This document shows positions 1 through 64,000 of a stretch of DNA of 64,000 nucleotides, piece after piece; positions within the stretch are counted from its first letter, which is position 1; the number at the start of each line of letters is the position of its first letter. The stretch comes from an uncultured Rickettsiales bacterium. GTDB taxonomy: Bacteria > Pseudomonadota > Alphaproteobacteria > Rickettsiales > SXRF01. The notes below the pieces were generated by a model. The model was not told the DNA's origin. It searched no databases and saw nothing but the letters and a program-made list of their open reading frames with translations. Made by a program: the position numbers and the translations under genes. The stretch spans positions 6,928-70,927 of the forward strand of contig CAZHUC010000004.1 in the NCBI GenBank assembly GCA_964535825.1. Direction: 5' to 3'.

Positions 1-743
1 CCGGCGAATCGCCTACCTTATCCCATGAGGAGCATAACCGCGTGGTGGCCATGTGCATCGAGGTGGCAAAGGGCAGAGTGCCGGTTATGGCGGGCACGGG
101 CTCGAATTCCACCGAAGAAGCCATCATGATGACCAAGCACGCCAAGCAGGCGGGGGCGAATGGTGCTCTGGTGGTCGCGCCTTATTATAACAAGCCGACA
201 CAGGAAGGTATCTACCAGCATTATAAAGCCATCCATGATGCGGTGGAGATACCCATTGTTATTTATAATATTCCCGGCCGCAGCATCATTAATATTACTG
301 ATGACACGCTGGCGCGGCTTTCCGCCCTCCCTAATATAGTAGGGGTGAAGGATGCCACCGGCGATCTGGCGCGCCCATACACGCTGCGTGCCATTCAGAA
401 GAAAAAACTGGCACTGCTTTCCGGTGAGGACATGACGGCCGTGGCCTTCAATGCCTCAGGCGGGCAGGGGTGCATCTCCGTGACCTCGAATATTATGCCT
501 AAATGTTGCGCAGAAGTGCAGGAAGCCTGCCTTGCAGGCGATTATGCCAAAGCACTTAAGTTGCACGACTCACTCGTTGCCCTGCATAGCGTAATGTTCT
601 GTGAAACCAGCCCTGCGCCTGTTAAATTCGCAGCATCGCTCATGGGTAAATGTAAACCCGATGTAAGATTACCTCTTGTGCAAGTTGGTGAGAACAGTAA
701 AAATCAGCTCACTCAAATATTAAAAAATTTACACTTGCTCTAG
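1..743 (+). CDS. dapA: 4-hydroxy-tetrahydrodipicolinate synthase, 5'-truncated by window edge
   Basis: The frame of ORF 42..743 stays open to the window edge. [31 protein letters not shown] and VGVKDATGD are the conserved DapA/NAL-family core. Confidence 0.9.
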
Positions 744-782
744 AAACTTTTTTCATCTTTATTAGCAACTCATGAAGATTTT

Positions 783-1259
783 ATGACCGGTAAAGAAACA
801 TCGTCCGGAAATAATGTGGCGTTCAACCGCAAGGCGCGCCATGAATACGCTATAGAGGAGGAGTTTGAAGCAGGGTTGGTCCTGACAGGAACAGAAGTTA
901 AATCGCTGCGCGCAGGTAAGGTTAATATTAACGATGCTTACGCCGGAACAAAAGAAGATGCTATCTGGCTCTTTAATGTTCACATCAGCGAATATGAAGG
1001 CGGTAATCGCTTCAACCATGACCCGAAACGTCCGAGAAAATTATTACTGCACAAAAAGCAGATAAATAAGATCATCGGGCGGTTGAAGGTAAAAGGTGTA
1101 ACTCTCGTTCCGTTGGCGCTGTATTTTAATAAACGGGGTCTAGCCAAAATTAAATTAGGGTTGGGCACTGGTAAGAAATCGTATGAAAAACGGGAAACGA
1201 TCAAAAAACGCGACTGGCAGCGTGACAAGGCTCGTATCATGCGAAGTAAAAACGGGTAG
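783..1259 (+). CDS. smpB: SsrA-binding protein
   Basis: 158 aa. NRKARHEYAIEEEFEAGLVLTGTEVKSLR and the basic C-terminal tail are typical of SmpB. Confidence 0.93.
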   Translation: MTGKETSSGNNVAFNRKARHEYAIEEEFEAGLVLTGTEVKSLRAGKVNINDAYAGTKEDAIWLFNVHISEYEGGNRFNHDPKRPRKLLLHKKQINKIIGRLKVKGVTLVPLALYFNKRGLAKIKLGLGTGKKSYEKRETIKKRDWQRDKARIMRSKNG

Positions 1260-1291
1260 TAATTTAGTTATCGCAAGGGAAGGATAAAAAT

Positions 1292-2671
1292 ATGTTGGAC
1301 GCTATTTCCGATTTCTGGAAACCGGCCAAGAAGAACCAGCCGGTTGAAAAGTTCAATCCTGCAGAGTTGCAGGTTGGTACATCTATTGGTTTTGGTTTTG
1401 TGCCGCAGGCATCGCTTTCGGGCCGCAGGCTTCAGGTGGTGGGTGTGAACACATACCGCTTCGGTGAAGAAGAAGAGCCTTTAACATCATTTGTACTTGC
1501 ACCTGAAAAAGATGTAACGGCGCAGCCAAGCATCTCCATGATCGTGGCAGATGATGGCGACCAGCAATATCTGTGTATCTCCCGCCGCATCAGCATCGGT
1601 GACCGCATGAAGATGTTTGACAGCATCGAGCTGGAACACGCCATTGATAAAGCGGATTTCAGCAAACTCTCCTGCAAGGATAGCATCTCTGATTTTAAGG
1701 GCTGGACGGTTTCATCCTATAACCGCAAGCAGCACGGCATCACCGGCCAGATCTTTAAAGGTGATTTCCGTAAAGCCAAATTGTCAGATAGCAAAGATGC
1801 GCTGGAGTTCACCTATGCACTGCTCCTTAGCGACAATGAAGAGAACGCCATCGAGATCGAGAAATATAAAGATGGCCGCGTGGAAGTATATGCATCGGTG
1901 TATCGGCTCATCAGCGATATTGGTGAAGTAACACAGCCTACACGCACTGATCTGCTTTCTCGCCCCGATCTGAAACTTGCTTCCAAGCCGGAAGAAAAAA
2001 AGATCGAGGAGAAAAAGCCTGAAGTGAAGGCGGCCGCTCCGTTCGTGGCAGCACCTGCTGCGCCAGTGCAGGAACAAAAACCTGTGGTTAAGCCAGAAGT
2101 AAAACCTGAAGTGAAAGCAGCTGAGCCGGCAAAGTCCGAACCAGTGAAACTCCAGGAGTTCCCGAAAGCACAAGTGGCGCAGCCACCTGTGGCAGACAAG
2201 CCAAAGCCGGTTGTGCAGGCCGCCGTGGCATCAACATCATCTGCACAACCCGCAACACCAAAAATACAAGAGGAGAAGAAACCAATGGCTATGAACGAAC
2301 CCGTAATGAACGGATCGCTGGGTGATAAAGGCCCATCACTTGTGCGCAATGAATCTGCAAAACAGGAGACAAAGACCGTGAACAAGATCGTCAATGGTAT
2401 CGATAATGAATCGATCGAGTGTGACCTGCGCGTAGCAAACCGCATCATCGATGAAGCTATCCGTAGCGAAATGCGTCTTTCTGACGTCGTTCGTCGCATC
2501 ATCGAGTTGCCGGTTTCCCATCAGGAAGCTGTGCAACTTCCTATCACTCTTTCAGACGAAGATTACGCGCTGCTTGCTATCCGCTATGGTATTTCGCCAT
2601 CAGATCGCAATGCTATCAAAACGCGTATCATCGAAGACCTCGGCAGCTTTTCAGGTAAAAAAGCCGCTTAA
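1292..2671 (+). CDS. Hypothetical protein with a DUF4178-like N-terminus, a Pro/Glu/Val/Lys-rich low-complexity linker and a structured C-terminal domain
   Basis: 459-aa ORF followed by a strong terminator. The central KPEVKPEVKAAEPAKSEPVK-type repeats explain the long antisense shadow ORFs. I do not recognise a function. Confidence 0.6.
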   Translation: MLDAISDFWKPAKKNQPVEKFNPAELQVGTSIGFGFVPQASLSGRRLQVVGVNTYRFGEEEEPLTSFVLAPEKDVTAQPSISMIVADDGDQQYLCISRRISIGDRMKMFDSIELEHAIDKADFSKLSCKDSISDFKGWTVSSYNRKQHGITGQIFKGDFRKAKLSDSKDALEFTYALLLSDNEENAIEIEKYKDGRVEVYASVYRLISDIGEVTQPTRTDLLSRPDLKLASKPEEKKIEEKKPEVKAAAPFVAAPAAPVQEQKPVVKPEVKPEVKAAEPAKSEPVKLQEFPKAQVAQPPVADKPKPVVQAAVASTSSAQPATPKIQEEKKPMAMNEPVMNGSLGDKGPSLVRNESAKQETKTVNKIVNGIDNESIECDLRVANRIIDEAIRSEMRLSDVVRRIIELPVSHQEAVQLPITLSDEDYALLAIRYGISPSDRNAIKTRIIEDLGSFSGKKAA

Positions 2672-2696
2672 CAGGCCTCAAAACCTATGATTAAGA

Positions 2697-2727
2697 CCCC
2701 CGCCGGGCATTCTGGCGGGGGTTTTTG
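2697..2727 (+). terminator. Rho-independent terminator
   Basis: cccccgcc (2697-2704) pairs with ggcggggg (2714-2721) across a 9-nt loop and is followed by tttttgttt. Confidence 0.7.
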
Positions 2728-2815
2728 TTTGTTAATCAGCAGGTTGTCATGTTTCTATGAACTGTAACTATTATCAGGCAGCCTGATATTGTAATATTAT
2801 GAGACTAACCATCAG

Positions 2816-3106
2816 GTGGTGTTTATGAAGTCCAAACAAATACATGAACGCGCAGACATGGCAAGAAAAGTGCTGGCTCTTAACCTGCCTGGCATTGCCG
2901 AAGACACATATGCTAACCGTATGGGGGCTGGGCTTCCCATCACAAGCGCAGTTCAGCAGGCACTCACTGAGAATGGTATCAGTGTAGATATGCTACGCAA
3001 AGCTGGCTTTGTCAGATACGGCACGAACCAGCTTGATTATGCTGCCCTTAATCGGGCGATACAGGATCAATTCCGTGATTCATCCACACGAGGTCCTTCA
3101 TTTTAA
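2816..3106 (+). CDS. Small hypothetical protein
   Basis: 96-aa ORF in an otherwise empty gap. It is convergent with bioA and overlaps it by 9 nt. No recognisable motif. The start is uncertain (GTG 2816 or ATG 2825). Confidence 0.35.
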   Translation: MVFMKSKQIHERADMARKVLALNLPGIAEDTYANRMGAGLPITSAVQQALTENGISVDMLRKAGFVRYGTNQLDYAALNRAIQDQFRDSSTRGPSF

Positions 3107-4348
3107 TACGCTGCGTATCGCTTTGCAGAGTTTGCTGCATTCATCGGGTGAAATAGTGAAGGCAGGTGTGACATACACGATATCGCCAAATGGACGAATC
3201 CATACACCTTGCTCGATAAATTTCTGCCGCAGCGCATCCCTTTTCATGGTGCTTGCTTCCAGCTGAACCACACCTATCGCACCTTTCACCCGCACATCTA
3301 CCACATGGGGCAGGGTGGCACATGCTTCAAGCTCTTCACGCAGCTGCGCTTCAATAGCTTCCACCTGTTTCAGACGTGGTTCTTTTTCGAACAGGTCAAG
3401 TGAGGCATTGGCGGCAGCGCAGGCAAGGGGGTTCGCCATATAGGTCGGCCCATGCATAAAGGCGTGATCGGCATCATCACTTAGGAAAGATGCGAATACC
3501 TCTTCGCTGGCGAGCGTAGCAGAAAGCGTCATTGCACCGCCGGTCAGGGCTTTACCGAGGCAGAGAATATCAGGTGTGATGCCTGCTTCTTGCACTGCGA
3601 ACATATTGCCGGTGCGGCCAAAGCCGGTTGCAATCTCGTCGGCGATGAACAATATGTCGTGCTTTTTGCAGATACGGTGAATTTCCGCGAGCGTATCTGC
3701 CGTATGGAATATCATGCCGCCTGCACCCTGCACCAGCGGTTCTATGATGACGGCTGCGATATGGTTATGGAATCCAGCAAGCAGCGTATCGAATTCTGCG
3801 AAGGCATATTCGTCGGATGGGATATCCACTACATATTGCTTGATGATGGCATTCCTGAAAGCCTTGTGCAGCGATTTATCCGGATCGGATACTGACATCG
3901 CACCTGCCGTATCACCGTGATAGCCATGATGGAAACACAGGAAACGGTCCTTCTTGGGTTTGCCCATATTCTGCCAATATTGCAGGGCCATCTTCAGCGC
4001 GATCTCTACCCCGACCGAGCCGGAATCGCCAAAGAACACACGCGGCAGGCCGGTGAGTTTGGAAAGCCGCTTTGCCAGTGTGAGTGCTGGCTCATGCACC
4101 AGCCCGCCGAACATGACATGTGGCATTTTTTTTAGCTGGGCTTCCATGGATTTGATGATGTGCGGGTGGTTATAGCCATGACAGGCGGTCCACCAGGATG
4201 CGACGCCATCGATCAATTCACGCCCATCAGCAAGTTTGATACGAGAACCTTCCGTTGCCACCACCGCCTGCGGGTGTGGCGCGGTCTTCATCTGCGCATA
4301 AGGAAGCCAGATGTGCGGCAGGCCGGAATTGTACCAGTCATGCTTCAT
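3098..4348 (-). CDS. bioA: Adenosylmethionine-8-amino-7-oxononanoate aminotransferase
   Basis: 416 aa, class-III aminotransferase (WWTACHGYNHP, ADEIATGFGRTG). Sits in a biotin cluster. Confidence 0.92.
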   Translation of the reverse strand: MKHDWYNSGLPHIWLPYAQMKTAPHPQAVVATEGSRIKLADGRELIDGVASWWTACHGYNHPHIIKSMEAQLKKMPHVMFGGLVHEPALTLAKRLSKLTGLPRVFFGDSGSVGVEIALKMALQYWQNMGKPKKDRFLCFHHGYHGDTAGAMSVSDPDKSLHKAFRNAIIKQYVVDIPSDEYAFAEFDTLLAGFHNHIAAVIIEPLVQGAGGMIFHTADTLAEIHRICKKHDILFIADEIATGFGRTGNMFAVQEAGITPDILCLGKALTGGAMTLSATLASEEVFASFLSDDADHAFMHGPTYMANPLACAAANASLDLFEKEPRLKQVEAIEAQLREELEACATLPHVVDVRVKGAIGVVQLEASTMKRDALRQKFIEQGVWIRPFGDIVYVTPAFTISPDECSKLCKAIRSVLK

Positions 4349-4366
4349 GGAGATTGCCTGAAGTGG

Positions 4367-5353
4367 TTATGCCGCGCACGCCTTGGATTCTTGCAACGCC
4401 ATCGGTTTAATGCCCAGCTTTTCGAAGAGCGCCATGTCTTTATCGGCTTCCGGGTTTGCTGTGGTCAGCAGTTTTTCACCGTAGAAAATGGAATTCGCAC
4501 CGGCAAAGAAGCACAAAGCCTGCGTTTGCTCATTCATATTCTCACGTCCTGCCGACAGACGCACGAACGACTGTGGCATCATGATGCGTGCCACCGCAAT
4601 GGTGCGGATGAATTCGAACACATCGAGCTCTTCCTTCCCACTCATGGGCGTGCCTTCCACCTGTACCAGCAGGTTGATAGGTACGCTTTCCGGATGTTTT
4701 GGCATATTGGCAAGCGTGCGCAGCAGTTCTGCACGGTCGTGCTGTTTCTCACCCATGCCGACGATGCCGCCACAGCAAACGTTCATGCCAACATTCCGGA
4801 CATTCTCGAGCGTATCCAGACGGTCCTGATAGGTGCGGGTGGTGATGATCTCTTTGTAATACGCCTCGGAGGTGTCGAGGTTATGGTTGTAGTAATCTAG
4901 GCCGGCTGACTTCAGTTGCTTGGCGTGGTCGGGGGTGAGCATACCCAGAGTGGCACAGGTTTCCATGCCCAGCGACTTCACACCTTCAATGATATCTGAG
5001 AGTTTTTCAATGTCCCGGTCCTTAGGGGAGCGCCATGCAGCCCCCATGCAGAAACGTGATGCGCCGGCATCCTTGGCCTTTTGAGCTTCAGCCAGAATCG
5101 CCTCTTTATCCATGAGCTTACCGGCCTTTACATCGGTGTCGAACTTGGCGCTTTGCGGGCAATAGGCGCAGTCCTCAGGGCAGCCGCCGGTCTTGATGGA
5201 AAGCAGGGTGGATATCTGTACCCCATTCGCATCAAAGTGCTGGCGGTGCACGCTGGCCGCGCGGAACAGCAAATCGTTGAACGGTAACGAGAACAGGCCC
5301 AGTACTTCTTCTGGTTGCCAATCGTGACGGAGGGTTGTCTGCATAGTAAACAC
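4367..5353 (-). CDS. bioB: Biotin synthase (radical SAM)
   Basis: 328 aa with [11 protein letters not shown] (CxxxCxxC) and the YNHNLDTS motif. Confidence 0.95.
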
Positions 5354-5397
5354 CTATTATAGTGACTTTCCCTAAGGTTTAACGGATTCTACGGAAA

Positions 5398-6525
5398 ATG
5401 CCAGCATTAGACGCACATGTAGAGCAAAGATTGAAATTACTCGAAGCCAAGCACCTGCTGCGCGAGCCTAAAGGCACGTCCCGCAAAGAGGGTGTGCAGG
5501 TTGTGCGTGGGGATAAAACGCTTATCTCCTTTAGTTGTAATGATTATCTGGGACTCAGCCATCACCCCGATGTGATAAAGGCTGCACAGGAAGCGGTCGT
5601 AACATATGGCGCAGGGGCAGGGGCATCGCGGTTGGTGACGGGGAACTATCCTCTTTATGATGAGCTGGAAAGTGCCTTGGCCGAATATAAAGATACGCAG
5701 TCGGCCTGTGTATTCGGCAGTGGATATCTGGCGAATCTTGGTGTTATCCCGGCATTGGTCGGGGTGGGGGATCTCATACTTGCCGATAAATTCTCGCATG
5801 CCTGTATGCTGGATGCCGCCAGGGTGTCTGGCGCAACACTGATGCGATTCGCCCATAATAATATCGAACATATGAAGATGTTGCTCGCTGCTAACCGCAC
5901 AGAGCATCACAACTGCCTGATATTTACCGAGACCATCTTCAGCATGGATGGTGACGCTGCCCCTCTGGCAGAAATGTACCAGCTTGCCAAAGAATATGAT
6001 GCATGGCTAATGACCGATGATGCACATGGCCTTGGCATCGTGCCACCTCAGAAAGTGCATATACAGATGGGTACATTATCCAAAACCGCGGGTAGCTATG
6101 GGGGGTATGTGTGTGGTTCAAAAGCGCTGGTGGATTATATCAAAACATCGGCGCGCAGCCTGATCTATTCCACAGGCTTGCCGCCTGCATCTGTTGCGGC
6201 ATCAATTGCAGCATTAAAATTGATTCAGGTAAATAAATCACTCGGCGAGAAAGCACTCGCCAATGCCCGCTATTTTACATCATTGCTTGGCTTGCCAGAG
6301 GCACAAAGTGCCATTGTACCTGTGATAGTAAAAGAAAATGAAAAAGCGCTGGAGCTCTCAGCATTGCTGGAGGCAGCAGGATTTTTAGTATCTGCTATTC
6401 GCCCGCCAACCGTACCTGAGCATACAGCACGGTTGCGCTTTACTTTCTCGGCGTTGCATGAAAAGAAGCAAATTGAAGCAGTGGCAGATATTCTGAAAGT
6501 AGAAGGTGTTCCATGCGAATCCTGA
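5398..6525 (+). CDS. bioF: 8-amino-7-oxononanoate synthase
   Basis: 375 aa, alpha-oxoamine synthase family (SNDYLGLS, GTLSKTAGSYGG PLP-Lys context). Divergent from bioB. Confidence 0.9.
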   Translation: MPALDAHVEQRLKLLEAKHLLREPKGTSRKEGVQVVRGDKTLISFSCNDYLGLSHHPDVIKAAQEAVVTYGAGAGASRLVTGNYPLYDELESALAEYKDTQSACVFGSGYLANLGVIPALVGVGDLILADKFSHACMLDAARVSGATLMRFAHNNIEHMKMLLAANRTEHHNCLIFTETIFSMDGDAAPLAEMYQLAKEYDAWLMTDDAHGLGIVPPQKVHIQMGTLSKTAGSYGGYVCGSKALVDYIKTSARSLIYSTGLPPASVAASIAALKLIQVNKSLGEKALANARYFTSLLGLPEAQSAIVPVIVKENEKALELSALLEAAGFLVSAIRPPTVPEHTARLRFTFSALHEKKQIEAVADILKVEGVPCES

Positions 6526-7202
6526 CACTTTCCGGCTGGGGGCAGCCATATGATGCGCTGGCAGAAGCTTTCCCCGATGCCACGCATCTTAAATATTCGC
6601 ACTTGCCATCGATGCAACAGGCATTGGAATTAATTGCAGATACTAATACTGGCAAGGGGTATGATGCTATCGTGGGGTGGTCGCTGGGTGGAAGGCTTGC
6701 GGTGCAGGCGATACTTGCGGGGATTGTGAAGCCGCAGAAGATCGCGCTTATTGCCTCTGCGTTCCAGTTCTCCAGATCAACCGATCTGCCTTTAGGTATA
6801 CCGCGTGACCAATATGAGAAATTCCGTGGCAATTACCAACGCAATGCGCTGCGTACTCTGGATAAGGGGTGGGAGTTAATAATAAAAGGTGATAAACACG
6901 CCGACCGTATCCGTGCTCGCTTCAGTGAAACAGCTAAACAGGATATGTTGAAGTATGACTGGCTGCGCTGGCTTGATGAATTGAATGGGCTGACACTGCA
7001 CGGCAGATCTCTCGAAAATATGCCTCCCACACTATTGTTGCATGGGGTGCAAGATGTGGTGGTTGCGCCTGACCAATCACAGCATTACAAGAAGTTGTTG
7101 CCGCAATCGCAGTTGGTGATGTTAGATGATTGTGGCCATGCGCCACATTGGCATGATCCGGTGTTGGTAAGAGAGAGTGTGGAGAAGTTTATCCGTGTTT
7201 GA
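6513..7202 (+). CDS. bioH: Pimeloyl-ACP methyl ester carboxylesterase (alpha/beta hydrolase)
   Basis: 229 aa with the GWSLGG nucleophile elbow, as in BioH, and a C-terminal DCGHAPH. Located between bioF and bioC and overlaps bioF by 13 nt. Confidence 0.75.
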   Translation: MRILTLSGWGQPYDALAEAFPDATHLKYSHLPSMQQALELIADTNTGKGYDAIVGWSLGGRLAVQAILAGIVKPQKIALIASAFQFSRSTDLPLGIPRDQYEKFRGNYQRNALRTLDKGWELIIKGDKHADRIRARFSETAKQDMLKYDWLRWLDELNGLTLHGRSLENMPPTLLLHGVQDVVVAPDQSQHYKKLLPQSQLVMLDDCGHAPHWHDPVLVRESVEKFIRV

Positions 7203-7971
7203 TAATTCAGCGATAAAAGGTGCATTCGGGCGCTCGGCAGCGCAGTATGATGAGCATGCGCAATTGCAGCGTATGGTACGCCAGCATGCAGCCTCTATCG
7301 CCCTGCAGTATTGGCCGAAATCTGGCCTGATATTGGATGCAGGTTGCGGCACAGGCATGCTCGCAGCAGAACTTAAAGTACAAAGGCCTGCCTTATCCGT
7401 GATAGGTTTTGATATTGCGGCAGGCATGTGTGCGCATTCGCGTGCGACGCTGCAGCGCTGCGTGAATGCAGATGCATGCCATATACCTTTTGCTCCCAAT
7501 AGTTTTGATGGTGTGTTCTCATCGCTGATGCTGCAATGGGTCAGTGATACAAAGGCAGCATTCGCAGAGCTGTATCAACTTTTAAAACCCGGCACAGTAG
7601 CCGTTATCACCACACTTGCTGATGGTACGTTGCATGAACTGAAATCTGCATTCGCTGCTGTGGATAGCTATCCACATGTCAGCGATTTCCATGTGCCGCA
7701 CACGCTGATCGAATGTGCAGAAACCGCTGGTTTTTCGCTGGCAGTTGCCAAGCAGGATAAAATAGTGGAATACTACCCTGATACGATCGCATTGATGCGT
7801 GCATTACAGGTCATCGGCGCATCGAATAAGCACACAAAGCGGAACAAAGGTCTTATGACGGCAGCACAATTCACACGACTGGAAAAGAACTACAGGCATT
7901 TCGCACATCCAGAAGGTTTGCCAGCCTCATGGCAGATACTGACGCTTGTGCTGAAGAAAGAAGGTGTATGA
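7177..7971 (+). CDS. bioC: Malonyl-ACP O-methyltransferase
   Basis: Class I SAM methyltransferase motif I (ILDAGCGTGML) plus FSSLMLQW. Biotin-cluster context. The start may be the in-frame GTG at 7195. Confidence 0.8.
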   Translation: MWRSLSVFDNSAIKGAFGRSAAQYDEHAQLQRMVRQHAASIALQYWPKSGLILDAGCGTGMLAAELKVQRPALSVIGFDIAAGMCAHSRATLQRCVNADACHIPFAPNSFDGVFSSLMLQWVSDTKAAFAELYQLLKPGTVAVITTLADGTLHELKSAFAAVDSYPHVSDFHVPHTLIECAETAGFSLAVAKQDKIVEYYPDTIALMRALQVIGASNKHTKRNKGLMTAAQFTRLEKNYRHFAHPEGLPASWQILTLVLKKEGV

Positions 7972-8672
7972 ACCATTATTTTATCACAGCATCGGGCACG
8001 GATGTAGGTAAGACACTGGTAACCACATCACTTTGCTGGCAGCTACGCCAGCAGGGAAAAAAAGTAACTGCACTCAAGCCAGTTGCCACCGGGTTTAGTG
8101 CAGTAGACGAGCAAAGTGATTCTGCCCTTATTCTAAAAAGTTGCGGGCTGTCGCCCACGCCGTCAATGATAGAAACCATTACCCCATGGCGGTATGCTGC
8201 TTATCTTACGCCCAGTATGGCAGCACCACAGGAGCGTGATCAGGTGGATTTCAACAAACTGGTCAATTTCTGTAAAGACCACATGAATCTTGAGTCCGAT
8301 GTTGTACTGGTTGAAGGCGTAGGTGGAATCATGGCGCCGCTGACTGAAAATAAAACGGTATTGGATTGGATGAAGCAGTTGCGCTGGCCTACGATACTAG
8401 TGGGGGGTACATATTTAGGTTCGATCAGTCATACACTTTCATCCTATGAAGTGCTAAAAGCACATGGAGTTCCTGTGCGGGCGATCATTCTTTCTGAATC
8501 TGAAAAAAGTACCGTACCTTTGAATGATACCGTGGCGGCATTAGAGGAATTTGTGAACCCGGACCTGCCGATAGTAAAGATACCAAGGCAGCAAGGCAGC
8601 GGCGAATTATGGCAACATATACCACTTATCAGCTGGCTGGTAAGTGAAAGCAAGAATGCCGGGGTGGCATAA
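7968..8672 (+). CDS. bioD: Dethiobiotin synthase
   Basis: MNHYFITASGTDVGKT P-loop N-terminus. The ATG at 7968 overlaps the bioC stop (ATGA). The longer ORF start at 7929 is unlikely. Confidence 0.88.
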   Translation: MNHYFITASGTDVGKTLVTTSLCWQLRQQGKKVTALKPVATGFSAVDEQSDSALILKSCGLSPTPSMIETITPWRYAAYLTPSMAAPQERDQVDFNKLVNFCKDHMNLESDVVLVEGVGGIMAPLTENKTVLDWMKQLRWPTILVGGTYLGSISHTLSSYEVLKAHGVPVRAIILSESEKSTVPLNDTVAALEEFVNPDLPIVKIPRQQGSGELWQHIPLISWLVSESKNAGVA

Positions 8673-9265
8673 TGTTCGGTATGGCAGGGCTGGGCTTCCG
8701 CAAGCCTACAGATGAAGAAAAGCAATATGGTAATTTTAATCGTCGTATGTTCGCAGCCACGTTGGATTTTGCGTTGATAGGTCTTTTCATTGCGCCGCTT
8801 CTCGACAAATTATTCGTGATGTATTACGGAATTACTCCTTTTGACTGGCCAGCTACGCAGGCGCAGATATCAGCGGCCCAGACCGAGGCTGAGAAAGTTC
8901 GTATATTCAGGGAACAACTGATAGAATCTGGGGCATTGGATCGGTGGATGCAGAATGCCACTATGCAGTTCTCCGTATTACTTGCCCTGATAGGCATCTG
9001 CTGGCACTTCTGGGCGGCTACGCCCGGTAAGATGATCATGCGTATGAAAATCGTCGATGCTAAAACCAGGAAGCCTATCTCGGATATTCAGATTTTACTC
9101 AGGTTGAGCGGCTATGTGATGTCGGCTATGTTCTTCCTGCTTGGATTCTTCTGGATCGGTATCGATAAGAAAAAGCAAGGCTGGCACGACAAGCTGGCCG
9201 ACACCGTGGTCATTGCGTTGCCATGGAAAAAAATTAAATCAGACTCGAAAGCTGCTGGTCAGTAA
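8672..9265 (+). CDS. RDD family membrane protein
   Basis: 197 aa with TM segments and the C-terminal KQGWHDKLADTVVI signature of RDD proteins. TAATG overlap with bioD. Confidence 0.7.
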   Translation: MFGMAGLGFRKPTDEEKQYGNFNRRMFAATLDFALIGLFIAPLLDKLFVMYYGITPFDWPATQAQISAAQTEAEKVRIFREQLIESGALDRWMQNATMQFSVLLALIGICWHFWAATPGKMIMRMKIVDAKTRKPISDIQILLRLSGYVMSAMFFLLGFFWIGIDKKKQGWHDKLADTVVIALPWKKIKSDSKAAGQ

Positions 9266-9728
9266 GGTTTCCTGGTACCATCAATATAGGTGTGAGCAGT
9301 TTGTGGCCAAGCTGGCCTACCAACCATGCCATTAATTTCCCACGGCTATTGCTTTGCAGGGAGATACCGACCACTAGCATAATGACATCATGGTCATCCA
9401 TGGCAGCAGCAAGGATCTCATCACCGGTGATACCCTCACGGAGTATCATGCCGGGTGTTACACCGTGCTCTGCGCTGGCTTCATCAGCAAGTTGTTTGAG
9501 CAGGGCCTCTCCTTCCTGGCGTCGCTCTTCACGCATACGCTCTGCAACAGAGCCCAAGGTCTGGAAATCGGCAGGTGATACCACATGCAGGATATCCACC
9601 ATGCCCTTTCTTTCCCTGGCCTTCATGCAGGCGAGTTTAAGAGCCACGCGCGATTCAGCGCGTGCATCAACACACACAAGGTATTTGGGTGCTTTGATCA
9701 TTTTTTCAGTGGCGGGTGACGTGTTCAT
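9234..9728 (-). CDS. Universal stress protein family
   Basis: KYLVCVDARAESRVALKLA...ILHVV...DVIMLVVG resembles the UspA fold. The ATG at 9728 avoids overlap with the upstream gene, so the longer ORF start at 9857 is rejected. Confidence 0.7.
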   Translation of the reverse strand: MNTSPATEKMIKAPKYLVCVDARAESRVALKLACMKARERKGMVDILHVVSPADFQTLGSVAERMREERRQEGEALLKQLADEASAEHGVTPGMILREGITGDEILAAAMDDHDVIMLVVGISLQSNSRGKLMAWLVGQLGHKLLTPILMVPGNLTDQQLSSLI

Positions 9729-9738
9729 AACTAAGACC

Positions 9739-10488
9739 TCAGGTTTTCTTTTCAAATAACCGGCCACCGAACCAGCCGGCAGATAATGCGATAATGATGG
9801 CACTAATGCCATATAAAAAAGGATACTGGTGCGCCATGTTATATACGAAGGCATCAAGGCCTGTTTTCATGACTCGCACTGGTGTTGACTGCATGCCAAC
9901 AATATCGCCATCGCTTACAAGATATATCTCTGCTGTATAGTCACCTGAAGGGATGTTGTCAGGGAAGGTAATAACTGTCTTGAAGAGCGTTTCGCCCATG
10001 AAGCTAATGGGTTCGACATTGTTGAGGTATAATCTGCGGCTTTTCTGGTATTCAAGGAATGCCTGCGAGAAATTCTGGAACTTTTCCATATTCTGCGGAC
10101 CACTGGGTGGCTTAAGCAGATGGTCTGTGCCAATGCCTAGTTTCTGGAATGCACCATATTCGATGATCTCATCCAGCGGTTTGCTACTGGCCACGGCGTA
10201 ATAATCAGGAACACTGAAGAATTTCATGCGTTCACGGTTGATCCAGATACCCATGAAGGGTTCTTTCTTACGCACGATATAATTTTTATCCGGCCCGCGT
10301 ATGGCAACGACCACATCGCCATTATCGTTGCGCGCGCCGAACAGGAACATGCGTGTGCCGTTAAAGCTGGAGTCCATCTGGATACGGTAATTCGAAAGAT
10401 CAGCCACGATCGGCGTGGCATATGCCAGAGTGATTCCTGCAAAGTATAGTGTGCATGCTATGATGAACGCCCTAATCATCCAGCACAC
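9739..10488 (-). CDS. Secreted, C-terminally anchored membrane protein (alpha-proteobacterial TIGR02186-like family)
   Basis: Signal peptide ...GITLAYA and one C-terminal TM. Overlaps the TauE/SafE gene, the usual partner of this family. The family assignment is from memory. Confidence 0.6.
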   Translation of the reverse strand: MCWMIRAFIIACTLYFAGITLAYATPIVADLSNYRIQMDSSFNGTRMFLFGARNDNGDVVVAIRGPDKNYIVRKKEPFMGIWINRERMKFFSVPDYYAVASSKPLDEIIEYGAFQKLGIGTDHLLKPPSGPQNMEKFQNFSQAFLEYQKSRRLYLNNVEPISFMGETLFKTVITFPDNIPSGDYTAEIYLVSDGDIVGMQSTPVRVMKTGLDAFVYNMAHQYPFLYGISAIIIALSAGWFGGRLFEKKT

Positions 10489-11380
10489 TCACACTAAATA
10501 TGCTGGTTGGTGGGGTAAAGAGATCAAAGGCAAGCCTTGTGGCTAATATAATGACCATGAGAGCCAATAAGCCGCGCAAATACTCGGCAGGAAGTTTTGT
10601 ACCAAGGGAACTGCCGAATTGTGCCCCGAATACAGCACCTGTCAGTAGCAGCATGGCCAGGATGATGTCGACGGTTTGCGTGGTGATGGCTTGCAGCAGT
10701 GTGACGTTCGCAGTGATGAAAATGATCTGGAACAGCGATGTGCCGATAACGATGCTGGTCGGCATGCCGAGCAGGTATATCATCGCCGGAATCAGGAAGA
10801 ATCCGCCACCGATACCCATGAGCGATACCATGACACCGACGAAAAATCCGATCGAAACAGGCATGATGGCACTAATCTCAATCTTTGATTTCGGGAAGGC
10901 AACCTTGAAGGGGAGCTGTTGTGCTAATTTGGCCGTTTCTGTGGTGGTCGATTTTTTCTGAACCTTAAGGATACTGCGGATGCTTTCTCCCGCCATCATC
11001 GCGCCGATAACGCCGAGGAACGTGACGTAAGAGATAGAGATGATAAGGTCGATCTGGCCGATCTCTTTCAGCCAGCGAAACAGGCCAACACCCAGCGTCG
11101 ACCCCACGAATCCGCCAGCCAGCAAGAACCCGCCCATTTTAAAATCCACGTTATCGCGGCGCAGATGGGCAAGAAAACCTGAAAGGGAAGATGCAACGAT
11201 CTGGTTGGCAGCTGATGCTACGGAAACAGTAGGCGGTACACCAATGAACATGAGCAGGGGGGTAATAAGGAATCCGCCACCCACACCGAACAGGCCAGAT
11301 AGTATTCCTGTTACGCCACCCAGGCCAAGGATCAGGAATATATTCACCGACATCTCGGCGATGGGGAGGTAAATATTCAT
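10472..11380 (-). CDS. Sulfite exporter TauE/SafE (DUF81) family permease
   Basis: 302 aa, polytopic, with duplicated GxGGGF(L/F)I(T/I)P motifs. Confidence 0.85.
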   Translation of the reverse strand: MNIYLPIAEMSVNIFLILGLGGVTGILSGLFGVGGGFLITPLLMFIGVPPTVSVASAANQIVASSLSGFLAHLRRDNVDFKMGGFLLAGGFVGSTLGVGLFRWLKEIGQIDLIISISYVTFLGVIGAMMAGESIRSILKVQKKSTTTETAKLAQQLPFKVAFPKSKIEISAIMPVSIGFFVGVMVSLMGIGGGFFLIPAMIYLLGMPTSIVIGTSLFQIIFITANVTLLQAITTQTVDIILAMLLLTGAVFGAQFGSSLGTKLPAEYLRGLLALMVIILATRLAFDLFTPPTSIFSVSVLDD

Positions 11381-11420
11381 ATGTTAGGCCTGTATTCGGT
11401 GTGCAACGGCCGCTCCCGCA

Positions 11421-12041
11421 TTATGGATTATATGAAAAACTGATATAGCCTGACATGAACATGAACATATTCTTTTCCAGTTGGGCGTTTATCAGCGTCA
11501 TCAGCTCAGTGGTCATTTTACGGAGGGCTTCGTCGCGTTCATGGACAGAAGCACTATCATTGATAACGATGGTACGCGATGCTCTGGCATTAACATTGGC
11601 TGCCGACATTGCGCTTCCGGATTCATCATATACGCGTAATTCAACCTCAAGATAGGCCTCATATTTTTTATCCGGCTGTCCGGTGAAGAGCCCACCCATG
11701 CCGCTTTGCTTCGGAATTTCTCTGGCGGTTACCGCACCATTCTTGATGATGACCTCAAGCCGGTTCTCAAGCCCAACGGCACGCAGGCGCTGTTTTACCC
11801 ATATGTCCATGGCTTCGGACGGGGAATAAGGGATGCGGTGCTCAACATAAGGTGGCACCATGGGGGATTTGTATTCCTCGATTACATCGATCCTGGAGAC
11901 GGCCAGATGAATGGGCAGGTACTGTTTGAACGATAGTGGCTGGCGTTCGATGTTAGGTGAAGTGTTCTGGCAGGAGGCCAACAAGAGGCCGGTTATTGCA
12001 AGAAATATTAAAGATGATTTCTTTATTAGTCTGGAAAACAT
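11421..12041 (-). CDS. Putative lipoprotein
   Basis: Starting at the ATG at 12041 gives MFSRLIKKSSLIFLAITGLLLASCQ, with lipobox LASC. No recognised function. Confidence 0.55.
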   Translation of the reverse strand: MFSRLIKKSSLIFLAITGLLLASCQNTSPNIERQPLSFKQYLPIHLAVSRIDVIEEYKSPMVPPYVEHRIPYSPSEAMDIWVKQRLRAVGLENRLEVIIKNGAVTAREIPKQSGMGGLFTGQPDKKYEAYLEVELRVYDESGSAMSAANVNARASRTIVINDSASVHERDEALRKMTTELMTLINAQLEKNMFMFMSGYISFSYNP

Positions 12042-12103
12042 GGAAAACACTCCGAATATTTTTCTTGCATCATAACAAAACGGAACAGATTTCAAAGTAC
12101 GAA

Positions 12104-12730
12104 TCACTTTTTTATTTTAGGCATCGTGATATCTGGCGGTCGAATGTAAAATGGTATCAGTGGCGTTGCGGTATTGCTTTCTGCCGCGAGTGTTGCCAGC
12201 CAGTCAGCACGCGGGAATGCCTTGGTGATGTTCTGTGCATCAACATTGCCGACCCACACAGCGTCTGAACAAGCGCTATGTGACGCCTTTTCAGGTGAGG
12301 CAAGGGCAGCGGTATCCAGTGCCTGCCATGTTGGCCTTGTAGTAAATAGCTGGCGATACCATTCGCCTTTGCCAGCATTCAGTACAGAAAAGATGGAATC
12401 ATGCCGATGTCTGATGCCATGCGCCATGACCTCTAATGTGGTAAAGCCGATACCCGGGATCTTTGCGGCATACGCGATACCCTGCGCAGTTGCCAGCCCG
12501 ATGCGAATGCCGGTAAAACTTCCCGGGCCGGTGGTACAGGCGACCGCATCCAGGTCTTGATAACTTACACCGCTTGCGCCCAGTACTTCCTCTATCATGG
12601 GTAGCATACGCGCCGATTGTACCACAGGGCGCAGATCCTCGACATAGCCAGCAACAGCGCCATCTTTCCATATGCTCGCACTGCATGGGCCGGTGGCACA
12701 ATCAAGTGCTAAGATTGTTTTATATTGCAT
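12104..12730 (-). CDS. tsaB: tRNA t6A37 biosynthesis protein TsaB
   Basis: Starting at the ATG at 12730: TILALDCATGPCSASI...TGPGSFTGIRIGLATAQG, typical of TsaB/YeaZ. Confidence 0.8.
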   Translation of the reverse strand: MQYKTILALDCATGPCSASIWKDGAVAGYVEDLRPVVQSARMLPMIEEVLGASGVSYQDLDAVACTTGPGSFTGIRIGLATAQGIAYAAKIPGIGFTTLEVMAHGIRHRHDSIFSVLNAGKGEWYRQLFTTRPTWQALDTAALASPEKASHSACSDAVWVGNVDAQNITKAFPRADWLATLAAESNTATPLIPFYIRPPDITMPKIKK

Positions 12731-12781
12731 TGTTTGACGAAGCTCGGATAAACATATAATAATACGGCACTTACATAAACT

Positions 12782-13123
12782 ATGATGGTCACTGATACAA
12801 TGCTTAGTCAGAAAAAATGCGCGCCTTGCACCCCAGGTACTGAGCCTATCCATCCCGATACGGCAAAATCCCTGCTCATCGAAATCCCCGGCTGGGAGCT
12901 TGCTATTGAAGGCAGGGCAATACGTCGTCGTTTCCCTTTCAAGGATTTTATGTCAGCCCTTGCATTCATTCAGAAGATCGCACCGATCGCCGAAGAAGAA
13001 GGTCATCATCCTGATCTGATGCTGGGTTGGGGCTATGTAGAATGTGTGTTCTGGACGCACAGTATCACCGGCCTGCACCAGAACGACTTCATAATGGCTA
13101 GTAAAATCAACGAGTTAGCCTAG
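12782..13123 (+). CDS. phhB: Pterin-4-alpha-carbinolamine dehydratase
   Basis: 113 aa with EEEGHHPDL...W..V...FWTHS..GL..ND, the PCD signature. Confidence 0.85.
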   Translation: MMVTDTMLSQKKCAPCTPGTEPIHPDTAKSLLIEIPGWELAIEGRAIRRRFPFKDFMSALAFIQKIAPIAEEEGHHPDLMLGWGYVECVFWTHSITGLHQNDFIMASKINELA

Positions 13124-13200
13124 TAATGCTGAAGTTATTGAAACTTTCTGCTATAATAGCCTAGTATGCCGCCACTAACTATTGGTTATACGGTGATTTC

Positions 13201-14562
13201 TTGAGTAAAAAACTCTACATCAAAACGTATGGTTGCCAGATGAATGTGTATGACTCCGTCCGCATGGGCGATGTCATGGCACCGCTGGGCTATTCGCTTG
13301 CCGATTCGCAGGATGGTGCTGATCTTGTGATACTCAATACCTGCCACATCCGCGAGAAGGCCGAGGAAAAAGTATATTCCGATCTGGGCCGCATTCGCAG
13401 TGAGAAAGAAAAAAAGAAAGCCAAAGGCGAGCAGATGCTCATTGCTGTCGGTGGTTGCGTGGGACAAGCAGAAGGCGACGAGATCATCAAACGCGCGCCA
13501 TTCGTAGATATGGTGCTTGGGCCGCAAAGCTATCACCAGCTACCGGAGATGGTCACACGCGCCATTCGCGGGCAGGGCGGAATCGTTGAGTTGGATTTTC
13601 CTGAAGTGCAGAAGTTCGATCTGTTGCCAGAAGCCATGAACCCTCGTGGGGTATCGGCATTCCTTTCTGTGCAGGAAGGTTGCGATAAATTCTGCAGCTT
13701 CTGTGTTGTGCCTTATACGCGTGGTGCTGAATATTCCCGCCCGGTGGCCGCGATACTGGATGAAGCCAAACGCATGGTCGATGGCGGCACGGTCGAGATC
13801 ACACTGCTTGGCCAGAACGTGAACGCTTACCATGGTGATAATGAGAATGGCAGTACATCATCTCTCGCGGAGCTCATTGACAGGATCGCGCAGATAGGTG
13901 GTGTTGAACGCATCCGCTACACTACTTCACATCCAAGGGATATGAGCGATGATTTGATCGCCATTCATGGCAGCGAACCAAAACTCATGCCATACCTGCA
14001 CCTGCCGATCCAATCCGGTTCGAACTCTGTGCTTAAGCGCATGAATCGCAAACATGAGGCATCCCTTTATATTGATATTATCCATCGCCTGCGTGAGGTG
14101 CGTCCTGATATTGCATTATCAGGCGACTTTATCGTCGGCTTCCCTGGCGAGACCGATAGGGAATTTGAAGAAACGTTGAATCTGGTAAAAACCGTGGGCT
14201 ATGCTTCCAGCTATTCCTTTAAATATAGCGCGCGTCCCGGCACACCAGCGGCAAGCGATGATGCGCAGGTTGATGAATCGGTAAAAGAAGAGCGCTTAGC
14301 GCGCCTGCAAGCTGTGCTGCTTGGCCAGCACCAGCAGTTCAATGATGCCTGCGTAGGTAAAACAATGCCGGTACTGCTCGACCGTGAAGGTAAACAGGAA
14401 GGACAGCTCATTGGTAAAAGCCCATATATGCAGTCAATATATCTGCACGCGCCGGAAAATCTGCGTGGTCAGGTGGTCGATGCGGTTATCACTGGTGCAA
14501 CCGGTGTTAGCCTCAAAGGTGAATTAGTAGAACGTTCAATCCCTCTCAGAAAGGTCAGCTAG
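13201..14562 (+). CDS. miaB: tRNA-i6A37 methylthiotransferase
   Basis: 453 aa with a TTG start. LYIKTYGCQMN (UPF0004 domain), radical SAM CDKFCSFC and a C-terminal TRAM domain. Confidence 0.93.
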   Translation: MSKKLYIKTYGCQMNVYDSVRMGDVMAPLGYSLADSQDGADLVILNTCHIREKAEEKVYSDLGRIRSEKEKKKAKGEQMLIAVGGCVGQAEGDEIIKRAPFVDMVLGPQSYHQLPEMVTRAIRGQGGIVELDFPEVQKFDLLPEAMNPRGVSAFLSVQEGCDKFCSFCVVPYTRGAEYSRPVAAILDEAKRMVDGGTVEITLLGQNVNAYHGDNENGSTSSLAELIDRIAQIGGVERIRYTTSHPRDMSDDLIAIHGSEPKLMPYLHLPIQSGSNSVLKRMNRKHEASLYIDIIHRLREVRPDIALSGDFIVGFPGETDREFEETLNLVKTVGYASSYSFKYSARPGTPAASDDAQVDESVKEERLARLQAVLLGQHQQFNDACVGKTMPVLLDREGKQEGQLIGKSPYMQSIYLHAPENLRGQVVDAVITGATGVSLKGELVERSIPLRKVS

Positions 14563-15590
14563 TGAAGGAAAAGATCAGCAAGAACGGTAAAAATGGTGCG
14601 CATGAGAATGCCAATATTAACATCGTTTTTGAGGATAACGCGCTGCTCCCCATGTTATATGGAGACGATGACGCCCATCTGGCAAGGCTTGAGAAACATT
14701 TTGGTATTCAGGTATCCTCTCGCGGCAACGTGCTGGCACTGACAGGCGAAAAGGAACAGGTGGAATTCAGTCGCCGTGTGCTTGAATCACTGTATTCCGA
14801 TCTGCGCAAAGGTGCTGAAATTGGCCTTCAGCAAGTGGATGCAGCCATTCGTATGAACAGCCCGCAAGATCACAGCGAGACCAAAAGTCTTTTTGGCATG
14901 AGCGACATCGTCATCAAGACCATGAAAAAAACGGTGAAGCCATATTCACCTACGCAGTCGAAATACATCCAGATGCTGGGCAACAACGACCTCGTATTCG
15001 CGCAAGGTCCTGCCGGTACAGGTAAGACCTATATTGCGGTTGCCATGGCGGTTTCCCAGTTCACCAGCGGTAAGGTTGAAAAGATCATTCTTTCACGGCC
15101 TGCCGTGGAAGCAGGTGAGAAGCTCGGCTTCCTGCCCGGTGACCTTAAAGAAAAGATCGACCCCTACCTGCGTCCGCTTTACGATGCACTCTATGATATG
15201 ATTCCCGGCGAAAAACTCATTCGTCATATGGAGAACGGCGAGATCGAAGTAGCGCCACTGGCGTTCATGCGTGGTCGCACATTCTCCAACTCTTTCGTTA
15301 TTCTTGATGAAGCGCAGAACACAACCGCCACCCAGATGAAGATGTTCCTCACCCGTATGGGGCAGGGGTCGCGCATGGTGGTGACCGGTGACCTGTCGCA
15401 GACTGATTTGCCAAAAGACGTTAAATCCGGCCTGGGCGATGCCATTCGCAAACTCGAAGGTATCGAAGGTATCGGCTCAGTACGCTTTGCGGATTCCGAT
15501 GTGGTGCGCCATGCGTTGGCGGCGCGTATCATTCAGGCCTATGATGAATGGGATAAAAAGCGCCGTTCACCCAACAACAATAACCAGTAA
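14562..15590 (+). CDS. ybeZ: PhoH family ATPase
   Basis: 342 aa with GPAGTGKTY Walker A and FVILDEAQN. The GTG start overlaps the miaB stop by 1 nt. Confidence 0.9.
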   Translation: MKEKISKNGKNGAHENANINIVFEDNALLPMLYGDDDAHLARLEKHFGIQVSSRGNVLALTGEKEQVEFSRRVLESLYSDLRKGAEIGLQQVDAAIRMNSPQDHSETKSLFGMSDIVIKTMKKTVKPYSPTQSKYIQMLGNNDLVFAQGPAGTGKTYIAVAMAVSQFTSGKVEKIILSRPAVEAGEKLGFLPGDLKEKIDPYLRPLYDALYDMIPGEKLIRHMENGEIEVAPLAFMRGRTFSNSFVILDEAQNTTATQMKMFLTRMGQGSRMVVTGDLSQTDLPKDVKSGLGDAIRKLEGIEGIGSVRFADSDVVRHALAARIIQAYDEWDKKRRSPNNNNQ

Positions 15591-16033
15591 TGGCTGTTAG
15601 CATTATTATTGATGTGCGAGATGCACGGTGGAAGAGTTCACTGCGTACTTATCGCAAGACTGTGACGGATGCATGCCATGCTGCACTTGCAGCAAGTAAA
15701 GTAAAAAAAGGCGAATTAGCAGTGGTTCTGGCTGATGATGGCTTTGTGCAGCAATTGAATGCCCAGTTCCGCGGTAAGAACAAGCCCACTAATGTCCTTT
15801 CATTTGAAGGAGAGGGCGAGGCTTTGGGAGATATTGTGCTAGCATTCCAAACCATAAAGCAAGAGGCCGATGCGCAGGATAAAAGCTTCAAGAATCATAC
15901 ATTACACCTTGTGGTGCATGGGGTGCTGCACCTGATGGGGCATGACCATATGAAGCAGAATGAGGCAGAGGCCATGGAGGCGCTGGAAATAAAAGTGCTT
16001 AAAAAACTTGGGGTTGCAAATCCATACTTGTAG
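15590..16033 (+). CDS. ybeY: rRNA maturation endoribonuclease YbeY
   Basis: 147 aa with the HGVLHLMGHDH zinc motif. Confidence 0.9.
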   Translation: MAVSIIIDVRDARWKSSLRTYRKTVTDACHAALAASKVKKGELAVVLADDGFVQQLNAQFRGKNKPTNVLSFEGEGEALGDIVLAFQTIKQEADAQDKSFKNHTLHLVVHGVLHLMGHDHMKQNEAEAMEALEIKVLKKLGVANPYL

Positions 16034-16068
16034 AGATGCTCAGATTTTGCTAGAAAATTCCTGATAAT

Positions 16069-17016
16069 ATGAAACCTGCAACGCGCATTGATTTATCCGA
16101 GAACGCGGATGAGTCGTCATCCGGAAAAAAGACATCATCAGCTGATGCGATCAGCTTAGAGGCATCACCGCGTTTGCCGGTTGGGCAGTCGTTGCGTATG
16201 TGGCTGCGCCGTGCACTTGGCAGCCGGTCTGACGGATCGTTAAAAGAAGCGCTCGAAGAGGTCATTGAAGAGCACGAAGGTCAGGGCGAGGAAAGACTTC
16301 CGCCGGAAGAAAAAGTTATCCTGCACAACGTGCTTTCATTCGCCGATATCAAGGTGAGTGACATTATGATACCGCGCACGGATATTTCTGCCGTGCCTTA
16401 TGATATTACTCTGGATGCTCTCAAATCACATATCATTGAACAACGTCATACGCGTATTCCAGTATATCAGGGTACGCTGGATAAGATGCAGGGCTTCCTG
16501 CATGTGAAGGATCTGCTGCCGATGCTTTCGGGCGATGTGGCATTTGATATTCGCGCGGTGATGCGCTCATTGCTGTTCGTGCCGCCCTCCATGCGTATCA
16601 TGGACCTGCTGGTGCGTATGCGTCATGCTGGCAGCCATATGGCAATCGTGGTGGATGAATATGGTGGTAGCGATGGATTGGTCACCATGGAAGACGTGTT
16701 CGAAGAGATCGTAGGCGATATTCAGGATGAGCACGACGAAGACGAGCAGCTGGCTGATGAGATCTTCCGCATCAATGATAAAACTTTTGATGTAAATGCA
16801 CGCATACGCGTGGAAAAACTTGAACAGGATCTTGGGCTGAATCTGATCGCCGAAGAAAAGAAAGACGATTTTGATACCCTCGGGGGGCTTATTTTCTTCC
16901 AGCTTGGCCGCGTACCGGTCAAGGGCGAGATGATACCGCATGTTTCCGGCATCCGTTTTGAAATTACTGAAGCTGATATGCGCCGCATTCGCCGCGTGCG
17001 TATCCACACTTCCTGA
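16069..17016 (+). CDS. tlyC: CBS-domain hemolysin C / CorC family protein
   Basis: 315 aa with tandem CBS domains (IMIPRTDI..., HMAIVVDEYGG) and a CorC_HlyC C-terminal domain. Confidence 0.85.
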   Translation: MKPATRIDLSENADESSSGKKTSSADAISLEASPRLPVGQSLRMWLRRALGSRSDGSLKEALEEVIEEHEGQGEERLPPEEKVILHNVLSFADIKVSDIMIPRTDISAVPYDITLDALKSHIIEQRHTRIPVYQGTLDKMQGFLHVKDLLPMLSGDVAFDIRAVMRSLLFVPPSMRIMDLLVRMRHAGSHMAIVVDEYGGSDGLVTMEDVFEEIVGDIQDEHDEDEQLADEIFRINDKTFDVNARIRVEKLEQDLGLNLIAEEKKDDFDTLGGLIFFQLGRVPVKGEMIPHVSGIRFEITEADMRRIRRVRIHTS

Positions 17017-18566
17017 TGCATCTGATTAAAGTGATAGCAACGCTTGCCGGCTGGCGGCGCAATGCATTTGCGTTCTGTTGTGGGGTAATGGCGACACTGG
17101 CCTTGCCACCCTTCTTTCTCGTGCCGTTTATCATTCCTGCATTCTGTGGTCTTTTTCTATTGTTGCAGAATGCACCCACGCGTAAGCGAATGTTCTTTGA
17201 CGGCTGGTGGTGGGGCTGGGGATATTATATCACTGGCCTGTACTGGTTCTGCATCGCACTACTTACCGATGCAGAAAAGTTCGCATGGCTTATTCCCTTC
17301 GCCTTATTTGGCCTCACGGCAGTGATCGCCTTATATAATGGCGTTATCGCTTTGGTATTTTCCTACATGCGTGTGCGCGGCATTGGCCAGTTGCTGGGAT
17401 TTTCTGTTGCATGGATCGTGGTTGAATATGCCAGAGGGCATTTATTCACGGGATTCCCATGGAATCTTGCTGGTTATGTATTCACTGTATCTGATGTATC
17501 GATCCAGCTTGCATCGGTGCTCGGCGCATATGGCCTGACATGGATAGCGGTGCTTGTCGCTGTTGCTCCATGTGCATTTGCCATACAGGGCATCGATAGG
17601 AAAGCCGCTGTTCGATTTGTTTTATCTATCTACCTTATCGTGTGTGTTGGACTGGCATGGGGCGCATGGCGCTTGAATCAGGCAGGTGAGACACAGTTTG
17701 TAGAAGGAATAAAACTTCGACTCGTTCAGGCAAATATAGAGCAGCACCATAAATGGGATCCTGCACTTCAAATGCAGGGCATGAAGGCGCATGGTATACT
17801 CACACAATCAGTGGGCATTGAATCGGTAACGCATGTGATATGGCCTGAAACGGCAGTGCCCTATGTTGTGCGCGCGGATAGCGGACTGACGCAGATGCTT
17901 GGATCTGTTCTGCCGCCGGGAGTCACTCTCATTACGGGTTCACTGCGTGCTGAGGGCGTTGGCCAGGATGCGAATGTATGGAACAGTGTGGTCGCTATCG
18001 GTTCATCCGGTGAAATCATCGGAAGCTACGACAAGCATAAATTAGTACCATTCGGTGAATTCCTGCCGTTCAGATCTCTCATTCCCCCACAATGGGCAAC
18101 ACCGGTAGGCAGTAAAGATTTCTCTGAAGGACCGGGTGCACAGACGCTTGACTGGGGTGGGCTTGAGGCGGTTAGCCCACTGATATGTTATGAGGCAATT
18201 TTCCCGGAACTGGTTGTAGATGATACAAAGAGACCTTCGTTGCTCCTGAATCTTACCAATGATGCCTGGTTTGGCACAAGTTCTGGGCCGCACCAGCATT
18301 TCCAGATGAGCCGTATGCGAGCTACAGAGCGTGGCATTCCTCTGGTGCGCGTTGCAAATACAGGGATTTCTGCGGTGGTCGACGGGTATGGCAGAGTAAC
18401 ATCGAAGCTGGATCTGGGTGTTAGTGGGATACTCGACTCAGGATTGCCGGTTGTAGCCTATGCTGTCCCACTTTATGCCATGTATGAAGAGGTGATATTG
18501 TGGGTGTTGTTAACTATTTCGCTGATTTATATGTTTATTTCACATCGACATAAGCATATTCACTAA
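17016..18566 (+). CDS. lnt: Apolipoprotein N-acyltransferase
   Basis: 516 aa. Polytopic N-terminal half and a nitrilase-like C-terminal half (VSPLICYEAIFPE, NLTNDAWFG). Confidence 0.88.
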   Translation: MHLIKVIATLAGWRRNAFAFCCGVMATLALPPFFLVPFIIPAFCGLFLLLQNAPTRKRMFFDGWWWGWGYYITGLYWFCIALLTDAEKFAWLIPFALFGLTAVIALYNGVIALVFSYMRVRGIGQLLGFSVAWIVVEYARGHLFTGFPWNLAGYVFTVSDVSIQLASVLGAYGLTWIAVLVAVAPCAFAIQGIDRKAAVRFVLSIYLIVCVGLAWGAWRLNQAGETQFVEGIKLRLVQANIEQHHKWDPALQMQGMKAHGILTQSVGIESVTHVIWPETAVPYVVRADSGLTQMLGSVLPPGVTLITGSLRAEGVGQDANVWNSVVAIGSSGEIIGSYDKHKLVPFGEFLPFRSLIPPQWATPVGSKDFSEGPGAQTLDWGGLEAVSPLICYEAIFPELVVDDTKRPSLLLNLTNDAWFGTSSGPHQHFQMSRMRATERGIPLVRVANTGISAVVDGYGRVTSKLDLGVSGILDSGLPVVAYAVPLYAMYEEVILWVLLTISLIYMFISHRHKHIH

Positions 18567-18667
18567 ATAAAAAACTTACGGCATTAACATTTCGCTTGCA
18601 AGTTGTGGCGATGTCAATAGTATCGCGCTTTGTTAACTTTTATAATATGCGAGTACATAGTAAACAT

Positions 18668-19108
18668 ATGAATGCCAAGAAAAATACTACTTCCAAGCCT
18701 ATGTTATCTAAGAAAGATGTTGATGTGCATATTGGGCAGCGCCTCCGCCAGCGCCGTACCATGATGGGATTAAGCCAGGAATCTGTTGCTCGCGCCGTTG
18801 GGATCACATTCCAGCAGGTACAAAAATACGAAAAAGGCAGCAATGCCATGAATGCTGGCAGGCTTTATGAATTCGCAAGTTTCATGAATGTGCCTGTTGC
18901 TTATTTCTTTGATGGTCTTGATCAATCGTCAGCATCACCGACAGGTTTTTCTGAAGCCATGGCCGATACATTTGATCACAAGCCTGTGTCAGACAGGGAA
19001 TCACTCGAGATGATGAAAGCGTTCAAGCGGATCAAAGAACAAGTTATCCGTAAGCGTTTGTCTGACCTTGTACGGGCTGTGGCTGATAATAAGGCCATCC
19101 TCGATTAG
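18668..19108 (+). CDS. XRE-family helix-turn-helix transcriptional regulator
   Basis: IGQRLRQRRTMMGLSQESVARAVGITFQQVQKYEKGSN is a Cro/C1-type HTH. Conserved position between lnt and metK. The start is uncertain (18596, 18647 or 18668). Confidence 0.75.
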   Translation: MNAKKNTTSKPMLSKKDVDVHIGQRLRQRRTMMGLSQESVARAVGITFQQVQKYEKGSNAMNAGRLYEFASFMNVPVAYFFDGLDQSSASPTGFSEAMADTFDHKPVSDRESLEMMKAFKRIKEQVIRKRLSDLVRAVADNKAILD

Positions 19109-19271
19109 TTAGCAAATACTTGACTTGGCCTGTATTTTATATAGGCTGGGCGCAATTTTCAGGTGGGGATTTGGTTTGCTTGCCGCCACGATAAAAACAG
19201 GTCTAAGCATTCTGGATGATTATCTGGACATGCATGCCGTATCCCTGAAATTTTTATGAAAGGGTTTTACC

Positions 19272-20480
19272 GTGTCTAGTCGTTTCTCAAATCGTAGCAG
19301 TTATGTATTTACCAGTGAGTCCGTAGCCGAAGGACATCCGGATAAGGTCTGCGACCAGATCTCCGATGCCGTTGTAGACGCCATGCTGGAAGAAAATCCG
19401 GAAGCGCGTGTGGCTGCCGAATGCTTGGCTACCACCAACACCATCGTGATCGCAGGCGAAACCCGCGGTGCAGAGAACATCACCAAAGCCCAGATCGAAA
19501 AGATCGCCCGTGATAAAGTGCGCGAGATCGGCTACCTGCAGGAAGGATTCCACGCAGATAATATGGATGTGTATGTGCATCTCCATAGCCAGTCTTCCGA
19601 TATCGCCATGGGTGTGGATGCCGGCGAGAATAAAGATGAAGGCGCAGGTGACCAGGGTATCATGTTCGGCTTTGCCTGCAACGAAACGGAGCAGTTCATG
19701 CCAGCACCTATCCAGCTGGCGAACCGCATCCTGCTTGGTCTTTCCCGCGCGCGCCATACCGGTGAAGCAAAAGGCTTAGGGCCGGATGCAAAAAGCCAGA
19801 TCTCGCTGCTGTATGAGAATGGCAAGCCAGTGAAGGCCACCTCTATCGTAGTGTCTACCCAGCATGATAAGGATGTGAACCAGAAACAGATCCGTGAGAT
19901 CGTGCGTAATTATGTGATGCAGGCGCTGCCGAACAAGAACTGGATGTGCGATGAATCGGAGTTCTATGTGAATCCAACCGGTCAGTTCATCATCGGTGGG
20001 CCTGATGGCGACTGCGGCCTTACCGGTCGTAAGATCATTGTGGATACTTACGGCGGTGCTGCTCCGCATGGTGGTGGCGCATTCTCTGGTAAAGACCCCA
20101 CGAAGGTAGATCGCTCTGCTGCGTATATGGCTCGTTATCTTGCCAAGAACGTGGTTGCAGCTGATCTTGCCGAACGTTGCACCATTCAGCTCTCATACGC
20201 CATTGGGGTATCCAAGCCGCTATCATTCTATGTAAGCACCGATGGCACAAGCCAGGTGGATGAAGCGAAGCTGGAGCAACATCTGCAACAGATGGTAGAT
20301 CTGAGCCCGCGTGGTATCCGCAAGCACCTGCAGCTTAATCGTCCGATCTATGCACGCACAGCTGCCTATGGTCATTTTGGTCGCGAGCCAGATAAGACCG
20401 GTGGTTTTACCTGGGAAAAACTTGATCTGGTGGATGCACTGCGTAGCGAATTTGGTGCACAGAAAAAGAAGGCGCTTTAA
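19272..20480 (+). CDS. metK: S-adenosylmethionine synthase
   Basis: 402 aa with a GTG start. [30 protein letters not shown] and [16 protein letters not shown]. Confidence 0.95.
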
Positions 20481-20488
20481 TCAGCCCC

Positions 20489-21184
20489 ATGCATTCCAGG
20501 GATGAATGGCAACATCATCGGCCGCTTGCCTCGTTTGGCAGGCGCAAAGGCCGCACCTTGCGCACAGGCAAGCAAACCTTGCTTGATACCTTGTTGCCAA
20601 AGCTGGAAATCACTTTGCTGGAAAATGGTAAGCTTGAGCCTGAGTCGTTATTTCCTCAGGCAAAACATGTCTGGCTTGAGATCGGCTTTGGTGGTGGGGA
20701 GCATTTGGCGCATCAGGCGGTATTATACCCCCATGCAGGTATCATCGGTTGTGAACCTTATATCAATGGTATTGGTGACCTGCTGAAGAAGATCAATACT
20801 CAGAAGATCCCAAATATTCGTATCTTTACGGATGATGCGCGCTTACTCATCGGGAAATTGCCGGATGCATCCCTTGAGAAGGTATTCATTCTATACCCCG
20901 ATCCATGGCCAAAGACACGTCATCATAAGCGCCGGTTGGTTTCAAAGGAAACGCTGGATATGCTGGCGCGGGTGATGAAAAAAGGGGCACAACTTCGCCT
21001 TGCCACCGACCATGCTGATTATGCCACATGGATGCTGGAACGACTGCTTGACCACCCGGATTTCATATGGGCAGCCCAAAGCAGCCATGATTGGAAAAGC
21101 CCGCCAAGCGACTGGGTAACAACGAGATACGAGCAAAAGCGCCTTGCAGGAACACCGACCTACCTGAATTTTATAAAGATTTAA
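20489..21184 (+). CDS. trmB: tRNA (guanine-N7)-methyltransferase
   Basis: 231 aa with LEIGFGGGEHL and FILYPDPWPKTRHHKRR. Confidence 0.88.
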   Translation: MHSRDEWQHHRPLASFGRRKGRTLRTGKQTLLDTLLPKLEITLLENGKLEPESLFPQAKHVWLEIGFGGGEHLAHQAVLYPHAGIIGCEPYINGIGDLLKKINTQKIPNIRIFTDDARLLIGKLPDASLEKVFILYPDPWPKTRHHKRRLVSKETLDMLARVMKKGAQLRLATDHADYATWMLERLLDHPDFIWAAQSSHDWKSPPSDWVTTRYEQKRLAGTPTYLNFIKI

Positions 21185-21244
21185 TTTCTATTAAGTATAA
21201 TCATCTCTAAACAAACAAGAACAGCAGGTAACAACAGGTGTTTT

Positions 21245-21931
21245 GTGGCTGAGAAAAAAAGATATTCCAAAGAAAGAATATGGAAAATAGGGCAGGGCAA
21301 CGCTGCTTTGGATATGCGTTTGTATATTGGCAAAGGCTATAATGGATCGCCGCATATCGAGTTTGAAGTCAGAGGAGCACTACATCCTTATCTTCGTGGC
21401 TTGGATAGACCTATTCAATATCTTGGTGATGAAACAAAGAATCCTGCATTGCTACCGGTAGTAAAATTTCTGACTCAGGAATTTCAGATGATTCTTGAGA
21501 AGGAATTGGCATCGACAGGTTATATCCTTGCAGGAAAAAGCAACGCTGAAGATATGGCGGTGCACACCAGCCCCGATGGCTACAGCACGCATGCAGAGAT
21601 TCAAAAAAAAGAAAGTGCGTTAGGTATATTGCTTCCAAATATCAGCGATAAAAAGCTGGACAAATTATTTGCTGCACTGGAAAAAAGGATTGAACATGTT
21701 ATCCCTGCGGCAGTTGCGGAAATAGAAAGAAACAAGCATCTCCAGCCAGATGAGAATGTACCAGATGATGTAAGAAAAGAAGTGATAAAAAATGTTTTTC
21801 GGGCACAGTATAGTGCTTCTGATGAGGCGCAGCAGGCAACAAAAGGCAAAAGTGGGCAGTGGGTTGAAGGTTTGAACCAGATGCGCCAGGAGAATGATGA
21901 ACCAGACCAGGGCAAGCACCGCTGGAATTAG
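21245..21931 (+). CDS. Hypothetical protein (orphan)
   Basis: 228-aa ORF with a GTG start, visibly A-rich and charged. No recognisable domain. It fills the gap between trmB and metZ and overlaps the metZ stop by 4 nt. Confidence 0.5.
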   Translation: MAEKKRYSKERIWKIGQGNAALDMRLYIGKGYNGSPHIEFEVRGALHPYLRGLDRPIQYLGDETKNPALLPVVKFLTQEFQMILEKELASTGYILAGKSNAEDMAVHTSPDGYSTHAEIQKKESALGILLPNISDKKLDKLFAALEKRIEHVIPAAVAEIERNKHLQPDENVPDDVRKEVIKNVFRAQYSASDEAQQATKGKSGQWVEGLNQMRQENDEPDQGKHRWN

Positions 21932-23124
21932 GCTTTAAGTGCGGCGAGTATATCTGCCTCTAAATCTTTTATATCTTCAATGCCAATGGATAAGCGAACT
22001 AATCCGTCCGTGATGCCATGTGCTTTGCGCTCTGCGGCACTGATGCTGGAATGGGTGGTTGAAGCAGGGTGTGTGGCAAGGCTTTTGGCATTGCCAAGAT
22101 TGTTGGAGATGTCAAAGACACGCAGTGCATTCATGAATTTAAAGGCGGCTTTCTTGCCGCCCTTAAGCTCAATAGCGATAAGTGAACCGCCTGATGACAT
22201 CTGCCTCTTTGCCAGCGCATATTGCGGATGGCTTTTTAAGTGTGGATACCCCACATGGGTAACTTTTGGATGCTTAGCAAGCACATTTGCCAGTTGAGCC
22301 GCATTGCAGGAATGGCGCTCTAAACGAAGTGGCAAAGTTTCTAAACTTTTCAGTATCACCCATGCATTGAAGGGGCTCATATGCGGGCCAGTATGGCGTA
22401 CGAACGGTGTAAGTACGTCTTCAATAAATTTCTTTTTGCCAAGGATAGCGCCACCAAGCGTACGGCCCTGACCATCCAGATGTTTAGTGGTCGAATAGAT
22501 GACCACATCTGCACCCAGCTCCAGCGGCATTTGTATCGGCGGTGGCGCAAACACATTATCTACAATGAGCTGGGCTTTGGCTTTTTTGCACAGCTTGCTG
22601 ACCGCAGCGATATCTACGAGACCCAGTGTAGGGTTAGCCGGTGATTCCAGAAATACACAGGTTGTTTTTGGCATAATGGCTTTTTCCCACGCCTTGATAT
22701 TTGCACCATCCACTAGCGTGTACGTGATGCCAAAACGTGGTAGCACCTGTGTGATGATATAATGGCATGAACTGAACATGACGCGCGCGGCCACCACATG
22801 GTCGCCTGCTTTAAGCTGGCACATCAGCGCAGCAAACACGGCGGCCATGCCAGATGCTGTAACAACGCATGCGTCTGCGCCTTCCATCAGGCAGAGGCGT
22901 TCTTGCAGCATTTCGAGGTTCGGGTGGGAATAACGGCCATATTTAAAACCCTCATCCGTGCCGGCAAAGCGTGCCTCGCCCTGTTCGGCCGACTCGTAAG
23001 AGTATGAGGAATTAAGGAATAATGCCTCGGATGTCTCGCCAAACGGGCTTTGCAGGCGGCCGCCGCGCACAAGGCGTGTTGCCAGTTGCCAGTTCTTTGG
23101 ATTTGCCGTATTTTTGCGCTTCAT
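21928..23124 (-). CDS. metZ: O-succinylhomoserine sulfhydrylase / Cys-Met-metabolism PLP enzyme
   Basis: ATRLVRGG...SPFGETSEALFLNSSY...YSTTKHLDGQG (PLP-Lys). The start is taken at the ATG at 23124. Confidence 0.85.
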   Translation of the reverse strand: MKRKNTANPKNWQLATRLVRGGRLQSPFGETSEALFLNSSYSYESAEQGEARFAGTDEGFKYGRYSHPNLEMLQERLCLMEGADACVVTASGMAAVFAALMCQLKAGDHVVAARVMFSSCHYIITQVLPRFGITYTLVDGANIKAWEKAIMPKTTCVFLESPANPTLGLVDIAAVSKLCKKAKAQLIVDNVFAPPPIQMPLELGADVVIYSTTKHLDGQGRTLGGAILGKKKFIEDVLTPFVRHTGPHMSPFNAWVILKSLETLPLRLERHSCNAAQLANVLAKHPKVTHVGYPHLKSHPQYALAKRQMSSGGSLIAIELKGGKKAAFKFMNALRVFDISNNLGNAKSLATHPASTTHSSISAAERKAHGITDGLVRLSIGIEDIKDLEADILAALKA

Positions 23125-23146
23125 AGCCTTAACATAAGGGATTTTT

Positions 23147-23530
23147 ATGCTGGATGTCACGGCGTTTTTTGCAGGGTTGATGGGGCTGATGCTGGTTATC
23201 CTGTCGGTAAATGTGATCGTTGACCGCTACCGTTACCGGGTGTCGCTTGGTGATGGCGGGCATAAGGACACGGGTCGTAAGATACGGGCACAGGCCAATT
23301 TTGCCGAATATGTGCCGCTGGCATTGATTCTGATGGGGGTGGCAGAAATCCAGGGGGTATCTGCCGATTTCCTTAAAGTGATGGGCTGGCTTCTGGTGGC
23401 TGGCAGGATATCCCATGCCTTCAGCCTGATGTATTACGAAGTGAAGATAGGCAAGATCCTTTTTCGCCAGATGGGGATGGCGGCCACGTTCACGGTTATC
23501 ATTTTAATGTCTCTGGGTTTATTGTTCTGA
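23147..23530 (+). CDS. MAPEG family membrane protein (YecN-like)
   Basis: 127 aa with 3-4 TM segments and RAQANFAEYVPLAL. Confidence 0.7.
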   Translation: MLDVTAFFAGLMGLMLVILSVNVIVDRYRYRVSLGDGGHKDTGRKIRAQANFAEYVPLALILMGVAEIQGVSADFLKVMGWLLVAGRISHAFSLMYYEVKIGKILFRQMGMAATFTVIILMSLGLLF

Positions 23531-23531
23531 C

Positions 23532-24206
23532 ATGTTCGGTAAGAATCCCATAAGGCCGCCGGTTGCAGGCGATGGACAGATACTGGAAGTGCAATCCGTA
23601 TTTGCCACCCTGCAAGGGGAAGGGCCGTATACAGGTGTGCCGTCTGTTTTTATTCGGCTGGGTGGATGTAATCTTGCCTGCACATTCTGTGATACAGAAT
23701 TCGAGACCTATACTTCCACAGCACTGGATGCCTTGCTAGCCGATGTTGATGCCAAAGCGACTGAGAAAGATATACGCGTCAGGCATCTAATCGTGATCAC
23801 GGGGGGTGAACCGCTGCGCCAGAACATTACTCCGTTGTGTGAAGCACTGATAGCGCGCGGATTCAAAATCCAGATCGAAACGAATGGTACATTGTACCGA
23901 CCATTGCCTGATGCAGTGGAGATCGTTTGCTCACCCAAAAATACAGGGCAGGGGTATTTCCCGATACGCGAAGACCTGCTGAAGCGGATTAATGCACTCA
24001 AATTCATTATCTCCAAATCAAATACCCAGTATGGGTATGTTCCTGATGTGGGGCAGGCAGCGCATTCCATACCTGTGTACATACAGCCTATGGATGAATA
24101 TAACGAAACCCGCAACGCAGAGAACCTTGCCTTTGCCAAGGAGCTTGCAATGAGCCAAGGCTATCGTCTTTCACTCCAGACACACAAGATACTGGGGATC
24201 GAATGA
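23532..24206 (+). CDS. queE: 7-carboxy-7-deazaguanine synthase (radical SAM)
   Basis: 224 aa with [32 protein letters not shown]. Confidence 0.85.
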
Positions 24207-24895
24207 CAAAAAAGGCGGTGCTCTTACTTTCCGGCGGTCTTGATTCCACCACCACACTGGCCATCGCGCAGGCGCAGGGATTTACTGTGTATGCCATGTC
24301 TTTCGCCTATGGTCAGCGTCATAAACATGAGCTTGATGCAGCTTCGCGGATCGCAAAGAAATATGGTGTGAAGGAACATCGTATCGTTACCATTGACCTC
24401 TCGGCATTTGGTGGCTCGGCTCTCACGGATGACGCGATATCTGTACCTAAAAACAGGCCGGTAGATGCAGCGAAAGATATTCCGGTAACCTATGTGCCGG
24501 CGCGCAATACCATATTCTTATCGTTCGCACTCGCATGGGCAGAAGTGCTGGGAGCATATGATATATTCATTGGCGTGAACGCACTGGATTACAGCGGCTA
24601 TCCTGATTGCCGGCCAGCGTTCATAGAAGCTTTCGAGAAAACAGCAAACCTTGCGACAGCAGCAGGCGTTAAAGATAAAGCGCAACATCTGACGATCCAT
24701 ACACCACTCATTGCGATGAGCAAGGAAGAGATCATCAAAAAAGGACTGTCGCTTGGTGTGGATTATGGCCTGACCACAAGCTGCTATGACCCAACAGCGG
24801 ATGGCAAAGCCTGTGGGCATTGCGACGCGTGCCAGCTGAGACTCAAAGGCTTTGCACAGAATAAAATGACTGATCCGGCGGAATATTCAATATGA
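24203..24895 (+). CDS. queC: 7-cyano-7-deazaguanine synthase
   Basis: 230 aa with the [12 protein letters not shown]-loop and the C-terminal [10 protein letters not shown] zinc motif. ATGA overlap with queE. Confidence 0.93.
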
Positions 24896-25446
24896 CCGTA
24901 TGGATCATGCATTTGCCACTTACTGAAGCCGAAGAACAGGCATTGAAGCAGCGCGACTATCTGCCGCTGCCATTTAAGGATATTCCAAATCTTTTGCCTC
25001 TGCAGAATAGTTGGGATTTTCGTCGCCTGCTATCTGCACAAAATGTGGATATGCCACCGGAAAGTATTGAGCGGCTGCATGATCGTGTGTGGAAGATATA
25101 TACCGAACTTCGCGCGGAAGATGTCATTATCGTGCCGCTGAAGCACAAGCGCGTAGTGGCTGTGGCGGAGCTCTCAGGCGGGTATCATTATGATACAGAG
25201 TCGGCGGATGAGCCGCACCGTATTTCAGTAAAATGGCAGGAAAAAGAGATCCCGTTCATCAAATTCAGGCTGCATAAGGCTCTGCTGGAGAGTAGTGACT
25301 GGTCCATCACTGAAGTAAAGGATGCGTCCGCACGCGCTATTGTACAGGCAAGTTTGCCTTATAAATATAATAGATTCTCGGGTTTGAAATGGATCGTGCT
25401 GATCTATACAGCATTCCAGCTAATAAGAGTGCTCATGCACAAATAG
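24892..25446 (+). CDS. Hypothetical protein, C-terminally membrane-anchored
   Basis: 184-aa ORF coupled to queC by an ATGA overlap. C-terminal hydrophobic helix [17 protein letters not shown]. No recognised domain. Confidence 0.5.
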
Positions 25447-25450
25447 GGAA

Positions 25451-25669
25451 TTAGTGGATATAAACCGGGTCGAGGTCATGCTGCTTGGCAGCGAACCATG
25501 CGGCATCTTTGGAAGAGAAAAGGGCTAATTGCGTGCCATCAGAGCTGCAAACAGCATATTCAATGCCTTGTTCTGTGGTAACAGGGCGGACATAGGCAAC
25601 AGGGGATGAACCCACCATTACGGATTCAAAATCAGTGAGATAGCTGTCATCATTGTTGTAGGAATTCAT
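25451..25669 (-). CDS. DUF1150 family protein
   Basis: 72 aa. The pattern ...AYVRPV...G..YAV...DG..LA...A...A......VYIH matches the small alpha-proteobacterial DUF1150 family (from memory). Confidence 0.6.
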   Translation of the reverse strand: MNSYNNDDSYLTDFESVMVGSSPVAYVRPVTTEQGIEYAVCSSDGTQLALFSSKDAAWFAAKQHDLDPVYIH

Positions 25670-25796
25670 CTATTTCTCCGCTCTATAAAAGTAATCTACC
25701 ACAGAAGATAGGTCTTGTGTGTTAAAATTCAATGACAGGATTGTGAATTATCTGTGAAATTTTTATGACACGAAAAGAAAGTGCTTGCTTTGTATC

Positions 25797-26447
25797 TTAA
25801 CTGCGGTTGCGCGGCTTGCGTGGATCACGCCAGATGAATAATTCCTTATCGATCTTTTTGCCGAATTCTGCATTGCTGAGTGCAACACTGGTGATCTGAT
25901 TGGTGGCATCAGTGATCACCATATTGCGGATGAGCAGTGGTGATTTTGTGAACTCAAGCAGTAGCTGGCCTTCCGTTGGCTTTTTGCGTTCTGCTATAGA
26001 TATGCGGATAACGCCTTCCTTGTCTTCGAGCGAAAGTATGCCTACATCATCGCCGAATTTGATCTTCTCGCGTGACATAAAACTGATGATGGAATCATTC
26101 AGCGGAATATGGTTCACCTGTTCCAGCTCGTAATCATAGAACACGAGCTCGATACCATTTGCCACCATCAGGATCGGGGTGGGCGGGTTATATTGCCAGC
26201 GCATCTTGCCCGGCCGCTCCATGTAGAATTTACCGGAGGTCAGTGTGCCATCAGGTGCGACCTGATTGAAGTTCGCCACGATGGAGTTGAGGCTGGTGAG
26301 ATAGGCCTCGATGTTAGCAATGAGGGTTTTATTCTTTTCAATCTCTTCTGCACTGATGAAAGAAACGGCAGGTTTATCTGCCGCCATCAATGGTGGTGCG
26401 CAGCAGATACTTAGCAGGATACATGTAGCCGTGAGTAATTTTCTCAT
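25797..26447 (-). CDS. lolA: Outer-membrane lipoprotein carrier protein
   Basis: 216 aa with a signal peptide. FNQVAPDGTLTSGKFYMERPGKMRWQY is the LolA core. Immediately downstream of ftsK, as in many proteobacteria. Confidence 0.75.
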   Translation of the reverse strand: MRKLLTATCILLSICCAPPLMAADKPAVSFISAEEIEKNKTLIANIEAYLTSLNSIVANFNQVAPDGTLTSGKFYMERPGKMRWQYNPPTPILMVANGIELVFYDYELEQVNHIPLNDSIISFMSREKIKFGDDVGILSLEDKEGVIRISIAERKKPTEGQLLLEFTKSPLLIRNMVITDATNQITSVALSNAEFGKKIDKELFIWRDPRKPRNRS

Positions 26448-28807
26448 GAATCCTCGCGCACCAGCACTTCGCGTTTGCCCACATGATTTGCAGGGCCGAC
26501 GATGCCTTCACGCTCCATTTGCTCAATGATGCTGGCTGCACGGTTATACCCGATCTTCAGGCAGCGCTGGATATAGCTGGTTGAGGCCTTGCGGTCACGG
26601 CTGACAATGGAAACCGCCTGATCGTACAGCTCATCCTTCTCACCGCCATCACCACTGAACATGTCTTCTTGTTCTTCATCACGGGTGACATCTTCAATAT
26701 AGGTAGGCACACCTTGTTCTTTCAGATGGTCAACAATTTGCTCGACTTCTTTGTCGGATATGAATGGACCATGCACACGGGTGATGCGACCACCACCAGC
26801 CATATATAACATATCACCCTGACCCAGCAGTTGTTCTGCGCCCTGATCGCCAAGAATGGTGCGCGAATCGATACGGCTGGTCACCTGGAAGCTGATACGG
26901 GTAGGGAAGTTGGCTTTGATAACGCCGGTGATGACATCCACCGAAGGACGTTGTGTCGCCATGATGATATGGATACCAGCAGCACGCGCCATCTGCGCCA
27001 AGCGCTGGATAGAGCCTTCAATTTCTTTGCCGGCCACGATCATCAGGTCGGCCATTTCGTCCACGATTACCACGATGAATGGCAGTGCTTCCATTTCCAA
27101 AGGTACTTCTTCGATAATGGCTTCGCCCGTTTCCGGATCAAAGCCGGTCTGCACCGTGCGGGTAAGCTGGTGACCTTTGGCTTTGGCTTCATGGATCTTC
27201 TTGTTGTACCCGTCGATATTGCGCACGCTGAGATTGCTCATCATGCGGTAACGGTTCTCCATTTCCTTCACTGTCCATTTCAGGGCGACCACCGCTTTGC
27301 CCGGCTCAGTCACCACAGGGGTGAGCAGGTGGGGGATGCCATCATAAATGGAAAGTTCGAGCATCTTGGGATCGATCATGATGAACTTACATTCATCAGG
27401 TGTGAGGCGGTAGAGCAGGGACGCGATCATGGTATTGACCGCAACGGATTTACCCGAGCCGGTCGTACCTGCCACCAACAAATGAGGCATGCGTGCAAGG
27501 TCTACTATAATGGGTGCACCGCCAATGTCCTTGCCGAGTGCCATAGGTAGTTTTGCATCGGTTGAATCGAAGGCATCATTTTCCAGCATCTCGCGGAAAT
27601 AAACTGTCTCACGGTTGATGTTCGGTAATTCGATGCCGATCGCATTGCGGCCGGGGATAACGGCGATACGCGCCGATACCGCACTCATAGAGCGAGCAAT
27701 ATCATCGGACAGGCCAACCACACGCGATGATTTTGTGCCCGGTGACGGCTCGAGTTCATACAGCGTTACTACAGGGCCGGGGCGAATCTCGACGATGTTC
27801 CCATGCACACCAAAATCCTGCAGCACGCTTTCCAGCAATTTTGCATTTTGTGTTAGCGCGGATTCTGACAACTGGTTCTTGCGGCTTTTCGGTGGCGGGG
27901 TCAGTAATTTTATCGGTGGCAGTTCAAAGTCACCCTTAGGTAAGGCCAGCGCAGATTGTCCGCGCGCAGATTTTGCTGACCTTTCCATGGTCGGCATATT
28001 GCTTTTTTTGCTTACGCGAGGTTGTGGCTTCTCTTCATCCTCGATGTATTCTTCATATTCGTCTTCGTCTTCATCATCGTCATCTTCGTCATCATATTCA
28101 GCGTACTCATCATCACGACGCCAGAACATGATCTTCCCCATGAGAGACTGAAATAAAGAAGGCTCATCATACTCGGTGACGATAGTCTGTTGGCGACGGC
28201 GCGGCAGCAATGCGACCAACACGGTGCATACGGCCAGCACGCCATGTTTCGCGGTACGGATAATGGACTTCCACTCCGACCAGCTCATGCCGAATGCCAG
28301 TGAGATCATCACGATGGATACAAAACCCGTCATGCTGACAAAGAATGGGTTTTTAAAGAGCTTGTAGAAAGATTCCTGAATGATCGCACCTATTGAACCA
28401 CCAAATCCGCTGGTCACTGGCCAGGCGAGAGGAGGTTCGATGAGTGCCAACAAAGCTGAGCAACTAACTAGTGATGTCATCAGCAGTGTGAATCTCAGCC
28501 AAAGGAACGATACGGTCTGGCCGCGCAATAATTTTGTGCCCCAAGCAAATGGTACTAAGACCAGGAGTGCCGAAGCCATACCCAGAAGCTGCAAGCACAG
28601 GTCAGCGATCAGTGCGCCGGTGTAGCCACCAGTATTTTCGATCTGGTCAGCAGTGGCACGATTGAAAGAAGGATCAGCCTGATTATAGCTGATGAGGCAT
28701 ACGAATAAAAAAACAGAGACTATACAAAGCGATATACCCGCCAATGTTTTAAGTGGGGTGCGGTTGCTCTGCGATTTTGGCTGTCTTAAGATAGGTTTTT
28801 GTGCCAT
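26444..28807 (-). CDS. ftsK: DNA translocase FtsK
   Basis: N-terminal TM domain, acidic linker, motor domain (HLLVAGTTGSGKS, VVIVDEMADL, ATQRPSVDVITG) and a gamma winged helix (STSYIQRCLKIGYNRAA). The start is taken at the ATG at 28807. Confidence 0.93.
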   Translation of the reverse strand: MAQKPILRQPKSQSNRTPLKTLAGISLCIVSVFLFVCLISYNQADPSFNRATADQIENTGGYTGALIADLCLQLLGMASALLVLVPFAWGTKLLRGQTVSFLWLRFTLLMTSLVSCSALLALIEPPLAWPVTSGFGGSIGAIIQESFYKLFKNPFFVSMTGFVSIVMISLAFGMSWSEWKSIIRTAKHGVLAVCTVLVALLPRRRQQTIVTEYDEPSLFQSLMGKIMFWRRDDEYAEYDDEDDDDEDEDEYEEYIEDEEKPQPRVSKKSNMPTMERSAKSARGQSALALPKGDFELPPIKLLTPPPKSRKNQLSESALTQNAKLLESVLQDFGVHGNIVEIRPGPVVTLYELEPSPGTKSSRVVGLSDDIARSMSAVSARIAVIPGRNAIGIELPNINRETVYFREMLENDAFDSTDAKLPMALGKDIGGAPIIVDLARMPHLLVAGTTGSGKSVAVNTMIASLLYRLTPDECKFIMIDPKMLELSIYDGIPHLLTPVVTEPGKAVVALKWTVKEMENRYRMMSNLSVRNIDGYNKKIHEAKAKGHQLTRTVQTGFDPETGEAIIEEVPLEMEALPFIVVIVDEMADLMIVAGKEIEGSIQRLAQMARAAGIHIIMATQRPSVDVITGVIKANFPTRISFQVTSRIDSRTILGDQGAEQLLGQGDMLYMAGGGRITRVHGPFISDKEVEQIVDHLKEQGVPTYIEDVTRDEEQEDMFSGDGGEKDELYDQAVSIVSRDRKASTSYIQRCLKIGYNRAASIIEQMEREGIVGPANHVGKREVLVREDS

Positions 28808-28926
28808 AGCTTCTACATGTGGTATGATACTCGTATGAATAGCAGAAAATAATGTGTTATGAAAAGAGTTTGTTAATAAAAAACAGTCTTTACAGAACAT
28901 TTACTTTATTTTTCTAAAAAAGAAGT

Positions 28927-29565
28927 ATGAATCTAGAAAAAAGAGCACTACGGCAACAGTACAAAACCAGTTACCTGCTCAAAAATATTATGAAATCCTC
29001 TGAAGAGAAGGATCAGGTAAGTATTGGTGAGTTCATATCTGCATTGGGAGATCGCAGCTTTTGTCTTGCCATCTTGGTATTTTCCCTGCCTAATTCGCTG
29101 CCAGTGCCGGGTATACCAGGGTTCTCGACCATTACTGGGTTGCCGATAACATTCATCGCCATGCAGATGGTGCTGGGGCGTAAGTCACTCTGGCTTCCTA
29201 AAAATATTGCCGCGAAGAAATTCTCCAGCCGTAGCCTTGCGAAAATGCTATCCAAAGCCATTCCGACGGTGGAGCGTCTCGAAAAATTACTGAAGCCACG
29301 CTGGCTGCCGATCACATCGCCTGCCGGTGAGTGTGTCCTGGGGTTGCTCATGGTGGTGCTGTCACTGATCATCGCCCTGCCTATCCCCGGCGGTAATTTC
29401 CTCCCCGGCCTGTCCATGTCGCTCATCGCGCTTGGGATGCTGGAACGCGACGGTATTTTTCTGATGGGCGCAGTGTTCTTTGCGGTGGGTAGTATCACCT
29501 TCATGTACCAGATCATCGTCGGGTTCTTTACATGGATCGGGGAGCAGTTAGCCAAGCTCTTTTAA
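28927..29565 (+). CDS. exoD: Exopolysaccharide synthesis ExoD family membrane protein
   Basis: 212 aa with LGDRSFCLAILVFSLPNSLPVPGIPGFSTITGLP, typical of ExoD. Confidence 0.75.
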   Translation: MNLEKRALRQQYKTSYLLKNIMKSSEEKDQVSIGEFISALGDRSFCLAILVFSLPNSLPVPGIPGFSTITGLPITFIAMQMVLGRKSLWLPKNIAAKKFSSRSLAKMLSKAIPTVERLEKLLKPRWLPITSPAGECVLGLLMVVLSLIIALPIPGGNFLPGLSMSLIALGMLERDGIFLMGAVFFAVGSITFMYQIIVGFFTWIGEQLAKLF

Positions 29566-29600
29566 GGCTTGCAGAGATGTTTTCCTTCAACCATAATCTG

Positions 29601-29697
29601 CCGAGGCTGGTGGCGGGCGTTGGCCGCTGCAAACCCGGTCAGGTCCGAAAGGAAGCAGCCGTAGCAATGTGCTTACGGGTCGCCACCAGTCACTTTT
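29601..29697 (+). ncRNA. ffs: Signal recognition particle RNA (4.5S, small bacterial type)
   Basis: ggtcaggtccgaaaggaagcagcc matches the universal domain-IV motif GGUCAGGUCCGGAAGGAAGCAGCC, with a GAAA tetraloop in place of GGAA. The closing helix pairs ctggtggcg (29607-29615) with cgccaccag (29681-29689). Located upstream of dnaX. The ends are approximate. Confidence 0.85.
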
Positions 29698-29768
29698 CTA
29701 CTATGCTGGCCATTTGCTTCCTCGCATCCGGCTCAGCCTAGCGAAAATTACACTCTATAGAAGCACAC

Positions 29769-31361
29769 ATGGAATATCGCGTACTTGCCCGTAAATACCG
29801 TCCTGCCACATTCGCTGACCTGATCGGTCAGGATGTGCTGGTGCGCACCCTCTCCAATGCCATGGCAACGGGCCGTATCGCCCATGCATTTTTGCTTACG
29901 GGTATTCGCGGCATCGGTAAGACCACCACGGCGCGTATCATTGCCCGCGCCCTGAACTGTATCGGGGAAGACGGCAAAGGTGGCCCGACCATATCACCGT
30001 GTGGTGTATGTTCGAATTGCCAGATGATCGCGGAAGACCGGCATGTGGATGTACTGGAGATGGATGCGGCAAGCCACACCGGCGTTGATGACATACGCGA
30101 CCTGATAGATACGGTAAAATACCTGCCAAGCTCGGCACGCTACAAAATATATATCATCGACGAAGTGCACATGCTCTCCACCAGCGCGTTCAACGCGTTG
30201 TTAAAAACTCTGGAAGAGCCACCACCACATGTAAAATTCATTTTTGCGACAACAGAGTCACGCAAGATACCGGTCACCATTCTTTCACGCTGCCAGCGTT
30301 TTGACCTGAAGCGTGTGGATGTGGATACGCTTTCAAAACATCTCACGAATATTGTAGCCAATGAATCAGGGCAGGCTGAAGAAGAAGCGCTGAAGCTCAT
30401 TTCAGTTGCGGCTGAAGGCTCGGTGCGCGATGCACTTTCCATGCTGGATCAGGCGATGGCGCGTGGCGAGTTGGTAACAGTTGCGTCTGTGCGCCAGATG
30501 ATCGGCAGTGCAGATAACACGGCGATATTCCGCCTTCTGGAATCATTGCTTTCTGGCGATGTCTCCGGAACTCTTGATCTGTTGCGCGAATATTACGGGG
30601 CAGGGGCAGACCCCATGACCATGGTGCAGGATTGTTTGTCGGCCACTCATCTTATCACCCGCGTGAAAATATCACCGGCAGCACTTTCTGATATTACATT
30701 GTCACCACATGACCGCGAGATGGCGGCGAAACTGGCAGAGAAACTGTCCATGCCAGTTGTGACACGTTTGTGGCAGATGCTCCTTAAAGGTGTTGCCGAG
30801 GTGCGTGTTGCTCCTTCCCAGATCGCAGCGGTTGAGATGTTGATGGTGCGCATCGCATATGCGGCGCAAATGCCAACACCGGATGAGGTCATCCGTGATG
30901 TTTCTAGTGGTCAGCCTGCCGTAGTCGTAAAGCAGAAAAATGAGTCAGTCGTCAAACCGATTGCCGGGCCTGTAAAGGATCAACCCAAGCAAAAGGCCAA
31001 CAGCTTTAAAGAGCTTGTTGCTCTCTTTTCCAAGAATCGCGAGCCACTTTTGTATACGCGCCTGCATCAGGATGTGCATCTTGTAAAATTTACTGTGGGT
31101 GAATTGACCATCCGTGGCAATGAACATGTAGGTCGTGAAGTCGCCGCCCGCATCTCAGATTGCTTGCAGGCATGGACAGGTGAAAGCTGGAAGGTAATGC
31201 TTTCCAAGGATGAAGGCGAGCCAACCCTGCTTGAGCAGGAGCAGGCCGAGAAGAAAAAAAATATTCAGGAAGTAGCGGAACATCCGCTGGTTGCTAGTGT
31301 GCTGGAGCAGTTCCCCGGCGCGCAGGTCGTAGATCTAAAACAAACTGTTCAAGGAGAATAA
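29769..31361 (+). CDS. dnaX: DNA polymerase III subunit gamma/tau
   Basis: 530 aa with GIRGIGKTT Walker A, the CGVCSNC zinc module, IIDEVHMLS and SRCQRF. Confidence 0.93.
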   Translation: MEYRVLARKYRPATFADLIGQDVLVRTLSNAMATGRIAHAFLLTGIRGIGKTTTARIIARALNCIGEDGKGGPTISPCGVCSNCQMIAEDRHVDVLEMDAASHTGVDDIRDLIDTVKYLPSSARYKIYIIDEVHMLSTSAFNALLKTLEEPPPHVKFIFATTESRKIPVTILSRCQRFDLKRVDVDTLSKHLTNIVANESGQAEEEALKLISVAAEGSVRDALSMLDQAMARGELVTVASVRQMIGSADNTAIFRLLESLLSGDVSGTLDLLREYYGAGADPMTMVQDCLSATHLITRVKISPAALSDITLSPHDREMAAKLAEKLSMPVVTRLWQMLLKGVAEVRVAPSQIAAVEMLMVRIAYAAQMPTPDEVIRDVSSGQPAVVVKQKNESVVKPIAGPVKDQPKQKANSFKELVALFSKNREPLLYTRLHQDVHLVKFTVGELTIRGNEHVGREVAARISDCLQAWTGESWKVMLSKDEGEPTLLEQEQAEKKKNIQEVAEHPLVASVLEQFPGAQVVDLKQTVQGE

Positions 31362-31364
31362 CAG

Positions 31365-31685
31365 ATGAACTTACAGAAAATGATGAAACAGGCGCAAGAT
31401 ATGCAGCGCAAGATCACCGAATTGCAGGCATCGCTGGAAGCACAGGAAGTGGATGGTACGGCAGGTGGTGGCGTGGTGAAGGTGCGTGTTACTGGCAAAC
31501 ACCGTCCGGTTTCTGTAAGCATCGATGCCAGCCTGATGAAAGCTGAAGAAAAAGATATGCTGGAAGACCTGCTGGTTGCCGCGCTGAATGATGCGCATGA
31601 TAAGATCGATGCAACCTTCACCGATGAAATGAGCAAGGTCACAAGCGGTATGAACCTGCCGCCGGGAATGAAGCTGCCATTCTAA
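31365..31685 (+). CDS. ybaB: Nucleoid-associated protein YbaB/EbfC
   Basis: 106 aa with MMKQAQDMQRKI...GGGVVKV..TG. Canonical dnaX-ybaB-recR order. Confidence 0.9.
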   Translation: MNLQKMMKQAQDMQRKITELQASLEAQEVDGTAGGGVVKVRVTGKHRPVSVSIDASLMKAEEKDMLEDLLVAALNDAHDKIDATFTDEMSKVTSGMNLPPGMKLPF

Positions 31686-31694
31686 GGGATCTTT

Positions 31695-32288
31695 GTGGCA
31701 CATAACGATATCGAAGAATTGATCCGTCTATTCTCCAAGCTGCCGGGCTTAGGCCCGCGTTCGGCGCGTCGTGCGGTGTTGCACCTGATGCGCAATAAGG
31801 AGCAGGTGATGAAGCCGCTGGAGCATGCGCTGGGTCGTGCGATCGAGAATATCCGCAGTTGTGCATCCTGTGGCAATCTTGATATTTCCGACCCGTGCCA
31901 TATCTGTACCGACGCGAGGCGGGATGTTTCCGTTATTTGCGTGGTGGAAGAGGTGGCCGATCTATGGGCGATCGACCGCTGCAATTTATTCAAAGGCCAG
32001 TATCATGTGTTGGGCGGTACGCTTTCTGCCATTGATGACCGTGGGCCTTCGCAGCTCAATATCGAATCACTGATACGGCGCGCAGCAAGTGAGGAGGTTA
32101 AGGAAATCATCCTTGCCACCAATGCGACCATTGAAGGGCAGACCACCGCCCATTACCTCACCACGCGGCTGGCAGTGTGTAATGTCAGCATTTCGCGGCT
32201 TGCACAGGGCATTCCTATGGGCGGTGAACTGGATTACCTCGATGACGGCACACTGGGTGCCGCCCTCAAGGCAAGGTTACCGTTCTAA
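31695..32288 (+). CDS. recR: Recombination protein RecR
   Basis: 197 aa with a GTG start. LPGLGPRSARR HhH, a C4 zinc finger (CASCGNL...CHIC) and a Toprim domain. Confidence 0.93.
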   Translation: MAHNDIEELIRLFSKLPGLGPRSARRAVLHLMRNKEQVMKPLEHALGRAIENIRSCASCGNLDISDPCHICTDARRDVSVICVVEEVADLWAIDRCNLFKGQYHVLGGTLSAIDDRGPSQLNIESLIRRAASEEVKEIILATNATIEGQTTAHYLTTRLAVCNVSISRLAQGIPMGGELDYLDDGTLGAALKARLPF

Positions 32289-33017
32289 TTAAAGCGACAG
32301 TTTCTTGAAGATTCTCTCCGGGATGTGGCAGATGATCAGCATGATGAACCGCCAGAAGAACGGCACATACAGCACATCCTTATTCTTTTCTGAAGCATCT
32401 ACAATTTTGCGTGCCACATATTCTGGGCTGGCGATAAGCGGGCTGTTCATACTCCATGTCATTGGGGTATCGATAAAGCCTGGTTTTACGGTCATCACAT
32501 GTACGCCATGTTTTGCAAACCGATTACGCAGACCTGATGCGAAAGCGGTGAGTGCAGCTTTTGCAGCGCCATAAGGATAATTGCTTTGCCGGCCACGGTC
32601 GCCAGCCACTGAGGAAATAATGGTAACCTTACCGCCATGCCTGCCTGCCAGTTGGTCACAGGCGGCCTGTGCAATTTGCGCAGGTATGATGAAATTGAGG
32701 TATGTGATATAAGCGATGGATCTCTGCATGGCGCTGGTGTCGGTGGGCAAATATCCCAACACGATCACCACTTCATCTACATGTCCAAGTGCCTGAACCA
32801 GTTTATCCGCAGAGAATCCTTCTTCTGCCACATCGGCATGTATGGTTTTGCACATTGTGCCATGACGCACCGTGATGTCACCGGCCAATAAGTCCAGCTC
32901 TACTTCATCGCGTGCGACCAGCACAAGGCTGTGCCCACGACTGGCGAGCTCACGGCTCATTGCCTGTGCCAGCGAAGATGTCGCGCCAATGATGGCTATC
33001 TCACTTTTTTGGCTCAG
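32289..33017 (-). CDS. DprE2-like short-chain dehydrogenase (polyprenyl-phospho-2-keto-ribose reductase candidate), probable CTG start
   Basis: SDR with YGAAKAA (YxxxK). The C-terminus RFIMLIICHIPERIFKKLSL closely resembles the recalled M. tuberculosis DprE2 tail [20 protein letters not shown]. The Rossmann motif IAIIGATSS lies upstream of the first ATG (32960). A GAGGAG Shine-Dalgarno sits 7 nt before the CTG at 33017. Confidence 0.8.
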   Translation of the reverse strand: MSQKSEIAIIGATSSLAQAMSRELASRGHSLVLVARDEVELDLLAGDITVRHGTMCKTIHADVAEEGFSADKLVQALGHVDEVVIVLGYLPTDTSAMQRSIAYITYLNFIIPAQIAQAACDQLAGRHGGKVTIISSVAGDRGRQSNYPYGAAKAALTAFASGLRNRFAKHGVHVMTVKPGFIDTPMTWSMNSPLIASPEYVARKIVDASEKNKDVLYVPFFWRFIMLIICHIPERIFKKLSL

Positions 33018-34635
33018 GGGGATTCTCCTCTTTCTTGGCTAGGCTTGCGATATATTCCTGTTGCAGGTGATCATAATATCCCAGGTTGAATAATACTATG
33101 GTTTTAAGACGCTCCCTGTCCAGCAGATCTCCAGAGACAATTAATCTGAGTTTTTCATAATAATTTGCCAATGAGGTATGCATGTGTTCAACAGACCCTG
33201 TCTTCACTGCATAACGATATCCCTTAGGGATATCCCGGCGGAAATGGCCGATATAGAAATTTTGTTTATCCGCTGCCGGCAGGCGGGCAAGTAGCGGGTC
33301 TGCAAGACCAAGCTCATCGATATATTTAATATGGTTGCCAGCGTAATAGGGGCTCATACCGATATAATAGACTTTTTTGACCTCAACTTTTTCTTCGCCC
33401 ATCTTCTTGCCGCCTTCAACAAATGGGTAATTACCTTCCTTGCGCAACTTGAGCGGATATTTCTTCACCACGATCCGGTTGGCAGAAAATACAAAGCGGG
33501 CATCAATCACCCTACCTCTCAAAGGAATGCAGGATTTACAATGTCTGCGCAATTCCTGCAGCATTTGCGGCGCAAAATAGGTGATGCAGAACAGGCAGGC
33601 GAAAGCAAAAATAATATCCGGACGGATACGTTCCGGCAGCACAAAGAACCACAGGCAAATGGCAGCAAACACCGGCAATGCCCAGAACCTGCCAGCCATA
33701 TAATCACCCCCGATATACATGACATAAATGGAATACAGCGAAATACCTGTGGCCATAAAAGCCGGCAGGTAATCCATGCCGGTTGGTATCTTAAGCCAGC
33801 GATAGAAACGCTTTGGCAGCAGGAACAAGATGGTAGCCATCAGGTATATTGCGCCTGTCAGATCCCAGATAAACAGGTATTTTGCGTAATGAATGCCTTG
33901 GGAAAGATATTGCCACAGGGTCATATCCGTGCCGAGCTTGGCGTATTTGGTGTTAGGGAATAAGAACCCGTAATAGAACAGGGAGAAGGAAAGCCATGCG
34001 ATGAGTGGAAGCAAGCCAGCAAATATCTGCCCCCACCTTAAAGGGCGTTGTTTTATGACCAGATACACAAACACAGGCGCGTAAAGCAATATACTGTCGA
34101 GCCTGTTCACCAATGCCAGTGCCGTAATGGTTGTGCAGAAAAACCAGAAGAACCGGTGTTCCCGCCGCTGGAAGATGATAAAGCAGAACAGTGAGAAAAG
34201 CAGGTAACTCAGCGGATTCTCAAGACCTGAGGACGTATAGTCCACGAAAGATTTTGAAGCAAACAGGGGAACAAAGAAGAAAAAGACGGTAATCGGCACA
34301 GATCGATGGCCGGCATATACGGTGATGAGTATAGCAAATGCTGAACAGAGCACCGACAATACCACTGAGCCGACAAACAGATTTTCCCAGATGGCATATA
34401 TGGGAATATGCAGCAACAGCCATAACGGATGCGTGTAGGCCTGCACCCGCTCGTATGGATTCCAGCGCAGGCCATGCCCCTGAAAGAAATTCTCTATGAC
34501 CCGGAAGCTGATATAGGCATCTTCAGATACCCAGCCAATCGAGGCGATATAGAAAAAGAATGCCACCCAAAGCGCATAGATGATGGCAAGCTCGAGCGTG
34601 TTGTAGCGCGGTTGATTCAGCTTGCCTGCTTCCAT
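33001..34635 (-). CDS. GT-C-fold polytopic membrane glycosyltransferase (candidate arabinofuranosyltransferase)
   Basis: 544 aa with at least 10 hydrophobic segments. Acidic first-loop motif WVSEDAYISFRV, as in polyprenyl-P-sugar-dependent GT-C enzymes. Sandwiched between the DprE1-like and DprE2-like genes and overlaps both. Confidence 0.65.
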   Translation of the reverse strand: MEAGKLNQPRYNTLELAIIYALWVAFFFYIASIGWVSEDAYISFRVIENFFQGHGLRWNPYERVQAYTHPLWLLLHIPIYAIWENLFVGSVVLSVLCSAFAILITVYAGHRSVPITVFFFFVPLFASKSFVDYTSSGLENPLSYLLFSLFCFIIFQRREHRFFWFFCTTITALALVNRLDSILLYAPVFVYLVIKQRPLRWGQIFAGLLPLIAWLSFSLFYYGFLFPNTKYAKLGTDMTLWQYLSQGIHYAKYLFIWDLTGAIYLMATILFLLPKRFYRWLKIPTGMDYLPAFMATGISLYSIYVMYIGGDYMAGRFWALPVFAAICLWFFVLPERIRPDIIFAFACLFCITYFAPQMLQELRRHCKSCIPLRGRVIDARFVFSANRIVVKKYPLKLRKEGNYPFVEGGKKMGEEKVEVKKVYYIGMSPYYAGNHIKYIDELGLADPLLARLPAADKQNFYIGHFRRDIPKGYRYAVKTGSVEHMHTSLANYYEKLRLIVSGDLLDRERLKTIVLFNLGYYDHLQQEYIASLAKKEENPPEPKK

Positions 34636-35975
34636 TCCAGTCTTTCAGACATCAGAGAGGTGAAGCGGTTATGCAGGTCGGCATCATGGATGATATCACG
34701 CCATGCATGCGCAGCCTCACCATACATGGTGTAGAAATCATAAGCAGAAAGCATAGCATCCTTGGCGAGATACACCCTGCCGCCCAGTTCGGCGACACTA
34801 CGGTTCAGTATCGGAATAAAATTTTGTACGGCCGGAGTGTTAGGGAAATCCAGCGCAAGGCTATAACCCCTTTGGGAAAATGTAAGCAAGCCTTTGCCCT
34901 GCCGGTGGTACTTCAACACCGCAAGGAATGAGAATAGCTTGTGCTGGTGGATGAGCGACAGGATATCCTGTAGTGCTGCAACAACCGAGGGTGATTCAGG
35001 AATGATGCACTGATACTGGAAAAATCCCCTGCGGCCATATAACTTATTCCAGTTGCCGATGGTATCCAGTGGATGGAAAAAATTATTGAAATCCACTTTT
35101 TCCTCAAGGCGCTCCTGGCTGTATCGCTTGAAGCGAACATAGTTATATAGTTTCATCACCAAAGGATTCAGGAGGAAAGCAGGTGCGAAGACCGGCACGC
35201 TGACCTTAGGTTTGGCAGATGCATAGTCTTTTAATGTCGCGCCGCCATTGCCAGCGGCTATGTGGTTCGCTGCTTCAAATACACCGCGCCCAAGCTGTGC
35301 GCCCTTTGATGAATGATCGATCCAGCCCACCATGTAATCGGAGTTGTCGCGGAAATGTTCAAAAGCGGCGACCAGCGCTTGCAGTGAATTGACCTTATAT
35401 GTTGTGGTGGAAAGAGATGCCGATGTAATGGGCTTTAATTTGAATGTAACCTCTTCGATGATGCCGGTCATGCCCATGCCGCCGGCAGTTGCCCAGAAGA
35501 GGTCGCTGTAATGGTCTGGGGAGCATTCGATCGTTTTTCCGTCAGCCATTCTTAGCTTGATCGAAAGGACATGTTCGGCAAATTCGCCCTCACGGAAATG
35601 ATTCTTGCCGTGCACATTGCAGGCGAAGCATCCGCCAAGGGTGACATGGCGCGTACCCGGAATAACCGCAGGTATCCAGCCTTTTGGAATGGTGATATCC
35701 ATTACTTCAGCGAGGCTCACACCTGCCTGAGCTTTCAGGATGCCTTGTGTTGCATCGAATTCGATAAAATGGTTGAGCCGTGTGGTACAGACCACGCCGG
35801 AGGGTTGCAAAGACGCATCGCCATACGACCTGCCGAGGCCACGCGCGATCACAGGCTGGTTGTTTGCATCAAGGATATCTTTTATTTCACGCAGCTTTTC
35901 AGGCCGCCATGCACTGCACTCGGCAACAGGCGCATGTCCCCATCCATATAACATCTGGCGTTTAACAGGCAGCAT
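34617..35975 (-). CDS. DprE1-like FAD-dependent oxidoreductase (polyprenyl-phospho-ribose 2'-oxidase candidate)
   Basis: 452 aa. GWGHAP, ARGLGRSYGD and IPAVIPGTRHVTLGGCFACNVHGKNH parallel the recalled M. tuberculosis DprE1 motifs GWGR, ARGLGRSYGD and [25 protein letters not shown]. Confidence 0.85.
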   Translation of the reverse strand: MLPVKRQMLYGWGHAPVAECSAWRPEKLREIKDILDANNQPVIARGLGRSYGDASLQPSGVVCTTRLNHFIEFDATQGILKAQAGVSLAEVMDITIPKGWIPAVIPGTRHVTLGGCFACNVHGKNHFREGEFAEHVLSIKLRMADGKTIECSPDHYSDLFWATAGGMGMTGIIEEVTFKLKPITSASLSTTTYKVNSLQALVAAFEHFRDNSDYMVGWIDHSSKGAQLGRGVFEAANHIAAGNGGATLKDYASAKPKVSVPVFAPAFLLNPLVMKLYNYVRFKRYSQERLEEKVDFNNFFHPLDTIGNWNKLYGRRGFFQYQCIIPESPSVVAALQDILSLIHQHKLFSFLAVLKYHRQGKGLLTFSQRGYSLALDFPNTPAVQNFIPILNRSVAELGGRVYLAKDAMLSAYDFYTMYGEAAHAWRDIIHDADLHNRFTSLMSERLEWKQAS

Positions 35976-36784
35976 TATGGTTTTATCAGCTGGTGTGCTT
36001 TTGCAAAGTCTAAAACATGCGCTGAAATAACGTTCCTGTCAAAATCATTATGGCCTACATGCTCAAAAAAGATGGCTTTCTTGGGTTCGTTTGCCGCCTC
36101 AAGCAGGGCTTTACCATGTGAGATCGGAATAACGGCATCTTTTGCGCCGTGTAAGATAAGCACAGGGCAGGTGACCTTTTGGATCTTTTTCAGCGAATTG
36201 AAATGGTCTTTGATCAGCAAATGCACGGGAATATAAAAATATATCTCGGCTGCGCGGTTGGCCACCGATGTGTAAGGCGCTTCAAGCACCAGGCCGGCCG
36301 GTTTATGTTCAGTTGCCATCTGCACGGCAACGCCACTTCCCAATGATTCACCATAATAAATAACGTCATCATTAGGTATGTGGAGTTGAGAATGTAAGTA
36401 TGACAGGGCTGCGCGTGCGTCGCGGTAAATGCCACGCTCGGTGGGTGCGCCAGTGCTTTTGCCATAGCCCCTGTAGCTTAAGGCCAGGACACCAAATCCT
36501 GCATTGCTGAGGGCGGCAAAGTTGCCGGCGCGATTGGCAATGTTCGCAGCATTACCATGAAAATACATGATGGTAGGAAAGCCCGGCTGAGCCTTCTTGT
36601 ACCATAGCTGTATCCTGACTCCATCGGAGCTCACAGCCATAACATCTTCATATTCCTGCAAGCCATAGGTTGCAGGCGAGCTTATATTCTTGTCCGGAAG
36701 ATATAAAAGCTTGCGCTGGAAAATATACATCATCACCAAAAGGCAGATGTAAACCAGTAATATTCCGAGAATGATCTTAGACAT
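35975..36784 (-). CDS. Membrane-anchored alpha/beta hydrolase
   Basis: 269 aa with an N-terminal TM, the GESLGS nucleophile elbow and a C-terminal HVGHND. TAATG overlap with the DprE1-like gene. Confidence 0.75.
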   Translation of the reverse strand: MSKIILGILLVYICLLVMMYIFQRKLLYLPDKNISSPATYGLQEYEDVMAVSSDGVRIQLWYKKAQPGFPTIMYFHGNAANIANRAGNFAALSNAGFGVLALSYRGYGKSTGAPTERGIYRDARAALSYLHSQLHIPNDDVIYYGESLGSGVAVQMATEHKPAGLVLEAPYTSVANRAAEIYFYIPVHLLIKDHFNSLKKIQKVTCPVLILHGAKDAVIPISHGKALLEAANEPKKAIFFEHVGHNDFDRNVISAHVLDFAKAHQLIKP

Positions 36785-36827
36785 GTTTACCTAGAGGGGA
36801 TTACTACGATCATGAAACACCAAGCAT

Positions 36828-36849
36828 GTTAATGACTGGTTAATGACTG
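36828..36849 (+). promoter_or_regulatory. Tandem 11-bp direct repeat (gttaatgactg x2) that creates a TTAA-N7-TTAA CtrA-type box
   Basis: TTAA 36829-36832, 7-nt spacer tgactgg, TTAA 36840-36843. About 40 nt upstream of the cpaA start, in the divergent intergenic region. Confidence 0.4.
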
Positions 36850-36880
36850 GTTGATATATTTTTGAAAAAATGAGGGTCTT

Positions 36881-37366
36881 ATGCTCATCGCCGTATTTCT
36901 TATCATCGCAATGTTGCTCGTGTTGTATTTCGATATCACGCGCTACATCATACCGAACTGGCTCTGTGGGTTATTGCTGCTGCTTTACCCGATAGCTGTA
37001 TACATGGCGGCTGTGCCTGTTGATTGGCAGAAGGGGCTCATGGCGCTCGCGATCATGTTCGCCATTGGATATGTAGCTTTCGCCCGTAACTGGATGGGCG
37101 GTGGTGACGTCAAACTTCTGGTGGCTTGCAGCGTGTGGGTCGGGCTGGCCAGATTAATGGATTTTGCATTCACCGTTGCCATTCTGGGCGGGGTGCTTTC
37201 GGTTGTACTTTATCTGGTACGCAAGTTACCCCCTGTGGTGAATCGTGCACAGAAGTTGCCACGCATCATGCGTGTAGGTGAGCCGGTGCCATATGGCATT
37301 GCAATCGCCTTTGCATTCTTCCTGATGATGAAAATGGGGAATATCCCTGCACTTGCTATGCCTTAG
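36881..37366 (+). CDS. cpaA: Prepilin peptidase (A24 family, CpaA-type)
   Basis: 161 aa, polytopic. DITRYIIPN and GGGDVKLL carry the two catalytic Asp of A24 peptidases. Confidence 0.8.
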   Translation: MLIAVFLIIAMLLVLYFDITRYIIPNWLCGLLLLLYPIAVYMAAVPVDWQKGLMALAIMFAIGYVAFARNWMGGGDVKLLVACSVWVGLARLMDFAFTVAILGGVLSVVLYLVRKLPPVVNRAQKLPRIMRVGEPVPYGIAIAFAFFLMMKMGNIPALAMP

Positions 37367-38240
37367 ACGAATCTGACGGCGGTGGTGCAGCTTCACGTTG
37401 TGTAACGATCTGACCTCGTATCTGCACGATCTGATAGTTGAGTTCTGCACCAAAAATAAAAATGATGTTGCAGATATAAAAGAAGAGCAGGGCGGCGATG
37501 ATGCCACCAAGACTGCCATAAATAAGATTCACCTGATCGAAATTGGCAAGGTAACTTGCGAACAGGGTGGCTGCGCAAACCCAGAGGGCTACCACAAGGA
37601 TCGCACCCGGCACTACAGCCAGCAAACTTTGCTTGATATTAGGTATGAGATAATAAATGCAGCACACCGACAGAAAAATAAACCCGATGCTAAGCAGCAT
37701 GAATAGATTGTGAAGGCTTGCTCCGTCATCAGGTGTGAGTTTGAGTTGAGTGAGTCCTTGCAGGTAATCCAATGCAAAAGGTGCAGCAAGAACCAGTATC
37801 ATTCCGCCTATTAATATTGAGGTGAATACAAATAATTGCAGGATGCTGAGTGAGCGCCTGAACCAGTAGGCAGGCGGCGTTCCAACATGATACGCGCGGT
37901 TCAGAATGGTGCGCAGGCCTTCCACAGCAGAAGATGCTGTCCATATCGCGCCAAGGATCGATATGGTGAGTAAGCCTTGTGGTGGCCCTGATATGATCTC
38001 CTGTATACGCGGCTCTAAAGACCTTGAGATACTGTAAGGAAGGGCTTGCAACAATGTGGTGATGAAGGCCGCACCGGTTTCACCTTGTCCGGCAACGCCA
38101 ATGATGGAGAACACGAACACCAGAAAGGGAAACATGGCAAGCAGGCCAAGGAATGCCAGATAGCCGGCATGCTCGATGCCATCATGGTTGATGGTATTTT
38201 CAGCTGCTTTCCAAATGCCTTTTGCGAACTTCTTCAGCAT
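37356..38240 (-). CDS. YihY/BrkB family membrane protein
   Basis: 294 aa with GYLAFLGLLAMFPFLVF...YGSLGGIIAALLFFYI, typical of YihY. Confidence 0.8.
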   Translation of the reverse strand: MLKKFAKGIWKAAENTINHDGIEHAGYLAFLGLLAMFPFLVFVFSIIGVAGQGETGAAFITTLLQALPYSISRSLEPRIQEIISGPPQGLLTISILGAIWTASSAVEGLRTILNRAYHVGTPPAYWFRRSLSILQLFVFTSILIGGMILVLAAPFALDYLQGLTQLKLTPDDGASLHNLFMLLSIGFIFLSVCCIYYLIPNIKQSLLAVVPGAILVVALWVCAATLFASYLANFDQVNLIYGSLGGIIAALLFFYICNIIFIFGAELNYQIVQIRGQIVTQREAAPPPSDSSKA

Positions 38241-38247
38241 CGGATCT

Positions 38248-39285
38248 TTATGCAGGTTCTTGCTGGCTCATGCAATGGATTGTGCCCAGTCCCCAAACAA
38301 AGTCAACCGCATGGATACCAACCACGTCACGACCCGGGAATAATTCGGCCAGAATGTTCAGTGCAATGCGGTCAGAAGGATCATTGAATGTTGGCACAAG
38401 CACCAGTTTATTGGCGATGAGGAAATTAGCGTAGGATGCTGGCAGGCGTTGGCCTTCGAACATTAAAGGCTTAGGCATCGGCAGTTCTGCGATGGTAAAC
38501 GGCTTGCCTTTTGCATCGCGCGCTTTCTTCAGGCGTTTGAGGTTTTCAGCCAGCAAGGCGTGATTGTCATCTTTCCTGTTCTTTTCGACTACAGTGACAA
38601 TGGTGGTTGGATTTACGAAGCGGGTGATGTCATCCACATGTCCGTGCGTGTCGTCGCCGACGATACCCTTATCTAACCATATGACCTGTGTGATACCCAA
38701 ATATTTGGCGAATACTTCTTCGTAATCGGTGCGTTTGAAACCGGGGTTGCGTTCCTGAATGTGCGAAAGCAGGCATTCCTCTGTGGTGATGAGTGTGCCT
38801 TTGCCATTCACATCGATAGAACCGCCCTCGAGCACCACGCGCTTGCCTTTATGCATGGGCTGCACGCGGTCATACTTAAAATGCGGTTCGATGCATGATG
38901 GTATTTTGTCGTCACGTTTGTGGTTGGCGTATTTTGCCCAGGCATTGAAACGCCAGTCGAGCATTACTTTCTTGTTCTTTGCATCATGCACGAATATCGG
39001 GCCGGCATCACGCATCCATACGCGGTCGGTCGGGATGTGATAAATATCCAGATTCTTCATGTTGGCGTGGGCACGGGTGCACACATCACGCGCCAAGGCC
39101 TCATCCTTTGCATGGCGCACTAGCAGACGCACGCGCTCATGTTGCGTAAGGTAGCGGATGATCTCACCATATACCCACGGGATGGGCGCGAATTTATCCG
39201 GCCAGTCTTCTTTGTTGTAAGGCCAGCTCAGCCATGTGGCTTCGTGTTTTTCCCACTCGGCGGGCATCAGGAATTGTTGGGACAT
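38248..39285 (-). CDS. aguA: Agmatine deiminase
   Basis: Starting at the ATG at 39285: FLMPAEWEKHEATWLSWP...GGSIDVNGKGTLITTEECLL...GLGTIHCMSQQEP (catalytic Cys). Confidence 0.88.
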   Translation of the reverse strand: MSQQFLMPAEWEKHEATWLSWPYNKEDWPDKFAPIPWVYGEIIRYLTQHERVRLLVRHAKDEALARDVCTRAHANMKNLDIYHIPTDRVWMRDAGPIFVHDAKNKKVMLDWRFNAWAKYANHKRDDKIPSCIEPHFKYDRVQPMHKGKRVVLEGGSIDVNGKGTLITTEECLLSHIQERNPGFKRTDYEEVFAKYLGITQVIWLDKGIVGDDTHGHVDDITRFVNPTTIVTVVEKNRKDDNHALLAENLKRLKKARDAKGKPFTIAELPMPKPLMFEGQRLPASYANFLIANKLVLVPTFNDPSDRIALNILAELFPGRDVVGIHAVDFVWGLGTIHCMSQQEPA

Positions 39286-39290
39286 GGTCT

Positions 39291-39542
39291 TTAAGCGTCT
39301 GGATTGGTGGGTTTGAGGAAGTGTTTTATAACCACAGCAAAACTGCAGAGGCTGGCACACAAGAACATGAGTGCTGTACCATTCTCGCCACGGCTGATAC
39401 TATCGACAGCGATTACCGCGCAGGTCATGCCGCCAAGCAGGCTGTATACCAGTTTATCATTGCGCGAGATGTTCTTTTTCTGCGCCAGCAGCATGCAGGC
39501 AATAGCAAGAATAACAGCAGCGATCGTGATGATTGGGCTCAT
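39291..39542 (-). CDS. Small three-helix membrane protein
   Basis: 83-aa hydrophobic ORF between aguB (ATGA overlap) and aguA (5-nt gap). No recognised family. Confidence 0.5.
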   Translation of the reverse strand: MSPIITIAAVILAIACMLLAQKKNISRNDKLVYSLLGGMTCAVIAVDSISRGENGTALMFLCASLCSFAVVIKHFLKPTNPDA

Positions 39543-40420
39543 GCAACACTCCAGCGTTTTGTCAGGCCTTCATAGGCGTCCACGCGACGATCGCGGAAGA
39601 ATGGCCAGTTGCGGCGTTTATGTTCGACCATGGCAGGGTCAACCACTGCGGTGATGATCTCTTCCTTATTGTGGCTTGCCTGCGCGAGGATGCGTCCGTA
39701 CGGATCACAAATGAACGAATTGCCAAAGAACTCAAGGCCATCGCCTATACTCTTTTCATGGCCGATACGATTCACTGCCGCCACATACACACCATTCGCG
39801 ATGGCATGGGAGCGCTGGATGGTGACCCAGTTATCCACCTGTGTTTCACCCCATTCTGCTTTTTCAGAAGGATGCCAGCCAATAGCGGTCGGGTAGAATA
39901 ATACATCTGCGCCCTGCATGGCAGTGAGGCGTGCGCCTTCAGGATACCACTGATCCCAGCACACCAGTGCGCCGATCTTGCCTGCGCTGGTGTTATGCAT
40001 TTTGAAGCCCTGGTCGCCCGGGGTGAAATAATATTTTTCCTCGAACAGTGGGTCATGCGGGATATGCATCTTGCGATATGTGCCGGCAATGCTGCCGTCT
40101 TTTTCTATGATGACCGCGGTGTTGTAATAAAGCCCTGAAGCCGCTTTCTCGAAGATCGAGCTAATGATGACCATACCGGTCTTCTTGGCAATAACAGCCA
40201 GTGCCTTGTTGGTAGGCCCATCCACTGCTTCAGCAAGATTAAAGGTATTGGCATCCAGTTTCTGGCAGAAATAGTCGGTCAGGAACAGTTCTGGCAGGCA
40301 GGCAACCTGTACGCCCTGCTTCGCTGCCTGTTCCAGCATGCTGCAAGCCTTGTCCAGACTGGCTTTCGGGCTGCCAGGGTACTGCATTTGAATAAGGCCA
40401 ATGGTGTATGGTTTTGTCAT
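39539..40420 (-). CDS. aguB: N-carbamoylputrescine amidase
   Basis: 293 aa, nitrilase superfamily (CLPELF, YRKMHIP, LVCWDQWYPE catalytic Cys). Paired with aguA. Confidence 0.88.
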   Translation of the reverse strand: MTKPYTIGLIQMQYPGSPKASLDKACSMLEQAAKQGVQVACLPELFLTDYFCQKLDANTFNLAEAVDGPTNKALAVIAKKTGMVIISSIFEKAASGLYYNTAVIIEKDGSIAGTYRKMHIPHDPLFEEKYYFTPGDQGFKMHNTSAGKIGALVCWDQWYPEGARLTAMQGADVLFYPTAIGWHPSEKAEWGETQVDNWVTIQRSHAIANGVYVAAVNRIGHEKSIGDGLEFFGNSFICDPYGRILAQASHNKEEIITAVVDPAMVEHKRRNWPFFRDRRVDAYEGLTKRWSVA

Positions 40421-40542
40421 TGCAAATCATCCCAAATCCGTGAATTTCCAGTCCTTACAGGATATAAAGTAATAACTCAATAGATTCTACGTAGTTTTCG
40501 CTTGATTTTTAAAGCGGCGAGCCCTAATCCCTTATGCCTCGT

Positions 40543-40617
40543 GGCTCGGTAGCTCAGTGGTAGAGCAGGGGAATCATAATCCCTTGGTCGGGGGTTCAAA
40601 TCCCTCCCGAGCCACCA
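40543..40617 (+). tRNA. tRNA-Met (anticodon CAU), elongator type. A lysidine-modified tRNA-Ile2 cannot be excluded.
   Basis: 75-nt cloverleaf. Acceptor GGCTCGG/CCGAGCC, D-arm GCTC/GAGC, anticodon stem GGGGA/TCCCT with loop AUCAUAA, T-arm GGGGG-TTCAAAT-CCCTC, and an encoded CCA. The G1-C72 pair argues against an initiator. Confidence 0.9.
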
Positions 40618-40710
40618 CATACTTTCTTGCAATCTTTCCTCCTATAGTGTGAACTGTGTCGGGGCATGAATCTTGCTCCGCAGGGAATATAATAAAATAG
40701 TGGGAGTCAT

Positions 40711-41841
40711 ATGCAGGGTATTGTTCCGGTTCTCAAGCCAAAACTACCTGAAATTTCAGCTATTTTACCGTATCTTAAGCAGATCGATGAGAATCGCTGG
40801 TATGGTAATAATGGCCCGCTGGTCGTCGCTTTTGAGAAGCGAGTCGCTGATCTGCTGAAAGCAACGGCCGAAAGCGTCCTGATGGTGGCCAACGGCACGC
40901 TGGGCCTCACCGTAGCGCTACAGGCACTGGAAGTAAAACGTGGCGGCCTGTGTATCATGCCATCATGGACATTTACCGCAACACCCGCAGCGGCACTGGC
41001 CGCCGGGCTTGAGCCTTGCTTCATTGATGTGGACAAAGAAACGCAAGTCATCTCCGCAGAGAGCGTAAAAAAACATATCAAAGCGCTGAAGAAGCCAGTG
41101 AGTGCTGTGATGCCTGTATCTGCCTTTGGCGCGCCAATCGATGTTGCGCAGTGGGATAGATTCACAGAAGAAACCGGTATTCCTGTAGTGATCGACGCCG
41201 CAGCTGCGTTTGATAGCTTCATGAGCGGTGCAATGAAAATGGGTCGCACACCGGTGATGCTGAGTCTGCATGCTACGAAGATCTGCGGTATCGGCGAAGG
41301 CGGGCTGATGCTCACCAAGAGTGCTGACGTTGCATTCCGCCTGCGCCGCATCATCAATTTCGGGTTTGAGAATGACCGTCTGTCACATCGCATCGCCATT
41401 AATGCTAAGCCGAGTGAGTATAATGCGGCAGTAGCTATGGCCGTGCTGGATGAGTGGAAAGATATTCGCGCCGCCTGGGCAAAGGTGCAGTTGCGCTACA
41501 GAGAAAAGCTTGAAGCACACGGTATCGCCTGCTGGGTAAAACCTGATTGGGTAACGAGCACCAGTAACATAATTGTGCCTGAGCAAGCCGTGGCGCTGGC
41601 GCAACATCTGAAAGAGCAGGGCATTGACACACGTCGCTGGTGGGAAACAGGTTGTCATGTGCATCCGGCCTATCGCTCCTGCATGGTGCATGATGAATTA
41701 CCTAACACGCAGTGGCTCGGGCAATCGGTGCTTGGCATTCCTTCTGCCATGGACCTGAGTGAAGATACCCAGGATAGGGTATATGAGGCAGTGGTAAGCG
41801 GGCTTAAATCAATTAAGTCAGATTCCAGAAAATATGGCTAA
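40711..41841 (+). CDS. DegT/DnrJ/EryC1/StrS family sugar aminotransferase
   Basis: 376 aa with ANGTLGLTVAL and the PLP-lysine context LSLHATKICGIGEGG. Confidence 0.88.
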   Translation: MQGIVPVLKPKLPEISAILPYLKQIDENRWYGNNGPLVVAFEKRVADLLKATAESVLMVANGTLGLTVALQALEVKRGGLCIMPSWTFTATPAAALAAGLEPCFIDVDKETQVISAESVKKHIKALKKPVSAVMPVSAFGAPIDVAQWDRFTEETGIPVVIDAAAAFDSFMSGAMKMGRTPVMLSLHATKICGIGEGGLMLTKSADVAFRLRRIINFGFENDRLSHRIAINAKPSEYNAAVAMAVLDEWKDIRAAWAKVQLRYREKLEAHGIACWVKPDWVTSTSNIIVPEQAVALAQHLKEQGIDTRRWWETGCHVHPAYRSCMVHDELPNTQWLGQSVLGIPSAMDLSEDTQDRVYEAVVSGLKSIKSDSRKYG

Positions 41842-44056
41842 TCCATCTACATCTCCTGCCAATGTCGATCGTAATGATCCATGTCCATGCGGCAGTGGTA
41901 AGAAATTTAAAAAGTGCTGCATCGATAAGGTGGCTGCAGCATCCACCGCGCCATCACTGAATATCGGCCTTACCCTGCAACAAGCGGCAGCTGCACTCAA
42001 TACCGGGCGCTTGGATATTGCAGAAATTGCGCTTGCCAATGTGCTGCACGTACAACCTAATAATACGGATGCATTGAATTTTGCTGCGTATGTCTGTTTC
42101 CAACGCAAGCAATATGATACCGCGGCCGGGTATATCAACAAAGCAATAAGCCTGAATAACAAGAACGGATTATATTTCTTCACCGCCGCATTGATCTCCA
42201 AGGCATGCAAGCGGTTTGATGAAATGGAAGTGCTATTGCTCAAAGCGCTTGCGCTTAAGCCAGCGGGCTATATTTCACAGATATACGCTAATCTTGGCGA
42301 CTGCATGCATGAAAAACGTAACATGCCTGCGGCAATCAGTTATTACACAAAGGCGATCGAGGCGGATGCAAAGAACGCTAAAGCCTATTTCTATCGTGGT
42401 ATGGCGCGTTATGAATTTGAGGGAGCAAACTCAACCTATGAAATTGATGCCAATAAAGGCATCGAGCTTTCACAAAAGTCATCGGATATGCTGTGCAAAT
42501 TAGCAACGATCTATAACAGTGAGCAGGATTTCGAGAAAGCACATCTGCTGTTGCAAGATGCGGTATCCGTTAGTCCGGATAATGAAGAGGCGTCATTCTT
42601 CCATGCGCTGACCTTTTATGAGCGTGGGGATGTTGAAACTGCAAAAAATATCTTTGCAAAAGTATTGACCAGACACCCGCTGAGTATTCGCACACAGGTG
42701 AGTGATGCTTTCCTGCTGCCGGTCATCGTTCATGATAATAATGAGATAGAATCATGGCGTACGCGTTTGATGTCGCGGGTGCAACAGCTGATCGATAATA
42801 AGGTCATTTTGCATGAACCTGAGCGTCAGGGACTGTATCTGCCCTTTTATCAAGGGTATCATGGGCGTGATAATAAGGTGATGATGCAGAAATTGTCGGA
42901 ATTCTTCCTGATATGCTGTCCATCGGTGCAATACACCGCACCACATTGCACCAAACCGCGAGATAAAAGTAAAAAGATACGTATTGGGTTCGTTTCTGAA
43001 TATTTCCATTCAAAACTGCTTACACAATTCTTTGGTCCGCTCATAGAGGGATTGGCAGCGGATGCTGAATGCGAAGTGGTGATATTTGCTTCCTCAGCGC
43101 GTGAGAATGACAAGGTAAAAACCTTATCAGATCAGGTTAAGAAATATGTGGTGCTGCCACTTAGCCTGCCATCCATGCAGCAGACTATTGCGCATGAGGA
43201 GATAGATATCTTGATCTATCTGGATATTGGTATGCGCCTGAATACCTATTTATTGGCACTGGCGCGGCTTGCACCGGTACAGGCGGTGATGGGTGGACAC
43301 CCACTCACCACCGGTATCCCGAACATGGATTATTTCTTCACTACAGGTAGCATGGAGGCGGAAGGCTCGCACACGCATTACACAGAAAAGCTGCTGGCTG
43401 GTGCAGATTTGCTTGCAGTGATCAAGAAGGAATATGTTGCACCGGTTGATATGACGCGCGCAGAGCTTGGGTTACCAACAGAGGATGTGCGCTTATATAC
43501 CTGTCCAGTGCTGCTATTCAAACTGCATCCGGATATGGATATGGTGTTCGAGGGTATACTCAATAAAGATCCCAAGGCGCGCATTATCTTGTTCGATAAT
43601 GGCAAGATCATCTGGCGTGAGTTGCTGGAGAAGCGTTTTGTGGATTCTATGGGCAAAGAACTTGCATCGCGCATCATATTTGTTCCATTTGCGGCAAAAG
43701 ATAAGTTCATGCATACGATGCGCGCCATGGATGCGATATTTGATACATTGCATTTCTCCTTCGGTACAACGGCATTCCTGTTGCTTGGCTCAGAAGTGCC
43801 ATTCGTGACCAAACCCGGGGAATTTTTGCGTGGCCGTGGTGCTTACGGGGTATTCAAAATGATGGGTATGCTCCATATGTCAGCAGATACCATAGATGGG
43901 TATGTTGATCTTATTGTTAAACTGGCAAATGACAAGGCGTTCTATAAGCAGGCGCAGGATGATATCCGCAAACAAAACCATCTCATCTTTGATGATTATG
44001 GGCCTGTCGATGAATTCCGTACGCATCTGAAACGTATCGCCTCCGAGATCGCATGA
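41834..44056 (+). CDS. SEC-C motif + TPR repeats + GT41 (SPINDLY/OGT-like) glycosyltransferase
   Basis: 740 aa. N-terminal NDPCPCGSGKKFKKCC (SecA-type zinc motif), about 300 aa of TPR-like repeats, and a C-terminal half with RIGFVSEYFHSKLL and LFKLHPDMDMVFEGILNKDPKARIILF, typical of bacterial GT41. Overlaps the degT-like gene by 8 nt. Confidence 0.75.
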   Translation: MANPSTSPANVDRNDPCPCGSGKKFKKCCIDKVAAASTAPSLNIGLTLQQAAAALNTGRLDIAEIALANVLHVQPNNTDALNFAAYVCFQRKQYDTAAGYINKAISLNNKNGLYFFTAALISKACKRFDEMEVLLLKALALKPAGYISQIYANLGDCMHEKRNMPAAISYYTKAIEADAKNAKAYFYRGMARYEFEGANSTYEIDANKGIELSQKSSDMLCKLATIYNSEQDFEKAHLLLQDAVSVSPDNEEASFFHALTFYERGDVETAKNIFAKVLTRHPLSIRTQVSDAFLLPVIVHDNNEIESWRTRLMSRVQQLIDNKVILHEPERQGLYLPFYQGYHGRDNKVMMQKLSEFFLICCPSVQYTAPHCTKPRDKSKKIRIGFVSEYFHSKLLTQFFGPLIEGLAADAECEVVIFASSARENDKVKTLSDQVKKYVVLPLSLPSMQQTIAHEEIDILIYLDIGMRLNTYLLALARLAPVQAVMGGHPLTTGIPNMDYFFTTGSMEAEGSHTHYTEKLLAGADLLAVIKKEYVAPVDMTRAELGLPTEDVRLYTCPVLLFKLHPDMDMVFEGILNKDPKARIILFDNGKIIWRELLEKRFVDSMGKELASRIIFVPFAAKDKFMHTMRAMDAIFDTLHFSFGTTAFLLLGSEVPFVTKPGEFLRGRGAYGVFKMMGMLHMSADTIDGYVDLIVKLANDKAFYKQAQDDIRKQNHLIFDDYGPVDEFRTHLKRIASEIA

Positions 44057-44946
44057 CGAGCCACCCGTACGCCACTGAGACGTTTGCGAATTCGCTTTCG
44101 CATTGGGGGCAGGCATGGCGAGTGGATGCCTGGAATTGTTATGTTATTAAGCGGCCAATTGCTGACGAGGCATTTGATGCTGCTGGTGTATATCCGATCA
44201 CACCTTTAGAGCCAAACATAGATATTACCGCAGGACTTTCCCAGCTGCGGGATGCTGGCTTTGTTTCGATTGTGTTAGTGTTTGATGATTTTCACAGGCC
44301 AGATCTTGTGGAATTAAAAAAGCATTTTGATGCCGTGAATGATTTTAAACCACATTATGTATATCGCCCCGATAAGGGTAAGCTCGATTATGACAGTCAC
44401 CACCGTCGTGCTGTAAAGACTGCATATAAACATGTGCGGACCGATATTATTGCGCTCAGTGACGGCCTTGATGAATGGGCACGGCTTTATGATGCACTAA
44501 CAGCAACGCTCAAATTAGAAGGTCTGCATGCGTTCCCGCATGAACATCATCAAGCCATTGCCAGTATGGAGGGTGTGATCGCTGTTGGCGCATGGCTAGA
44601 TAAAGAACTGGTTTCCTGCCATGTATGGGTGGATGATGGACAATATATGCACAGTCATCTCGTGGCCTCTAATGAGAAGGGTTATGAGTTCAGGGCTGCA
44701 TACGCAGTGAATGATACCTCCATACAGTATTTTGCTAATAGAAAACTGCTGAATTTCGGCGGCGGGGCAGGGAATATAGTGGGCAGTGACGATGGCCTTG
44801 CGCGCTTTAAGAAAGGTTTCTCAAATGATGTTGCAGGTTCGTATATCTGCGGTGTCATTCTGGACAAGGATAAATACCAGCAGTTGGTGGATGCAAGAGC
44901 TCTGTCTCAGCCAACAAACTTCTTCCCTGCTTATAGAGCACCGTAA
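44053..44946 (+). CDS. FemAB-like / GNAT (Acetyltransf_6-type) acyl- or aminoacyl-transferase
   Basis: 297 aa. C-terminal NFGGGAGNIVGSDDGLARFKKGFSN resembles FemAB-family/BioF2-like GNAT proteins. ATGA overlap with the GT41 gene. Confidence 0.55.
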   Translation: MTSHPYATETFANSLSHWGQAWRVDAWNCYVIKRPIADEAFDAAGVYPITPLEPNIDITAGLSQLRDAGFVSIVLVFDDFHRPDLVELKKHFDAVNDFKPHYVYRPDKGKLDYDSHHRRAVKTAYKHVRTDIIALSDGLDEWARLYDALTATLKLEGLHAFPHEHHQAIASMEGVIAVGAWLDKELVSCHVWVDDGQYMHSHLVASNEKGYEFRAAYAVNDTSIQYFANRKLLNFGGGAGNIVGSDDGLARFKKGFSNDVAGSYICGVILDKDKYQQLVDARALSQPTNFFPAYRAP

Positions 44947-44951
44947 GTCTG

Positions 44952-45875
44952 TTATTTCCAGACTGCGTAGCCAAAGCCCTTTGCGCCAAAATCATTCCCA
45001 TTATAGAACATATATCTCCCACCGGGGGTATCTATGATATTGGGATATGCCACCATTTGTGAATCCCATCCTTCCGAGCTCACTGGAATGCCAGCCTTAC
45101 TGTCATCGCGACGCCATTTCTTGCCATCGGTTGATGATGCATAGCCGATACGGTAACTGCCAGTGCCGCCACGGAAATCGTGGCTGCCGCGATAGCTGAA
45201 CCACATATAATATGTTCCATCTTCGAAGAATACGCTGGGGCGTGTGGTGGCTTCACCTTCTGCAGCACCCGGTATACAGCAGATATTCGGGCGTTGCCAA
45301 TCCAGCCCATTATCGGAGTGGGCATAATAGATATAATAAAGTGGCTCATATTTTTCGCCGGTCTTTACCCAATCGACACCCGATCCATACCACATTTCCC
45401 ATTTATCGCCACGCTTCACAATAGAAGGCGACATGGAGGAAAAAGGTTCACCGCGGGTGATAGAAAGCACAGGCCCTGCATAGGGACGCTCAAATGTTTT
45501 GCCGCCATCCTGACTAATGGCAAGGCCTACCGCGTTCAGATATGGCACGGTCTGGCCGCGCTGCCAGCCGGTTGTGTATAACCATACTTCGTTGCCCACA
45601 TGCAGCACGGCTGCCGGCATGATACCGAACTCATCAAATGTACCGGGTTTGCCCAGATCGAGTATCGGATTCTTATGCACATACAGGACTTTTCTGGGGT
45701 CATGAATATCGACATCCACAAATGTGACAAGGCTGGTCTGTTGTTCAGGCCGTACTGTGATATATACACGGATACGATCCTCCATCAGCAAGGCAGTCGG
45801 CACTTGCGCATATGCTTTCATCCACGGGGATTCCAGTGAAGGCCCGTAAATAAACCCGCGTTTTTCCCATGCCAT
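44952..45875 (-). CDS. Hypothetical protein, predicted beta-propeller (GH32/43/130-like fold)
   Basis: 307 aa with repeated W/Y/G-rich strand motifs (WLYTTGW, WEMWYGSG, YYMWFSY, YMFYNGND). The fold assignment is tentative. Confidence 0.45.
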   Translation of the reverse strand: MAWEKRGFIYGPSLESPWMKAYAQVPTALLMEDRIRVYITVRPEQQTSLVTFVDVDIHDPRKVLYVHKNPILDLGKPGTFDEFGIMPAAVLHVGNEVWLYTTGWQRGQTVPYLNAVGLAISQDGGKTFERPYAGPVLSITRGEPFSSMSPSIVKRGDKWEMWYGSGVDWVKTGEKYEPLYYIYYAHSDNGLDWQRPNICCIPGAAEGEATTRPSVFFEDGTYYMWFSYRGSHDFRGGTGSYRIGYASSTDGKKWRRDDSKAGIPVSSEGWDSQMVAYPNIIDTPGGRYMFYNGNDFGAKGFGYAVWK

Positions 45876-45927
45876 ATTTTTTCCTTAAACTGTCGACTTT
45901 GTGTGCAGATTATTTTATAAACCTAAT

Positions 45928-46728
45928 ATGGGAGCTGTAAAGAACACTTCTCAGGGAGACCTAAATCTCCTACTCCCCGAATATGATCTGCCAACCTATG
46001 GAGGCGAGCGGTGCGAATATTTTGTGTGTTCCACGCCGCGTACCGGTAGCTCATTACTGGGGGACTTATTTTTTCGTACTGGGGTGTTAGGCGTACCGTA
46101 CGAGTACCTGAATCCTGTGCATATAAACACCCTGGTAGACCGTTTTGGCCTGAAGAGAAACTCGGCTGGTGCTGTTGATGCAGATGTTTATTTAGAGCGC
46201 TTGAAATCATGCCGTACCGGCAAGAACGGTGTATTGGGTATCAAAAGCCATTTCAATCATGCAGCGCCATTCTTTCGTAGCAGGAAATTCTTGTCGTGGT
46301 TTCTCACTTTGAAACATATCTATATTACGCGTCAGGATCTGCTGGGGCAGGCCATATCATATTCACGCGCTTTGCAAAGTGATGCATGGTCGATCAATTC
46401 TCAGATCAAAAAAGAACCTGTTTATGATTTTAACAATATCATGCAGTGCCTTGATGGCATCATCAGTGAGAACAGTAACTGGCATAAGAATTTTGCAGCC
46501 TTTGGCCTGAAGCCTTTATACATCACCTATGAAGAGCTTGTTCGTGATCCTGTGGAGGCCAGTCAGCGTATCTCCAAGTTCCTGAAGCCTGATGGTAGCC
46601 TTAACTTTACACTGGATCTGGATAATTCCAGCCTGCGCAAACAAAGCGGCGGCCAGAGTAAAGAGTGGAGAGAGCGTTTTGTATCTGACGTCTACAAAAT
46701 GAAGGGCTTATCGGGAGACAGTAAGTAA
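45928..46728 (+). CDS. Stf0-type sulfotransferase
   Basis: YFVCSTPRTGSSLLGDLFFRTGVLGVPYEYLNP matches the PAPS-binding loop region of the Stf0 family. The start is ATG 45928 or GTG 45901. Confidence 0.7.
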   Translation: MGAVKNTSQGDLNLLLPEYDLPTYGGERCEYFVCSTPRTGSSLLGDLFFRTGVLGVPYEYLNPVHINTLVDRFGLKRNSAGAVDADVYLERLKSCRTGKNGVLGIKSHFNHAAPFFRSRKFLSWFLTLKHIYITRQDLLGQAISYSRALQSDAWSINSQIKKEPVYDFNNIMQCLDGIISENSNWHKNFAAFGLKPLYITYEELVRDPVEASQRISKFLKPDGSLNFTLDLDNSSLRKQSGGQSKEWRERFVSDVYKMKGLSGDSK

Positions 46729-47370
46729 TCACTTCTGGTATAGATAGATACCGGTGTGGTAGTTGTTGTGCCAGCCAGTTGTTTCCCCAACCTTCTTAAA
46801 ACCAGCTAATTCTACGTCGGATTCATACACAGGATTATTGTATACCAGATAGCAGGCTTTGCTCGCATTTGTTATGTGTGTGAGCATTTGTGTCAGTGTT
46901 TCAACTCCGAACGGGTCACAGATGTAGATGATAGAATGCTCTGCATAATTATTGAAAACGCGCGCGTTCTCCTTGATAATTTCTGCGCCGATACCAAGTT
47001 TTTGCAGGTTCTTGCTTGCAATGGCTGCAAGATTTTCATCCAGTTCAATGCCGACGATACCCTGGCAGGGTAAATACTTTGCAGCCATTATGAGAACTTT
47101 TCCCTTGCCGCAGCCAACATCATAAAATGTAAATTTATCCGTCTGCGCGATCGATCTCAGTAAGTTGAAGCATTTGATGATCTCTTGCGTAAATGAAGCC
47201 TGGTAATGCTTCATATCCGAATCGGTTTCAGTATATTCAGAGAGCGGACGCCATGTTTCAGTATCAACGCCGTTGAGTATATCGAACAGCGTTGTTTCCC
47301 GGAAATGTGTCCATACACGTTTGAAGCCATGTGCTTTGTAAAGATTTTTATAGCTACTCCAGCTAGTCAT
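46729..47370 (-). CDS. Class I SAM-dependent methyltransferase
   Basis: 213 aa with motif I FYDVGCGKGKVL and an acidic post-I residue (GIELDE). Last gene of the carrier-SDR-MTase operon (1-nt overlap). Confidence 0.7.
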   Translation of the reverse strand: MTSWSSYKNLYKAHGFKRVWTHFRETTLFDILNGVDTETWRPLSEYTETDSDMKHYQASFTQEIIKCFNLLRSIAQTDKFTFYDVGCGKGKVLIMAAKYLPCQGIVGIELDENLAAIASKNLQKLGIGAEIIKENARVFNNYAEHSIIYICDPFGVETLTQMLTHITNASKACYLVYNNPVYESDVELAGFKKVGETTGWHNNYHTGIYLYQK

Positions 47371-48122
47371 CAGACCCTCAATCCGCCATGCACTTCCAGC
47401 ACAGTACCATTTACATAATGATTATTAATGGCGAACATGCAGGCATCAATGATGCTGTCGGGATTGCCTAGCATCTTCATCGGGATGCGGCTGGTGATAT
47501 CTTTAAGCTGTGCTTCAGATACTGCGGCATGGGTGGAGGGGGTATCCATATAGCCTGGGGCAATAGCCACACTGCGGATACCAAAACCACCAAGTTCTTT
47601 TGCCCATACTTGTGTGAGGGCCTCGATGCCTGCCTTGCTGGCAGAATAAGCACTCTGGCCGGCATTGCCTTTAGCCGCTACCGAGCTGATATTGATGATC
47701 ACGCCCTGTTTGCGTGCTTTAGCCATTCTGCGTGCCACGAACTGCGATACATAGAAAGCAGAGGAAAGATTGGTGTTGATACAACGCATCCAGTCATCTG
47801 CGTTGCGCTCCAGAGATGAGTCATCCTTTTCCAGAATATTCACCAGTGGTGCGCTATGTAATATGCCGGCATTGTTGATAAGCACATCAACGGTCGGATG
47901 GTCGGCATATACTGATTCAAGGCAGCTATTCACTTTGCGGGCATCCGTAAGATCGCAGGTGACGCCGTGAAAGTTCTTTTGCGCCATGGCTTTTAGTTTG
48001 TCCGTATTCACATCAAGGCCAATGACCGATGCTGCGCCTTCTTCAAGCATGGCTTGTACCAGCCTTTTGCCTAATTCACCGGCTGCACCTGTAATGAGTA
48101 TGGTCTTTCCTTGGACGGTCAT
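47370..48122 (-). CDS. Short-chain dehydrogenase/reductase (FabG-like)
   Basis: 250 aa with ILITGAAGELG, NNAG and YSASKAG. ATGA overlap with the carrier-protein gene. Confidence 0.85.
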   Translation of the reverse strand: MTVQGKTILITGAAGELGKRLVQAMLEEGAASVIGLDVNTDKLKAMAQKNFHGVTCDLTDARKVNSCLESVYADHPTVDVLINNAGILHSAPLVNILEKDDSSLERNADDWMRCINTNLSSAFYVSQFVARRMAKARKQGVIINISSVAAKGNAGQSAYSASKAGIEALTQVWAKELGGFGIRSVAIAPGYMDTPSTHAAVSEAQLKDITSRIPMKMLGNPDSIIDACMFAINNHYVNGTVLEVHGGLRV

Positions 48123-48343
48123 AGGCGATGCCTGTGTAAAATGGTTTCAATAGCTTTGACCGACACCATATCAGCGATCTCGTCGCCTGTCAGTTCGATA
48201 CCAAGCTCTTTCTCGATAGCCACGATGATCTCGATATGTTTAAGCGAGTCCCATTCCGGCGTGTTTTCCATAGAGGTGCTGGCGCTTACTGAGGCTTCAG
48301 GCAGCTTTAAGATGTCGGCGATCAATTTATGTATTGTATTCAT
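48119..48343 (-). CDS. Acyl/peptidyl carrier protein
   Basis: 74 aa. EWDSLKHIEIIVAIEKELGIEL carries the DSL phosphopantetheine-attachment serine. Confidence 0.8.
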   Translation of the reverse strand: MNTIHKLIADILKLPEASVSASTSMENTPEWDSLKHIEIIVAIEKELGIELTGDEIADMVSVKAIETILHRHRL

Positions 48344-48372
48344 ACGCTATTTATTCCAAATTTCAGGGCACT

Positions 48373-49893
48373 ATGGCAACAGCTATCTTTAATATGGGGC
48401 TGCGCTTTAAAGAAATAGCGCAGTTGCATCCTGATAATACCGCACTCCGTATGGAAAGCGGCGAAGCTGTTACCTATCGTGAATTAGATGTTCATAGCGA
48501 CCATGTGGCGGCGTTGCTGGTGTCAAAAAAACTTGGAAGCGCGCGCCCATTGGCCATCTTTGCCGATAAATCGGTATGGGCATATGCTTCCATGCTCGGT
48601 GCGCTGAAGGCCGGTGTGCCATATGTGGTGCTTGATATGGAAAGTCCTGCCGAGCGGCTGGATAAGATACTGGATAGGTGCAAGCCCGGGCTGATCATCA
48701 GTGCAGCCGATGATTTTACATGGAAAGATGCGGAGATATACAATTTCAGCCAGCTTGATGGCCTAAAGGATGCACTGCCTGTTGAACATATCGCACAGGT
48801 TGCACCTGCTACACCGGCTTACCTGATGTTCACCTCCGGCTCTACCGGTTTTCCCAAGGGCGTTACCATCTCGCATGCCAGCATGCTCAATTTCTGCCAT
48901 TGGGCACGAGATACATTCTCCATTACCCCGCAGGACAGATTGTCGGGCGTGAATCCGCTTTATTTTGATAATTCTGTATTTGATTTTACGGCATCACTCT
49001 TCAACGGCGCGTGCCTGATGCCCATTGGCCGCAGCACACTGAAGCAGGCCAAGAAGCTGGTCGAGCAGCTTAGCGATTGCACCCTATGGTTCTCTGTGCC
49101 TTCCATGCTTATTTACCTGATGACGATGAAAGCACTCACCAAAGAAAGCTGGCCTGCCATGCGCGCCATTGTTTTCGGCGGGGAAGGCTATGCCAAGACC
49201 GAGCTCATGAAGCTCCACAAGATGTTTGGTAAGCAGGCAACGCTCTGGAATGTGTATGGGCCAACTGAATGTACCTGCATCTGTTCTGCTTATGCCGTGT
49301 CTGAAAAAGATTTTGCAGATATGGACATGCTCGCCCCGCTTGGCTTCCTTGCCAAGGAGTTCGATGGGTTGGTACTAAATGAAGGAGGAAAGCCGGTCAA
49401 GGATGGTGAGATAGGCGAGTTGCTGCTGTGTGGCTCGCAGGTGGCGATCGGGTATTATAATGATGAGGAGCGTACCAAGGCATCATTCCTGGTGAATCCT
49501 GTCACTCCTGCTTCTGGCCAGATGTGTTACCGCACGGGGGATCTCGTGCTGCGTGACCCACAAACCGGTTACCTGCATTTCAAAGGTCGCAAGGATAACC
49601 AGATCAAGCATATGGGTTATCGCATTGAGCTGGAGGAGATCGAGGCGGCATTGGCCGGGTTTTCCGAGTTGTCGCAAGGAGCAGTGGTGTATCACAGGAA
49701 GAGCGCTACGGCCGGGCGTATCATGGCGTTCGTGACGCTGGCGCATGACGTGGCAGCACAAGACATAAAAAACCGTTTGCGCAGTAAGCTGCCGTCTTAC
49801 ATGATACCGGATGAAGTGATCATTATGGATGCATTGCCTAAGAACGCGAATGGTAAAGTAGACCGTAAGGCGTTGCTGGCAGGATTGGAATAA
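48373..49893 (+). CDS. Stand-alone NRPS-type (DltA-like) amino-acid adenylation enzyme
   Basis: Core motifs are LMFTSGSTGFPKGV (A3), FDNSVFD (A4, with the Asp that binds an alpha-amino group), NVYGPTECT (A5), YRTGDL (A7), GRKDNQIKHMGYRIELEEIE (A8), LPSYMIP (A9) and NGKVDRKAL (A10). The start is ATG 48373 or 48334. Confidence 0.85.
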   Translation: MATAIFNMGLRFKEIAQLHPDNTALRMESGEAVTYRELDVHSDHVAALLVSKKLGSARPLAIFADKSVWAYASMLGALKAGVPYVVLDMESPAERLDKILDRCKPGLIISAADDFTWKDAEIYNFSQLDGLKDALPVEHIAQVAPATPAYLMFTSGSTGFPKGVTISHASMLNFCHWARDTFSITPQDRLSGVNPLYFDNSVFDFTASLFNGACLMPIGRSTLKQAKKLVEQLSDCTLWFSVPSMLIYLMTMKALTKESWPAMRAIVFGGEGYAKTELMKLHKMFGKQATLWNVYGPTECTCICSAYAVSEKDFADMDMLAPLGFLAKEFDGLVLNEGGKPVKDGEIGELLLCGSQVAIGYYNDEERTKASFLVNPVTPASGQMCYRTGDLVLRDPQTGYLHFKGRKDNQIKHMGYRIELEEIEAALAGFSELSQGAVVYHRKSATAGRIMAFVTLAHDVAAQDIKNRLRSKLPSYMIPDEVIIMDALPKNANGKVDRKALLAGLE

Positions 49894-49894
49894 T

Positions 49895-50569
49895 ATGAAG
49901 AAACTGGTGATATTCGGCATTGGCAAGATCGGGCAGGTGGTGATGCACCATTTTGCTACCGACAGCGATTATACCATCGCAGGGTTTGCGGTGGATAAGC
50001 AATACATACCACAAGGCGGTATGTTCGAGGGGCTTCCGGTCGTTGCATTCGATGAAGTAGAAAAACATTTTCCTCCACAGGCGCATGATATGTTCGTGGC
50101 GGTGGGATATCAGCAGTTGAATGGCCTGCGCGCAGCACGTTGCGCCGCAGCTCGCAAAAAAGGCTACATACTTCCTAATTACATCAGCTCTGCGAACCGG
50201 CATATCAAAAGCCCGATGGGGGATAATAATTTCATTATGTCCGGTGAGCCTCTGCAGCCGCGCACCAAGATAGGCAGCGGTTGTTTTATCTGGACGAATG
50301 CCATCATCGGCCATCATTCACATGTGGGCGATTATTGCTGGATCACCTCTAATGTCACCATCGGTGGTAATTGTCGCATTGGTGATAATTGCTTCTTAGG
50401 GCTGGGTGCTACCATCGGTCATGAAATAAGCATTGGTGCGTGCTGTCTTATCGGCGCGGGTGCGCTCATCACAAAAGATGCCCCGGAGGGTGGTGTGTAT
50501 ATCGAAGCTGAGACACAACGCTTCCGCCTGAACAGTGAACAGTTCCTCAAAATGAATACGCTTAAATAG
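49895..50569 (+). CDS. NeuD/PglD-type left-handed beta-helix sugar N-acyltransferase
   Basis: 224 aa. N-terminal KLVIFGIGKIGQVV Rossmann-like domain followed by hexapeptide repeats (IGSGCFIW..IIGHHSHVGDYCWI..VTIGGNCRIGDNCFLG). Confidence 0.8.
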   Translation: MKKLVIFGIGKIGQVVMHHFATDSDYTIAGFAVDKQYIPQGGMFEGLPVVAFDEVEKHFPPQAHDMFVAVGYQQLNGLRAARCAAARKKGYILPNYISSANRHIKSPMGDNNFIMSGEPLQPRTKIGSGCFIWTNAIIGHHSHVGDYCWITSNVTIGGNCRIGDNCFLGLGATIGHEISIGACCLIGAGALITKDAPEGGVYIEAETQRFRLNSEQFLKMNTLK

Positions 50570-50576
50570 GTGATCC

Positions 50577-51584
50577 ATGAAAAAAGAATTAGCTGATATC
50601 TATCGCTGCCCGGCCACCGGTGAAAAAGTAAAACTTGAGGTCGGCAAGGAGCAGGGCGGGGAGGTGCTGGAAGGCACATTCACCGCTGGCAGCAATCGTT
50701 ATCCCATAAAGTCTGGTGTGCCTGATTTTACCTATCCGTTCATGCTGGAGCAGAGCGATGCCGAAGCACGCCGTTACTACGACGAAAAGGCCGATGAGTA
50801 CGATGAATATCTGCCGCTTACGTTCGAAACGTTCAAGGTAGATGAAACGGCAGTGCGCAACAGCATGATCGATGACCTGTGCCTGAGGCCAGATTCAAAG
50901 GTGCTGGAAATTGGTGCTGGCAGCGGTCGTGATTCAGAGCTGATACTCAAGCGGCTGGGTAAAGACGGCCAGCTTTTCATGCAGGATATATCATCGGGTA
51001 TCTTTGATAAGGCGGTGCAAAAACTAAAAGCTGCAACGCCTGCTCCGGCATTCTTCATTTCCAATGGCAGTTACCTGCCGTTCCCCGATAAGTATTTTGA
51101 TGCCACCTATCATTTTGGTGGGCTCAACACCTTCGCGGATATTGCGCGTGCTTTCAAGGAAGCGGTACGTGTCACCAAGGTGGGTGGCAAGATCGTGATG
51201 GGTGATGAAAGCATGCCTCTCTGGCTGCGTGAGACCGAGTTCGGCAAGGTGCTCATGAACTCCAACCCTCATTACAAATTTCAGCTGCCGCTTGAGCATA
51301 TGCCGGTGGAAGCACGCAATACGCGCTTGCGCTGGATCATCGGGGAAGTGTTCTATGTGATCGATTTTGAAGTGGGTGAGGGCACACCATATGCCGATCT
51401 GGATTTTGAGATACCAGGCCCACGCGGCGGTACACACCGCACCCGCTATTATGGCCACATGGAAGGTGTTACACCGGAAGTGAAGCGACTTGCTACCAAG
51501 GCCGCAAAGTCATCAGGCAAAAGCCTGCATGAGTGGCTGTGTGATGCCGTGAATACGGCGGCCAAAAGAGATCTTGGGCAATAA
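50577..51584 (+). CDS. Trm112-like N-terminal domain + class I SAM methyltransferase + C-terminal ribbon-helix-helix-like tail
   Basis: 335 aa. YRCPATGEKVKLE...YPIKSGVPDF (Trm112-like), VLEIGAGSGRD (motif I), and the C-terminal PEVKRLATKAAKSSGKSLHEWLCDAVNTAAKR, which resembles CopG/Arc-type RHH. Confidence 0.7.
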   Translation: MKKELADIYRCPATGEKVKLEVGKEQGGEVLEGTFTAGSNRYPIKSGVPDFTYPFMLEQSDAEARRYYDEKADEYDEYLPLTFETFKVDETAVRNSMIDDLCLRPDSKVLEIGAGSGRDSELILKRLGKDGQLFMQDISSGIFDKAVQKLKAATPAPAFFISNGSYLPFPDKYFDATYHFGGLNTFADIARAFKEAVRVTKVGGKIVMGDESMPLWLRETEFGKVLMNSNPHYKFQLPLEHMPVEARNTRLRWIIGEVFYVIDFEVGEGTPYADLDFEIPGPRGGTHRTRYYGHMEGVTPEVKRLATKAAKSSGKSLHEWLCDAVNTAAKRDLGQ

Positions 51585-51587
51585 AAA

Positions 51588-51613
51588 AACGCGCGGACCA
51601 TAGCCCGCGCGTT
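51588..51613. terminator. Bidirectional Rho-independent terminator
   Basis: aacgcgcgg (51588-51596) pairs with ccgcgcgtt (51605-51613). An A7 tract on the left gives a U-run for the minus-strand small gene. Confidence 0.75.
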
Positions 51614-51637
51614 CTTCATAACAAGAATCAAAAAAGA

Positions 51638-51841
51638 TTAGTGTTTAGCTTCTTCTTTTTTAACTTCTTTTTCAGCTTTAGCTTCGCCAGCAGCTGGAGC
51701 TACTTTAGCAGCATCTTCAGCTTTAACTTCTTCAGCTTTAACTTCTTCTTTAGCAGCTGGAGCAGCTTCTTTAGCAGCTTCGTTAGCGAAAGCAGGAGCA
51801 GCAACGAGGCCGAGAACGGCGAGGAGAGCGAGAGTTTTCAT
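51638..51841 (-). CDS. Small secreted Ala/Glu/Lys-rich low-complexity protein
   Basis: Starting at the ATG at 51841: MKTLALLAVLGLVAAPAFA signal peptide, then AKEAAPAAKEEVKAEEVKAE... Contains a perfect 2 x 15-nt tandem repeat (51716-51745) and is followed by a strong terminator. Confidence 0.55.
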   Translation of the reverse strand: MKTLALLAVLGLVAAPAFANEAAKEAAPAAKEEVKAEEVKAEDAAKVAPAAGEAKAEKEVKKEEAKH

Positions 51842-51951
51842 TGTAATATCCTTTAGATATAGATTGTTAAAAGTTCCCTTGCGGAACGAGTGCAGTTCTA
51901 ACACTGGCCAGATTAAAGCACAATGGGGTAAGCATTACATTTTTGTAATGT

Positions 51952-52362
51952 TCAGCGAACCCCTAAAACAGAGGCTAATTCAGCGATTTTCTGCTTTAAA
52001 AACCGCTCTTCATAGGGCAGGAATTCTGCGTTGCCCCATATCGGCTTTGGCCATGCCGGATCGTCCATGAAGCGGGCGATGATGTGGATGTGCAGTTGCG
52101 GCACGATATTGCCAAGAGCGGCCACATTCATCTTGTGTGCCTTGGTATGGCCAGCCAGTTTCTTTGACACGCTTCGCACTTCTTCCATGACCTTGAAATA
52201 ATCGCTATCATCCAGCTCGTGCAGTTCGCGTGTATTGTCGCGTTTAGGGACTAATACCAGCCAGTGAAAATGCTGGTTGTTCATCAGCAACACGCGGCAT
52301 ACATCAAGCTCGCCGATCAAAGTTGTATCAGCAGCAAGTTGTGGATGCAGCATGAATGCCAT
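51952..52362 (-). CDS. HIT (histidine triad) family protein
   Basis: 136 aa with the HxHxHxx motif QLHIHIIAR. Confidence 0.85.
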   Translation of the reverse strand: MAFMLHPQLAADTTLIGELDVCRVLLMNNQHFHWLVLVPKRDNTRELHELDDSDYFKVMEEVRSVSKKLAGHTKAHKMNVAALGNIVPQLHIHIIARFMDDPAWPKPIWGNAEFLPYEERFLKQKIAELASVLGVR

Positions 52363-52364
52363 GC

Positions 52365-53657
52365 TTATCCGAACACACGTTTGAATATCGTATCCACATG
52401 CTTGGTGTGGTAGGTGATATCAAACAGTGATTTGATGGCATCGGGTTTTAGATTTGCTGTTACTTCACTGTCCGCCAGCAGTTCGGTGAGGAAGTCTTTG
52501 CCTTGCTCCCATACCTTCATGGCGTTGCGCTGCACGAGGCGATACGAATCCTCACGGCTGACACCTGCCTGCGTCAGTGCCAGCAGCACGCGCTGCGAGA
52601 ACACAAGGCCGCCGAGCTTATCCATATTCTGCTTCATACGGTCTGGATATACCACCAGCTTGTCGATGAGGCCTGTGAGGCGGTTCAGCGCGAAATCCAG
52701 CGTAACCGTGGCGTCGGGTGCGATCATACGCTCCACGGAAGAATGCGAAATATCGCGCTCATGCCAGAGGGCCACGTTCTCCATCGCAGGGAAAGCATAG
52801 CCGCGTACAAGGCGGGCAAGGCCTGTCACGTTCTCGGATAGCACCGGGTTGCGCTTGTGCGGCATGGCCGATGAGCCTTTTTGTCCGGGTGAGAAATATT
52901 CCTCGGCTTCCAGTACTTCCGTGCGTTGCAAGTGGCGTACTTCCACCGCAAGGCGCTCCATTGAACTTGCGATAACACCCAGTGTCGCAAAGAACATGGC
53001 ATGTCTATCACGCGGAATAATTTGTGTGGAGTGTGGCTCAACTGTAAGCCCCATTTTTTCTGCCACATACTGCTCCACGCGCGGGTCAATATTCGCGAAT
53101 GTGCCCACAGCACCGGAGATAGCACAGGTGGCGATCTCCTTGCGGGCAGCTACCATACGTTCGCGGCAGCGTGTGAACTCGGCGTAATAGCCAGCGAGTT
53201 TCAATCCGAAGGTCACAGGCTCGGCATGGATGCCATGGCTGCGGCCAACGGTTGGTACATCCTTGGTTTCGTAGGCGCGGCGTTTGATGGCGGCAAGTAG
53301 CGCATCAATATCCGCAAGCAATATATCGCTGGCGCGGGCGAGTTGTACTGACAGGCAGGTATCCAGCACATCGGAACTGGTCATGCCCTGATGCAGGAAG
53401 CGTGCTTCTGGCCCTACATACTCGGCCACGTTGGTAAGAAACGCGATCACGTCGTGTTTGGTGGTGCGCTCAATTTCATCAATGCGCGCAGGATCAAATT
53501 TGCCTTTTCCCCAGATGATTTTGGCGGCTTCTTTGGGGATGACACCTAACCCAGCCAGCGCGTCGCAGGCATGCGCCTCAATTTCAAACCATATTTGATA
53601 ACGTGTCTGGTCTGACCAGATAGATGCCATTTCAGGGCGGGAATAACGGGGGATCAT
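52365..53657 (-). CDS. purB: Adenylosuccinate lyase
   Basis: 430 aa with MIPRYSRPEM, the GSSAMPHKRNP signature loop and TSSDV. Confidence 0.95.
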   Translation of the reverse strand: MIPRYSRPEMASIWSDQTRYQIWFEIEAHACDALAGLGVIPKEAAKIIWGKGKFDPARIDEIERTTKHDVIAFLTNVAEYVGPEARFLHQGMTSSDVLDTCLSVQLARASDILLADIDALLAAIKRRAYETKDVPTVGRSHGIHAEPVTFGLKLAGYYAEFTRCRERMVAARKEIATCAISGAVGTFANIDPRVEQYVAEKMGLTVEPHSTQIIPRDRHAMFFATLGVIASSMERLAVEVRHLQRTEVLEAEEYFSPGQKGSSAMPHKRNPVLSENVTGLARLVRGYAFPAMENVALWHERDISHSSVERMIAPDATVTLDFALNRLTGLIDKLVVYPDRMKQNMDKLGGLVFSQRVLLALTQAGVSREDSYRLVQRNAMKVWEQGKDFLTELLADSEVTANLKPDAIKSLFDITYHTKHVDTIFKRVFG

Positions 53658-53695
53658 AGATGCTTTATATGATGTTGTTTATCAGGGCACTAAGA

Positions 53696-54310
53696 CTAAT
53701 ACGCAACCGGCACGGGGTCAAGCGATCGCCACAGATACCATGTAGCCACTGAGCGGTATGGTTTCCAAGGCTCAGCGAGCCTTACCAGTTCGGCCTTAGG
53801 CGCTTTCTTGCCTTTGGTGTAATGCTTGAATATCGCCTTTTGCAGGCCAATATCGGCAAGCGGCAGCACATCTGGCCTGCCCATATGGAAGATGAGGAAC
53901 ATCTCCACGGTCCATCGTCCAAGGCCTTTTACGGAGGTAAGCTCAGTGATAATTTCCTCATCGTTAAATTTATGCAGGTTTTTGATGCGTTTTTCATTCT
54001 CGGCAAAATGCTCAGCAAGCGCATGCATGTAAGACACTTTCTGGGCAGAAAGCCCCGCCGCGCGGAGTACATCAACGTTCGCTTTGGCCATAACTTTTGG
54101 GTTGATGTCCACCGCATCTTCCAGCCGTTTCCAGATGGTATCGGCTGCTTTCACCGAAATCTGCTGGCCGGCGATGGAACGGGCGAGTGTGTAAAATGCA
54201 TCGCCGCGTGAGGTGAGCATCTCGCCTTTATAGGTTTTGATGATCTTGCCAAGCACCTTGTCTTGCTTGCTCAGGTGTGTTTTTGCCTTCGGCCAGTAAG
54301 GGAGTGTCAT
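53696..54310 (-). CDS. HhH-GPD DNA glycosylase (3-methyladenine glycosylase II / AlkA-like)
   Basis: 204 aa with VKGLGRWTVEMFLIF...PDVLPLADIGLQKA (HhH plus catalytic Asp). Confidence 0.8.
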   Translation of the reverse strand: MTLPYWPKAKTHLSKQDKVLGKIIKTYKGEMLTSRGDAFYTLARSIAGQQISVKAADTIWKRLEDAVDINPKVMAKANVDVLRAAGLSAQKVSYMHALAEHFAENEKRIKNLHKFNDEEIITELTSVKGLGRWTVEMFLIFHMGRPDVLPLADIGLQKAIFKHYTKGKKAPKAELVRLAEPWKPYRSVATWYLWRSLDPVPVAY

Positions 54311-56703
54311 TGCCTTAGCACACCACCAAAGCCCTTGGCGGCGGCAGCGATGATGGCATTGGAAATGGTGTTGATGTCGGCTTCGGCGAGCGTCTTATCC
54401 ATTGCCTGCAGGGTTACCTGCACGGCCACGGATTTCTTGCCAGCCTCCACACCTTTGCCCTGATACACGTCGAATATCTCAACATTCGTGATGAGTTGCT
54501 TTTCAGCTTTGTTGATGTTCGCGATGATATCAGATGCCGTAACTCCAGCATCCACGATGAACGCAAAATCACGCGTCACCGCCTGATAATCGGATAGTTT
54601 GAGCGATGCTTTCGCTTTGCCTTTCGCACGCGCGGCAGGAATGGCATCAAGGAATAATTCAAAACCAGTTACGGTTTTACCTTCCATGTCGAGTGCTTTC
54701 AGCACCGCTGGGTGCAGCTCACCAAAATATCCGAGGATGATCTTGCCGCCTAGCGTCAGCGCGCCGGAACGGCCGGGGTGATACCATGCGGGGGTATTTG
54801 TGGTAATATCAAATTTCTGTACACCCAGTGCAGAAAGCACGGCCATGGCATCCGATTTTGCATCGAATGCATCCAGTGGCAGGGTGGATTTTTGGAACTG
54901 TTCACCGTGAACATAATAAGTATGTGTGCCGGTACGAATGCCAGCTGCGATCATTTTCTGGCCAGCAGGCGTTACATCATGGAACTGCAGGCCCACTTCT
55001 GCAAACGCAACATCATGGAATCCACGGGCAGCATTGTTACGCGCGGCATCCAGTAGGTTCGGAAGCAGCGATGGGCGCATGGTATCCAGATCAGCCGAGA
55101 TAGGGTTGGCAAGTTTCAGGCTAGCATTTGTGCTGCCAAATAACGTGGCGTTCTTTTCTGAAAGGAATGACCAGGTGCAGCATTCCATGAACCCCCGTGC
55201 TGCAAGCAGTCGCTTTGCCAGATGCGTGCGTTTCTGCATCAGGTTCAGTGCGGGCTTAGCGATGCCTGTCAGTTTTGGCAGAGGAGTTGCAGGGATGTTA
55301 TCATAGCCATGGATGCGAAGGATTTCTTCCACCACATCGGCTTCGCCTTCCACATCGGCACGCCATGAGGGTGGGCTTACTTCAAATCCATCAGCAGAAG
55401 CACTTACAGCAAAGCCAAGCGATTTCAGGATGGTTTCAATTTTTGCAGGCGCAACGTCCACACCGCCGAGCGATGCAACACGGCTGGCATTCACTTTGAT
55501 GCTACGCTGCCAGGAAGGTGTTTTGCCAGTGATGACAAGATTGCTCATCTCACCGCCGCAGAGTTCTTTGATAAGGCGCAGGGCAAGCAGCGCGCCGGTT
55601 TCCACAAAATTGACATCCACGCCGCGTTCGAAACGGTAGCGCGCATCGGTGTTCAGTTGCAGTGCGCGGCCAGTGTTCGCAATGCTGATGGGGTTGAAGA
55701 GTGCAACTTCTAAAAACACATCCGTAGTTTCGGCTGTGCAGCCGGTTTCCATGCCGCCAATAACACCGCCGAGGCCAAGGGCTGCGCGGTCATCCGCGAT
55801 CACCAGCATGGTCGGGGTGAGGGCATATTCCTTGTTATCGAGTGCTGCGAGTTTTTCACCAACTTTAGCAGCACGCACATGGATATTGCCGGAGAGTTTC
55901 TTTGCATCATAAACGTGCAGCGGGCGACCGAGATCGAAGGTGATGTAATTGGTGATATCCACCAGCGCAGAGATCGATTTCTGGCCGATGGCAGCAAGGC
56001 GATTCTTGAGCCATGCCGGGCTTTCGCCGTTTTTTACACTCTTGATATAACAGCCAATGAATTGCTGGCAGTTATCATCAGCAATGGTGACAGACACAGG
56101 AGACACAAAACTTCCTTTGATACCGGAAACATCTGGAAGTGGTTTCAATTTGCCAAGGCCTGCCACCGCAAGGTCACGCGCGATGCCGTGCACACCCAGC
56201 GCATCGGCGCGATTCGGGGTGATGGCGATTTCAATGATGGGATCATTCAGCCCCATGACCTCAGCGACGGATGCGCCGATCGGTGCTTCGGGCAACTCGA
56301 TGATACCTTCGGAATCGCCACCAATGCCAAGCTCGTCGGCTGAGCAGAGCATGCCGTTCGATTCCACACCGCGTATCTTCGTTTTCTTGATAACGAACTG
56401 GTCACGCGGAATAAGCGCACCTTCCTTGGCAAGCGCTACGAAAATGCCCGCGCGCGCATTCGGCGCGCCGCAAACAATTTGCAACTCACCCACATCAGAC
56501 TGCACTTTGCACACGCGGAGCTTGTCAGCTTCCGGATGTTTTTCAGCATGCAGTACTTTAGCTACAGTAAATGGCGCAAGCTCCGCGCTGCGGTCGGTGA
56601 TGGATTCGACCTCAAGGCCAATGGCGGTGAGTGTTTTACTGATTTCCTCCAGCGAGGCATTGGTATCGAGATGGTCCTTGAGCCAGCTTAGTGTAAATTT
56701 CAT
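54307..56703 (-). CDS. pheT: Phenylalanine--tRNA ligase beta subunit
   Basis: 798 aa with [14 protein letters not shown], and tRNA-binding, B3/4, B5 and FDX-ACB domains in order. ATGA overlap with pheS. Confidence 0.95.
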
Positions 56704-57758
56704 AATCCCCCCACCAGCGAAGGAATATGCAGCGGGTCAAAGCCGTAATGCTTAAGCCAGCGCACGTCACTGTCAAAGAAAGTGCGCAGGTCAGGGATGC
56801 CGTATTTCAGCATGGCGAGGCGTTCAACGCCCATGCCGAAAGCAAAGCCCTGCCATTCATTCGCGTCGATGCCGCAATTTGTGAGCACGTTCGGGTGCAC
56901 CATGCCGCAGCCCATGACTTCCAGCCAGTCTGCGCCTGCGCCGATCTTGATCTCATCACGCGAGCGAGTGCAGCCAATATCAACTTCCGCGGAAGGCTCG
57001 GTGAACGGGAAGAAGCTGGGGCGGAAACGCACCGGCACGTCATCCAGCTCAAAGAAGGCTTTCAGGAACTCGATGATGCAGCCTTTCAGGTGGCCCATAT
57101 GGATATTTTTATCGATAACGAACCCTTCCACCTGATGGAACATCGGTGTGTGAGTGATATCGGAGTCGCAGCGGTAAGTGCTGCCTGGTGCAATGAAGCG
57201 GAATGGCGGCTTGCCGTTCTTCATGGTGCGTATCTGCACGGGTGAAGTGTGGGTGCGCAGCAGCATCTTCTCGCCCTGCAGATAGAAGGTGTCATGCATC
57301 TGGCGGGCAGGGTGCGAGGCAGGGATATTCAGCGCATCGAAATTATGTTCATCATCTTCAATATCCGGGCCATCTGCCACGGAAAAACCAAGGTCAGAGA
57401 AGATGGCGGTGATCTCTTCCATCACCTGCGTGACCGGATGAATACGGCCGGCAGGGATAGGTTGTGGGGGAAGGGTTACGTCAATCTTTTCATTCGCAAG
57501 GCGGGCAGAAAGTTCTGCATCTGCGAGGGAAGCTTTTTTAGCCTCTATCGCCTCGGATACTTCCTGTTTTATCTTGTTGAGCTCTGCGCCCAGTGTCTTG
57601 CGGGTTTCGGGATCGGCCTGTCCCAGTGTTTTCAGTGCTTCGGTAAGTGCTCCCTTCTTGCCGAGCAGTGCAACGCGCTGTTCTTCAAGCGCAGCAGATG
57701 ACGTGCAGCTTTCAACCGCTTGAAGCGAAGTGGCACGCAGGGAATTGGTATCGGTCAT
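56700..57758 (-). CDS. pheS: Phenylalanine--tRNA ligase alpha subunit
   Basis: 352 aa with class II motifs ([37 protein letters not shown]). Confidence 0.95.
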
Positions 57759-57800
57759 GATTTACCGCGAAAAAGTTTATTATTGCGAGGAGCATAAGCA

Positions 57801-57839
57801 ACGAAGCAATCCAGTCAATGTTAAACTGGATTGCTTCGT
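57801..57839 (-). terminator. Perfect 15-bp stem-loop between rplT and pheS (terminator or processing site)
   Basis: acgaagcaatccagt (57801-57815) pairs with actggattgcttcgt (57825-57839) across a 9-nt loop. There is no clear U-run on the minus strand. Confidence 0.5.
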
Positions 57840-57860
57840 AATGCTTTTAGTAAGAGATGA

Positions 57861-58223
57861 TTAAGCGGCTTTGTTAAGCGCAGCTTTGCTCTGCTCTACC
57901 AGTGCTTTGAAAGCAGCAGGTTCGCGGGTGGCGAGGTCAGAGAGAACCTTGCGGTCCACTTCGATGCCAGCCTTGAGCAGGCCATTCATGAACTGTGAAT
58001 ATACCATACCGTGTTCACGAACGCCGGCGTTGATGCGCTGAATCCACAGGCTGCGGAAATTGCGCTTTTTGTTACGGCGGTCACGGTAAGCGTAACGAAG
58101 GCCTTTTTCTACCTTCTCACGAGTAACGGTGATACAATTCTTGGCGCGGCCACGATAGCCTTTCGCCATTTTGATGATCTTTTTACGACGCGCGCGATTC
58201 GCGCCACTTTGTGCGTGTGACAT
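57861..58223 (-). CDS. rplT: 50S ribosomal protein L20
   Basis: 120 aa with [12 protein letters not shown]...[23 protein letters not shown]. Confidence 0.95.
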
Positions 58224-58234
58224 TGCCTATCTCC

Positions 58235-58438
58235 TTATTTAGCGCCGTATGGCATGTATTGTACGATACGATGCTGGTCGGATTCGTCCATGATGGTGGT
58301 ACCGCGTGCTTTGCGGATAAAGCTGTTGGTACGCTTGCGCATACCGTGACGTTTACCAGCCTGTGTGGCAATGACCTTGCCGGTTGCGGTGAAGCGGAAA
58401 CGCTTTTTGCAACCTGATTTGGTTTTCAATTTGGGCAT
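58235..58438 (-). CDS. rpmI: 50S ribosomal protein L35
   Basis: 67 aa with [22 protein letters not shown]. Confidence 0.93.
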
Positions 58439-58644
58439 TTTCTATCCTTTCAATATTCAGAAAAAACACATTTTTCACTCCACAAGGCAATGCCTCGCCC
58501 GGGAATGAGGATGGACTTTCTATAGGTAAACTATGGTTAGTTCAAGCTAAATAATGGCTTATGTCGCTTTTTGTCCGGTTTCTATTGAAAACTGCTCGCA
58601 ATTACCCATATAATACTACGTCATTTAACTTCAGGAGGACAATA

Positions 58645-59394
58645 ATGGCTTTTAAAGATCCCTTTGCAACAGCACAGACCTTTGGTCAGTCACAAGCTGT
58701 AGCGTATGATGCAGGTTTGCGCAGCTATATGCTGCGTATCTATAACTTCATGGCCAGTGGTCTGGCCCTGACGGGTATCGTGGCGCTCTTTACCGCTAAT
58801 TCCGATGCCATGCAGGCCTTGCTCTATGCCCAAAATGCTCAGGGTCAGTATGGCCCTTCCGGCCTTGGCTGGCTGGTGATGTTTTTACCGCTGGGTCTTG
58901 TCATGTGGATGAGTTTTGGCCTTAATCGTATTTCGGCCAGTTTTGCACAGGGGCTTTTCTGGGCGTTCTCTGTCGCTATGGGGCTTTCGCTTTCCAGCAT
59001 ATTCCTCATGTATACTGGCGAGAGCATTGCCCGTACGTTCTTCGTGACGGCCGGTACATTTGGTGCGATGAGCCTTTATGGTTATACCACCAAGAAAGAC
59101 CTGAGCAGCTGGGGTTCATTCCTCATGATGGGCTTGATAGGTCTTATCCTCGCATCGCTGGTGAATATCTTCCTGCAGAGCTCAGGCCTTGCCTTTGCCT
59201 TGTCGGTGATCGGTGTGTTGGTTTTCGTAGGCCTCACCGCCTATGACACGCAGAAGATCAAAGCCATGTATTACCAGCTCGGTAGCACAGGCGAAATGGC
59301 AGCGAAAATGGCCATTATGGGTGCACTGAACCTGTATATGGACTTCATCAATATCTTCCTGCATCTGCTTCGCTTCATGGGCGAACGCCGGTAA
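58645..59394 (+). CDS. Bax inhibitor-1/YccA family membrane protein
   Basis: The ATG at 58645 is preceded by AGGAGG. AYDAGLRSYMLRIYNFM... with seven TM segments and a C-terminal LNLYMDFINIFLHLLRF. Confidence 0.85.
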   Translation: MAFKDPFATAQTFGQSQAVAYDAGLRSYMLRIYNFMASGLALTGIVALFTANSDAMQALLYAQNAQGQYGPSGLGWLVMFLPLGLVMWMSFGLNRISASFAQGLFWAFSVAMGLSLSSIFLMYTGESIARTFFVTAGTFGAMSLYGYTTKKDLSSWGSFLMMGLIGLILASLVNIFLQSSGLAFALSVIGVLVFVGLTAYDTQKIKAMYYQLGSTGEMAAKMAIMGALNLYMDFINIFLHLLRFMGERR

Positions 59395-59423
59395 ACTCTA
59401 CTAAGCTTGCCGTTTTACTTGAA

Positions 59424-59490
59424 AACGGTGTGCTCGCTTCTGGTCACTTAGGTTTTACTAAGCTCAGTCGCTGTGCGCACCGTTTTCTTC
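59424..59490 (+). terminator. Compound stem-loop with U-run downstream of the BI-1 gene (candidate terminator or small structured RNA)
   Basis: aacggtgtgc (59424-59433) pairs with gcgcaccgtt (59475-59484) and is followed by ttttcttc. The inner hairpin is cttag-gtttta-ctaag. Confidence 0.35.
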
Positions 59491-59548
59491 GTATGCGGCT
59501 AAGCCTAGCGAGTTTATGTTAGCGAAAATAGCGCAAGGAGAAGAAATT

Positions 59549-59794
59549 ATGATAACCAACAATACCGCTGAAAACCGTTACGAACTGGTGACCGATGGCC
59601 ATGTGTCTTTTGCGGAATATCATTTGAACGGCACAAGACTTTCTATAAATCATGTCTTTGTCCCCAATGAACTGCGTGGGCAGGGGATAGCCGCCAAGGT
59701 CATGGAAGGTGTCGTGGCGGATGCCACATCTCGTGGGCTTACCATCGTACCTGTGTGTTCTTATGCGCAGGCCTATATGCAGCGGCAAAAATAA
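59549..59794 (+). CDS. GNAT-like small acetyltransferase (YjdJ-type)
   Basis: The ATG at 59549 follows AAGGAGAAG. NRYEL...V..AEY......L.I.HV.VP.ELRGQGIA is the pattern of the short GNAT family. Confidence 0.7.
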   Translation: MITNNTAENRYELVTDGHVSFAEYHLNGTRLSINHVFVPNELRGQGIAAKVMEGVVADATSRGLTIVPVCSYAQAYMQRQK

Positions 59795-59837
59795 ATCAGT
59801 GGCCTGAATCTTTTTTGCGGTTTATGTATTCCCCATC

Positions 59838-60608
59838 ATGAATCATTTCAATCTCATCGGCACATATACGCTCTGCAAGCGCGAGATCTGGCGGTTTGCA
59901 AAGGTATGGAATCAAACGGTCATTGCTCCCGTTATCACCACACTTTTATTCCTGGCGGTGCTTACACTGGCCATGGGTGGTAGTGGACGCGTCATTGATG
60001 GCGTGCCATATAATGAATTCGTAGCACCCGGCCTCATCATGATGGCTGTGGTGCAGAATGCTTTTGCCAATACTTCATCATCACTCATCCTTGCCAAGAT
60101 ACAGGGTGTCATCATTGACATACTCATGCCGCCACTCACCGGTTCGGAAATTACGCTGGCCATGGCGCTGGGCGGTATCGCGCGTGGGCTGTCTGTAGGT
60201 GTGGTGGTGCTTTCAGCGATATATATATTCGTGCCCTTTAGCGTCCACAGCATTGGTCTTGCATTCTTTTATGTGATCGCTGCGAGTATCATGATGGCAC
60301 TGCTGGGGGTACTTGCAGGTGTGTGGTCGGGCGGGTTCGACCAGCTCTCGGCTATCACCAATTATATCGTGACACCGCTCGCATTCTTATCCGGCACGTT
60401 CTATTCCATCAAGCAGCTGCCGGAATTCTGGTACTATGTGTGCCACTTCAACCCGTTCTTCTATATGATCGATGGGTTTCGTTACGCCATGACGGGCTAT
60501 ACCGACGGCACGATCGCCACGGGTATGGCCGTGCTCGTTGGCATCAATATCACGCTGTGGCTGGTAACCGTCTGGATGTTTAAAAAGGGCTACCGGCTTA
60601 AGAGCTGA
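59838..60608 (+). CDS. ABC-2 type transporter permease (YadH/NodJ-like)
   Basis: 256 aa with six TM segments and the ABC-2 signature region. No adjacent ATPase gene. Confidence 0.85.
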   Translation: MNHFNLIGTYTLCKREIWRFAKVWNQTVIAPVITTLLFLAVLTLAMGGSGRVIDGVPYNEFVAPGLIMMAVVQNAFANTSSSLILAKIQGVIIDILMPPLTGSEITLAMALGGIARGLSVGVVVLSAIYIFVPFSVHSIGLAFFYVIAASIMMALLGVLAGVWSGGFDQLSAITNYIVTPLAFLSGTFYSIKQLPEFWYYVCHFNPFFYMIDGFRYAMTGYTDGTIATGMAVLVGINITLWLVTVWMFKKGYRLKS

Positions 60609-60878
60609 TTACTTGTCTACGCTTACGTCTGCGGCGATGCCATCTCTCAGACCTGCATTGATCTCATCAAGGCAAGCGTTGTATGTTGCGTAGCACGCTT
60701 TTTTTTCTGCCATGGTAGATGCGGCATCAAGGCACATGTCTAGCCGAGCTTTGCAGTTCTTGAGCATTTGTTTTGCTGTTTCCGGGTCAATAGATTGAGC
60801 ATTGCCGGGTTGGATAACACCGAAAGATAATGCTAACCCCATTGCCATCAAAATTGCGATTTTTGAATTTTTTTTCAT
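60609..60878 (-). CDS. Small secreted four-cysteine protein
   Basis: MKKNSKIAILMAMGLALSFGVIQPGNAQ signal peptide, then a helical region with 4 Cys (C..C / C..C spacing). Its stop abuts the stop of the permease gene. Confidence 0.5.
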   Translation of the reverse strand: MKKNSKIAILMAMGLALSFGVIQPGNAQSIDPETAKQMLKNCKARLDMCLDAASTMAEKKACYATYNACLDEINAGLRDGIAADVSVDK

Positions 60879-61038
60879 AAAAGTTTCTCCTCGCTTAAAA
60901 TACAAAATTTCATACTACCCCTCTATTAAACCATGAAAATATTGCGGTTTTATGACGATTAGCCGGTATTTTATGCTTCTGATGCTTGACAAGGGGGGCT
61001 TTATGAAATCAACTCATTGTTTTTATATAGATTTTACC

Positions 61039-61166
61039 CGTTGCGCCAGACAGGCTACACCGACGGCCTGATTGCCATAGGCACGGCTGTGCTCATCGGT
61101 ATCAATATCACCCTGTGGCTTGTAACCACATGGATGTTTAAAAAGGGCTACCGGCTTAAGACTTAG
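61039..61166 (+). pseudogene. Relic 3' end of a second ABC-2 permease gene (diverged copy of 60480-60608)
   Basis: Translates as GYTDGLIAIGTAVLIGINITLWLVTTWMFKKGYRLKT*, against GYTDGTIATGMAVLVGINITLWLVTVWMFKKGYRLKS* in the intact gene. A 31-nt block is identical (60573-60603 = 61131-61161). An upstream indel breaks the frame, and there is no upstream ORF. Confidence 0.8.
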
Positions 61167-61969
61167 CCCCTGCCAACCGCAGGTGAATCTTTCGGGGTGT
61201 ATTTTGCAATAGTATAAGATTCGCGCTGTCTTGGTGTCATGGCGTCTTTTTCTTCACGAGTTGGTTCACGCATGCCGGGGATATGTGCGCCGTAGCTGAT
61301 CAATAAATCATAGATCTGTTTTTTGGTTTGCTCATCAAGATGCTGACTTTTTTTCACATCCTCGGCTACGCCACCCTTACTATAGTAAGCATCATTTGCA
61401 TCCGCTCCTGCTTTTAAAAGCATGGTTACTAACGGTATGTCACCACTGCTTGCTGCCGATCCCAACAGCCAGCCATTCCCAGCTCTGTTTGGATCTGCGC
61501 CAGCGTTCAGCAGATCCTTGATCACAGCAAGATAGTCCGTTTTGTACGGAATTTTAGGCGTGTTATATACTGTATATATATGCGCTGCCTTTCTCAAAGC
61601 TGTATCAGTACCACTGATATAAACAGTATTAGGGTCTGCTCCTTTTTCGAGCAGTTTTGCTATCACTTGCCCCATATCGTGGTCTTTGCCTGATTCGATG
61701 GCTTGATGCAGCAGTGGTCTGTCATGGGACGGCTTGTAGTTAGGGTTTATTTGATCTGCGTCTAGCAGTTGGATAAACTTTTCTATTTCACCGCGCACCA
61801 GAAGAGCATCTGGATTGGGATAGCAACCGATCCAACTCCCTTCTTGCACTTTTTTTGGAGTAATAAGGGGGGTAAACTGATCAACCGTTACGGTATCACC
61901 TGCCGCCCTGGCTTTTTCAACAATTGCCCTAAGTTCATCCGAACTCAAATCTTTGTGCTGTGCCGACAT
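61163..61969 (-). CDS. Ankyrin-repeat protein
   Basis: The start is taken at the ATG at 61969. Repeats carry LLEKGADPN, LLNAGADPN and LLKAGADAN plus PLLHQAIESG. Confidence 0.8.
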   Translation of the reverse strand: MSAQHKDLSSDELRAIVEKARAAGDTVTVDQFTPLITPKKVQEGSWIGCYPNPDALLVRGEIEKFIQLLDADQINPNYKPSHDRPLLHQAIESGKDHDMGQVIAKLLEKGADPNTVYISGTDTALRKAAHIYTVYNTPKIPYKTDYLAVIKDLLNAGADPNRAGNGWLLGSAASSGDIPLVTMLLKAGADANDAYYSKGGVAEDVKKSQHLDEQTKKQIYDLLISYGAHIPGMREPTREEKDAMTPRQRESYTIAKYTPKDSPAVGRG

Positions 61970-62065
61970 TCTGCTATCCTTTTTGCGTATTTCGATAATT
62001 GGCAATAGTATTATCTTTTTTTAAAGAGTTAGGAAGTTAAATAGCGTTAAGAATGTGTGACAGCC

Positions 62066-62094
62066 TTGACAATATTGGCCGATAGGCAGATAAT
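62066..62094 (+). promoter_or_regulatory. Sigma-70-type promoter candidate for argD-argF
   Basis: TTGACA (62066-62071), 17-nt spacer, GATAAT (62089-62094). 33 nt upstream of the argD ATG. Confidence 0.45.
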
Positions 62095-62127
62095 CCGTTC
62101 TTTTTTAAGGATTTTGGATAGATTTCA

Positions 62128-63294
62128 ATGTCTTCGGTCTTACCGGTATATAGGCGTTCAGCGATCGAGATCGTGCGTGGTGAGGGAGTGTATCTCTTTT
62201 CAGCCGATGGAAAGCGCTATCTGGATTTTGCCACTGGCATTGCCGTGAATGCGCTTGGCCACTGTCATCCGCATGTGACCAAAGCACTTAAAGCACAAGC
62301 TGACATTCTCTGGCATTGCTCCAACATGTACCGTATGCCAGGCCTCGAAAGACTGGCTGAACGATTCGTGGAGCATACGTTCGCTGATAAGGCATTCTTC
62401 TGCAATTCAGGAAGTGAAGCAGTGGAGTGCGGCCTCAAGATGCTGCGCAAATATCACGACGCTCAGGGAAATCCTGACAAGTATCGCGTCATCACCATGC
62501 AAGGTGGTTTCCATGGCCGGACGTTCGCTTGTATCTCGGCAGGCGGCAATGATGTTGCGCGCAAAGGCTATGAACCATTACTGGATGGTTTTGACCGCGC
62601 AGAGTTCAACGATATTGCATCAGTAAAAGCAGCAATCACTTCAAAGACCGCAGCCATTCTGGTTGAGCCGATACAGGGTGAGGGCGGTGTGCATGTTGCT
62701 ACCAAAGAATTCCTGCAAGGCCTCCGTACACTGTGTGATGAGCATGGGTTGCTTTTATTCATCGATGAAGTGCAGTGCGGTATGGGCCGTACAGGGTATT
62801 TATTCGCACATGAAATGGCAGGCATCACGCCGGATATCGTTTCGGTTGCCAAAGGTATCGGCAATGGTTTTCCGCTTGCAGCCTGTTTGATGACGGATGC
62901 GGTAGCATCTGCGGTCACTCCCGGCTCGCACGGTTCAACCTATGGCAGCAATCCGCTTGCTATGGCCGCAGGCAATGCCGTGCTTGATGTAATGCTTGAA
63001 GAGGGATTCCTCGCGCAGGTGAGAGCTGTGGGCAAATTACTGAAACAAGAGCTGGCGAATTTTGCAAAACAATTTCCTGACATTGTGACAGAAGTGCGTG
63101 GTGAAGGACTGATGCTTGGTATTAAAACTGCGCGTCCGGCGCGTGAGGTGGCAGAAGAGTTGCGCCATGCCGGACTTCTGACAGCACCGGCGGAAGATAA
63201 TGTAATAAGAATTTTACCACCTCTTATTATAACGGAATCCCATGTGTCTGAAGCGATGCAATTACTGACCGCTGTATGTAAGGAATACGCCTGA
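62128..63294 (+). CDS. argD: Acetylornithine aminotransferase
   Basis: 388 aa, class-III aminotransferase (FCNSGSEAVE, DEVQCGMGRTG, VAKGIGNGFP). Confidence 0.9.
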   Translation: MSSVLPVYRRSAIEIVRGEGVYLFSADGKRYLDFATGIAVNALGHCHPHVTKALKAQADILWHCSNMYRMPGLERLAERFVEHTFADKAFFCNSGSEAVECGLKMLRKYHDAQGNPDKYRVITMQGGFHGRTFACISAGGNDVARKGYEPLLDGFDRAEFNDIASVKAAITSKTAAILVEPIQGEGGVHVATKEFLQGLRTLCDEHGLLLFIDEVQCGMGRTGYLFAHEMAGITPDIVSVAKGIGNGFPLAACLMTDAVASAVTPGSHGSTYGSNPLAMAAGNAVLDVMLEEGFLAQVRAVGKLLKQELANFAKQFPDIVTEVRGEGLMLGIKTARPAREVAEELRHAGLLTAPAEDNVIRILPPLIITESHVSEAMQLLTAVCKEYA

Positions 63295-64000
63295 TGCGCC
63301 ACTTCACTGATCTGTCTGCACTTACAGGCGATGATATCCGCCAGTTGCTGACACGCGCCTCTGAGCTGAAACAGGAAAGAAAAGCAGGAAAAATAAAGCC
63401 ACTGCTTGCCGGCAAGAAACTTGCGATGATCTTTGAAAAGAATTCCACCCGCACGCGCGTGTCTTTCGAGGTGGGCATTCTGGAGCTTGGTGGTTACCCC
63501 ATCGCGATGAGTGGCAATGAACTGCAGCTTGGCAGAGGAGAGACCATCGGTGATACGGCGCAGGTATTGTCGCGTTATGTCGATGGCATCATGCTGCGCT
63601 GCCACGACCATTCAAAATTATTGGAGCTGGCAGAAAACTCAACCGTACCAGTCATCAATGGTCTTACCGAGTTCAGCCATCCTTGCCAGATACTGGCCGA
63701 TATACTGACGTTCGAAGAACATCTGGGTAATATCAAAGGCAAAACGATCGCATGGATCGGTGATGGTAATAATGTCGCGCAAAGCTGGATTCAGGCAGCG
63801 GCACTGCTGGGCTTCTCGATGAAGCTGGCCTGCCCGAAGAAACTTCGGCCATTGCCAGAAGTGGTGGAGTGGGCGAAAGCGCGCGGGGCAAGTATCGAAG
63901 TGGTAGAAGACCCAAAACTGGCTGCCGCGGGTGCACATGCCGTGACCACTGACACATGGGTTTCTATGGGTGATCCGGATGCCGATGCGCAAATAGCGCT
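63294..64000 (+). CDS. argF: Ornithine carbamoyltransferase, 3'-truncated by window edge
   Basis: Not in the ORF track because there is no stop in the window. My manual translation from the ATG at 63294 (TGATG overlap with argD) gives MRHFTDL...FEKNSTRTRVSFE...HPCQILAD...TDTWVSMG. Confidence 0.9.
   Translation, partial: MRHFTDLSALTGDDIRQLLTRASELKQERKAGKIKPLLAGKKLAMIFEKNSTRTRVSFEVGILELGGYPIAMSGNELQLGRGETIGDTAQVLSRYVDGIMLRCHDHSKLLELAENSTVPVINGLTEFSHPCQILADILTFEEHLGNIKGKTIAWIGDGNNVAQSWIQAAALLGFSMKLACPKKLRPLPEVVEWAKARGASIEVVEDPKLAAAGAHAVTTDTWVSMGDPDADAQIA

Follow-up and report, generated by a model that had tools for sequence, protein, structure and literature searches.

Within the 64-kb stretch of DNA that was analysed (hereafter the window), four open reading frames on the minus strand form an operon that diverges from a plus-strand gene:

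35975-36784, minus strand: alpha/beta hydrolase of 269 aa, first gene of the operon
34617-35975, minus strand: DprE1-family FAD oxidase of 452 aa
33001-34635, minus strand: AftB-like GT-C glycosyltransferase of 544 aa
33025-33030, minus strand: Shine-Dalgarno sequence (GAGGAG) of the SDR gene, within the 3' end of the GT-C gene, read from the sequence
32289-33017, minus strand: DprE2-like SDR of 242 aa counted from a CTG start (the ATG-only ORF spans 32289-32960)
36785-36880: divergent intergenic region of 96 bp, presumed to carry the operon promoter
36881-37366, plus strand: Peptidase_A24 gene, divergent from the operon

The four genes are translationally coupled, with the overlaps described in the initial annotation: a TAATG at 35975 joins the hydrolase and oxidase genes, the oxidase and GT-C genes share 19 nt (34617-34635), and the SDR and GT-C genes share 17 nt if the CTG start is used (CTG at 33017-33015; GT-C stop codon at 33003-33001). 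A scan of the intergenic region (36785-36880) for promoter consensus sequences returned a single site, on the plus strand only, with total counts no better than those of shuffled sequences. More than 12 uncultured genomes (L002-L012, L162, L164, L167 and GCA_041447075.1) carry the operon at this place in the chromosome, and the labels of these related genomes, Alphaproteobacteria or Rickettsiales MAGs, agree with the earlier description of an alphaproteobacterial-type genome. The operon proteins are 52-64% identical to their clade orthologues and keep the catalytic residues; in the window and its relatives alike, dprE1 and dprE2 flank the GT-C gene and the reading frames overlap, with SDR orthologues of 242-256 aa that again overlap the GT-C gene. 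One relative, L169, carries a hydrolase-DprE1-DprE2 operon without the GT-C gene.

Judged from profile and structure-database searches, the FAD protein is a member of the DprE1 family of the VAO/PCMH superfamily. It matched the NCBIfam DprE1 model NF053785 with 359.6 bits over profile positions 2-448 of 449 (next family, 46.6 bits) and the PDB structure of DprE1 (4aut) over residues 3-447 (E=4.7e-68), while the next non-DprE1 structure, a cytokinin oxidase, was matched in the FAD domain only (4.8e-11). The enzyme thus groups with DprE1 and not with the glycolate, lactate or alditol oxidases, a placement among which had been named in advance as evidence against the assignment. As its score lies below the equivalog cut-off of NF053785 (500 bits), and with 33% identity to M. 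smegmatis DprE1, the protein is regarded as a family member rather than a demonstrable DprE1 orthologue. The motifs quoted at the outset (GWG, ARGLGRSYGD and PGTRHVTLGGCFACNVHGKNH) are all present, and the equivalents of M. tuberculosis (Mtb) Y60, H132, K134, Q334, Q336 and K418 are kept; these positions are invariant across 78 aligned DprE1 homologues, except that K418 is gapped in one. The alignment with the PDB DprE1 also placed Ala, as had been suspected, at the position of the benzothiazinone-reactive Cys387 of the mycobacterial enzyme, with Ser replacing N385. Alanine is the norm at this position (70 of the 78 homologues), so the cysteine is not a defining feature of DprE1. The predicted activity is that of a polyprenyl-phospho-beta-D-ribofuranose 2'-oxidase.

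The best PDB match of the SDR was DprE2 (21gq_C, E=1.6e-26), compared with 8.6e-14 for the next SDR structure. This alignment covered residues 9-241 and included the C-terminal tail, as expected from the resemblance to the DprE2 tail noted at the outset, so that DprE2 is the closest solved relative of the protein and the SDR is not placed away from it. The top NCBIfam model was PRK07102, an unnamed SDR family (230.6 bits against a cut-off of 267), and the DprE2 model NF053786 was matched with 129.4 bits, short of its equivalog cut-off of 250. The protein carries the S...YxxxK motif (SSVAG...YGAAK) and is best described as DprE2-like, with a predicted polyprenyl-phospho-2-keto-pentofuranose 2-reductase activity.

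The 544-aa membrane protein encoded between these two enzymes had no match in Pfam, TPR domains included, whereas the GT-Cs of its relatives showed a weak match to the Pfam AftB_C family. Its sole PDB sequence match at E<=10 was AftB (9dlf_C, E=4.5e-8), and its sole NCBIfam match was the AftB model NF041481 (28.6 bits against a cut-off of 1050). The AF2 model (pLDDT 89.7, pTM 0.91) was then compared with solved structures by Foldseek, a comparison proposed beforehand, which ranked AftB first (9dlf and 9dlh; E=9.5e-13 and 2.4e-11; TM 0.65-0.69), with OST and ArnT far behind (E near 1e-3, TM 0.41-0.49). Identity to AftB in the structural alignment was about 17-18%. In the alignment with the PDB sequence, D39, T68, E139, R178, T229 and R316 correspond to AftB D62, T91, E172, R221, T274 and R372, to which catalysis (McAftB D62) and contacts with the donor are assigned (PMC12041299); all six are invariant or nearly so across 36 homologues. 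The SEDAY sequence, singled out earlier as an acidic first-loop motif of the GT-C type, aligns with the DD motif of AftB, the first Asp being replaced by Glu (ED, residues 38-39). The N-terminus is cytoplasmic; TM1 leads into the ED-containing catalytic loop on the periplasmic side, where the C-terminal domain (about 370-544) also lies. On the basis of sequence and model, the protein is a distant homologue of AftB with a different acceptor rather than an AftB orthologue, and is predicted to be a polyprenyl-P-Araf-dependent arabinofuranosyltransferase. The match of catalytic and donor-site residues with AftB suggests that transfer may be retaining and the product beta-linked.

The family matches and the AftB-like GT-C support the original proposal of a candidate polyprenyl-phospho-D-arabinofuranose pathway, in which a DprE1/DprE2-type pair makes a product used by the GT-C; the proposal withstood each test applied to it. 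We consider it likely that the operon makes a lipid-linked D-arabinofuranose donor from which the AftB-like transferase places the sugar on an envelope molecule. The analysis shows to which families the proteins belong, that their catalytic residues are kept, that the genes are translationally coupled and that a clade retains the operon; the carrier lipid, the acceptor, the linkage and each chemical step are inferred. Two enzymes not encoded in the window, a phosphoribosyltransferase and a phosphatase, would first provide polyprenyl-phospho-beta-D-ribofuranose; the host is Gram-negative, so the carrier would presumably be undecaprenyl phosphate, in place of the mycobacterial decaprenyl lipid. 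The DprE1-like flavoenzyme would oxidize the lipid-linked ribose at C2', the DprE2-like SDR would reduce the 2'-keto intermediate to the arabino configuration, and the donor would be flipped across to the periplasmic side, where the GT-C would move D-Araf onto an acceptor, with Asp39 of the first periplasmic loop acting in the transfer, Arg178 and Arg316 holding the phosphate, and a beta-linkage resulting if the reaction is retaining. Gram-negative precedents for the same logic have been described (PMC11127046; bioRxiv 10.1101/2020.04.19.049825).

The early remark that the window holds no UbiA-type gene was borne out for the full 64 kb. Hydrophobicity and NDxxD screens, Pfam searches, and tblastn with Firmicute, metagenomic and Rhizobium/Azospirillum queries revealed neither a UbiA-type phosphoribosyltransferase nor a 5-phosphatase in the window or in the 8-10 kb flanks of 15 related loci; the same regions yielded no GtrA, SMR or MATE flippase. 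The A24 peptidase is the only small polytopic ORF of the window, which gave no GtrA-like match.

The locus was compared with systems of known function. The mycobacterial decaprenyl-phospho-arabinose pathway comprises Rv3806c, Rv3807c, DprE1 (Rv3790), DprE2 (Rv3791), Rv3789 and AftB, and shares with the window the two-enzyme 2'-epimerization by a DprE1-family FAD oxidase and a DprE2-family SDR with its tail, together with the AftB fold, a first periplasmic helix tipped by the catalytic Asp, and the residues contacting phosphate and sugar (PMC12041299). It differs in that here dprE1 and dprE2 flank the GT-C gene, no gene for a phosphoribosyltransferase, phosphatase or Rv3789-like protein is nearby, and the periplasmic domain of the GT-C is smaller (544 aa in total versus about 630-670 aa for AftB). 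Emb and AftA-D genes, which would build arabinan, did not turn up; given one or two GT-Cs and no arabinan, an arabinan terminus cannot serve as the acceptor. Proteobacterial homologues of DprE1 and DprE2 are also found in Pseudomonas aeruginosa PA7/Pa5196 (PsPA7_6245-6249 with TfpW), where the DprE1 homologue is about 33% identical to that of Mtb and the donor-synthesis genes and the GT-C gene need not all be linked (bioRxiv 10.1101/2020.04.19.049825). The P. aeruginosa cluster contains a phosphoribosyltransferase, a phosphatase and a GtrA-like protein, which the window operon lacks.

The three-component pentofuranose glycosylation systems of the Citrobacter youngae O1/O2 O antigens (Kelly et al. 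2024, PMC11127046) likewise combine a polyprenyl-P-pentofuranose donor, optional epimerases (DprE1/DprE2 homologues in the case of Araf) and a sugar-adding GT-C in the periplasm. Those systems cluster a PRP-phosphoribosyltransferase fusion, a MATE flippase and a GT136 GT-C, whereas the window clusters only the epimerase pair and a GT-C of the AftB type, not of the GT136 founding family, which is embedded in the epimerase operon and presumably uses its product. Plasmids of cultured Alphaproteobacteria, such as Rhizobium leguminosarum pR132503 and those of Azospirillum thermophilum, encode DprE1 homologues (37-38% identical) beside a DprE2-like SDR; unlike the window, these plasmid clusters (HAD-UbiA / GtrA / DprE1-like / DprE2-like) carry the phosphoribosyltransferase and GtrA in cis, followed by polytopic proteins lacking BLAST similarity to the window GT-C. 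The plasmid clusters are unstudied, and their genes carry no annotation beyond FAD-binding oxidoreductase and SDR.

The missing phosphoribosyltransferase would be explained if the pair and the GT-C handled another lipid-linked sugar, either a different pentofuranose or a 2-epimerized non-ribose sugar, in a pathway that does not start from PRPP. Both enzymes score under their equivalog cut-offs, and donor sugars may vary within the GT-C family, as locus L043 pairs an AftB-like GT-C with a non-DprE epimerase. The family may also not be Araf-specific, since DprE1/DprE2 are absent within 10 kb of most AftB-like homologues in other phyla. In favour of the pathway, other AftB-like GT-Cs do adjoin genes for pentofuranose donors: in Aneurinibacillus these are UbiA-DprE1-DprE2 plus PAP2, and in a Peregrinibacteria locus UbiA with an SMR transporter and a GalE-like epimerase. 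Moreover, the DprE1 catalytic and substrate residues that were checked are invariant in homologues, most of which adjoin a UbiA phosphoribosyltransferase, the AftB sugar-contact residues E172 and T274 are conserved in the GT-C, and in P. aeruginosa, too, genes for donor synthesis and for the GT-C are unlinked (bioRxiv 10.1101/2020.04.19.049825). We regard a different sugar as improbable and prefer the D-arabinofuranose reading.

About equally doubtful is a role for the hydrolase as a true fourth component, an acyltransferase or esterase acting on the arabinosylated product, loosely like the mycobacterial alpha/beta-hydrolase mycolyltransferases that acylate AftB-made arabinan termini. The protein has an N-terminal hydrophobic anchor and an intact Ser-Asp-His triad (HG motif, nucleophile elbow GESLG, Asp in GAKD and His in GHND), its TAATG overlap with dprE1 or a comparably tight junction is kept in relatives, and mycolate is attached at the AftB product (PMC12041299). 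Its similarity is only generic, however (Hydrolase_4, 1.1e-18; Abhydrolase_1, 1.5e-17; nearest solved relative, a generic MARTX ABH domain), elsewhere DprE1 and AftB-like genes do not recurrently have hydrolases beside them, and in relative L168 the gene stands in the same place without DprE1, GT-C and SDR, which marks it as a conserved gene of the chromosomal backbone. The hydrolase, probably co-transcribed with the operon, is probably a resident neighbour and not a dedicated pathway partner.

Similar reasoning applies to the divergent gene described as cpaA. A Peptidase_A24 gene is indeed present, 96 bp upstream of the operon on the opposite strand, every related locus keeps this adjacency, and the D-Araf of P. 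aeruginosa pilin is made with DprE1/DprE2 homologues (bioRxiv 10.1101/2020.04.19.049825), so that the prepilin peptidase could be read as a clue that Flp/Tad or type IV pilins are arabinosylated in the manner of TfpW. The adjacency of the peptidase and hydrolase genes persists in L168, which lacks the module, and hence represents backbone synteny; no pilin or other Tad gene was found among the window genes examined; and TfpW, the builder of alpha-1,5 oligomers on pilin, possesses a TPR region at its C-terminus and adjoins pilA, in contrast to the AftB-like GT-C, which has no TPR match in Pfam and no adjacent pilin gene. With no pilin gene and a GT-C unlike TfpW, the pilin link has no support and is very unlikely.

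The start of the SDR gene raised the question of decay. The first canonical start, an ATG at 32960, comes after the Rossmann motif (IAIIGATSSLA), so an upstream start is needed, and no ATG, GTG or TTG precedes the motif; the CTG at 33017-33015, the sole plausible upstream start, is preceded by GAGGAG (33030-33025) at a spacing of 7 nt. In relative L002, too, ATG, GTG and TTG are missing from this part of the SDR gene; a CTG occupies the equivalent codon, and GGAGG lies 6 nt before it. Other relatives start with ATG. That the operon has lost function along with this start codon is hardly credible given this strong Shine-Dalgarno sequence, the shared CTG in L002, four intact ORFs and the conservation of sequence and catalytic residues within the clade.

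We return to the arabinofuranose module and its distribution. The initial annotation held that homologues outside Corynebacteriales were only sporadic, a premise that is outdated: among 80 metagenomic DprE1 loci, DprE2 was adjacent in 61 and a UbiA phosphoribosyltransferase in 48, with GtrA-like and HAD genes recurring beside them, and 65 PLSDB plasmids, mostly of Rhizobium, encode homologues. Metagenomes, Rhizobium plasmids and Firmicutes commonly carry DprE1/DprE2 modules, and such pentofuranose systems were already described as widespread in 2024, in a report that includes no beta-linked Araf side chains (PMC11127046). What is distinctive here is that dprE1 and dprE2 enclose a transferase of the AftB type, probably a retaining one; an enzyme of this type would be a candidate for the formation of a beta-linked Araf side chain.

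The four minus-strand open reading frames (ORFs) described in the initial annotation were all found in the sequence:

35975-36784, minus strand, alpha/beta hydrolase ORF
34617-35975, minus strand, FAD protein ORF
33001-34635, minus strand, polytopic membrane protein ORF (the GT-C)
32289-32960, minus strand, SDR ORF as counted from its ATG

The junctions claimed for the first three genes, TAATG at 35975 and a 19-nt overlap at 34617-34635, were read exactly so. For the SDR, the first canonical start is the ATG at 32960, which lies downstream of the Rossmann motif IAIIGATSSLA, and reading of the frame back to the stop at 33041-33039 revealed no ATG, GTG or TTG. The CTG at 33017-33015 yields the proposed 17-nt overlap and is preceded by GAGGAG with a 7-nt spacer; the SDR of the related locus L002 also lacks a canonical start and carries CTG at the equivalent codon behind GGAGG, while the start is ATG in the remaining relatives examined. 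We accept CTG as the probable start, which predicts a 242-aa protein. The stop codons of recR (plus strand) and the SDR gene (minus strand) abut at 32288/32289 with 0 intergenic bases, and thus the convergent transcripts have no room for separate terminators. The scan of 31600-37500 for promoters and terminators was uninformative, giving counts no better than those of shuffled sequence.

The FAD protein matched the NCBIfam DprE1 model end to end with 359.6 bits (next family, 46.6 bits) and the solved DprE1 structures over residues 3-447 (E 4.7e-68); other VAO-family enzymes matched it in the FAD domain only, at 5e-11 or worse. By these NCBIfam and PDB matches the enzyme belongs to the DprE1 family, as proposed, and stands apart from the glycolate, lactate and alditol oxidases, a grouping that would have refuted the initial reading. 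Its score does not reach the equivalog cut-off of 500 bits, and it shares 33% identity with M. smegmatis DprE1, the same level as that reported for the functional P. aeruginosa DprE1 homologue (bioRxiv 10.1101/2020.04.19.049825). The motifs quoted in the initial annotation are all real, and the M. tuberculosis residues Y60, H132, K134, Q334, Q336 and K418 are kept. The alanine noted in place of Cys387 is indeed present; as a special feature it was rejected, since alanine occurs in 70 of 78 homologues and is the norm outside Actinobacteria. In a neighbour-joining tree the DprE1 proteins of the clade group together. Among solved structures DprE2 was the best match of the SDR, the alignment spanning the whole protein with its C-terminal tail (E 1.6e-26; next SDR, 8.6e-14).

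AftB, the mycobacterial arabinofuranosyltransferase, was the single PDB sequence match of the GT-C (E 4.5e-8), and the AftB model was its single NCBIfam match. An AlphaFold model built from 36 homologues was confident (pLDDT 89.7, pTM 0.91), and its best fold matches were two AftB structures (E 9.5e-13 and 2.4e-11; TM 0.65-0.69), followed by OST, ArnT, ALG9 and Emb at 1e-3 or worse. In AftB, D62 is the catalytic nucleophile and T91, E172, R221, T274 and R372 contact the donor (PMC12041299); these residues align, in the same order, with D39, T68, E139, R178, T229 and R316 of the GT-C, all of which are invariant or nearly so in the 36-sequence alignment. The GT-C is thus a distant member of the AftB family and not an AftB orthologue, because it scored 28.6 bits against the NCBIfam cut-off of 1050.

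The window is ordinary chromosome, with the gene order metK, queC, lolA, ftsK, exoD, SRP RNA, dnaX, ybaB, recR and the operon, followed by an A24 peptidase, BrkB/YihY, agmatine deiminase, N-carbamoylputrescine amidase and tRNA-Met, and then by a sugar-modification island, purB and pheST. All of its closest relatives are metagenome-assembled genomes (MAGs) labelled as uncultured Alphaproteobacteria or ‘Rickettsiales’. In L002-L010, L012, L162, L164, L167 and GCA_041447075.1 the operon occupies the same position, flanked by the A24 peptidase and recR, and its gene junctions overlap. The assemblies that carry it include GCA_041259855.1, GCA_041447075.1, GCA_043761865.1 and GCA_046344715.1. The architecture differs between loci: in L168 (GCA_033762715.1) only the hydrolase is present, L169 lacks a GT-C and reads hydrolase-DprE1-DprE2 (with an ATGA junction), the window carries a single GT-C flanked by the DprE1-like and DprE2-like genes, and GCA_041447075.1 carries two GT-Cs. 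The hydrolase and A24 peptidase are therefore the conserved backbone, and what varies is the arabinose module. The hydrolase, which is membrane-anchored and of a generic alpha/beta type with its triad intact, was downgraded as a dedicated pathway partner on account of L168 and L169, and a pilin link through the A24 peptidase gene cpaA was rejected, its adjacency being backbone synteny.

The sugar-modification island (40711-51584) adjoins tRNA-Met (40543-40617) and encodes a DegT-type aminotransferase, a 740-aa SEC-C, TPR and GT41 protein, a FemAB-like protein, a 307-aa protein without assigned function, a Stf0 sulfotransferase, two methyltransferases, an SDR, an AMP-dependent ligase and a hexapeptide acyltransferase. 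L167 also carries the DegT and TPR-GT41 genes as a pair next to the same backbone. An 83-aa hydrophobic ORF (39291-39542, minus strand) separates the N-carbamoylputrescine amidase gene from the agmatine deiminase gene, and a gene of 83-98 aa was called at the equivalent position in several relatives (L001, L164, L167 and L169). FtsK (26444-28900, minus strand) has a long acidic low-complexity insert (…DDEYAEYDDEDDDDEDEDEYEEYIEDEE…) separating its membrane and motor domains. An ankyrin-repeat protein (61163-62005, minus strand), a Rick_17kDa_Anti family gene in L168 (13181-13747) and contigs of up to 1.4 Mb in the related MAGs are hints that the lineage is possibly host-associated.

Beyond this clade, we sampled 80 metagenomic loci whose DprE1 homologues share 36-43% identity with the window protein. 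As many of the contigs are short, the neighbour counts are minima: a DprE2-like SDR adjoined the DprE1 homologue in at least 61 of the 80 loci, and a UbiA-type phosphoribosyltransferase was present in at least 48, a GtrA-like small membrane protein (called by size and position) in at least 10, and a protein resembling HAD-family phosphatases by sequence in at least 5. DprE1 homologues were also found on 65 PLSDB plasmids, 34 of them from Rhizobium, and the annotation ‘Decaprenyl-phosphate phosphoribosyltransferase’ spans Paenibacillus, Tumebacillus and Bacillus cereus. DprE1 homologues are thus common in Alphaproteobacteria, and with such numbers of loci and plasmids, and the systems called ‘widespread’ (PMC11127046), the sporadic occurrence assumed in the initial annotation is outdated.

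The AftB-like GT-C family is likewise large, comprising at least 2,787 clusters (50% identity) at E <= 1e-30 and 12,350 at E <= 1e-3, from Chloroflexota, Ignavibacteriota, Myxococcota, Planctomycetota, candidate phyla radiation (CPR) bacteria and Firmicutes. A general co-location with DprE1/DprE2 was rejected, as the genes are usually not adjacent outside the alphaproteobacterial clade: an AftB-like GT-C was near DprE1 in only 1 of the 80 loci, and besides the alphaproteobacterial operon loci (L002-L010, L012) only L015 has both within 10 kb. Three loci from other genomes have the following gene content:

L015, 1867-14449, Aneurinibacillus aneurinilyticus ATCC 12856: UbiA-DprE1-DprE2, a divergent PAP2, an AftB-like GT-C (640 aa), an S-layer-homology protein and two paralogous membrane proteins (441/461 aa)
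L043, 9962-14523, Candidatus Peregrinibacteria MAG: AftB-like GT-C, GalE-like NAD epimerase, SMR-family transporter and UbiA phosphoribosyltransferase
L170, 7010-14351, Rhizobium leguminosarum WSM1325 plasmid pR132503: HAD-UbiA fusion, GtrA, DprE1-like and DprE2-like genes, with two polytopic ‘hypothetical proteins’ (519 and 540 aa) downstream of the cluster

The gene content of L015 suggests D-arabinofuranose (D-Araf) on a cell-wall or S-layer glycan, and L043, from a CPR bacterium, resembles a complete three-component pentofuranose system whose epimerase is not of the DprE kind. BLAST found no similarity between the window GT-C and the 519- and 540-aa Rhizobium proteins, which were rejected as AftB-like; a Pfam scan of the 519-aa protein gave no match, and the two may represent an uncharacterised transferase family.

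The main gap concerns the remaining pathway genes, as no phosphoribosyltransferase, phosphatase or flippase was found in the 64 kb window or 15 related loci. The claimed absence of a UbiA-type gene from the window held in all searches, among them tblastn with 43 metagenomic UbiA proteins and with the Rhizobium and Azospirillum proteins, which returned nothing in the window or related loci; no GtrA, SMR or MATE flippase candidate was present there either. When a 5.8-billion-protein set was searched for a clade UbiA using the Aneurinibacillus UbiA as query, the 120 matches listed were all from Firmicutes. Unlinked genes are normal in this pathway, an example being P. aeruginosa, where the GT-C lies apart from the donor cluster (bioRxiv 10.1101/2020.04.19.049825). 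The gap thus weakens the arabinose reading but does not refute it.

D-Araf is best known as a hallmark sugar of the mycobacterial wall and as the basis of several tuberculosis drug targets. In the best-supported reading of the operon, the chemistry of which we infer throughout, a lipid-linked ribofuranose would undergo 2'-epimerisation by the DprE1/DprE2 pair, and the AftB-like GT-C would then move D-Araf onto a periplasmic acceptor, possibly with retention. The observations behind it are family membership, conserved catalytic residues, operon structure and conservation within the clade. The general scheme is already published: Kelly et al. 2024 described lipid-linked pentofuranose donors made from PRPP, with DprE1/DprE2 homologues for Araf and a periplasmic GT-C (PMC11127046), and an earlier case is the pilin system of P. 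aeruginosa. In contrast to these published systems, the window has an AftB-type GT-C partner embedded between dprE1 and dprE2, and its operon is chromosomally fixed in an uncultured lineage.

To our knowledge, beta-linked D-Araf has been documented so far only for the termini of mycobacterial arabinan. According to Kelly et al., no beta-linked Araf side chains are known (PMC11127046); a retaining AftB-like enzyme would be the candidate for making one. We propose tentatively, and regard as rather unlikely, that dprE1-GT-C-dprE2 is a Rosetta stone tying AftB-like GT-Cs to lipid-linked pentofuranose donors, and that this lineage puts beta-D-Araf on a core envelope molecule (LPS or another glycan) with a retaining enzyme. 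The locus extends by one lineage the growing list of DprE1/DprE2 users outside the Actinobacteria. At the genomic level it is also evidence that AftB-type transferases, a family in which thousands of members from many phyla are unstudied, work with lipid-linked pentofuranose donors. If it is retaining like AftB, the GT-C would become the first candidate enzyme for beta-linked D-Araf in the envelope of a Gram-negative bacterium.

Follow-up and report, generated by a model that had tools for sequence, protein, structure and literature searches.

The viosamine island of Pseudomonas syringae combines vioA, vioB and vioT with genes for an ACP, a KAS III, a ketoreductase and a methyltransferase and, like the flagellin glycosylation island of Pseudomonas aeruginosa PAK, it leads to an N-acylated, methylated 4-amino-6-deoxy sugar on flagellin. 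The perosamine-tetronate genes rfbK-O of Vibrio cholerae O1 encode an ACP, an AMP-forming ligase, reductases and an acyltransferase; here, an unusual N-acyl group is built and attached to the amino sugar of an ABC-transporter-dependent O-antigen. The predicted flagellin glycosylation islands of Enterobacteriaceae contain genes for ACP, CaiC-type ligase, FabG and LuxC/LuxE, those for ACP, acyl ligase and FabG being common (PMC4875605). In Caulobacter crescentus and Brevundimonas subvibrioides, the flagellin O-glycosyltransferase is FlmG, a protein of 596 amino acids with a TPR domain that binds flagellins and a GT-B domain that sets the donor specificity (PMC7591256; bioRxiv 10.1101/2022.03.25.485807). 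With these systems we compare an 11-gene locus of an uncultured alphaproteobacterium. Most likely its product is an amino sugar that is acylated with an amino acid, methylated and, in this strain, also sulfated, and that a soluble TPR-glycosyltransferase would attach to a protein, probably flagellin.

Gene content of the locus

The locus is part of a window of 64,000 nucleotides (the whole stretch of DNA that was analysed) and lies between a tRNA-Met gene (anticodon CAT, 40543..40617, plus strand, identified by ARAGORN) and a G+C-rich hairpin terminator (51588..51618) that separates it from a convergent small gene. ORF check and profile searches reproduced the 11 ORFs and the families of the preliminary description, with two family calls being weak. 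Its claim of a strong terminator also held: a scan of positions 51580-51640 returned a hairpin with a dG of -25 kcal/mol and a z of -5.5, with a U-run on the minus strand and an A-run ahead of the hairpin on the plus strand.

The first three genes are all on the plus strand. A PLP-dependent sugar aminotransferase of the DegT/DnrJ/EryC1 family (40711..41841, 376 amino acids; PF01041, E 1.4e-61), which is far under the cut-offs of the DesI, LegC, PseC and ArnB models, overlaps by 8 nt with the gene of a soluble GT41 glycosyltransferase (41834..44056, 740 amino acids). The latter has a SEC-C motif (4.9e-10), TPRs and a GT-B domain (Glyco_transf_41, PF13844, 4e-18) and matches human OGT, SPINDLY, XcOGT and HMW1C in the PDB; its sequences FKLHP (K563) and GTT (T645/T646) align to YKIDP and HTT of human OGT. 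A further overlap of 4 nt leads into the gene of a Fem-fold/Acetyltransf_6-like acyltransferase (44053..44946, 297 amino acids). The description of this protein as FemAB-like is sub-threshold in Pfam (FemAB 20.6, threshold 24; Acetyltransf_6 17.7, threshold 22), with a weak FemX match in the PDB, but it gains from 30-31% identity (E ~1e-34) to bona fide PF13480 proteins of the related cassettes L094 and L095. From their sequence, the three genes appear to be translationally coupled, and the same applies to the ACP and SDR genes, which overlap by 4 nt.

The convergent gene on the minus strand (44952..45875) encodes a predicted cytoplasmic protein of 307 amino acids (P307) with no Pfam match. 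It was modelled by AF2 as a five-bladed beta-propeller (pLDDT 94.4), in line with the beta-propeller proposed before, but it falls into no defined family: in Foldseek searches it resembles GH137, GH43, GH32 and GH130 at no more than 18% identity, with BT_0996 as best match (TM 0.75-0.77). The model would make P307 and its 1960 homologues an undefined family within the GH43/32/130/137 superfamily; P307 is a constant partner in the cassette described below. An Stf0-type PAPS sulfotransferase follows on the plus strand (45928..46728, 266 amino acids from the ATG, with an alternative GTG start at 45901; PF09037, E 2.6e-27).

Two class-I methyltransferases are present. One (46729..47370, minus strand, 213 amino acids), a class-I SAM enzyme that weakly resembles DOT1, PrmA and lysine N-methyltransferases, is confined to the window clade and L017. 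The other, MT335 (50577..51584, plus strand, 335 amino acids), is of UbiE type and has an N-terminal beta-rich domain and a C-terminal RHH-like two-helix tail (AF2 pLDDT 90). Pfam matches agree with the methyltransferase part of the earlier methyltransferase-RHH call, while the RHH tail is marginal (TacA1 E 3.3e-4, at the cut-off). Several of the 760 homologues of MT335 are labelled Trm112/YbaR and its N-terminal domain, which has no Pfam match in the window protein, is possibly Trm112-like.

The remaining four genes lie between those of the two methyltransferases. On the minus strand, a FabG-like classical SDR (47370..48122, 250 amino acids; adh_short 8.3e-47; best NCBIfam match 3-ketoacyl-ACP reductase with 210.9 bits, under the cut-off of 298) follows a stand-alone carrier protein (48119..48343, 74 amino acids; PP-binding, PF00550, 6.5e-8); the two genes adjoin in every cassette copy examined. 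On the plus strand, a stand-alone amino-acid adenylation enzyme of the DltA/NRPS A-domain type (48373..49893, 506 amino acids from the ATG, alternative TTG start at 48334; AMP-binding 7.2e-67; TIGR01733 336.4 bits, cut-off 317.4; PDB matches LgrA, DltA and GrsA) is followed by a left-handed beta-helix sugar N-acyltransferase of the NeuD/PglB/VioB family (49895..50569, 224 amino acids; TIGR03570 166.9, cut-off 160.8; Hexapep 1.7e-22). The specificity residues of the adenylation enzyme (DNFFVGVCIK) form a hydrophobic pocket with Asp235 and Lys517 kept and are almost invariant over ten cassettes (DNFF[V/I/A]GVC[I/M]K), which argues for loading of the same defined amino acid in all of them.

The gene scan of the window covered ORFs of at least 120 amino acids that were judged to be genes, apart from a few (for example 23147-23530). 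As had been claimed for the locus, 4,6-dehydratase, nucleotidyltransferase, Wzx/Wzy, initiating transferase and integrase are absent from these scanned ORFs; they also contain no sugar-activation gene and no exporter pair, polymerase, flippase or membrane GT beside the locus. Indirectly, this gene content supports the earlier view that we are not dealing with an O-antigen, capsule or nonulosonate cluster.

Natural-product clusters typically contain a stand-alone A-domain and carrier protein along with a sulfotransferase and methyltransferases for tailoring, and the locus could be read as a small-molecule pathway in which NRPS-type loading, aminotransfer, methylation and sulfation yield a diffusible aminoglycoside-like or peptidyl-sugar compound. 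We consider this very unlikely: condensation, thioesterase and reductase release domains are missing, as are transporter, resistance and regulator genes, sugar enzymes (a NeuD/VioB N-acyltransferase and an aminotransferase) are the constant partners, and the contexts in other genomes are flagellar or polysaccharide loci.

Conservation at the chromosomal site

Four related alphaproteobacterial MAG lineages share both the locus and its chromosomal site including tRNA-Met, with GT41 proteins that are 42-71% identical: the same locus is found in L003, L006 and L007, and L009 has it in rearranged form at that site. L017 has the locus too, without showing the chromosomal site. In the syntenic relatives, locus proteins are 67-91% identical (DegT 89-91% in L003/L006) and flank proteins 65-96%. 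There is a single variable slot, occupied by Stf0 in the window and by Methyltransf_24 or nothing in all relatives. Because the arrangement is conserved across many genomes, it is far beyond chance: the gene cluster is real and vertically inherited. An MCP gene adjoins the locus in L009, indicating a chemotactic lineage.

Recent acquisition of a genomic island, inserted at tRNA-Met, is highly improbable. The tRNA at the left border, a slight GC dip to 0.43-0.47 in four locus genes and variable insertions right behind the tRNA in relatives would suit an island, but integrase genes are absent from the scanned ORFs, the Stf0/Methyltransf_24 slot is the sole difference between otherwise syntenic loci, and divergence is flank-like in four relatives, with GT41 identity down to 42%. 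Composition argues in the same direction: GC is 0.486 in the locus and 0.499 +/- 0.027 in the flanks (Mann-Whitney p 0.23), GC3 is 0.518 and 0.532 (p 0.28) and the codon-usage distances of locus genes are within the flank range, so that a segment described as AT-rich by eye was not statistically borne out. The tRNA-Met adjoins a CN_hydrolase gene in L003, L006, L007 and L009 and is part of the conserved chromosomal backbone rather than an island border. The hints of a tRNA-flanked acquired island in the preliminary description were wrong, and we rejected this reading as already contradicted by flank-like composition and by synteny of the locus, tRNA-Met and both flanks in relatives.

A portable cassette and its link to flagellin genes

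ACP, SDR, adenylation enzyme, NeuD-type acyltransferase and propeller, usually together with MT335, recur as a block with 41-57% identity in betaproteobacteria, including cultured Roseateles toxinivorans (L097) and L041, both with TPR/GT41 genes; in R. toxinivorans these again include SEC-C. The position of the Fem-like gene is taken in relatives by a formyltransferase or GNAT. No publication describing the gene combination or the sugar-decorating cassette was found in a literature search; the combination, presented before as unfamiliar, is nevertheless not unique, as its core is a widespread portable cassette, found also in a Fibrobacterota MAG, within polysaccharide clusters of the ABC-transporter type. 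The same sugar cassette serving polysaccharides elsewhere does not sit easily with a protein target.

In the O-polysaccharide-type clusters L094 and L095, Acetyltransf_6, ACP, SDR, A, hexapeptide transferase, MT335, propeller (51-53% identical to P307) and DegT are accompanied by Wzm/Wzt (Wzt_C) ABC exporters and GT1/GT2/GT4 enzymes, and the propeller family is found alongside DegT-WbqC-GNAT-MT-GT on Rhizobium plasmids. These contexts would suit a decorated sugar destined for a polysaccharide or lipid glycoconjugate (LPS O-chain cap, capsule, EPS), with the GT41-like enzyme acting on a glycan or carrier made elsewhere instead of a protein. We regard this as distinctly unlikely: the window has the polysaccharide machinery neither among its scanned ORFs nor beside the locus, and TPR-GT41 enzymes with known function modify proteins. 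Moreover, L094 and L095 have no GT41 homologue, while all GT41-linked cassette copies are without exporters, an argument for GT41 taking the place of the polysaccharide deployment route.

GT41 relatives (23-32% identical) directly adjoin flagellin/FliD/FliS genes in eight loci, which are seven of the 80 loci of the genome scan plus Ferriphaselus amnicola (L013); by a rough estimate, about 1% would be expected for random genes. In L048 the gene order is GT41-WbqC-DegT-flagellin-FliD-FliS; in L037 four GT41-type genes, WbqC and DegT surround two flagellins, and in both loci the DegT homologues are paired with GT41 beside the flagellins. Ferriphaselus has, beside flagellar genes, two propeller paralogues, and P307 is 41% identical to a protein of this locus. 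The other loci are L030, L034, L058, L080 and, weakly, L077. From these sequence neighbourhoods GT41 is best read as an FlmG-like protein glycosyltransferase, and the earlier proposal that a TPR-GT41 enzyme attaches the sugar to a protein as FlmG does gains indirect support.

The acceptor of the same machinery could instead be a pilin, an adhesin or autotransporter (compare HMW1C on HMW1) or many proteins (compare OGT), which is rather unlikely. Flagellar genes are absent from the scanned ORFs of the window and from the visible flanks of close relatives, and most GT41/TPR homologues of the genome scan are not beside flagellar genes, both of which weigh against flagellin as target; several homologues (L010-L012) are in unrelated neighbourhoods, and GT41 enzymes modify diverse proteins, as the PDB matches OGT, SPINDLY and HMW1C illustrate. 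The N-terminal SEC-C zinc motif, found in only 11 of 86 homologues including the window clade, might couple the enzyme to nascent or Sec-targeted substrates, and some 3 kb upstream, at a position conserved in relatives, there is a gene for an A24 prepilin peptidase. Against this, three unrelated genes intervene between the prepilin peptidase gene and the locus, the small secreted A/E/K-rich protein encoded next door is a backbone gene product whose mature part is free of Ser and Thr, SEC-C-bearing members adjoin flagellins too (for example in Ferriphaselus), and the repeated flagellin/FliD/FliS adjacency is the only consistent acceptor-type signal of the family.

Proposed function and comparison with described systems

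On balance, we think that the locus probably encodes a chromosomal, vertically inherited, FlmG-type cytoplasmic system for protein O-glycosylation with a novel N-aminoacyl amino sugar and with flagellin as the most probable target. From gene content, families, conservation, synteny, cassette portability and the linkage of GT41 and DegT to flagellins, all directly observed, we infer the order of steps, the identities of amino acid and sugar, and the acceptor. The DegT enzyme would transaminate a nucleotide-activated keto-sugar supplied by genes elsewhere in the genome; the earlier idea of an amino sugar made elsewhere would then apply to the keto-sugar but not to the amination, as the locus has its own aminotransferase gene, translationally coupled to that of GT41. 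In parallel, the adenylation enzyme would charge the 74-amino-acid carrier protein with one defined alpha-amino acid and the FabG-like SDR would act on the carrier-bound group or, possibly, on the sugar; a hydrophobic amino-acid substrate agrees poorly with such a role. The NeuD/VioB-type acyltransferase would transfer the acyl group from the carrier protein to the sugar amine and the Fem-fold acyltransferase, for which aminoacyl-tRNA would be a hypothetical donor, may cap or extend the free amine. Methyl groups would be added by the methyltransferases and, in this strain only, sulfate from PAPS by Stf0, with the beta-propeller protein contributing a further glycan-building or sugar-modifying step. 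Finally, the TPR domain of SEC-C/TPR/GT41 would bind the acceptor protein and the GT-B domain would transfer the decorated sugar. Decoration of an amino sugar with acyl, methyl and sulfate groups, as suggested before, is indirectly supported by genes for a sugar aminotransferase, carrier-protein-dependent N-acylation, methylation and sulfation.

Aminotransferase (DegT type), N-acyltransferase (NeuD/VioB type), carrier protein, FabG-like reductase and methyltransferase are common to the locus and to the viosamine and PAK islands; in the islands, however, KAS III builds a 3-hydroxybutyryl group, whereas loading of the carrier in the locus falls to an amino-acid adenylation enzyme. To our knowledge, the transferases of these islands are not TPR-GT41 enzymes, and the islands have no beta-propeller protein, Fem-fold enzyme or sulfotransferase. 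The rfbK-O genes resemble the polysaccharide contexts L094 and L095 of the cassette, but their acyl group is a hydroxy acid instead of an amino acid and the reductases are others; we know of no GT41 enzyme, propeller protein or protein target in this system. As with DltA/DltC of the Dlt D-alanylation system, the adenylation enzyme has a small carrier protein of its own as partner, and the DltA model gives it the same 336 bits as the generic A-domain model, which is under the DltA cut-offs (476, 560). Unlike in Dlt, there is no DltB or DltD in the locus, the carrier protein gene is beside the SDR and the adenylation gene beside a sugar N-acyltransferase.

The islands of Enterobacteriaceae likewise have carrier-protein and acyl-ligase genes among formyl-, methyl- and acetyltransferases in flagellin glycosylation loci, but they lie within flagellar regions, were identified by prediction only and encode fatty-acid-type ligases instead of a TIGR01733 amino-acid adenylation enzyme; a text search of the article found no mention of TPR (PMC4875605). 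FlmG differs from the GT41 enzyme by its size (596 and 740 amino acids, respectively) and SEC-C is not described for it (PMC7591256; bioRxiv 10.1101/2022.03.25.485807). Its donors, CMP-pseudaminic and CMP-legionaminic acid, are made via pse/leg genes, whereas the locus has a DegT/A-domain/ACP/NeuD cassette, no nonulosonate genes, a DegT far under the PseC/LegC cut-offs, and no flagellar gene nearby. Going by its published description, FlmG is nevertheless alike in being soluble and alphaproteobacterial, with TPRs at the N-terminus that serve the acceptor and a GT-B domain at the C-terminus that serves the donor; both enzymes are encoded together with donor-sugar genes, and relatives of the window enzyme adjoin flagellin genes.

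The locus and its chromosomal site

Eleven close-packed ORFs follow tRNA-Met (CAT) at 40543-40617, the sole tRNA in the window, and are closed off by a G+C-rich hairpin at about 51588-51618, just as the preliminary description had placed them; the ORF coordinates also agree with the gene overlaps of 8 and 4 nucleotides that it had given. Profile searches returned nearly all of the families it had named. Softer are the 'FemAB-like' protein, which scores below threshold, the convergent propeller protein, which has no Pfam match, and the RHH call on the 335-aa methyltransferase (MT335; 50577..51584, + strand), whose C-terminal tail gives a marginal TacA1 match. That sugar-activation, export and integrase genes are lacking was borne out: none of the window ORFs scanned is a gene for sugar-nucleotide synthesis, export, an integrase or flagella, and the genes outside the locus have housekeeping functions only, the sole export-type genes outside the locus being a lone ABC-2 permease 8 kb away (59838-60608, + strand, without a neighbouring ATPase) and an ExoD gene 11 kb away. 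The locus itself has no Wzx/Wzy, Wzm/Wzt or initiating phosphoglycosyltransferase and is thus not an O-antigen or capsule cluster, as judged by export/assembly genes together with an initiating phosphoglycosyltransferase. When the locus was compared by megablast with all complete E. coli genomes, no match appeared.

The carrier-protein and adenylation genes are divergent, with start codons only 29 nucleotides apart (48343-48373); with the TTG at 48334 as start, they would overlap. Both promoters must therefore be located within coding sequence.

An AT-rich, acquired look and a hint of a tRNA-flanked island, both raised from the sequence alone, were not upheld. In GC, GC3 and codon usage, the 11 locus genes are indistinguishable from the other 51 window genes: the GC of the locus is 0.486, against 0.499 +/- 0.027 (Mann-Whitney p 0.23 for GC and 0.28 for GC3). 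The source is an uncultured alphaproteobacterium, and its relatives carry the NCBI labels Alphaproteobacteria or Rickettsiales MAG. Three of these relatives, with GT41 proteins 71, 70 and 55% identical to that of the window, have this locus in an identical setting, with N-carbamoylputrescine amidase and tRNA-Met on one side and HIT/PurB on the other; in a fourth (L009, GT41 42% identical) the locus is at the same site, inverted and rearranged. Compared with the relatives L003 and L006, locus proteins are 67-91% and flank proteins 65-96% identical. This similar divergence of locus and flanks, together with the shared site, shows the locus to be old and vertically inherited. A tRNA-associated genomic island was rejected, as the composition is not deviant, there is no integrase and the locus is present in relatives.

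One slot of the locus is variable: it holds the Stf0 gene in the window, a Methyltransf_24 enzyme in L003 and in the relative L007, and is empty in L006. This swap shows that the decoration differs between closely related lineages. Insertions in the relatives are found directly after the tRNA and not within the locus: a glutamine-synthetase-like gene in L006 (7367-8782), three small ORFs in L007 (7582-8753) and about 7 kb with MCP, porin, MauE and HMA genes in L009 (13602-20355), the glycosylation locus being unbroken in all three.

Some other window genes are worth recording. Upstream of the locus, an A24 prepilin peptidase (36881-37366, + strand) is kept in this position in the relatives. 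Three adjoining genes at 32289-35975 (- strand), for a 223-aa SDR, a protein of 544 aa and a 452-aa FAD_binding_4 oxidase, resemble the DprE2/arabinofuranosyltransferase/DprE1 set for synthesis and use of decaprenyl-phospho-arabinose; the trio is conserved in L003 and L006, and the 544-aa protein has no Pfam match in the window and a weak AftB_C match in its L003 counterpart. An ankyrin-repeat protein, of a type frequent in host-associated alphaproteobacteria, is encoded at 61163-62005 (- strand).

The encoded enzymes

In profile searches, the 740-aa protein shows a SEC-C zinc motif at the N-terminus, then TPR repeats, and a Glyco_transf_41 domain at the C-terminus. Its GT-B region scores 65.4 bits with PF13844 (gathering cut-off 25), which makes it a member of CAZy GT41/Glyco_transf_41, several TPR families match residues 48-290 in its N-terminal part, and its PDB matches are OGT (E 1.7e-29 to 1e-20), SPINDLY, XcOGT and HMW1C. 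In a HMMER alignment with human OGT, FK(563)LHP of the window protein corresponds to YKIDP and GTT(645/646) to HTT, which we take to be the donor-phosphate binding residues Lys842 and Thr921/Thr922; K563 and T646 are conserved to at least 90% in the GT41 family alignment. The enzyme shares the soluble two-domain architecture of TPR and GT-B with FlmG (PMC7591256). From 585 GT41 relatives identified in a profile-guided scan with one genome per species, the best 80 were retained, and none of the loci among these 80 is from Caulobacterales. On the Rhodocyclaceae MAG contigs L010-L012, a SEC-C/TPR/GT41 homologue with 28% identity lies between MCP and B12-binding radical SAM genes with no sugar cassette alongside; members of the GT41 family are therefore not always encoded with a donor pathway.

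The DegT/DnrJ/EryC1 aminotransferase was identified with an E-value of 1.4e-61. The stand-alone adenylation enzyme is of the NRPS type: it reaches 336.4 bits with TIGR01733 (curated cut-off 317.4) and has both Asp235, which binds the alpha-amine, and Lys517. It is not a DltA, as it stays below the cut-offs of the DltA models (318.6 versus 559.85 bits and 336.3 versus 476 bits) and DltB and DltD genes are absent from the locus and the scanned window ORFs. In each of ten cassettes compared (see below), its ten specificity positions, located by motif anchoring and presumably equivalent to those of GrsA, read DNFF[V/I/A]GVC[I/M]K. With Asp235 and Lys517 kept and the specificity residues near-constant, these enzymes probably all activate a single alpha-amino acid, and we assume that the DNFF[V/I]GVCIK pocket resembles Ile/Val-type codes.

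The acyltransferase belongs to the NeuD/PglB/VioB family (TIGR03570, 166.9 bits, curated cut-off 160.8), and profile searches further identified a carrier protein of 74 aa, a FabG-like SDR and two SAM methyltransferases. The sulfotransferase is a Stf0 member (PF09037, 96.4 bits, cut-off 22, E 2.6e-27); assignment as a trehalose-2-sulfotransferase equivalog was rejected (77.5 bits versus 400). The Fem-like protein scores below the cut-offs of FemAB (PF02388, 20.6 versus 24) and Acetyltransf_6 (PF13480, 17.7 versus 22) and has a marginal match to FemX in the PDB (E 0.19). The N-terminus of MT335 is a beta-rich domain with no Pfam match of its own; some MT335 homologues are labelled Trm112/YbaR, so this domain may be Trm112-like.

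The AlphaFold model of the convergent 307-aa protein (44952..45875, - strand) is a five-bladed beta-propeller with a pLDDT of 94.4. Its best structural neighbours are GH137, GH43, GH32 and GH130 (TM 0.6-0.77, 12-18% identity), but it is the fold alone that is shared: with an NF052550 score of 36 bits versus 450 and a best PDB sequence E-value of 0.0074, there is no significant sequence membership and we rejected assignment to any of these families. A search returned 1960 propeller homologues, typically about 50% identical.

A portable cassette

The preliminary description had proposed to look for co-occurrence of the GT41, FemAB-like and A-domain genes in other genomes. In the neighbourhoods of propeller and MT335 homologues (760 of the latter), a block of five genes recurs as a unit, encoding the carrier protein, the SDR, the adenylation enzyme, the hexapeptide acyltransferase and the propeller. 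MT335 (missing in L009 and in the betaproteobacterial MAG locus L041) usually accompanies it, as do a DegT enzyme and an Acetyltransf_6 protein. A search of plasmids with MT335 gave a single match, distant and partial. Compared with their window counterparts, adenylation enzyme, acyltransferase, SDR, methyltransferase and propeller show 41-57% identity and DegT 26-30%; the Fem-like protein is 30-31% identical to the PF13480 proteins of the homologous cassettes L094 and L095.

The surroundings of the block differ. In L094 (Fibrobacterota MAG) and L095 (metagenomic contig) it forms part of polysaccharide clusters that contain GT1/GT2/GT4 enzymes as well as Wzm/Wzt (Wzt_C) exporters and have no GT41, which indicates that the cassette also serves polysaccharides elsewhere. 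Full-length TPR/GT41 genes accompany it in L041 (one) and in Roseateles toxinivorans (L097; GCA_004362525.1, contig SNXS01000003.1, about 391-403 kb; two, both SEC-C-bearing), where the gene order is GT41-GT41-DegT-WbqC-ACP-SDR-A-hexapeptide transferase-MT335-propeller, A being the adenylation enzyme. In the Roseateles toxinivorans version, WbqC replaces the Fem-like gene of the window, and the 213-aa methyltransferase and Stf0 are absent. Accessory genes are the Fem-like protein, the 213-aa methyltransferase and MT335 in the clade of the window and in the MAG locus L017 (which has a further GNAT), WbqC, Methyltransf_24 and a formyltransferase in L009, and WbqC, Methyltransf_24/TylF-type methyltransferases and a GNAT in L041. 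WbqC directly follows the GT41 gene in L041 and in L048, a GT41 locus near flagellar genes, and is one gene farther away in L009; WbqC was considered as a diverged Fem-like protein, and direct comparison revealed no visible similarity between the sequences.

The propeller is also part of a second recurrent module, found on Rhizobium leguminosarum plasmids: on pRL4b5 (L098, 10088-16043), DegT-WbqC and two tandem propeller paralogues lie together with genes for a GNAT, a methyltransferase and a glycosyltransferase. In Ferriphaselus amnicola (L013, 4364-7485), the same run of two propellers, GNAT and methyltransferase is part of the flagellar region, upstream of the flagellins; a 318-aa neighbour considered as a Fem-like protein proved on comparison to be the second of these paralogues.

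Linkage of GT41 relatives to flagellin genes and comparison with known systems

In 7 of the 80 best loci, and additionally in Ferriphaselus amnicola, the GT41 gene lies 0.4-4 kb from a gene for flagellin, FliD or FliS; we estimate the chance of a random gene being this near a flagellin locus at about 1%. The gene order in L048 is GT41-WbqC-DegT-flagellin-FlaG-FliD-FliS, in L037 two flagellins are surrounded by four GT41-type genes, WbqC and DegT, and three Planctomycetota loci have the order flagellin-FliD-GT41; the FliD/FliS matches in L077 are weak. Most GT41/TPR homologues among the best 80 of 585 have no flagellar linkage. By guilt by association from these eight loci, flagellin is a candidate acceptor that would be bound by the TPR domain. 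The characterised precedent is Caulobacter FlmG, in which the TPR domain binds flagellins and the GT-B domain sets the donor (PMC7591256; bioRxiv 10.1101/2022.03.25.485807). FlmG systems are defined by a CMP-pseudaminic or CMP-legionaminic donor together with pse/leg genes, and here there are no homologues of a NeuB-type synthase, a CMP-transferase or PseB/G/H in the locus or the scanned window ORFs, and the DegT enzyme scores 127-135 bits with the PseC/LegC models (cut-offs 420-424). The locus, having no nonulosonate genes, is thus FlmG-like in logic but lies outside the Pse/Leg systems.

The 67-aa product of a gene beside the locus (51638-51841, - strand) has Ala/Glu/Lys-rich low-complexity sequence after its signal peptide; the GC3 of this gene is only 0.18, a strong hairpin terminator follows, and the gene adjoins the HIT gene in all relatives. 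The protein is probably abundant and periplasmic or secreted, and belongs to the backbone rather than to the locus. It was considered as acceptor and rejected: its mature part has no Ser/Thr here, and the gene stays with the HIT-gene backbone where the locus is inverted (L009).

We propose the following sequence of steps. The DegT enzyme would aminate a nucleotide-activated keto-sugar supplied from elsewhere, while the adenylation enzyme would load its amino acid onto the carrier protein. The SDR, encoded next to the carrier protein in every case, could have either the tethered group or the sugar as its substrate, and the NeuD-type enzyme would N-acylate the amino sugar. Fem-fold enzyme, methyltransferases and Stf0 may cap or decorate the product, with a further step contributed by the propeller, and the GT41 enzyme would finally move it to Ser/Thr of a protein selected by the TPR domain.

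A more far-reaching reading, which we put forward as possible rather than probable, is that the constant block, usually with MT335, constitutes an undescribed, widespread pathway to one specific N-aminoacyl amino sugar (probably branched-chain aliphatic and methylated) via carrier-protein-dependent acyl transfer. This pathway would be plugged into ABC-transporter O-polysaccharides or into SEC-C/TPR/GT41 flagellin glycosyltransferases; in this strain, Stf0 would sulfate the protein-linked glycan, and the propeller would be a new class of glycan-biosynthesis enzyme. If true, the sulfated protein-linked glycan would be the first for a bacterial flagellin.

Glycans on flagellin and other proteins influence motility, recognition by phages and predators, and immune detection. 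To our knowledge, protein glycan chemistry beyond the pseudaminic/legionaminic and viosamine systems is mostly uncharted. Here, a conserved portable sugar-decoration cassette, with about 2000 propeller and about 760 methyltransferase homologues, apparently delivers one and the same amino acid from a carrier protein to a sugar, and the propeller is always present. Through the link to SEC-C/TPR/GT41, the FlmG paradigm, with TPR choosing the protein and GT-B the sugar, would come to include donors other than nonulosonates in Alpha- and Betaproteobacteria as well as in Planctomycetota. A closely related system is carried by the cultured Roseateles toxinivorans and is therefore directly testable; the genus Roseateles is flagellated (PMC10772561). 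The system is a solid testable lead, not something categorically new.

That the gene combination is undescribed, as previously suspected, agrees with our literature text searches (cassette; WbqC; viosamine and ACP; sulfotransferase and flagellin glycosylation island), which yielded no account of such a set. The Pseudomonas viosamine and PAK glycosylation islands and the V. cholerae O1 tetronate genes are among the closest analogues. The FlmG systems also belong here, as do the islands predicted for flagellin glycosylation in Enterobacteriaceae, which contain ACP, ligase and FabG genes (PMC4875605). None of the four is known to unite an amino-acid adenylation enzyme and a propeller with a Fem-fold enzyme, a sulfotransferase and a transferase of the SEC-C/TPR/GT41 type, as the locus does.

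Follow-up and report, generated by a model that had tools for sequence, protein, structure and literature searches.

The locus and the encoded protein

Within the window, i.e. the whole stretch of 64,000 nucleotides that was analysed, one ORF of the forward strand (41834-44056) encodes, according to the ORF list and its translation, a 740-aa protein (P0001) made up of a SEC-C motif, a linker, TPRs and a GT41 domain. It lies in a sugar-modification island bordered by a tRNA gene. The features of the locus, with the evidence for each, are as follows:

40543..40617, (+): tRNA-Met, left edge of the sugar-modification island (ARAGORN)
40711..41841, (+): DegT/DnrJ/EryC1 sugar aminotransferase (PF01041, E 1.4e-61)
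41834..44056, (+): whole SEC-C/linker/TPR/GT41 gene (ORF list, Pfam domains, AF2 model)
41870..41920, (+): SecA-type metal-binding motif, residues 13-29 (PF02810, peptide identity, codon selection)
41921..41962, (+): linker, residues 30-43 (AF2 pLDDT)
41963..42709, (+): TPR superhelix, residues 44-292 (Pfam TPR families, AF2 helix list)
42731..44053, (+): GT41 GT-B catalytic region, residues about 300-740 (PF13844, phmmer, Foldseek, alignment columns)
44053..44946, (+): FemAB-like/GNAT-like 297-aa protein (weak PF02388 and weak FemX matches)
44952..51584, mixed strands: rest of the island (Pfam, NCBIfam)

The glycosyltransferase gene overlaps both its neighbours, as an earlier note on this DNA had described: 8 bp (41834-41841) are shared between its start and the DegT gene, and 4 bp (ATGA, 44053-44056) between its stop and the FemAB-like gene. 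Its translation is coupled to that of genes for sugar modification. The synteny of the DegT and glycosyltransferase genes is retained at loci L007-L010, where a 295-aa FemAB-like orthologue also occupies the same position. The best NCBIfam matches of the DegT protein are DesI, LegC and PseC, all of them below the cut-offs. As for the rest of the island (44952..51584), the (-) strand carries a GH130-like 307-aa ORF, a methyltransferase and an SDR, and the (+) strand a Stf0 sulfotransferase, an AMP-binding enzyme, an N-acyltransferase of the NeuD/PglB/VioB family (NCBIfam TIGR03570, 166.9 bits for a cut-off of 160.8) and a methyltransferase. These genes presumably form a set that tailors the donor sugar, and the same gene set is held by the orthologous loci. 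An orphan prepilin peptidase gene is located 4.5 kb upstream.

The three-part SEC-C, TPR and GT41 design of the protein was confirmed by Pfam and by AF2 and Foldseek. The structure prediction, which had been proposed as a check, gives a TPR superhelix and a GT-B fold (pLDDT 93.2, pTM 0.88). In the AF2 helix list, the superhelix comprises 17 helices, or about 8.5 repeats, and several TPR Pfam families score above their cut-offs across residues 48-290. The linker, IDKVAAASTAPSLN, is rich in Ala, Ser, Thr and Pro, and its residues 31-40 have a mean pLDDT of 58, vs. more than 90 from residue 44 on. No transmembrane segment was found in the 740-aa protein, the highest Kyte-Doolittle 19-residue mean being 1.4; the ORF length and this result agree with the soluble 740-aa protein first described. 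The earlier idea of a tether is compatible with the low-confidence linker of 14 residues that separates the knuckle from the TPRs. Membrane anchoring was rejected, no hydrophobic segment having been found.

Concerning the C-terminal domain, its GT41 identity, which the earlier note had left to profile searches, holds by profile and by fold, and a domain other than GT41 was rejected. PF13844 (Glyco_transf_41) scores 65.4 bits (cut-off 25; E 4e-18), phmmer against human OGT gives an E value of 1.7e-29, and the best Foldseek matches are SPY, OGT, XcOGT and TtOGT, with a probability of 1.00 and E values down to 3e-29. Lys563 aligns with hOGT Lys842 and Thr645/Thr646 with hOGT Thr921/922, Lys563 and Thr646 being nearly invariant across the family alignment. 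The column of hOGT His498 is occupied by Lys394 instead of His and, two residues upstream, His392 is conserved in seven of the eight closest sequences (this protein included). Given Lys394 in the His498 column, the alignment suggests that the catalytic detail may differ from that of hOGT.

The order of TPR superhelix, N-Cat and C-Cat lobes is that of human OGT, Arabidopsis SPINDLY, Xanthomonas XcOGT and Thermobaculum OGT, to which the protein is 17-21% identical. It differs from these solved GT41 enzymes by the lack of an intervening domain, by its N-terminal metal knuckle, by a donor that is probably not UDP-GlcNAc, and by the motif of its sub-branch, CPxxLFKxHPDxD ... HFSxGTT vs. FNxxxKxxP ... 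PYNxHTT in the solved structures. The protein thus stands for a GT41 sub-branch of its own, whose donors may be unusual.

The SEC-C knuckle and its occurrence in the family

Pfam places the SEC-C motif at residues 13-29 (RNDPCPCGSGKKFKKCC; PF02810, 39.5 bits for a cut-off of 20.4), to within one residue of the first estimate (about 14-30). Cys17, Cys19, Cys28 and Cys29 match the CXCX8C[CH] pattern and are accompanied by the conserved Ser21 and Phe25, so that the knuckle possesses the features of SecA-type MBDs, i.e. the CXCX8C[CH] motif, a conserved Ser and an aromatic residue (10.1101/613315), as found in SecA, YecA/AscA and YchJ. It is identical at 17 positions out of 17 to the C-terminal MBD of YchJ (9l6b_C) and at 15 out of 16 to an E. 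coli SecA peptide (1sx0). Domains, fold and motif identity thus support a protein-directed TPR-GT41 enzyme with a genuine SecA-type metal-binding motif at its start.

A start codon downstream of the motif, envisaged earlier as a possible refutation, was ruled out. Both the ATG and the SEC-C motif are kept in orthologues of 42-71% identity, while the 17 motif codons show seven synonymous and no non-synonymous differences with L007, and seven synonymous and one non-synonymous with L009. By this codon comparison, the knuckle is translated and its codons are under purifying selection.

Like the SecA tail, the knuckle is carried on a flexible linker, which here comes after it, whereas it precedes the MBD in the usual C-terminal arrangement. 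Other differences from the SecA-type MBDs are its position at the extreme N-terminus (residues 13-29 of 740) instead of the C-terminus, and the protein to which it is fused, a transferase in place of a translocation ATPase or a chaperone. The only other SEC-C motif of the genome is borne by SecA itself, in the CH form, vs. the CC form of the knuckle. The genome also encodes SecB.

The architecture search suggested in the earlier note showed that the order SEC-C, TPR and GT41 is real and present in many bacteria (Alpha-, Beta-, Gammaproteobacteria and beyond). The word "unusual" was therefore an overstatement, and a unique architecture was rejected: the head recurs in 23 of the 150 best-matching clusters at 50% identity and at 10 of the 80 best GTDB species loci. 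It was also found on TPR-sulfotransferases, GT9 and DUF5672 enzymes. These uses of the SEC-C motif come in addition to those already known in SecA, YecA and YchJ. A literature search found no paper on SEC-C heads of glycosyltransferases, including in flagellin glycosylation. When the head is mapped on a tree of 143 catalytic domains, 20 state changes are required (shuffled mean 29.9, minimum 24), and 110 members lack it; judged from this tree, the head is gained and lost often within the enzyme family. A basic tail stands in its place in six of the 110 SEC-C-less relatives, and as a general substitute for the head it was rejected on that count.

One reading of these data is that the knuckle acts as a regulatory switch, Zn/Fe occupancy or oxidation of its terminal Cys-Cys pair controlling dimerisation or activity of the transferase. 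The YchJ C-terminal motif, to which it is fully identical, has been reported as such a switch: YchJ Cys149/Cys150 form an ROS-induced intermolecular disulfide, neighbouring lysines making up a basic cluster (PMC13377102). In vivo, iron is among the metals that SecA-type MBDs bind (10.1101/613315), the heads of this family almost always end in CC and not in CH, and OGT and SPY are TPR-mediated dimers (PDB entries). However, the locus contains no redox or metal-homeostasis genes, and most family members can do without the head, a distribution that an optional localisation device fits at least equally well. We regard a switch as quite unlikely.

Donor sugar and acceptor

Flagellin is the best-supported candidate acceptor of the SEC-C-TPR-GT41 enzyme, with about an even chance of being the right one; it is placed no higher because the gene analysed here is not near flagellin genes. 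SEC-C-TPR-GT41 genes adjoin flagellin genes in four unrelated genomes. In Ferriphaselus amnicola, such a gene precedes two flagellin genes and flaG-fliD-fliS-fliT by 2 kb; on a 731-kb metagenome contig (L035), it directly follows flagellin-flaG-fliD-fliS-fliT-fliK; in genome G005, from the window's own order, three tandem copies abut a flagellin gene; and in a Rhodoferax MAG (locus L059) one is found near flagellin. Within the same order, SEC-C-less homologues abut flagellin in G040 and G001, and in G014 a distance of 6-13 kb separates one of them from flgI/K/L and flagellin, the DegT pairing being retained. All 18 of the order's homologue-bearing genomes possess flagellin, vs. 79 of 121 overall (raw counts, with kinship ignored), as do 10 of the 11 genomes carrying a SEC-C-bearing copy.

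The genome itself has a single GT41 and encodes a 561-aa flagellin with 22% Ser+Thr; no Maf-type flagellin glycosyltransferase was found in it. There is no positional link to flagellin either in this genome, the gene being on contig C4 and the flagellin-family genes on C2, C7 and C11, or at the close orthologous loci. Among the GTDB loci, flagellin occurs within 10 kb at 12 of 80 overall, and those bearing SEC-C are not more often flagellin-adjacent than those without it (1/10 vs. 11/70). Cyanobacteria, Planctomycetota and Actinobacteria without flagellin also have family members, from which it follows that flagellin is not the family's only acceptor.

Among the closest known systems is FlmG of Caulobacter crescentus and Brevundimonas subvibrioides, which, compared by description only, is likewise soluble, with N-terminal TPRs and a C-terminal GT-B domain. 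FlmG, too, comes from Alphaproteobacteria, and it works in the cytoplasm, ahead of flagellar export; flagellin is bound through its TPR domain, and the donor specificity depends on its GT-B domain (PMC7591256; 10.1101/2022.03.25.485807). The Caulobacter vibrioides control genome has a PF13844 match. FlmG differs in its length of 596 aa and in being described without mention of a SEC-C head (PMC7591256, 10.1101/2022.03.25.485807); its donors are CMP-pseudaminic or CMP-legionaminic acid and, set against it, the gene analysed here is not beside flagellar genes.

Another is the flagellin glycosylation island of the Enterobacteriaceae type, which contains GT41 genes (PMC4875605). Its combination of a GT41 or other glycosyltransferase, aminotransferase, VioB/NeuD-type acyltransferase with carrier-protein arm and methyltransferases is the one found here, and such islands make a tailored amino-dideoxy sugar for flagellin. 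However, the known islands are located between flagellar genes, whereas the neighbour here is a tRNA gene, on a different contig, and a methyltransferase domain, not a SEC-C head, is the usual fusion partner of the enterobacterial GT41s (PMC4875605).

As for the donor, contig C2 carries a complete-looking legionaminic acid pathway with its own LegC. This alternative donor source makes the nature of the donor ambiguous. That pathway, the polyprenyl-phosphate glycan machinery of the genome and an island holding sugar-tailoring genes only, with no obvious acceptor, would also suit an enzyme whose tailored sugar goes onto a glycan or a lipid-linked intermediate (such as LPS or capsule), its TPRs serving only for enzyme assembly. 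This reading is most improbable: the GT41 enzymes OGT, SPY, HMW1C/NGT and Synechococcus Ogt all act on proteins, as does, to our knowledge, the GT41 family as a whole, and both the flagellin linkage in relatives and a soluble protein with a long TPR arm, as in OGT/SPY, speak against it.

It had also been proposed that glycosylation is coupled to Sec export, the knuckle serving as the enzyme's tether to SecB, SecA or the membrane so that Sec-dependent proteins (pilins, adhesins, T2SS cargo) would be glycosylated just before translocation. The knuckle does retain all of the SecA/YchJ-C sequence, with the residues that bind SecB (10.1101/613315), in a genome with SecB and a sole other SEC-C motif, on SecA. 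Known GT41 substrates include an adhesin, modified by HMW1C (PMC3012730), and a pilin, modified by Synechococcus Ogt (10.1101/2021.07.06.449578); the orphan prepilin peptidase gene can be read along the same lines. In the wider family, a SEC-C-TPR-sulfotransferase gene lies between a T2SS operon and the gene of a 1071-aa RCC1/TSP_3 protein, and in view of this gene a Sec-related reading still deserves consideration for some of that family. No candidate Sec substrate is, however, encoded in the island or at the orthologous loci, and folded glycoproteins are poor Sec substrates unless modified while unfolded. In addition, the informative SEC-C-TPR-GT41 contexts are flagellin or fliD-fliS clusters and, since flagellin does not use Sec but leaves via the flagellar type III system, the proposed coupling is not supported. 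For the enzyme of this locus we consider it unlikely.

Proposed mode of action and implications

The preferred reading, to which we give roughly equal odds for and against, is that of a soluble cytoplasmic GT41 protein O-glycosyltransferase, the transferase of an 11-gene sugar-tailoring island next to tRNA-Met, with flagellin as its likeliest acceptor. The TPR superhelix is presumably the acceptor-binding arm, by analogy with the FlmG TPR domain (PMC7591256), and it would most likely bind flagellin in the cytoplasm, before flagellin has begun or completed its folding. The GT-B domain would then transfer a nucleotide-activated, modified amino sugar. In the production of this sugar, the coupled aminotransferase (DegT) probably acts together with the N-acyltransferase of NeuD/VioB type, which has a carrier-protein arm, and with the methyl- and sulfotransferases. 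The metal knuckle would be a portable head, hanging on its flexible linker of about 14 residues, whose likeliest role is to dock the enzyme on an acidic partner, the ribosome or SecB, where the enzyme would meet its substrate before folding or export. SecA-type MBDs bind SecB and ribosomes (10.1101/613315), and docking of this head on either of them is plausible by analogy.

On a more speculative level, and with a distinctly low chance of being correct, the MBD-linker-TPR head may define a bacterial class of protein-modifying enzymes (GT41, GT9-like, sulfotransferases, DUF5672) that dock on the ribosome or SecB and act co-translationally or on unfolded secretory proteins. If true, their substrates would include flagellin, ahead of its type III export by the flagellar system, as well as T2SS or other cargo that has yet to be exported by Sec; such a class would be a bacterial counterpart of co-translational O-GlcNAcylation.

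More generally, these results bear on how cytoplasmic protein glycosyltransferases find substrates, such as flagellin or adhesin, that have to remain export-competent. A SecA-type knuckle on a flexible tether, found at the N-terminus of many TPR-transferases, suggests a testable answer, namely an enzyme parked where its unfolded substrate emerges. Being only 17 residues long, portable and found on several enzyme classes, the head should be easy to delete, swap or graft.

Gene, domains and catalytic fold of P0001

The ORF list and its translation place the gene of P0001, the SEC-C/TPR/GT41 protein of the window, as follows:

41834-44056, + strand: P0001 gene, 2223-nt ORF, 740 aa

It overlaps the DegT-family aminotransferase gene upstream by 8 bp and the FemAB-like gene downstream by 4 bp (ATGA). 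Pfam searches gave a SEC-C motif at residues 13-29 (39.5 bits vs. a cut-off of 20.4), several TPR families over residues 48-290 and a Glyco_transf_41 domain (65.4 bits, cut-off 25), and no membrane helix was found in P0001, the maximum hydrophobicity of a 19-residue window being 1.4. On the basis of these domains, the overlaps and the hydrophobicity scan, the earlier note's description of a soluble SEC-C, TPR and GT41 protein whose gene overlaps both neighbours is correct as written, and the gene and its domains are real.

The GT41 identity of the C-terminal domain, which had been named beforehand as refutable, was upheld by sequence and by fold. P0001 alone as query matches human OGT (E 1.7e-29), as well as Thermobaculum OGT, SPINDLY, XcOGT and HMW1C/NGT. 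Among PDB structures, an AlphaFold2 model from 52 homologues (mean pLDDT 93.2, pTM 0.88) is closest to SPINDLY, OGT, XcOGT and TtOGT, each with a probability of 1.00. A domain outside GT41 or the GT-B fold is ruled out by these matches. In the alignment, Lys563 falls in the column of hOGT Lys842 and Thr645/Thr646 in those of hOGT Thr921/922, Lys563 and Thr646 being near-invariant in the family; the hOGT His498 column is occupied by Lys394, with a clade-conserved His two residues upstream. P0001 belongs to a GT41 sub-branch distinguished by the motifs CPxxLFKxHPDxD and HFSxGTT, where canonical GT41 proteins have FNxxxKxxP and PYNxHTT. At 42980-43015 of the window (residues 383-394), the P0001 clade reads FHSK vs. 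FRxH in canonical GT41.

The SEC-C head and its distribution

In seven orthologues (42-71% identity), the starts are all located 8-20 residues ahead of the same SEC-C motif, and the 17 motif codons of the window, compared with two orthologous loci, show seven synonymous and 0-1 non-synonymous differences. This N-terminal motif (the head, or knuckle) is therefore translated and under selection, a true start downstream of it being ruled out; the head is real and conserved. Its sequence, RNDPCPCGSGKKFKKCC, is identical at 17/17 positions to the C-terminal metal-binding domain (MBD) of YchJ (9l6b_C) and at 15/16 to the E. coli SecA peptide (1sx0), and the Ser and aromatic positions reported to be conserved among SecA-type MBDs (10.1101/613315) are both retained. 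Only two SEC-C motifs are present in the 1.92-Mb genome of the window (G000), on P0001 and on SecA, whose C-terminal end is RNEPCPCGSGKKFKHCH; SecB is also encoded. In the AlphaFold2 model, the knuckle (pLDDT about 75) is followed by a low-confidence Ala/Ser/Thr/Pro-rich stretch to residue 43, the TPR helices starting from residue 44. As modelled, the head is a knob on a tether, like the SecA tail but at the other end of the protein, N-terminal in P0001 vs. C-terminal in SecA. Concerning SecA itself, clusters P0095-P0101 and P0113 (Kordiimonadaceae-type MAGs, about 955 aa) possess two tandem SEC-C motifs, at residues ~902 and ~941, rather than one.

The earlier note had regarded the SEC-C, TPR and GT41 order as unusual, which was not borne out. 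Among word-indexed homologues, PF02810 and PF13844 occur together in more than 20 clusters, including Rhodocyclaceae MAGs and Ferriphaselus amnicola, the motif always lying within the first 30 residues. When 1.84 billion representatives were searched exhaustively with HMMER, the family comprised 3432 clusters at E <= 1e-30, and the N-terminal motif was found in 23 of the best 150. It is also present in 10 of the best 80 loci of GTDB species genomes, in Alpha-, Beta- and Gammaproteobacteria. The same head is found at the front of TPR-sulfotransferases and of one TPR-DUF5672 protein; in a TPR-GT9 protein the SEC-C motif is internal (residue 288). In a tree built from 143 catalytic domains, 33 of them from head-bearing proteins, the head requires 20 state changes, a count possibly inflated by wrongly called starts and FastTree error, whereas shuffled labels require 29.9 on average and never fewer than 24; it was therefore inherited in small clades, yet often gained or lost.

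At locus L034 (4016-8490), a SEC-C-TPR-DUF5672 protein is encoded immediately upstream of a SEC-C-TPR-GT41 protein, followed by two TPR-GT41 genes and a GT2/GT4 fusion. Six of 110 SEC-C-less relatives (P0010, P0046, P0198, P0220, P0222 and P0260) start with at least eight Lys or Arg in the first 30 residues, tails that may be another kind of basic docking peptide.

The island and the donor sugar

The sugar-tailoring genes around P0001 are preceded directly by a tRNA gene:

40543-40617: tRNA-Met

The glycosyltransferase gene (42001-44000 of the window) has a GC content of 0.458, the surrounding DNA one of about 0.50. Four genomes of the same family lack the locus, and in another genome (G053) it is a pseudogene with two in-frame stops. 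These features suggest a variable accessory island. For the coupled DegT, the best matches are DesI, LegC and PseC, each below cut-off, and a NeuD/PglB/VioB-family N-acyltransferase is above cut-off; the island also encodes an adenylating enzyme, an SDR, two methyltransferases and a Stf0-type sulfotransferase. Since RmlB is encoded elsewhere in G000, a tailored 4-amino-4,6-dideoxyhexose of viosamine type is a reasonable guess for the donor. Alternatively, the donor could possibly come from the legionaminic acid pathway on contig C2 (L118, G000:C2:102000-121000), where LegB, LegC and NeuC, all above cut-offs, are accompanied by a NeuB-like synthase and a PseF-like cytidylyltransferase, and a polyprenyl-phosphate glycosylphosphotransferase gene adjoins.

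The acceptor and the role of the knuckle

No obvious acceptor protein is encoded in the island, and the close orthologues are uninformative, because their synteny (nitrilase, agmatine deiminase, DegT, glycosyltransferase, 295-aa protein and carrier-protein arm) is the same as in the window. More distant relatives are informative. In Ferriphaselus amnicola, two flagellin genes and flaG-fliD-fliS-fliT are located 2 kb downstream of the SEC-C-TPR-GT41 gene; a 731-kb metagenomic contig has the SEC-C-TPR-GT41 gene immediately after flagellin-flaG-fliD-fliS-fliT-fliK, followed by further TPR-GT41 genes and a DegT gene. Linkage to flagellin was also found in one Rhodoferax MAG and, within the order of the window, in G005 (L028, contig C233), where three tandem paralogues adjoin a flagellin gene:

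837-2870, 2895-4919 and 4965-7022: SEC-C-TPR-GT41 paralogues
7208-8767, - strand: flagellin, 519 aa
from 9114: further TPR-GT41 gene

SEC-C-less homologues adjoin flagellin in two other genomes of the order, G040 (with a TPR-sulfotransferase) and G001, and in a third, G014, a DegT-paired homologue (37% identical) lies 6-13 kb from flgI, flgK, flgL and flagellin. The distribution agrees with this linkage: as a raw count that ignores kinship, flagellin is present in 18/18 of the order's genomes that encode a homologue vs. 79/121 overall. In G000, P0001 is the only GT41 protein, no Maf-type enzyme was found, and the main flagellin (561 aa) is 22% Ser+Thr. Its gene is adjoined by a 390-aa Cys-rich ORF (MSILLQANMLGKFTCLGDKCADTCCRAWSM...; L001 on G000:C2, 2109-3281, - strand), which may resemble the flagellin lysine-N-methylase FliB. 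The flagellin open frame is about 573 aa in G000 and G122, which carry the P0001 locus, vs. about 1170 aa in G018, G077 and G114 (same family, genus g2), which do not.

FlmG, also a TPR and GT-B protein, is the experimentally studied analogue, in which the TPR domain is responsible for binding flagellin and the GT-B domain for donor specificity (PMC7591256; 10.1101/2022.03.25.485807). Enterobacterial flagellin glycosylation islands are already known to hold GT41 genes (PMC4875605); no paper combining SEC-C with flagellin glycosylation was found in the literature searched. On the other side, the flagellin-family genes of G000 are on contigs other than that of P0001, and flagellin lies within 10 kb in only 12 of the best 80 GTDB loci and in only one of the ten head-bearing ones. 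The family also occurs in flagellin-less Nostoc, Oscillatoria, Tundrisphaera and one actinobacterial MAG. In a Thermodesulfobacteriota MAG (L117, 10001-15618), a SEC-C-TPR-sulfotransferase is encoded with a divergent T2SS operon (gspC-L) on one side and the gene of a 1071-aa RCC1/TSP_3 repeat protein on the other, a non-flagellar setting for the same head. For these reasons flagellin, the likeliest acceptor, is given only about an even chance.

As for the knuckle, the literature gives Zn or Fe, SecB and ribosomes as ligands of SecA-type MBDs (10.1101/613315), and the head could be a docking device that would take the enzyme to its unfolded substrate, e.g. at the ribosome. This fits the tether geometry, the exact SecA/YchJ sequence kept and the presence of the head on several enzyme classes, whose substrates are likely exported proteins. 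The main alternative would be a redox or metal switch, the identical YchJ motif having been reported, together with a lysine cluster, to form a ROS-induced disulfide dimer (PMC13377102). The coupling of glycosylation to export proposed in the earlier note finds no support as first put forward, since the flagellar gene context of the relatives speaks against a link with Sec translocation as such. The SEC-C-TPR-GT41 design is a recurrent but undescribed variant of the TPR-guided protein glycosyltransferases.
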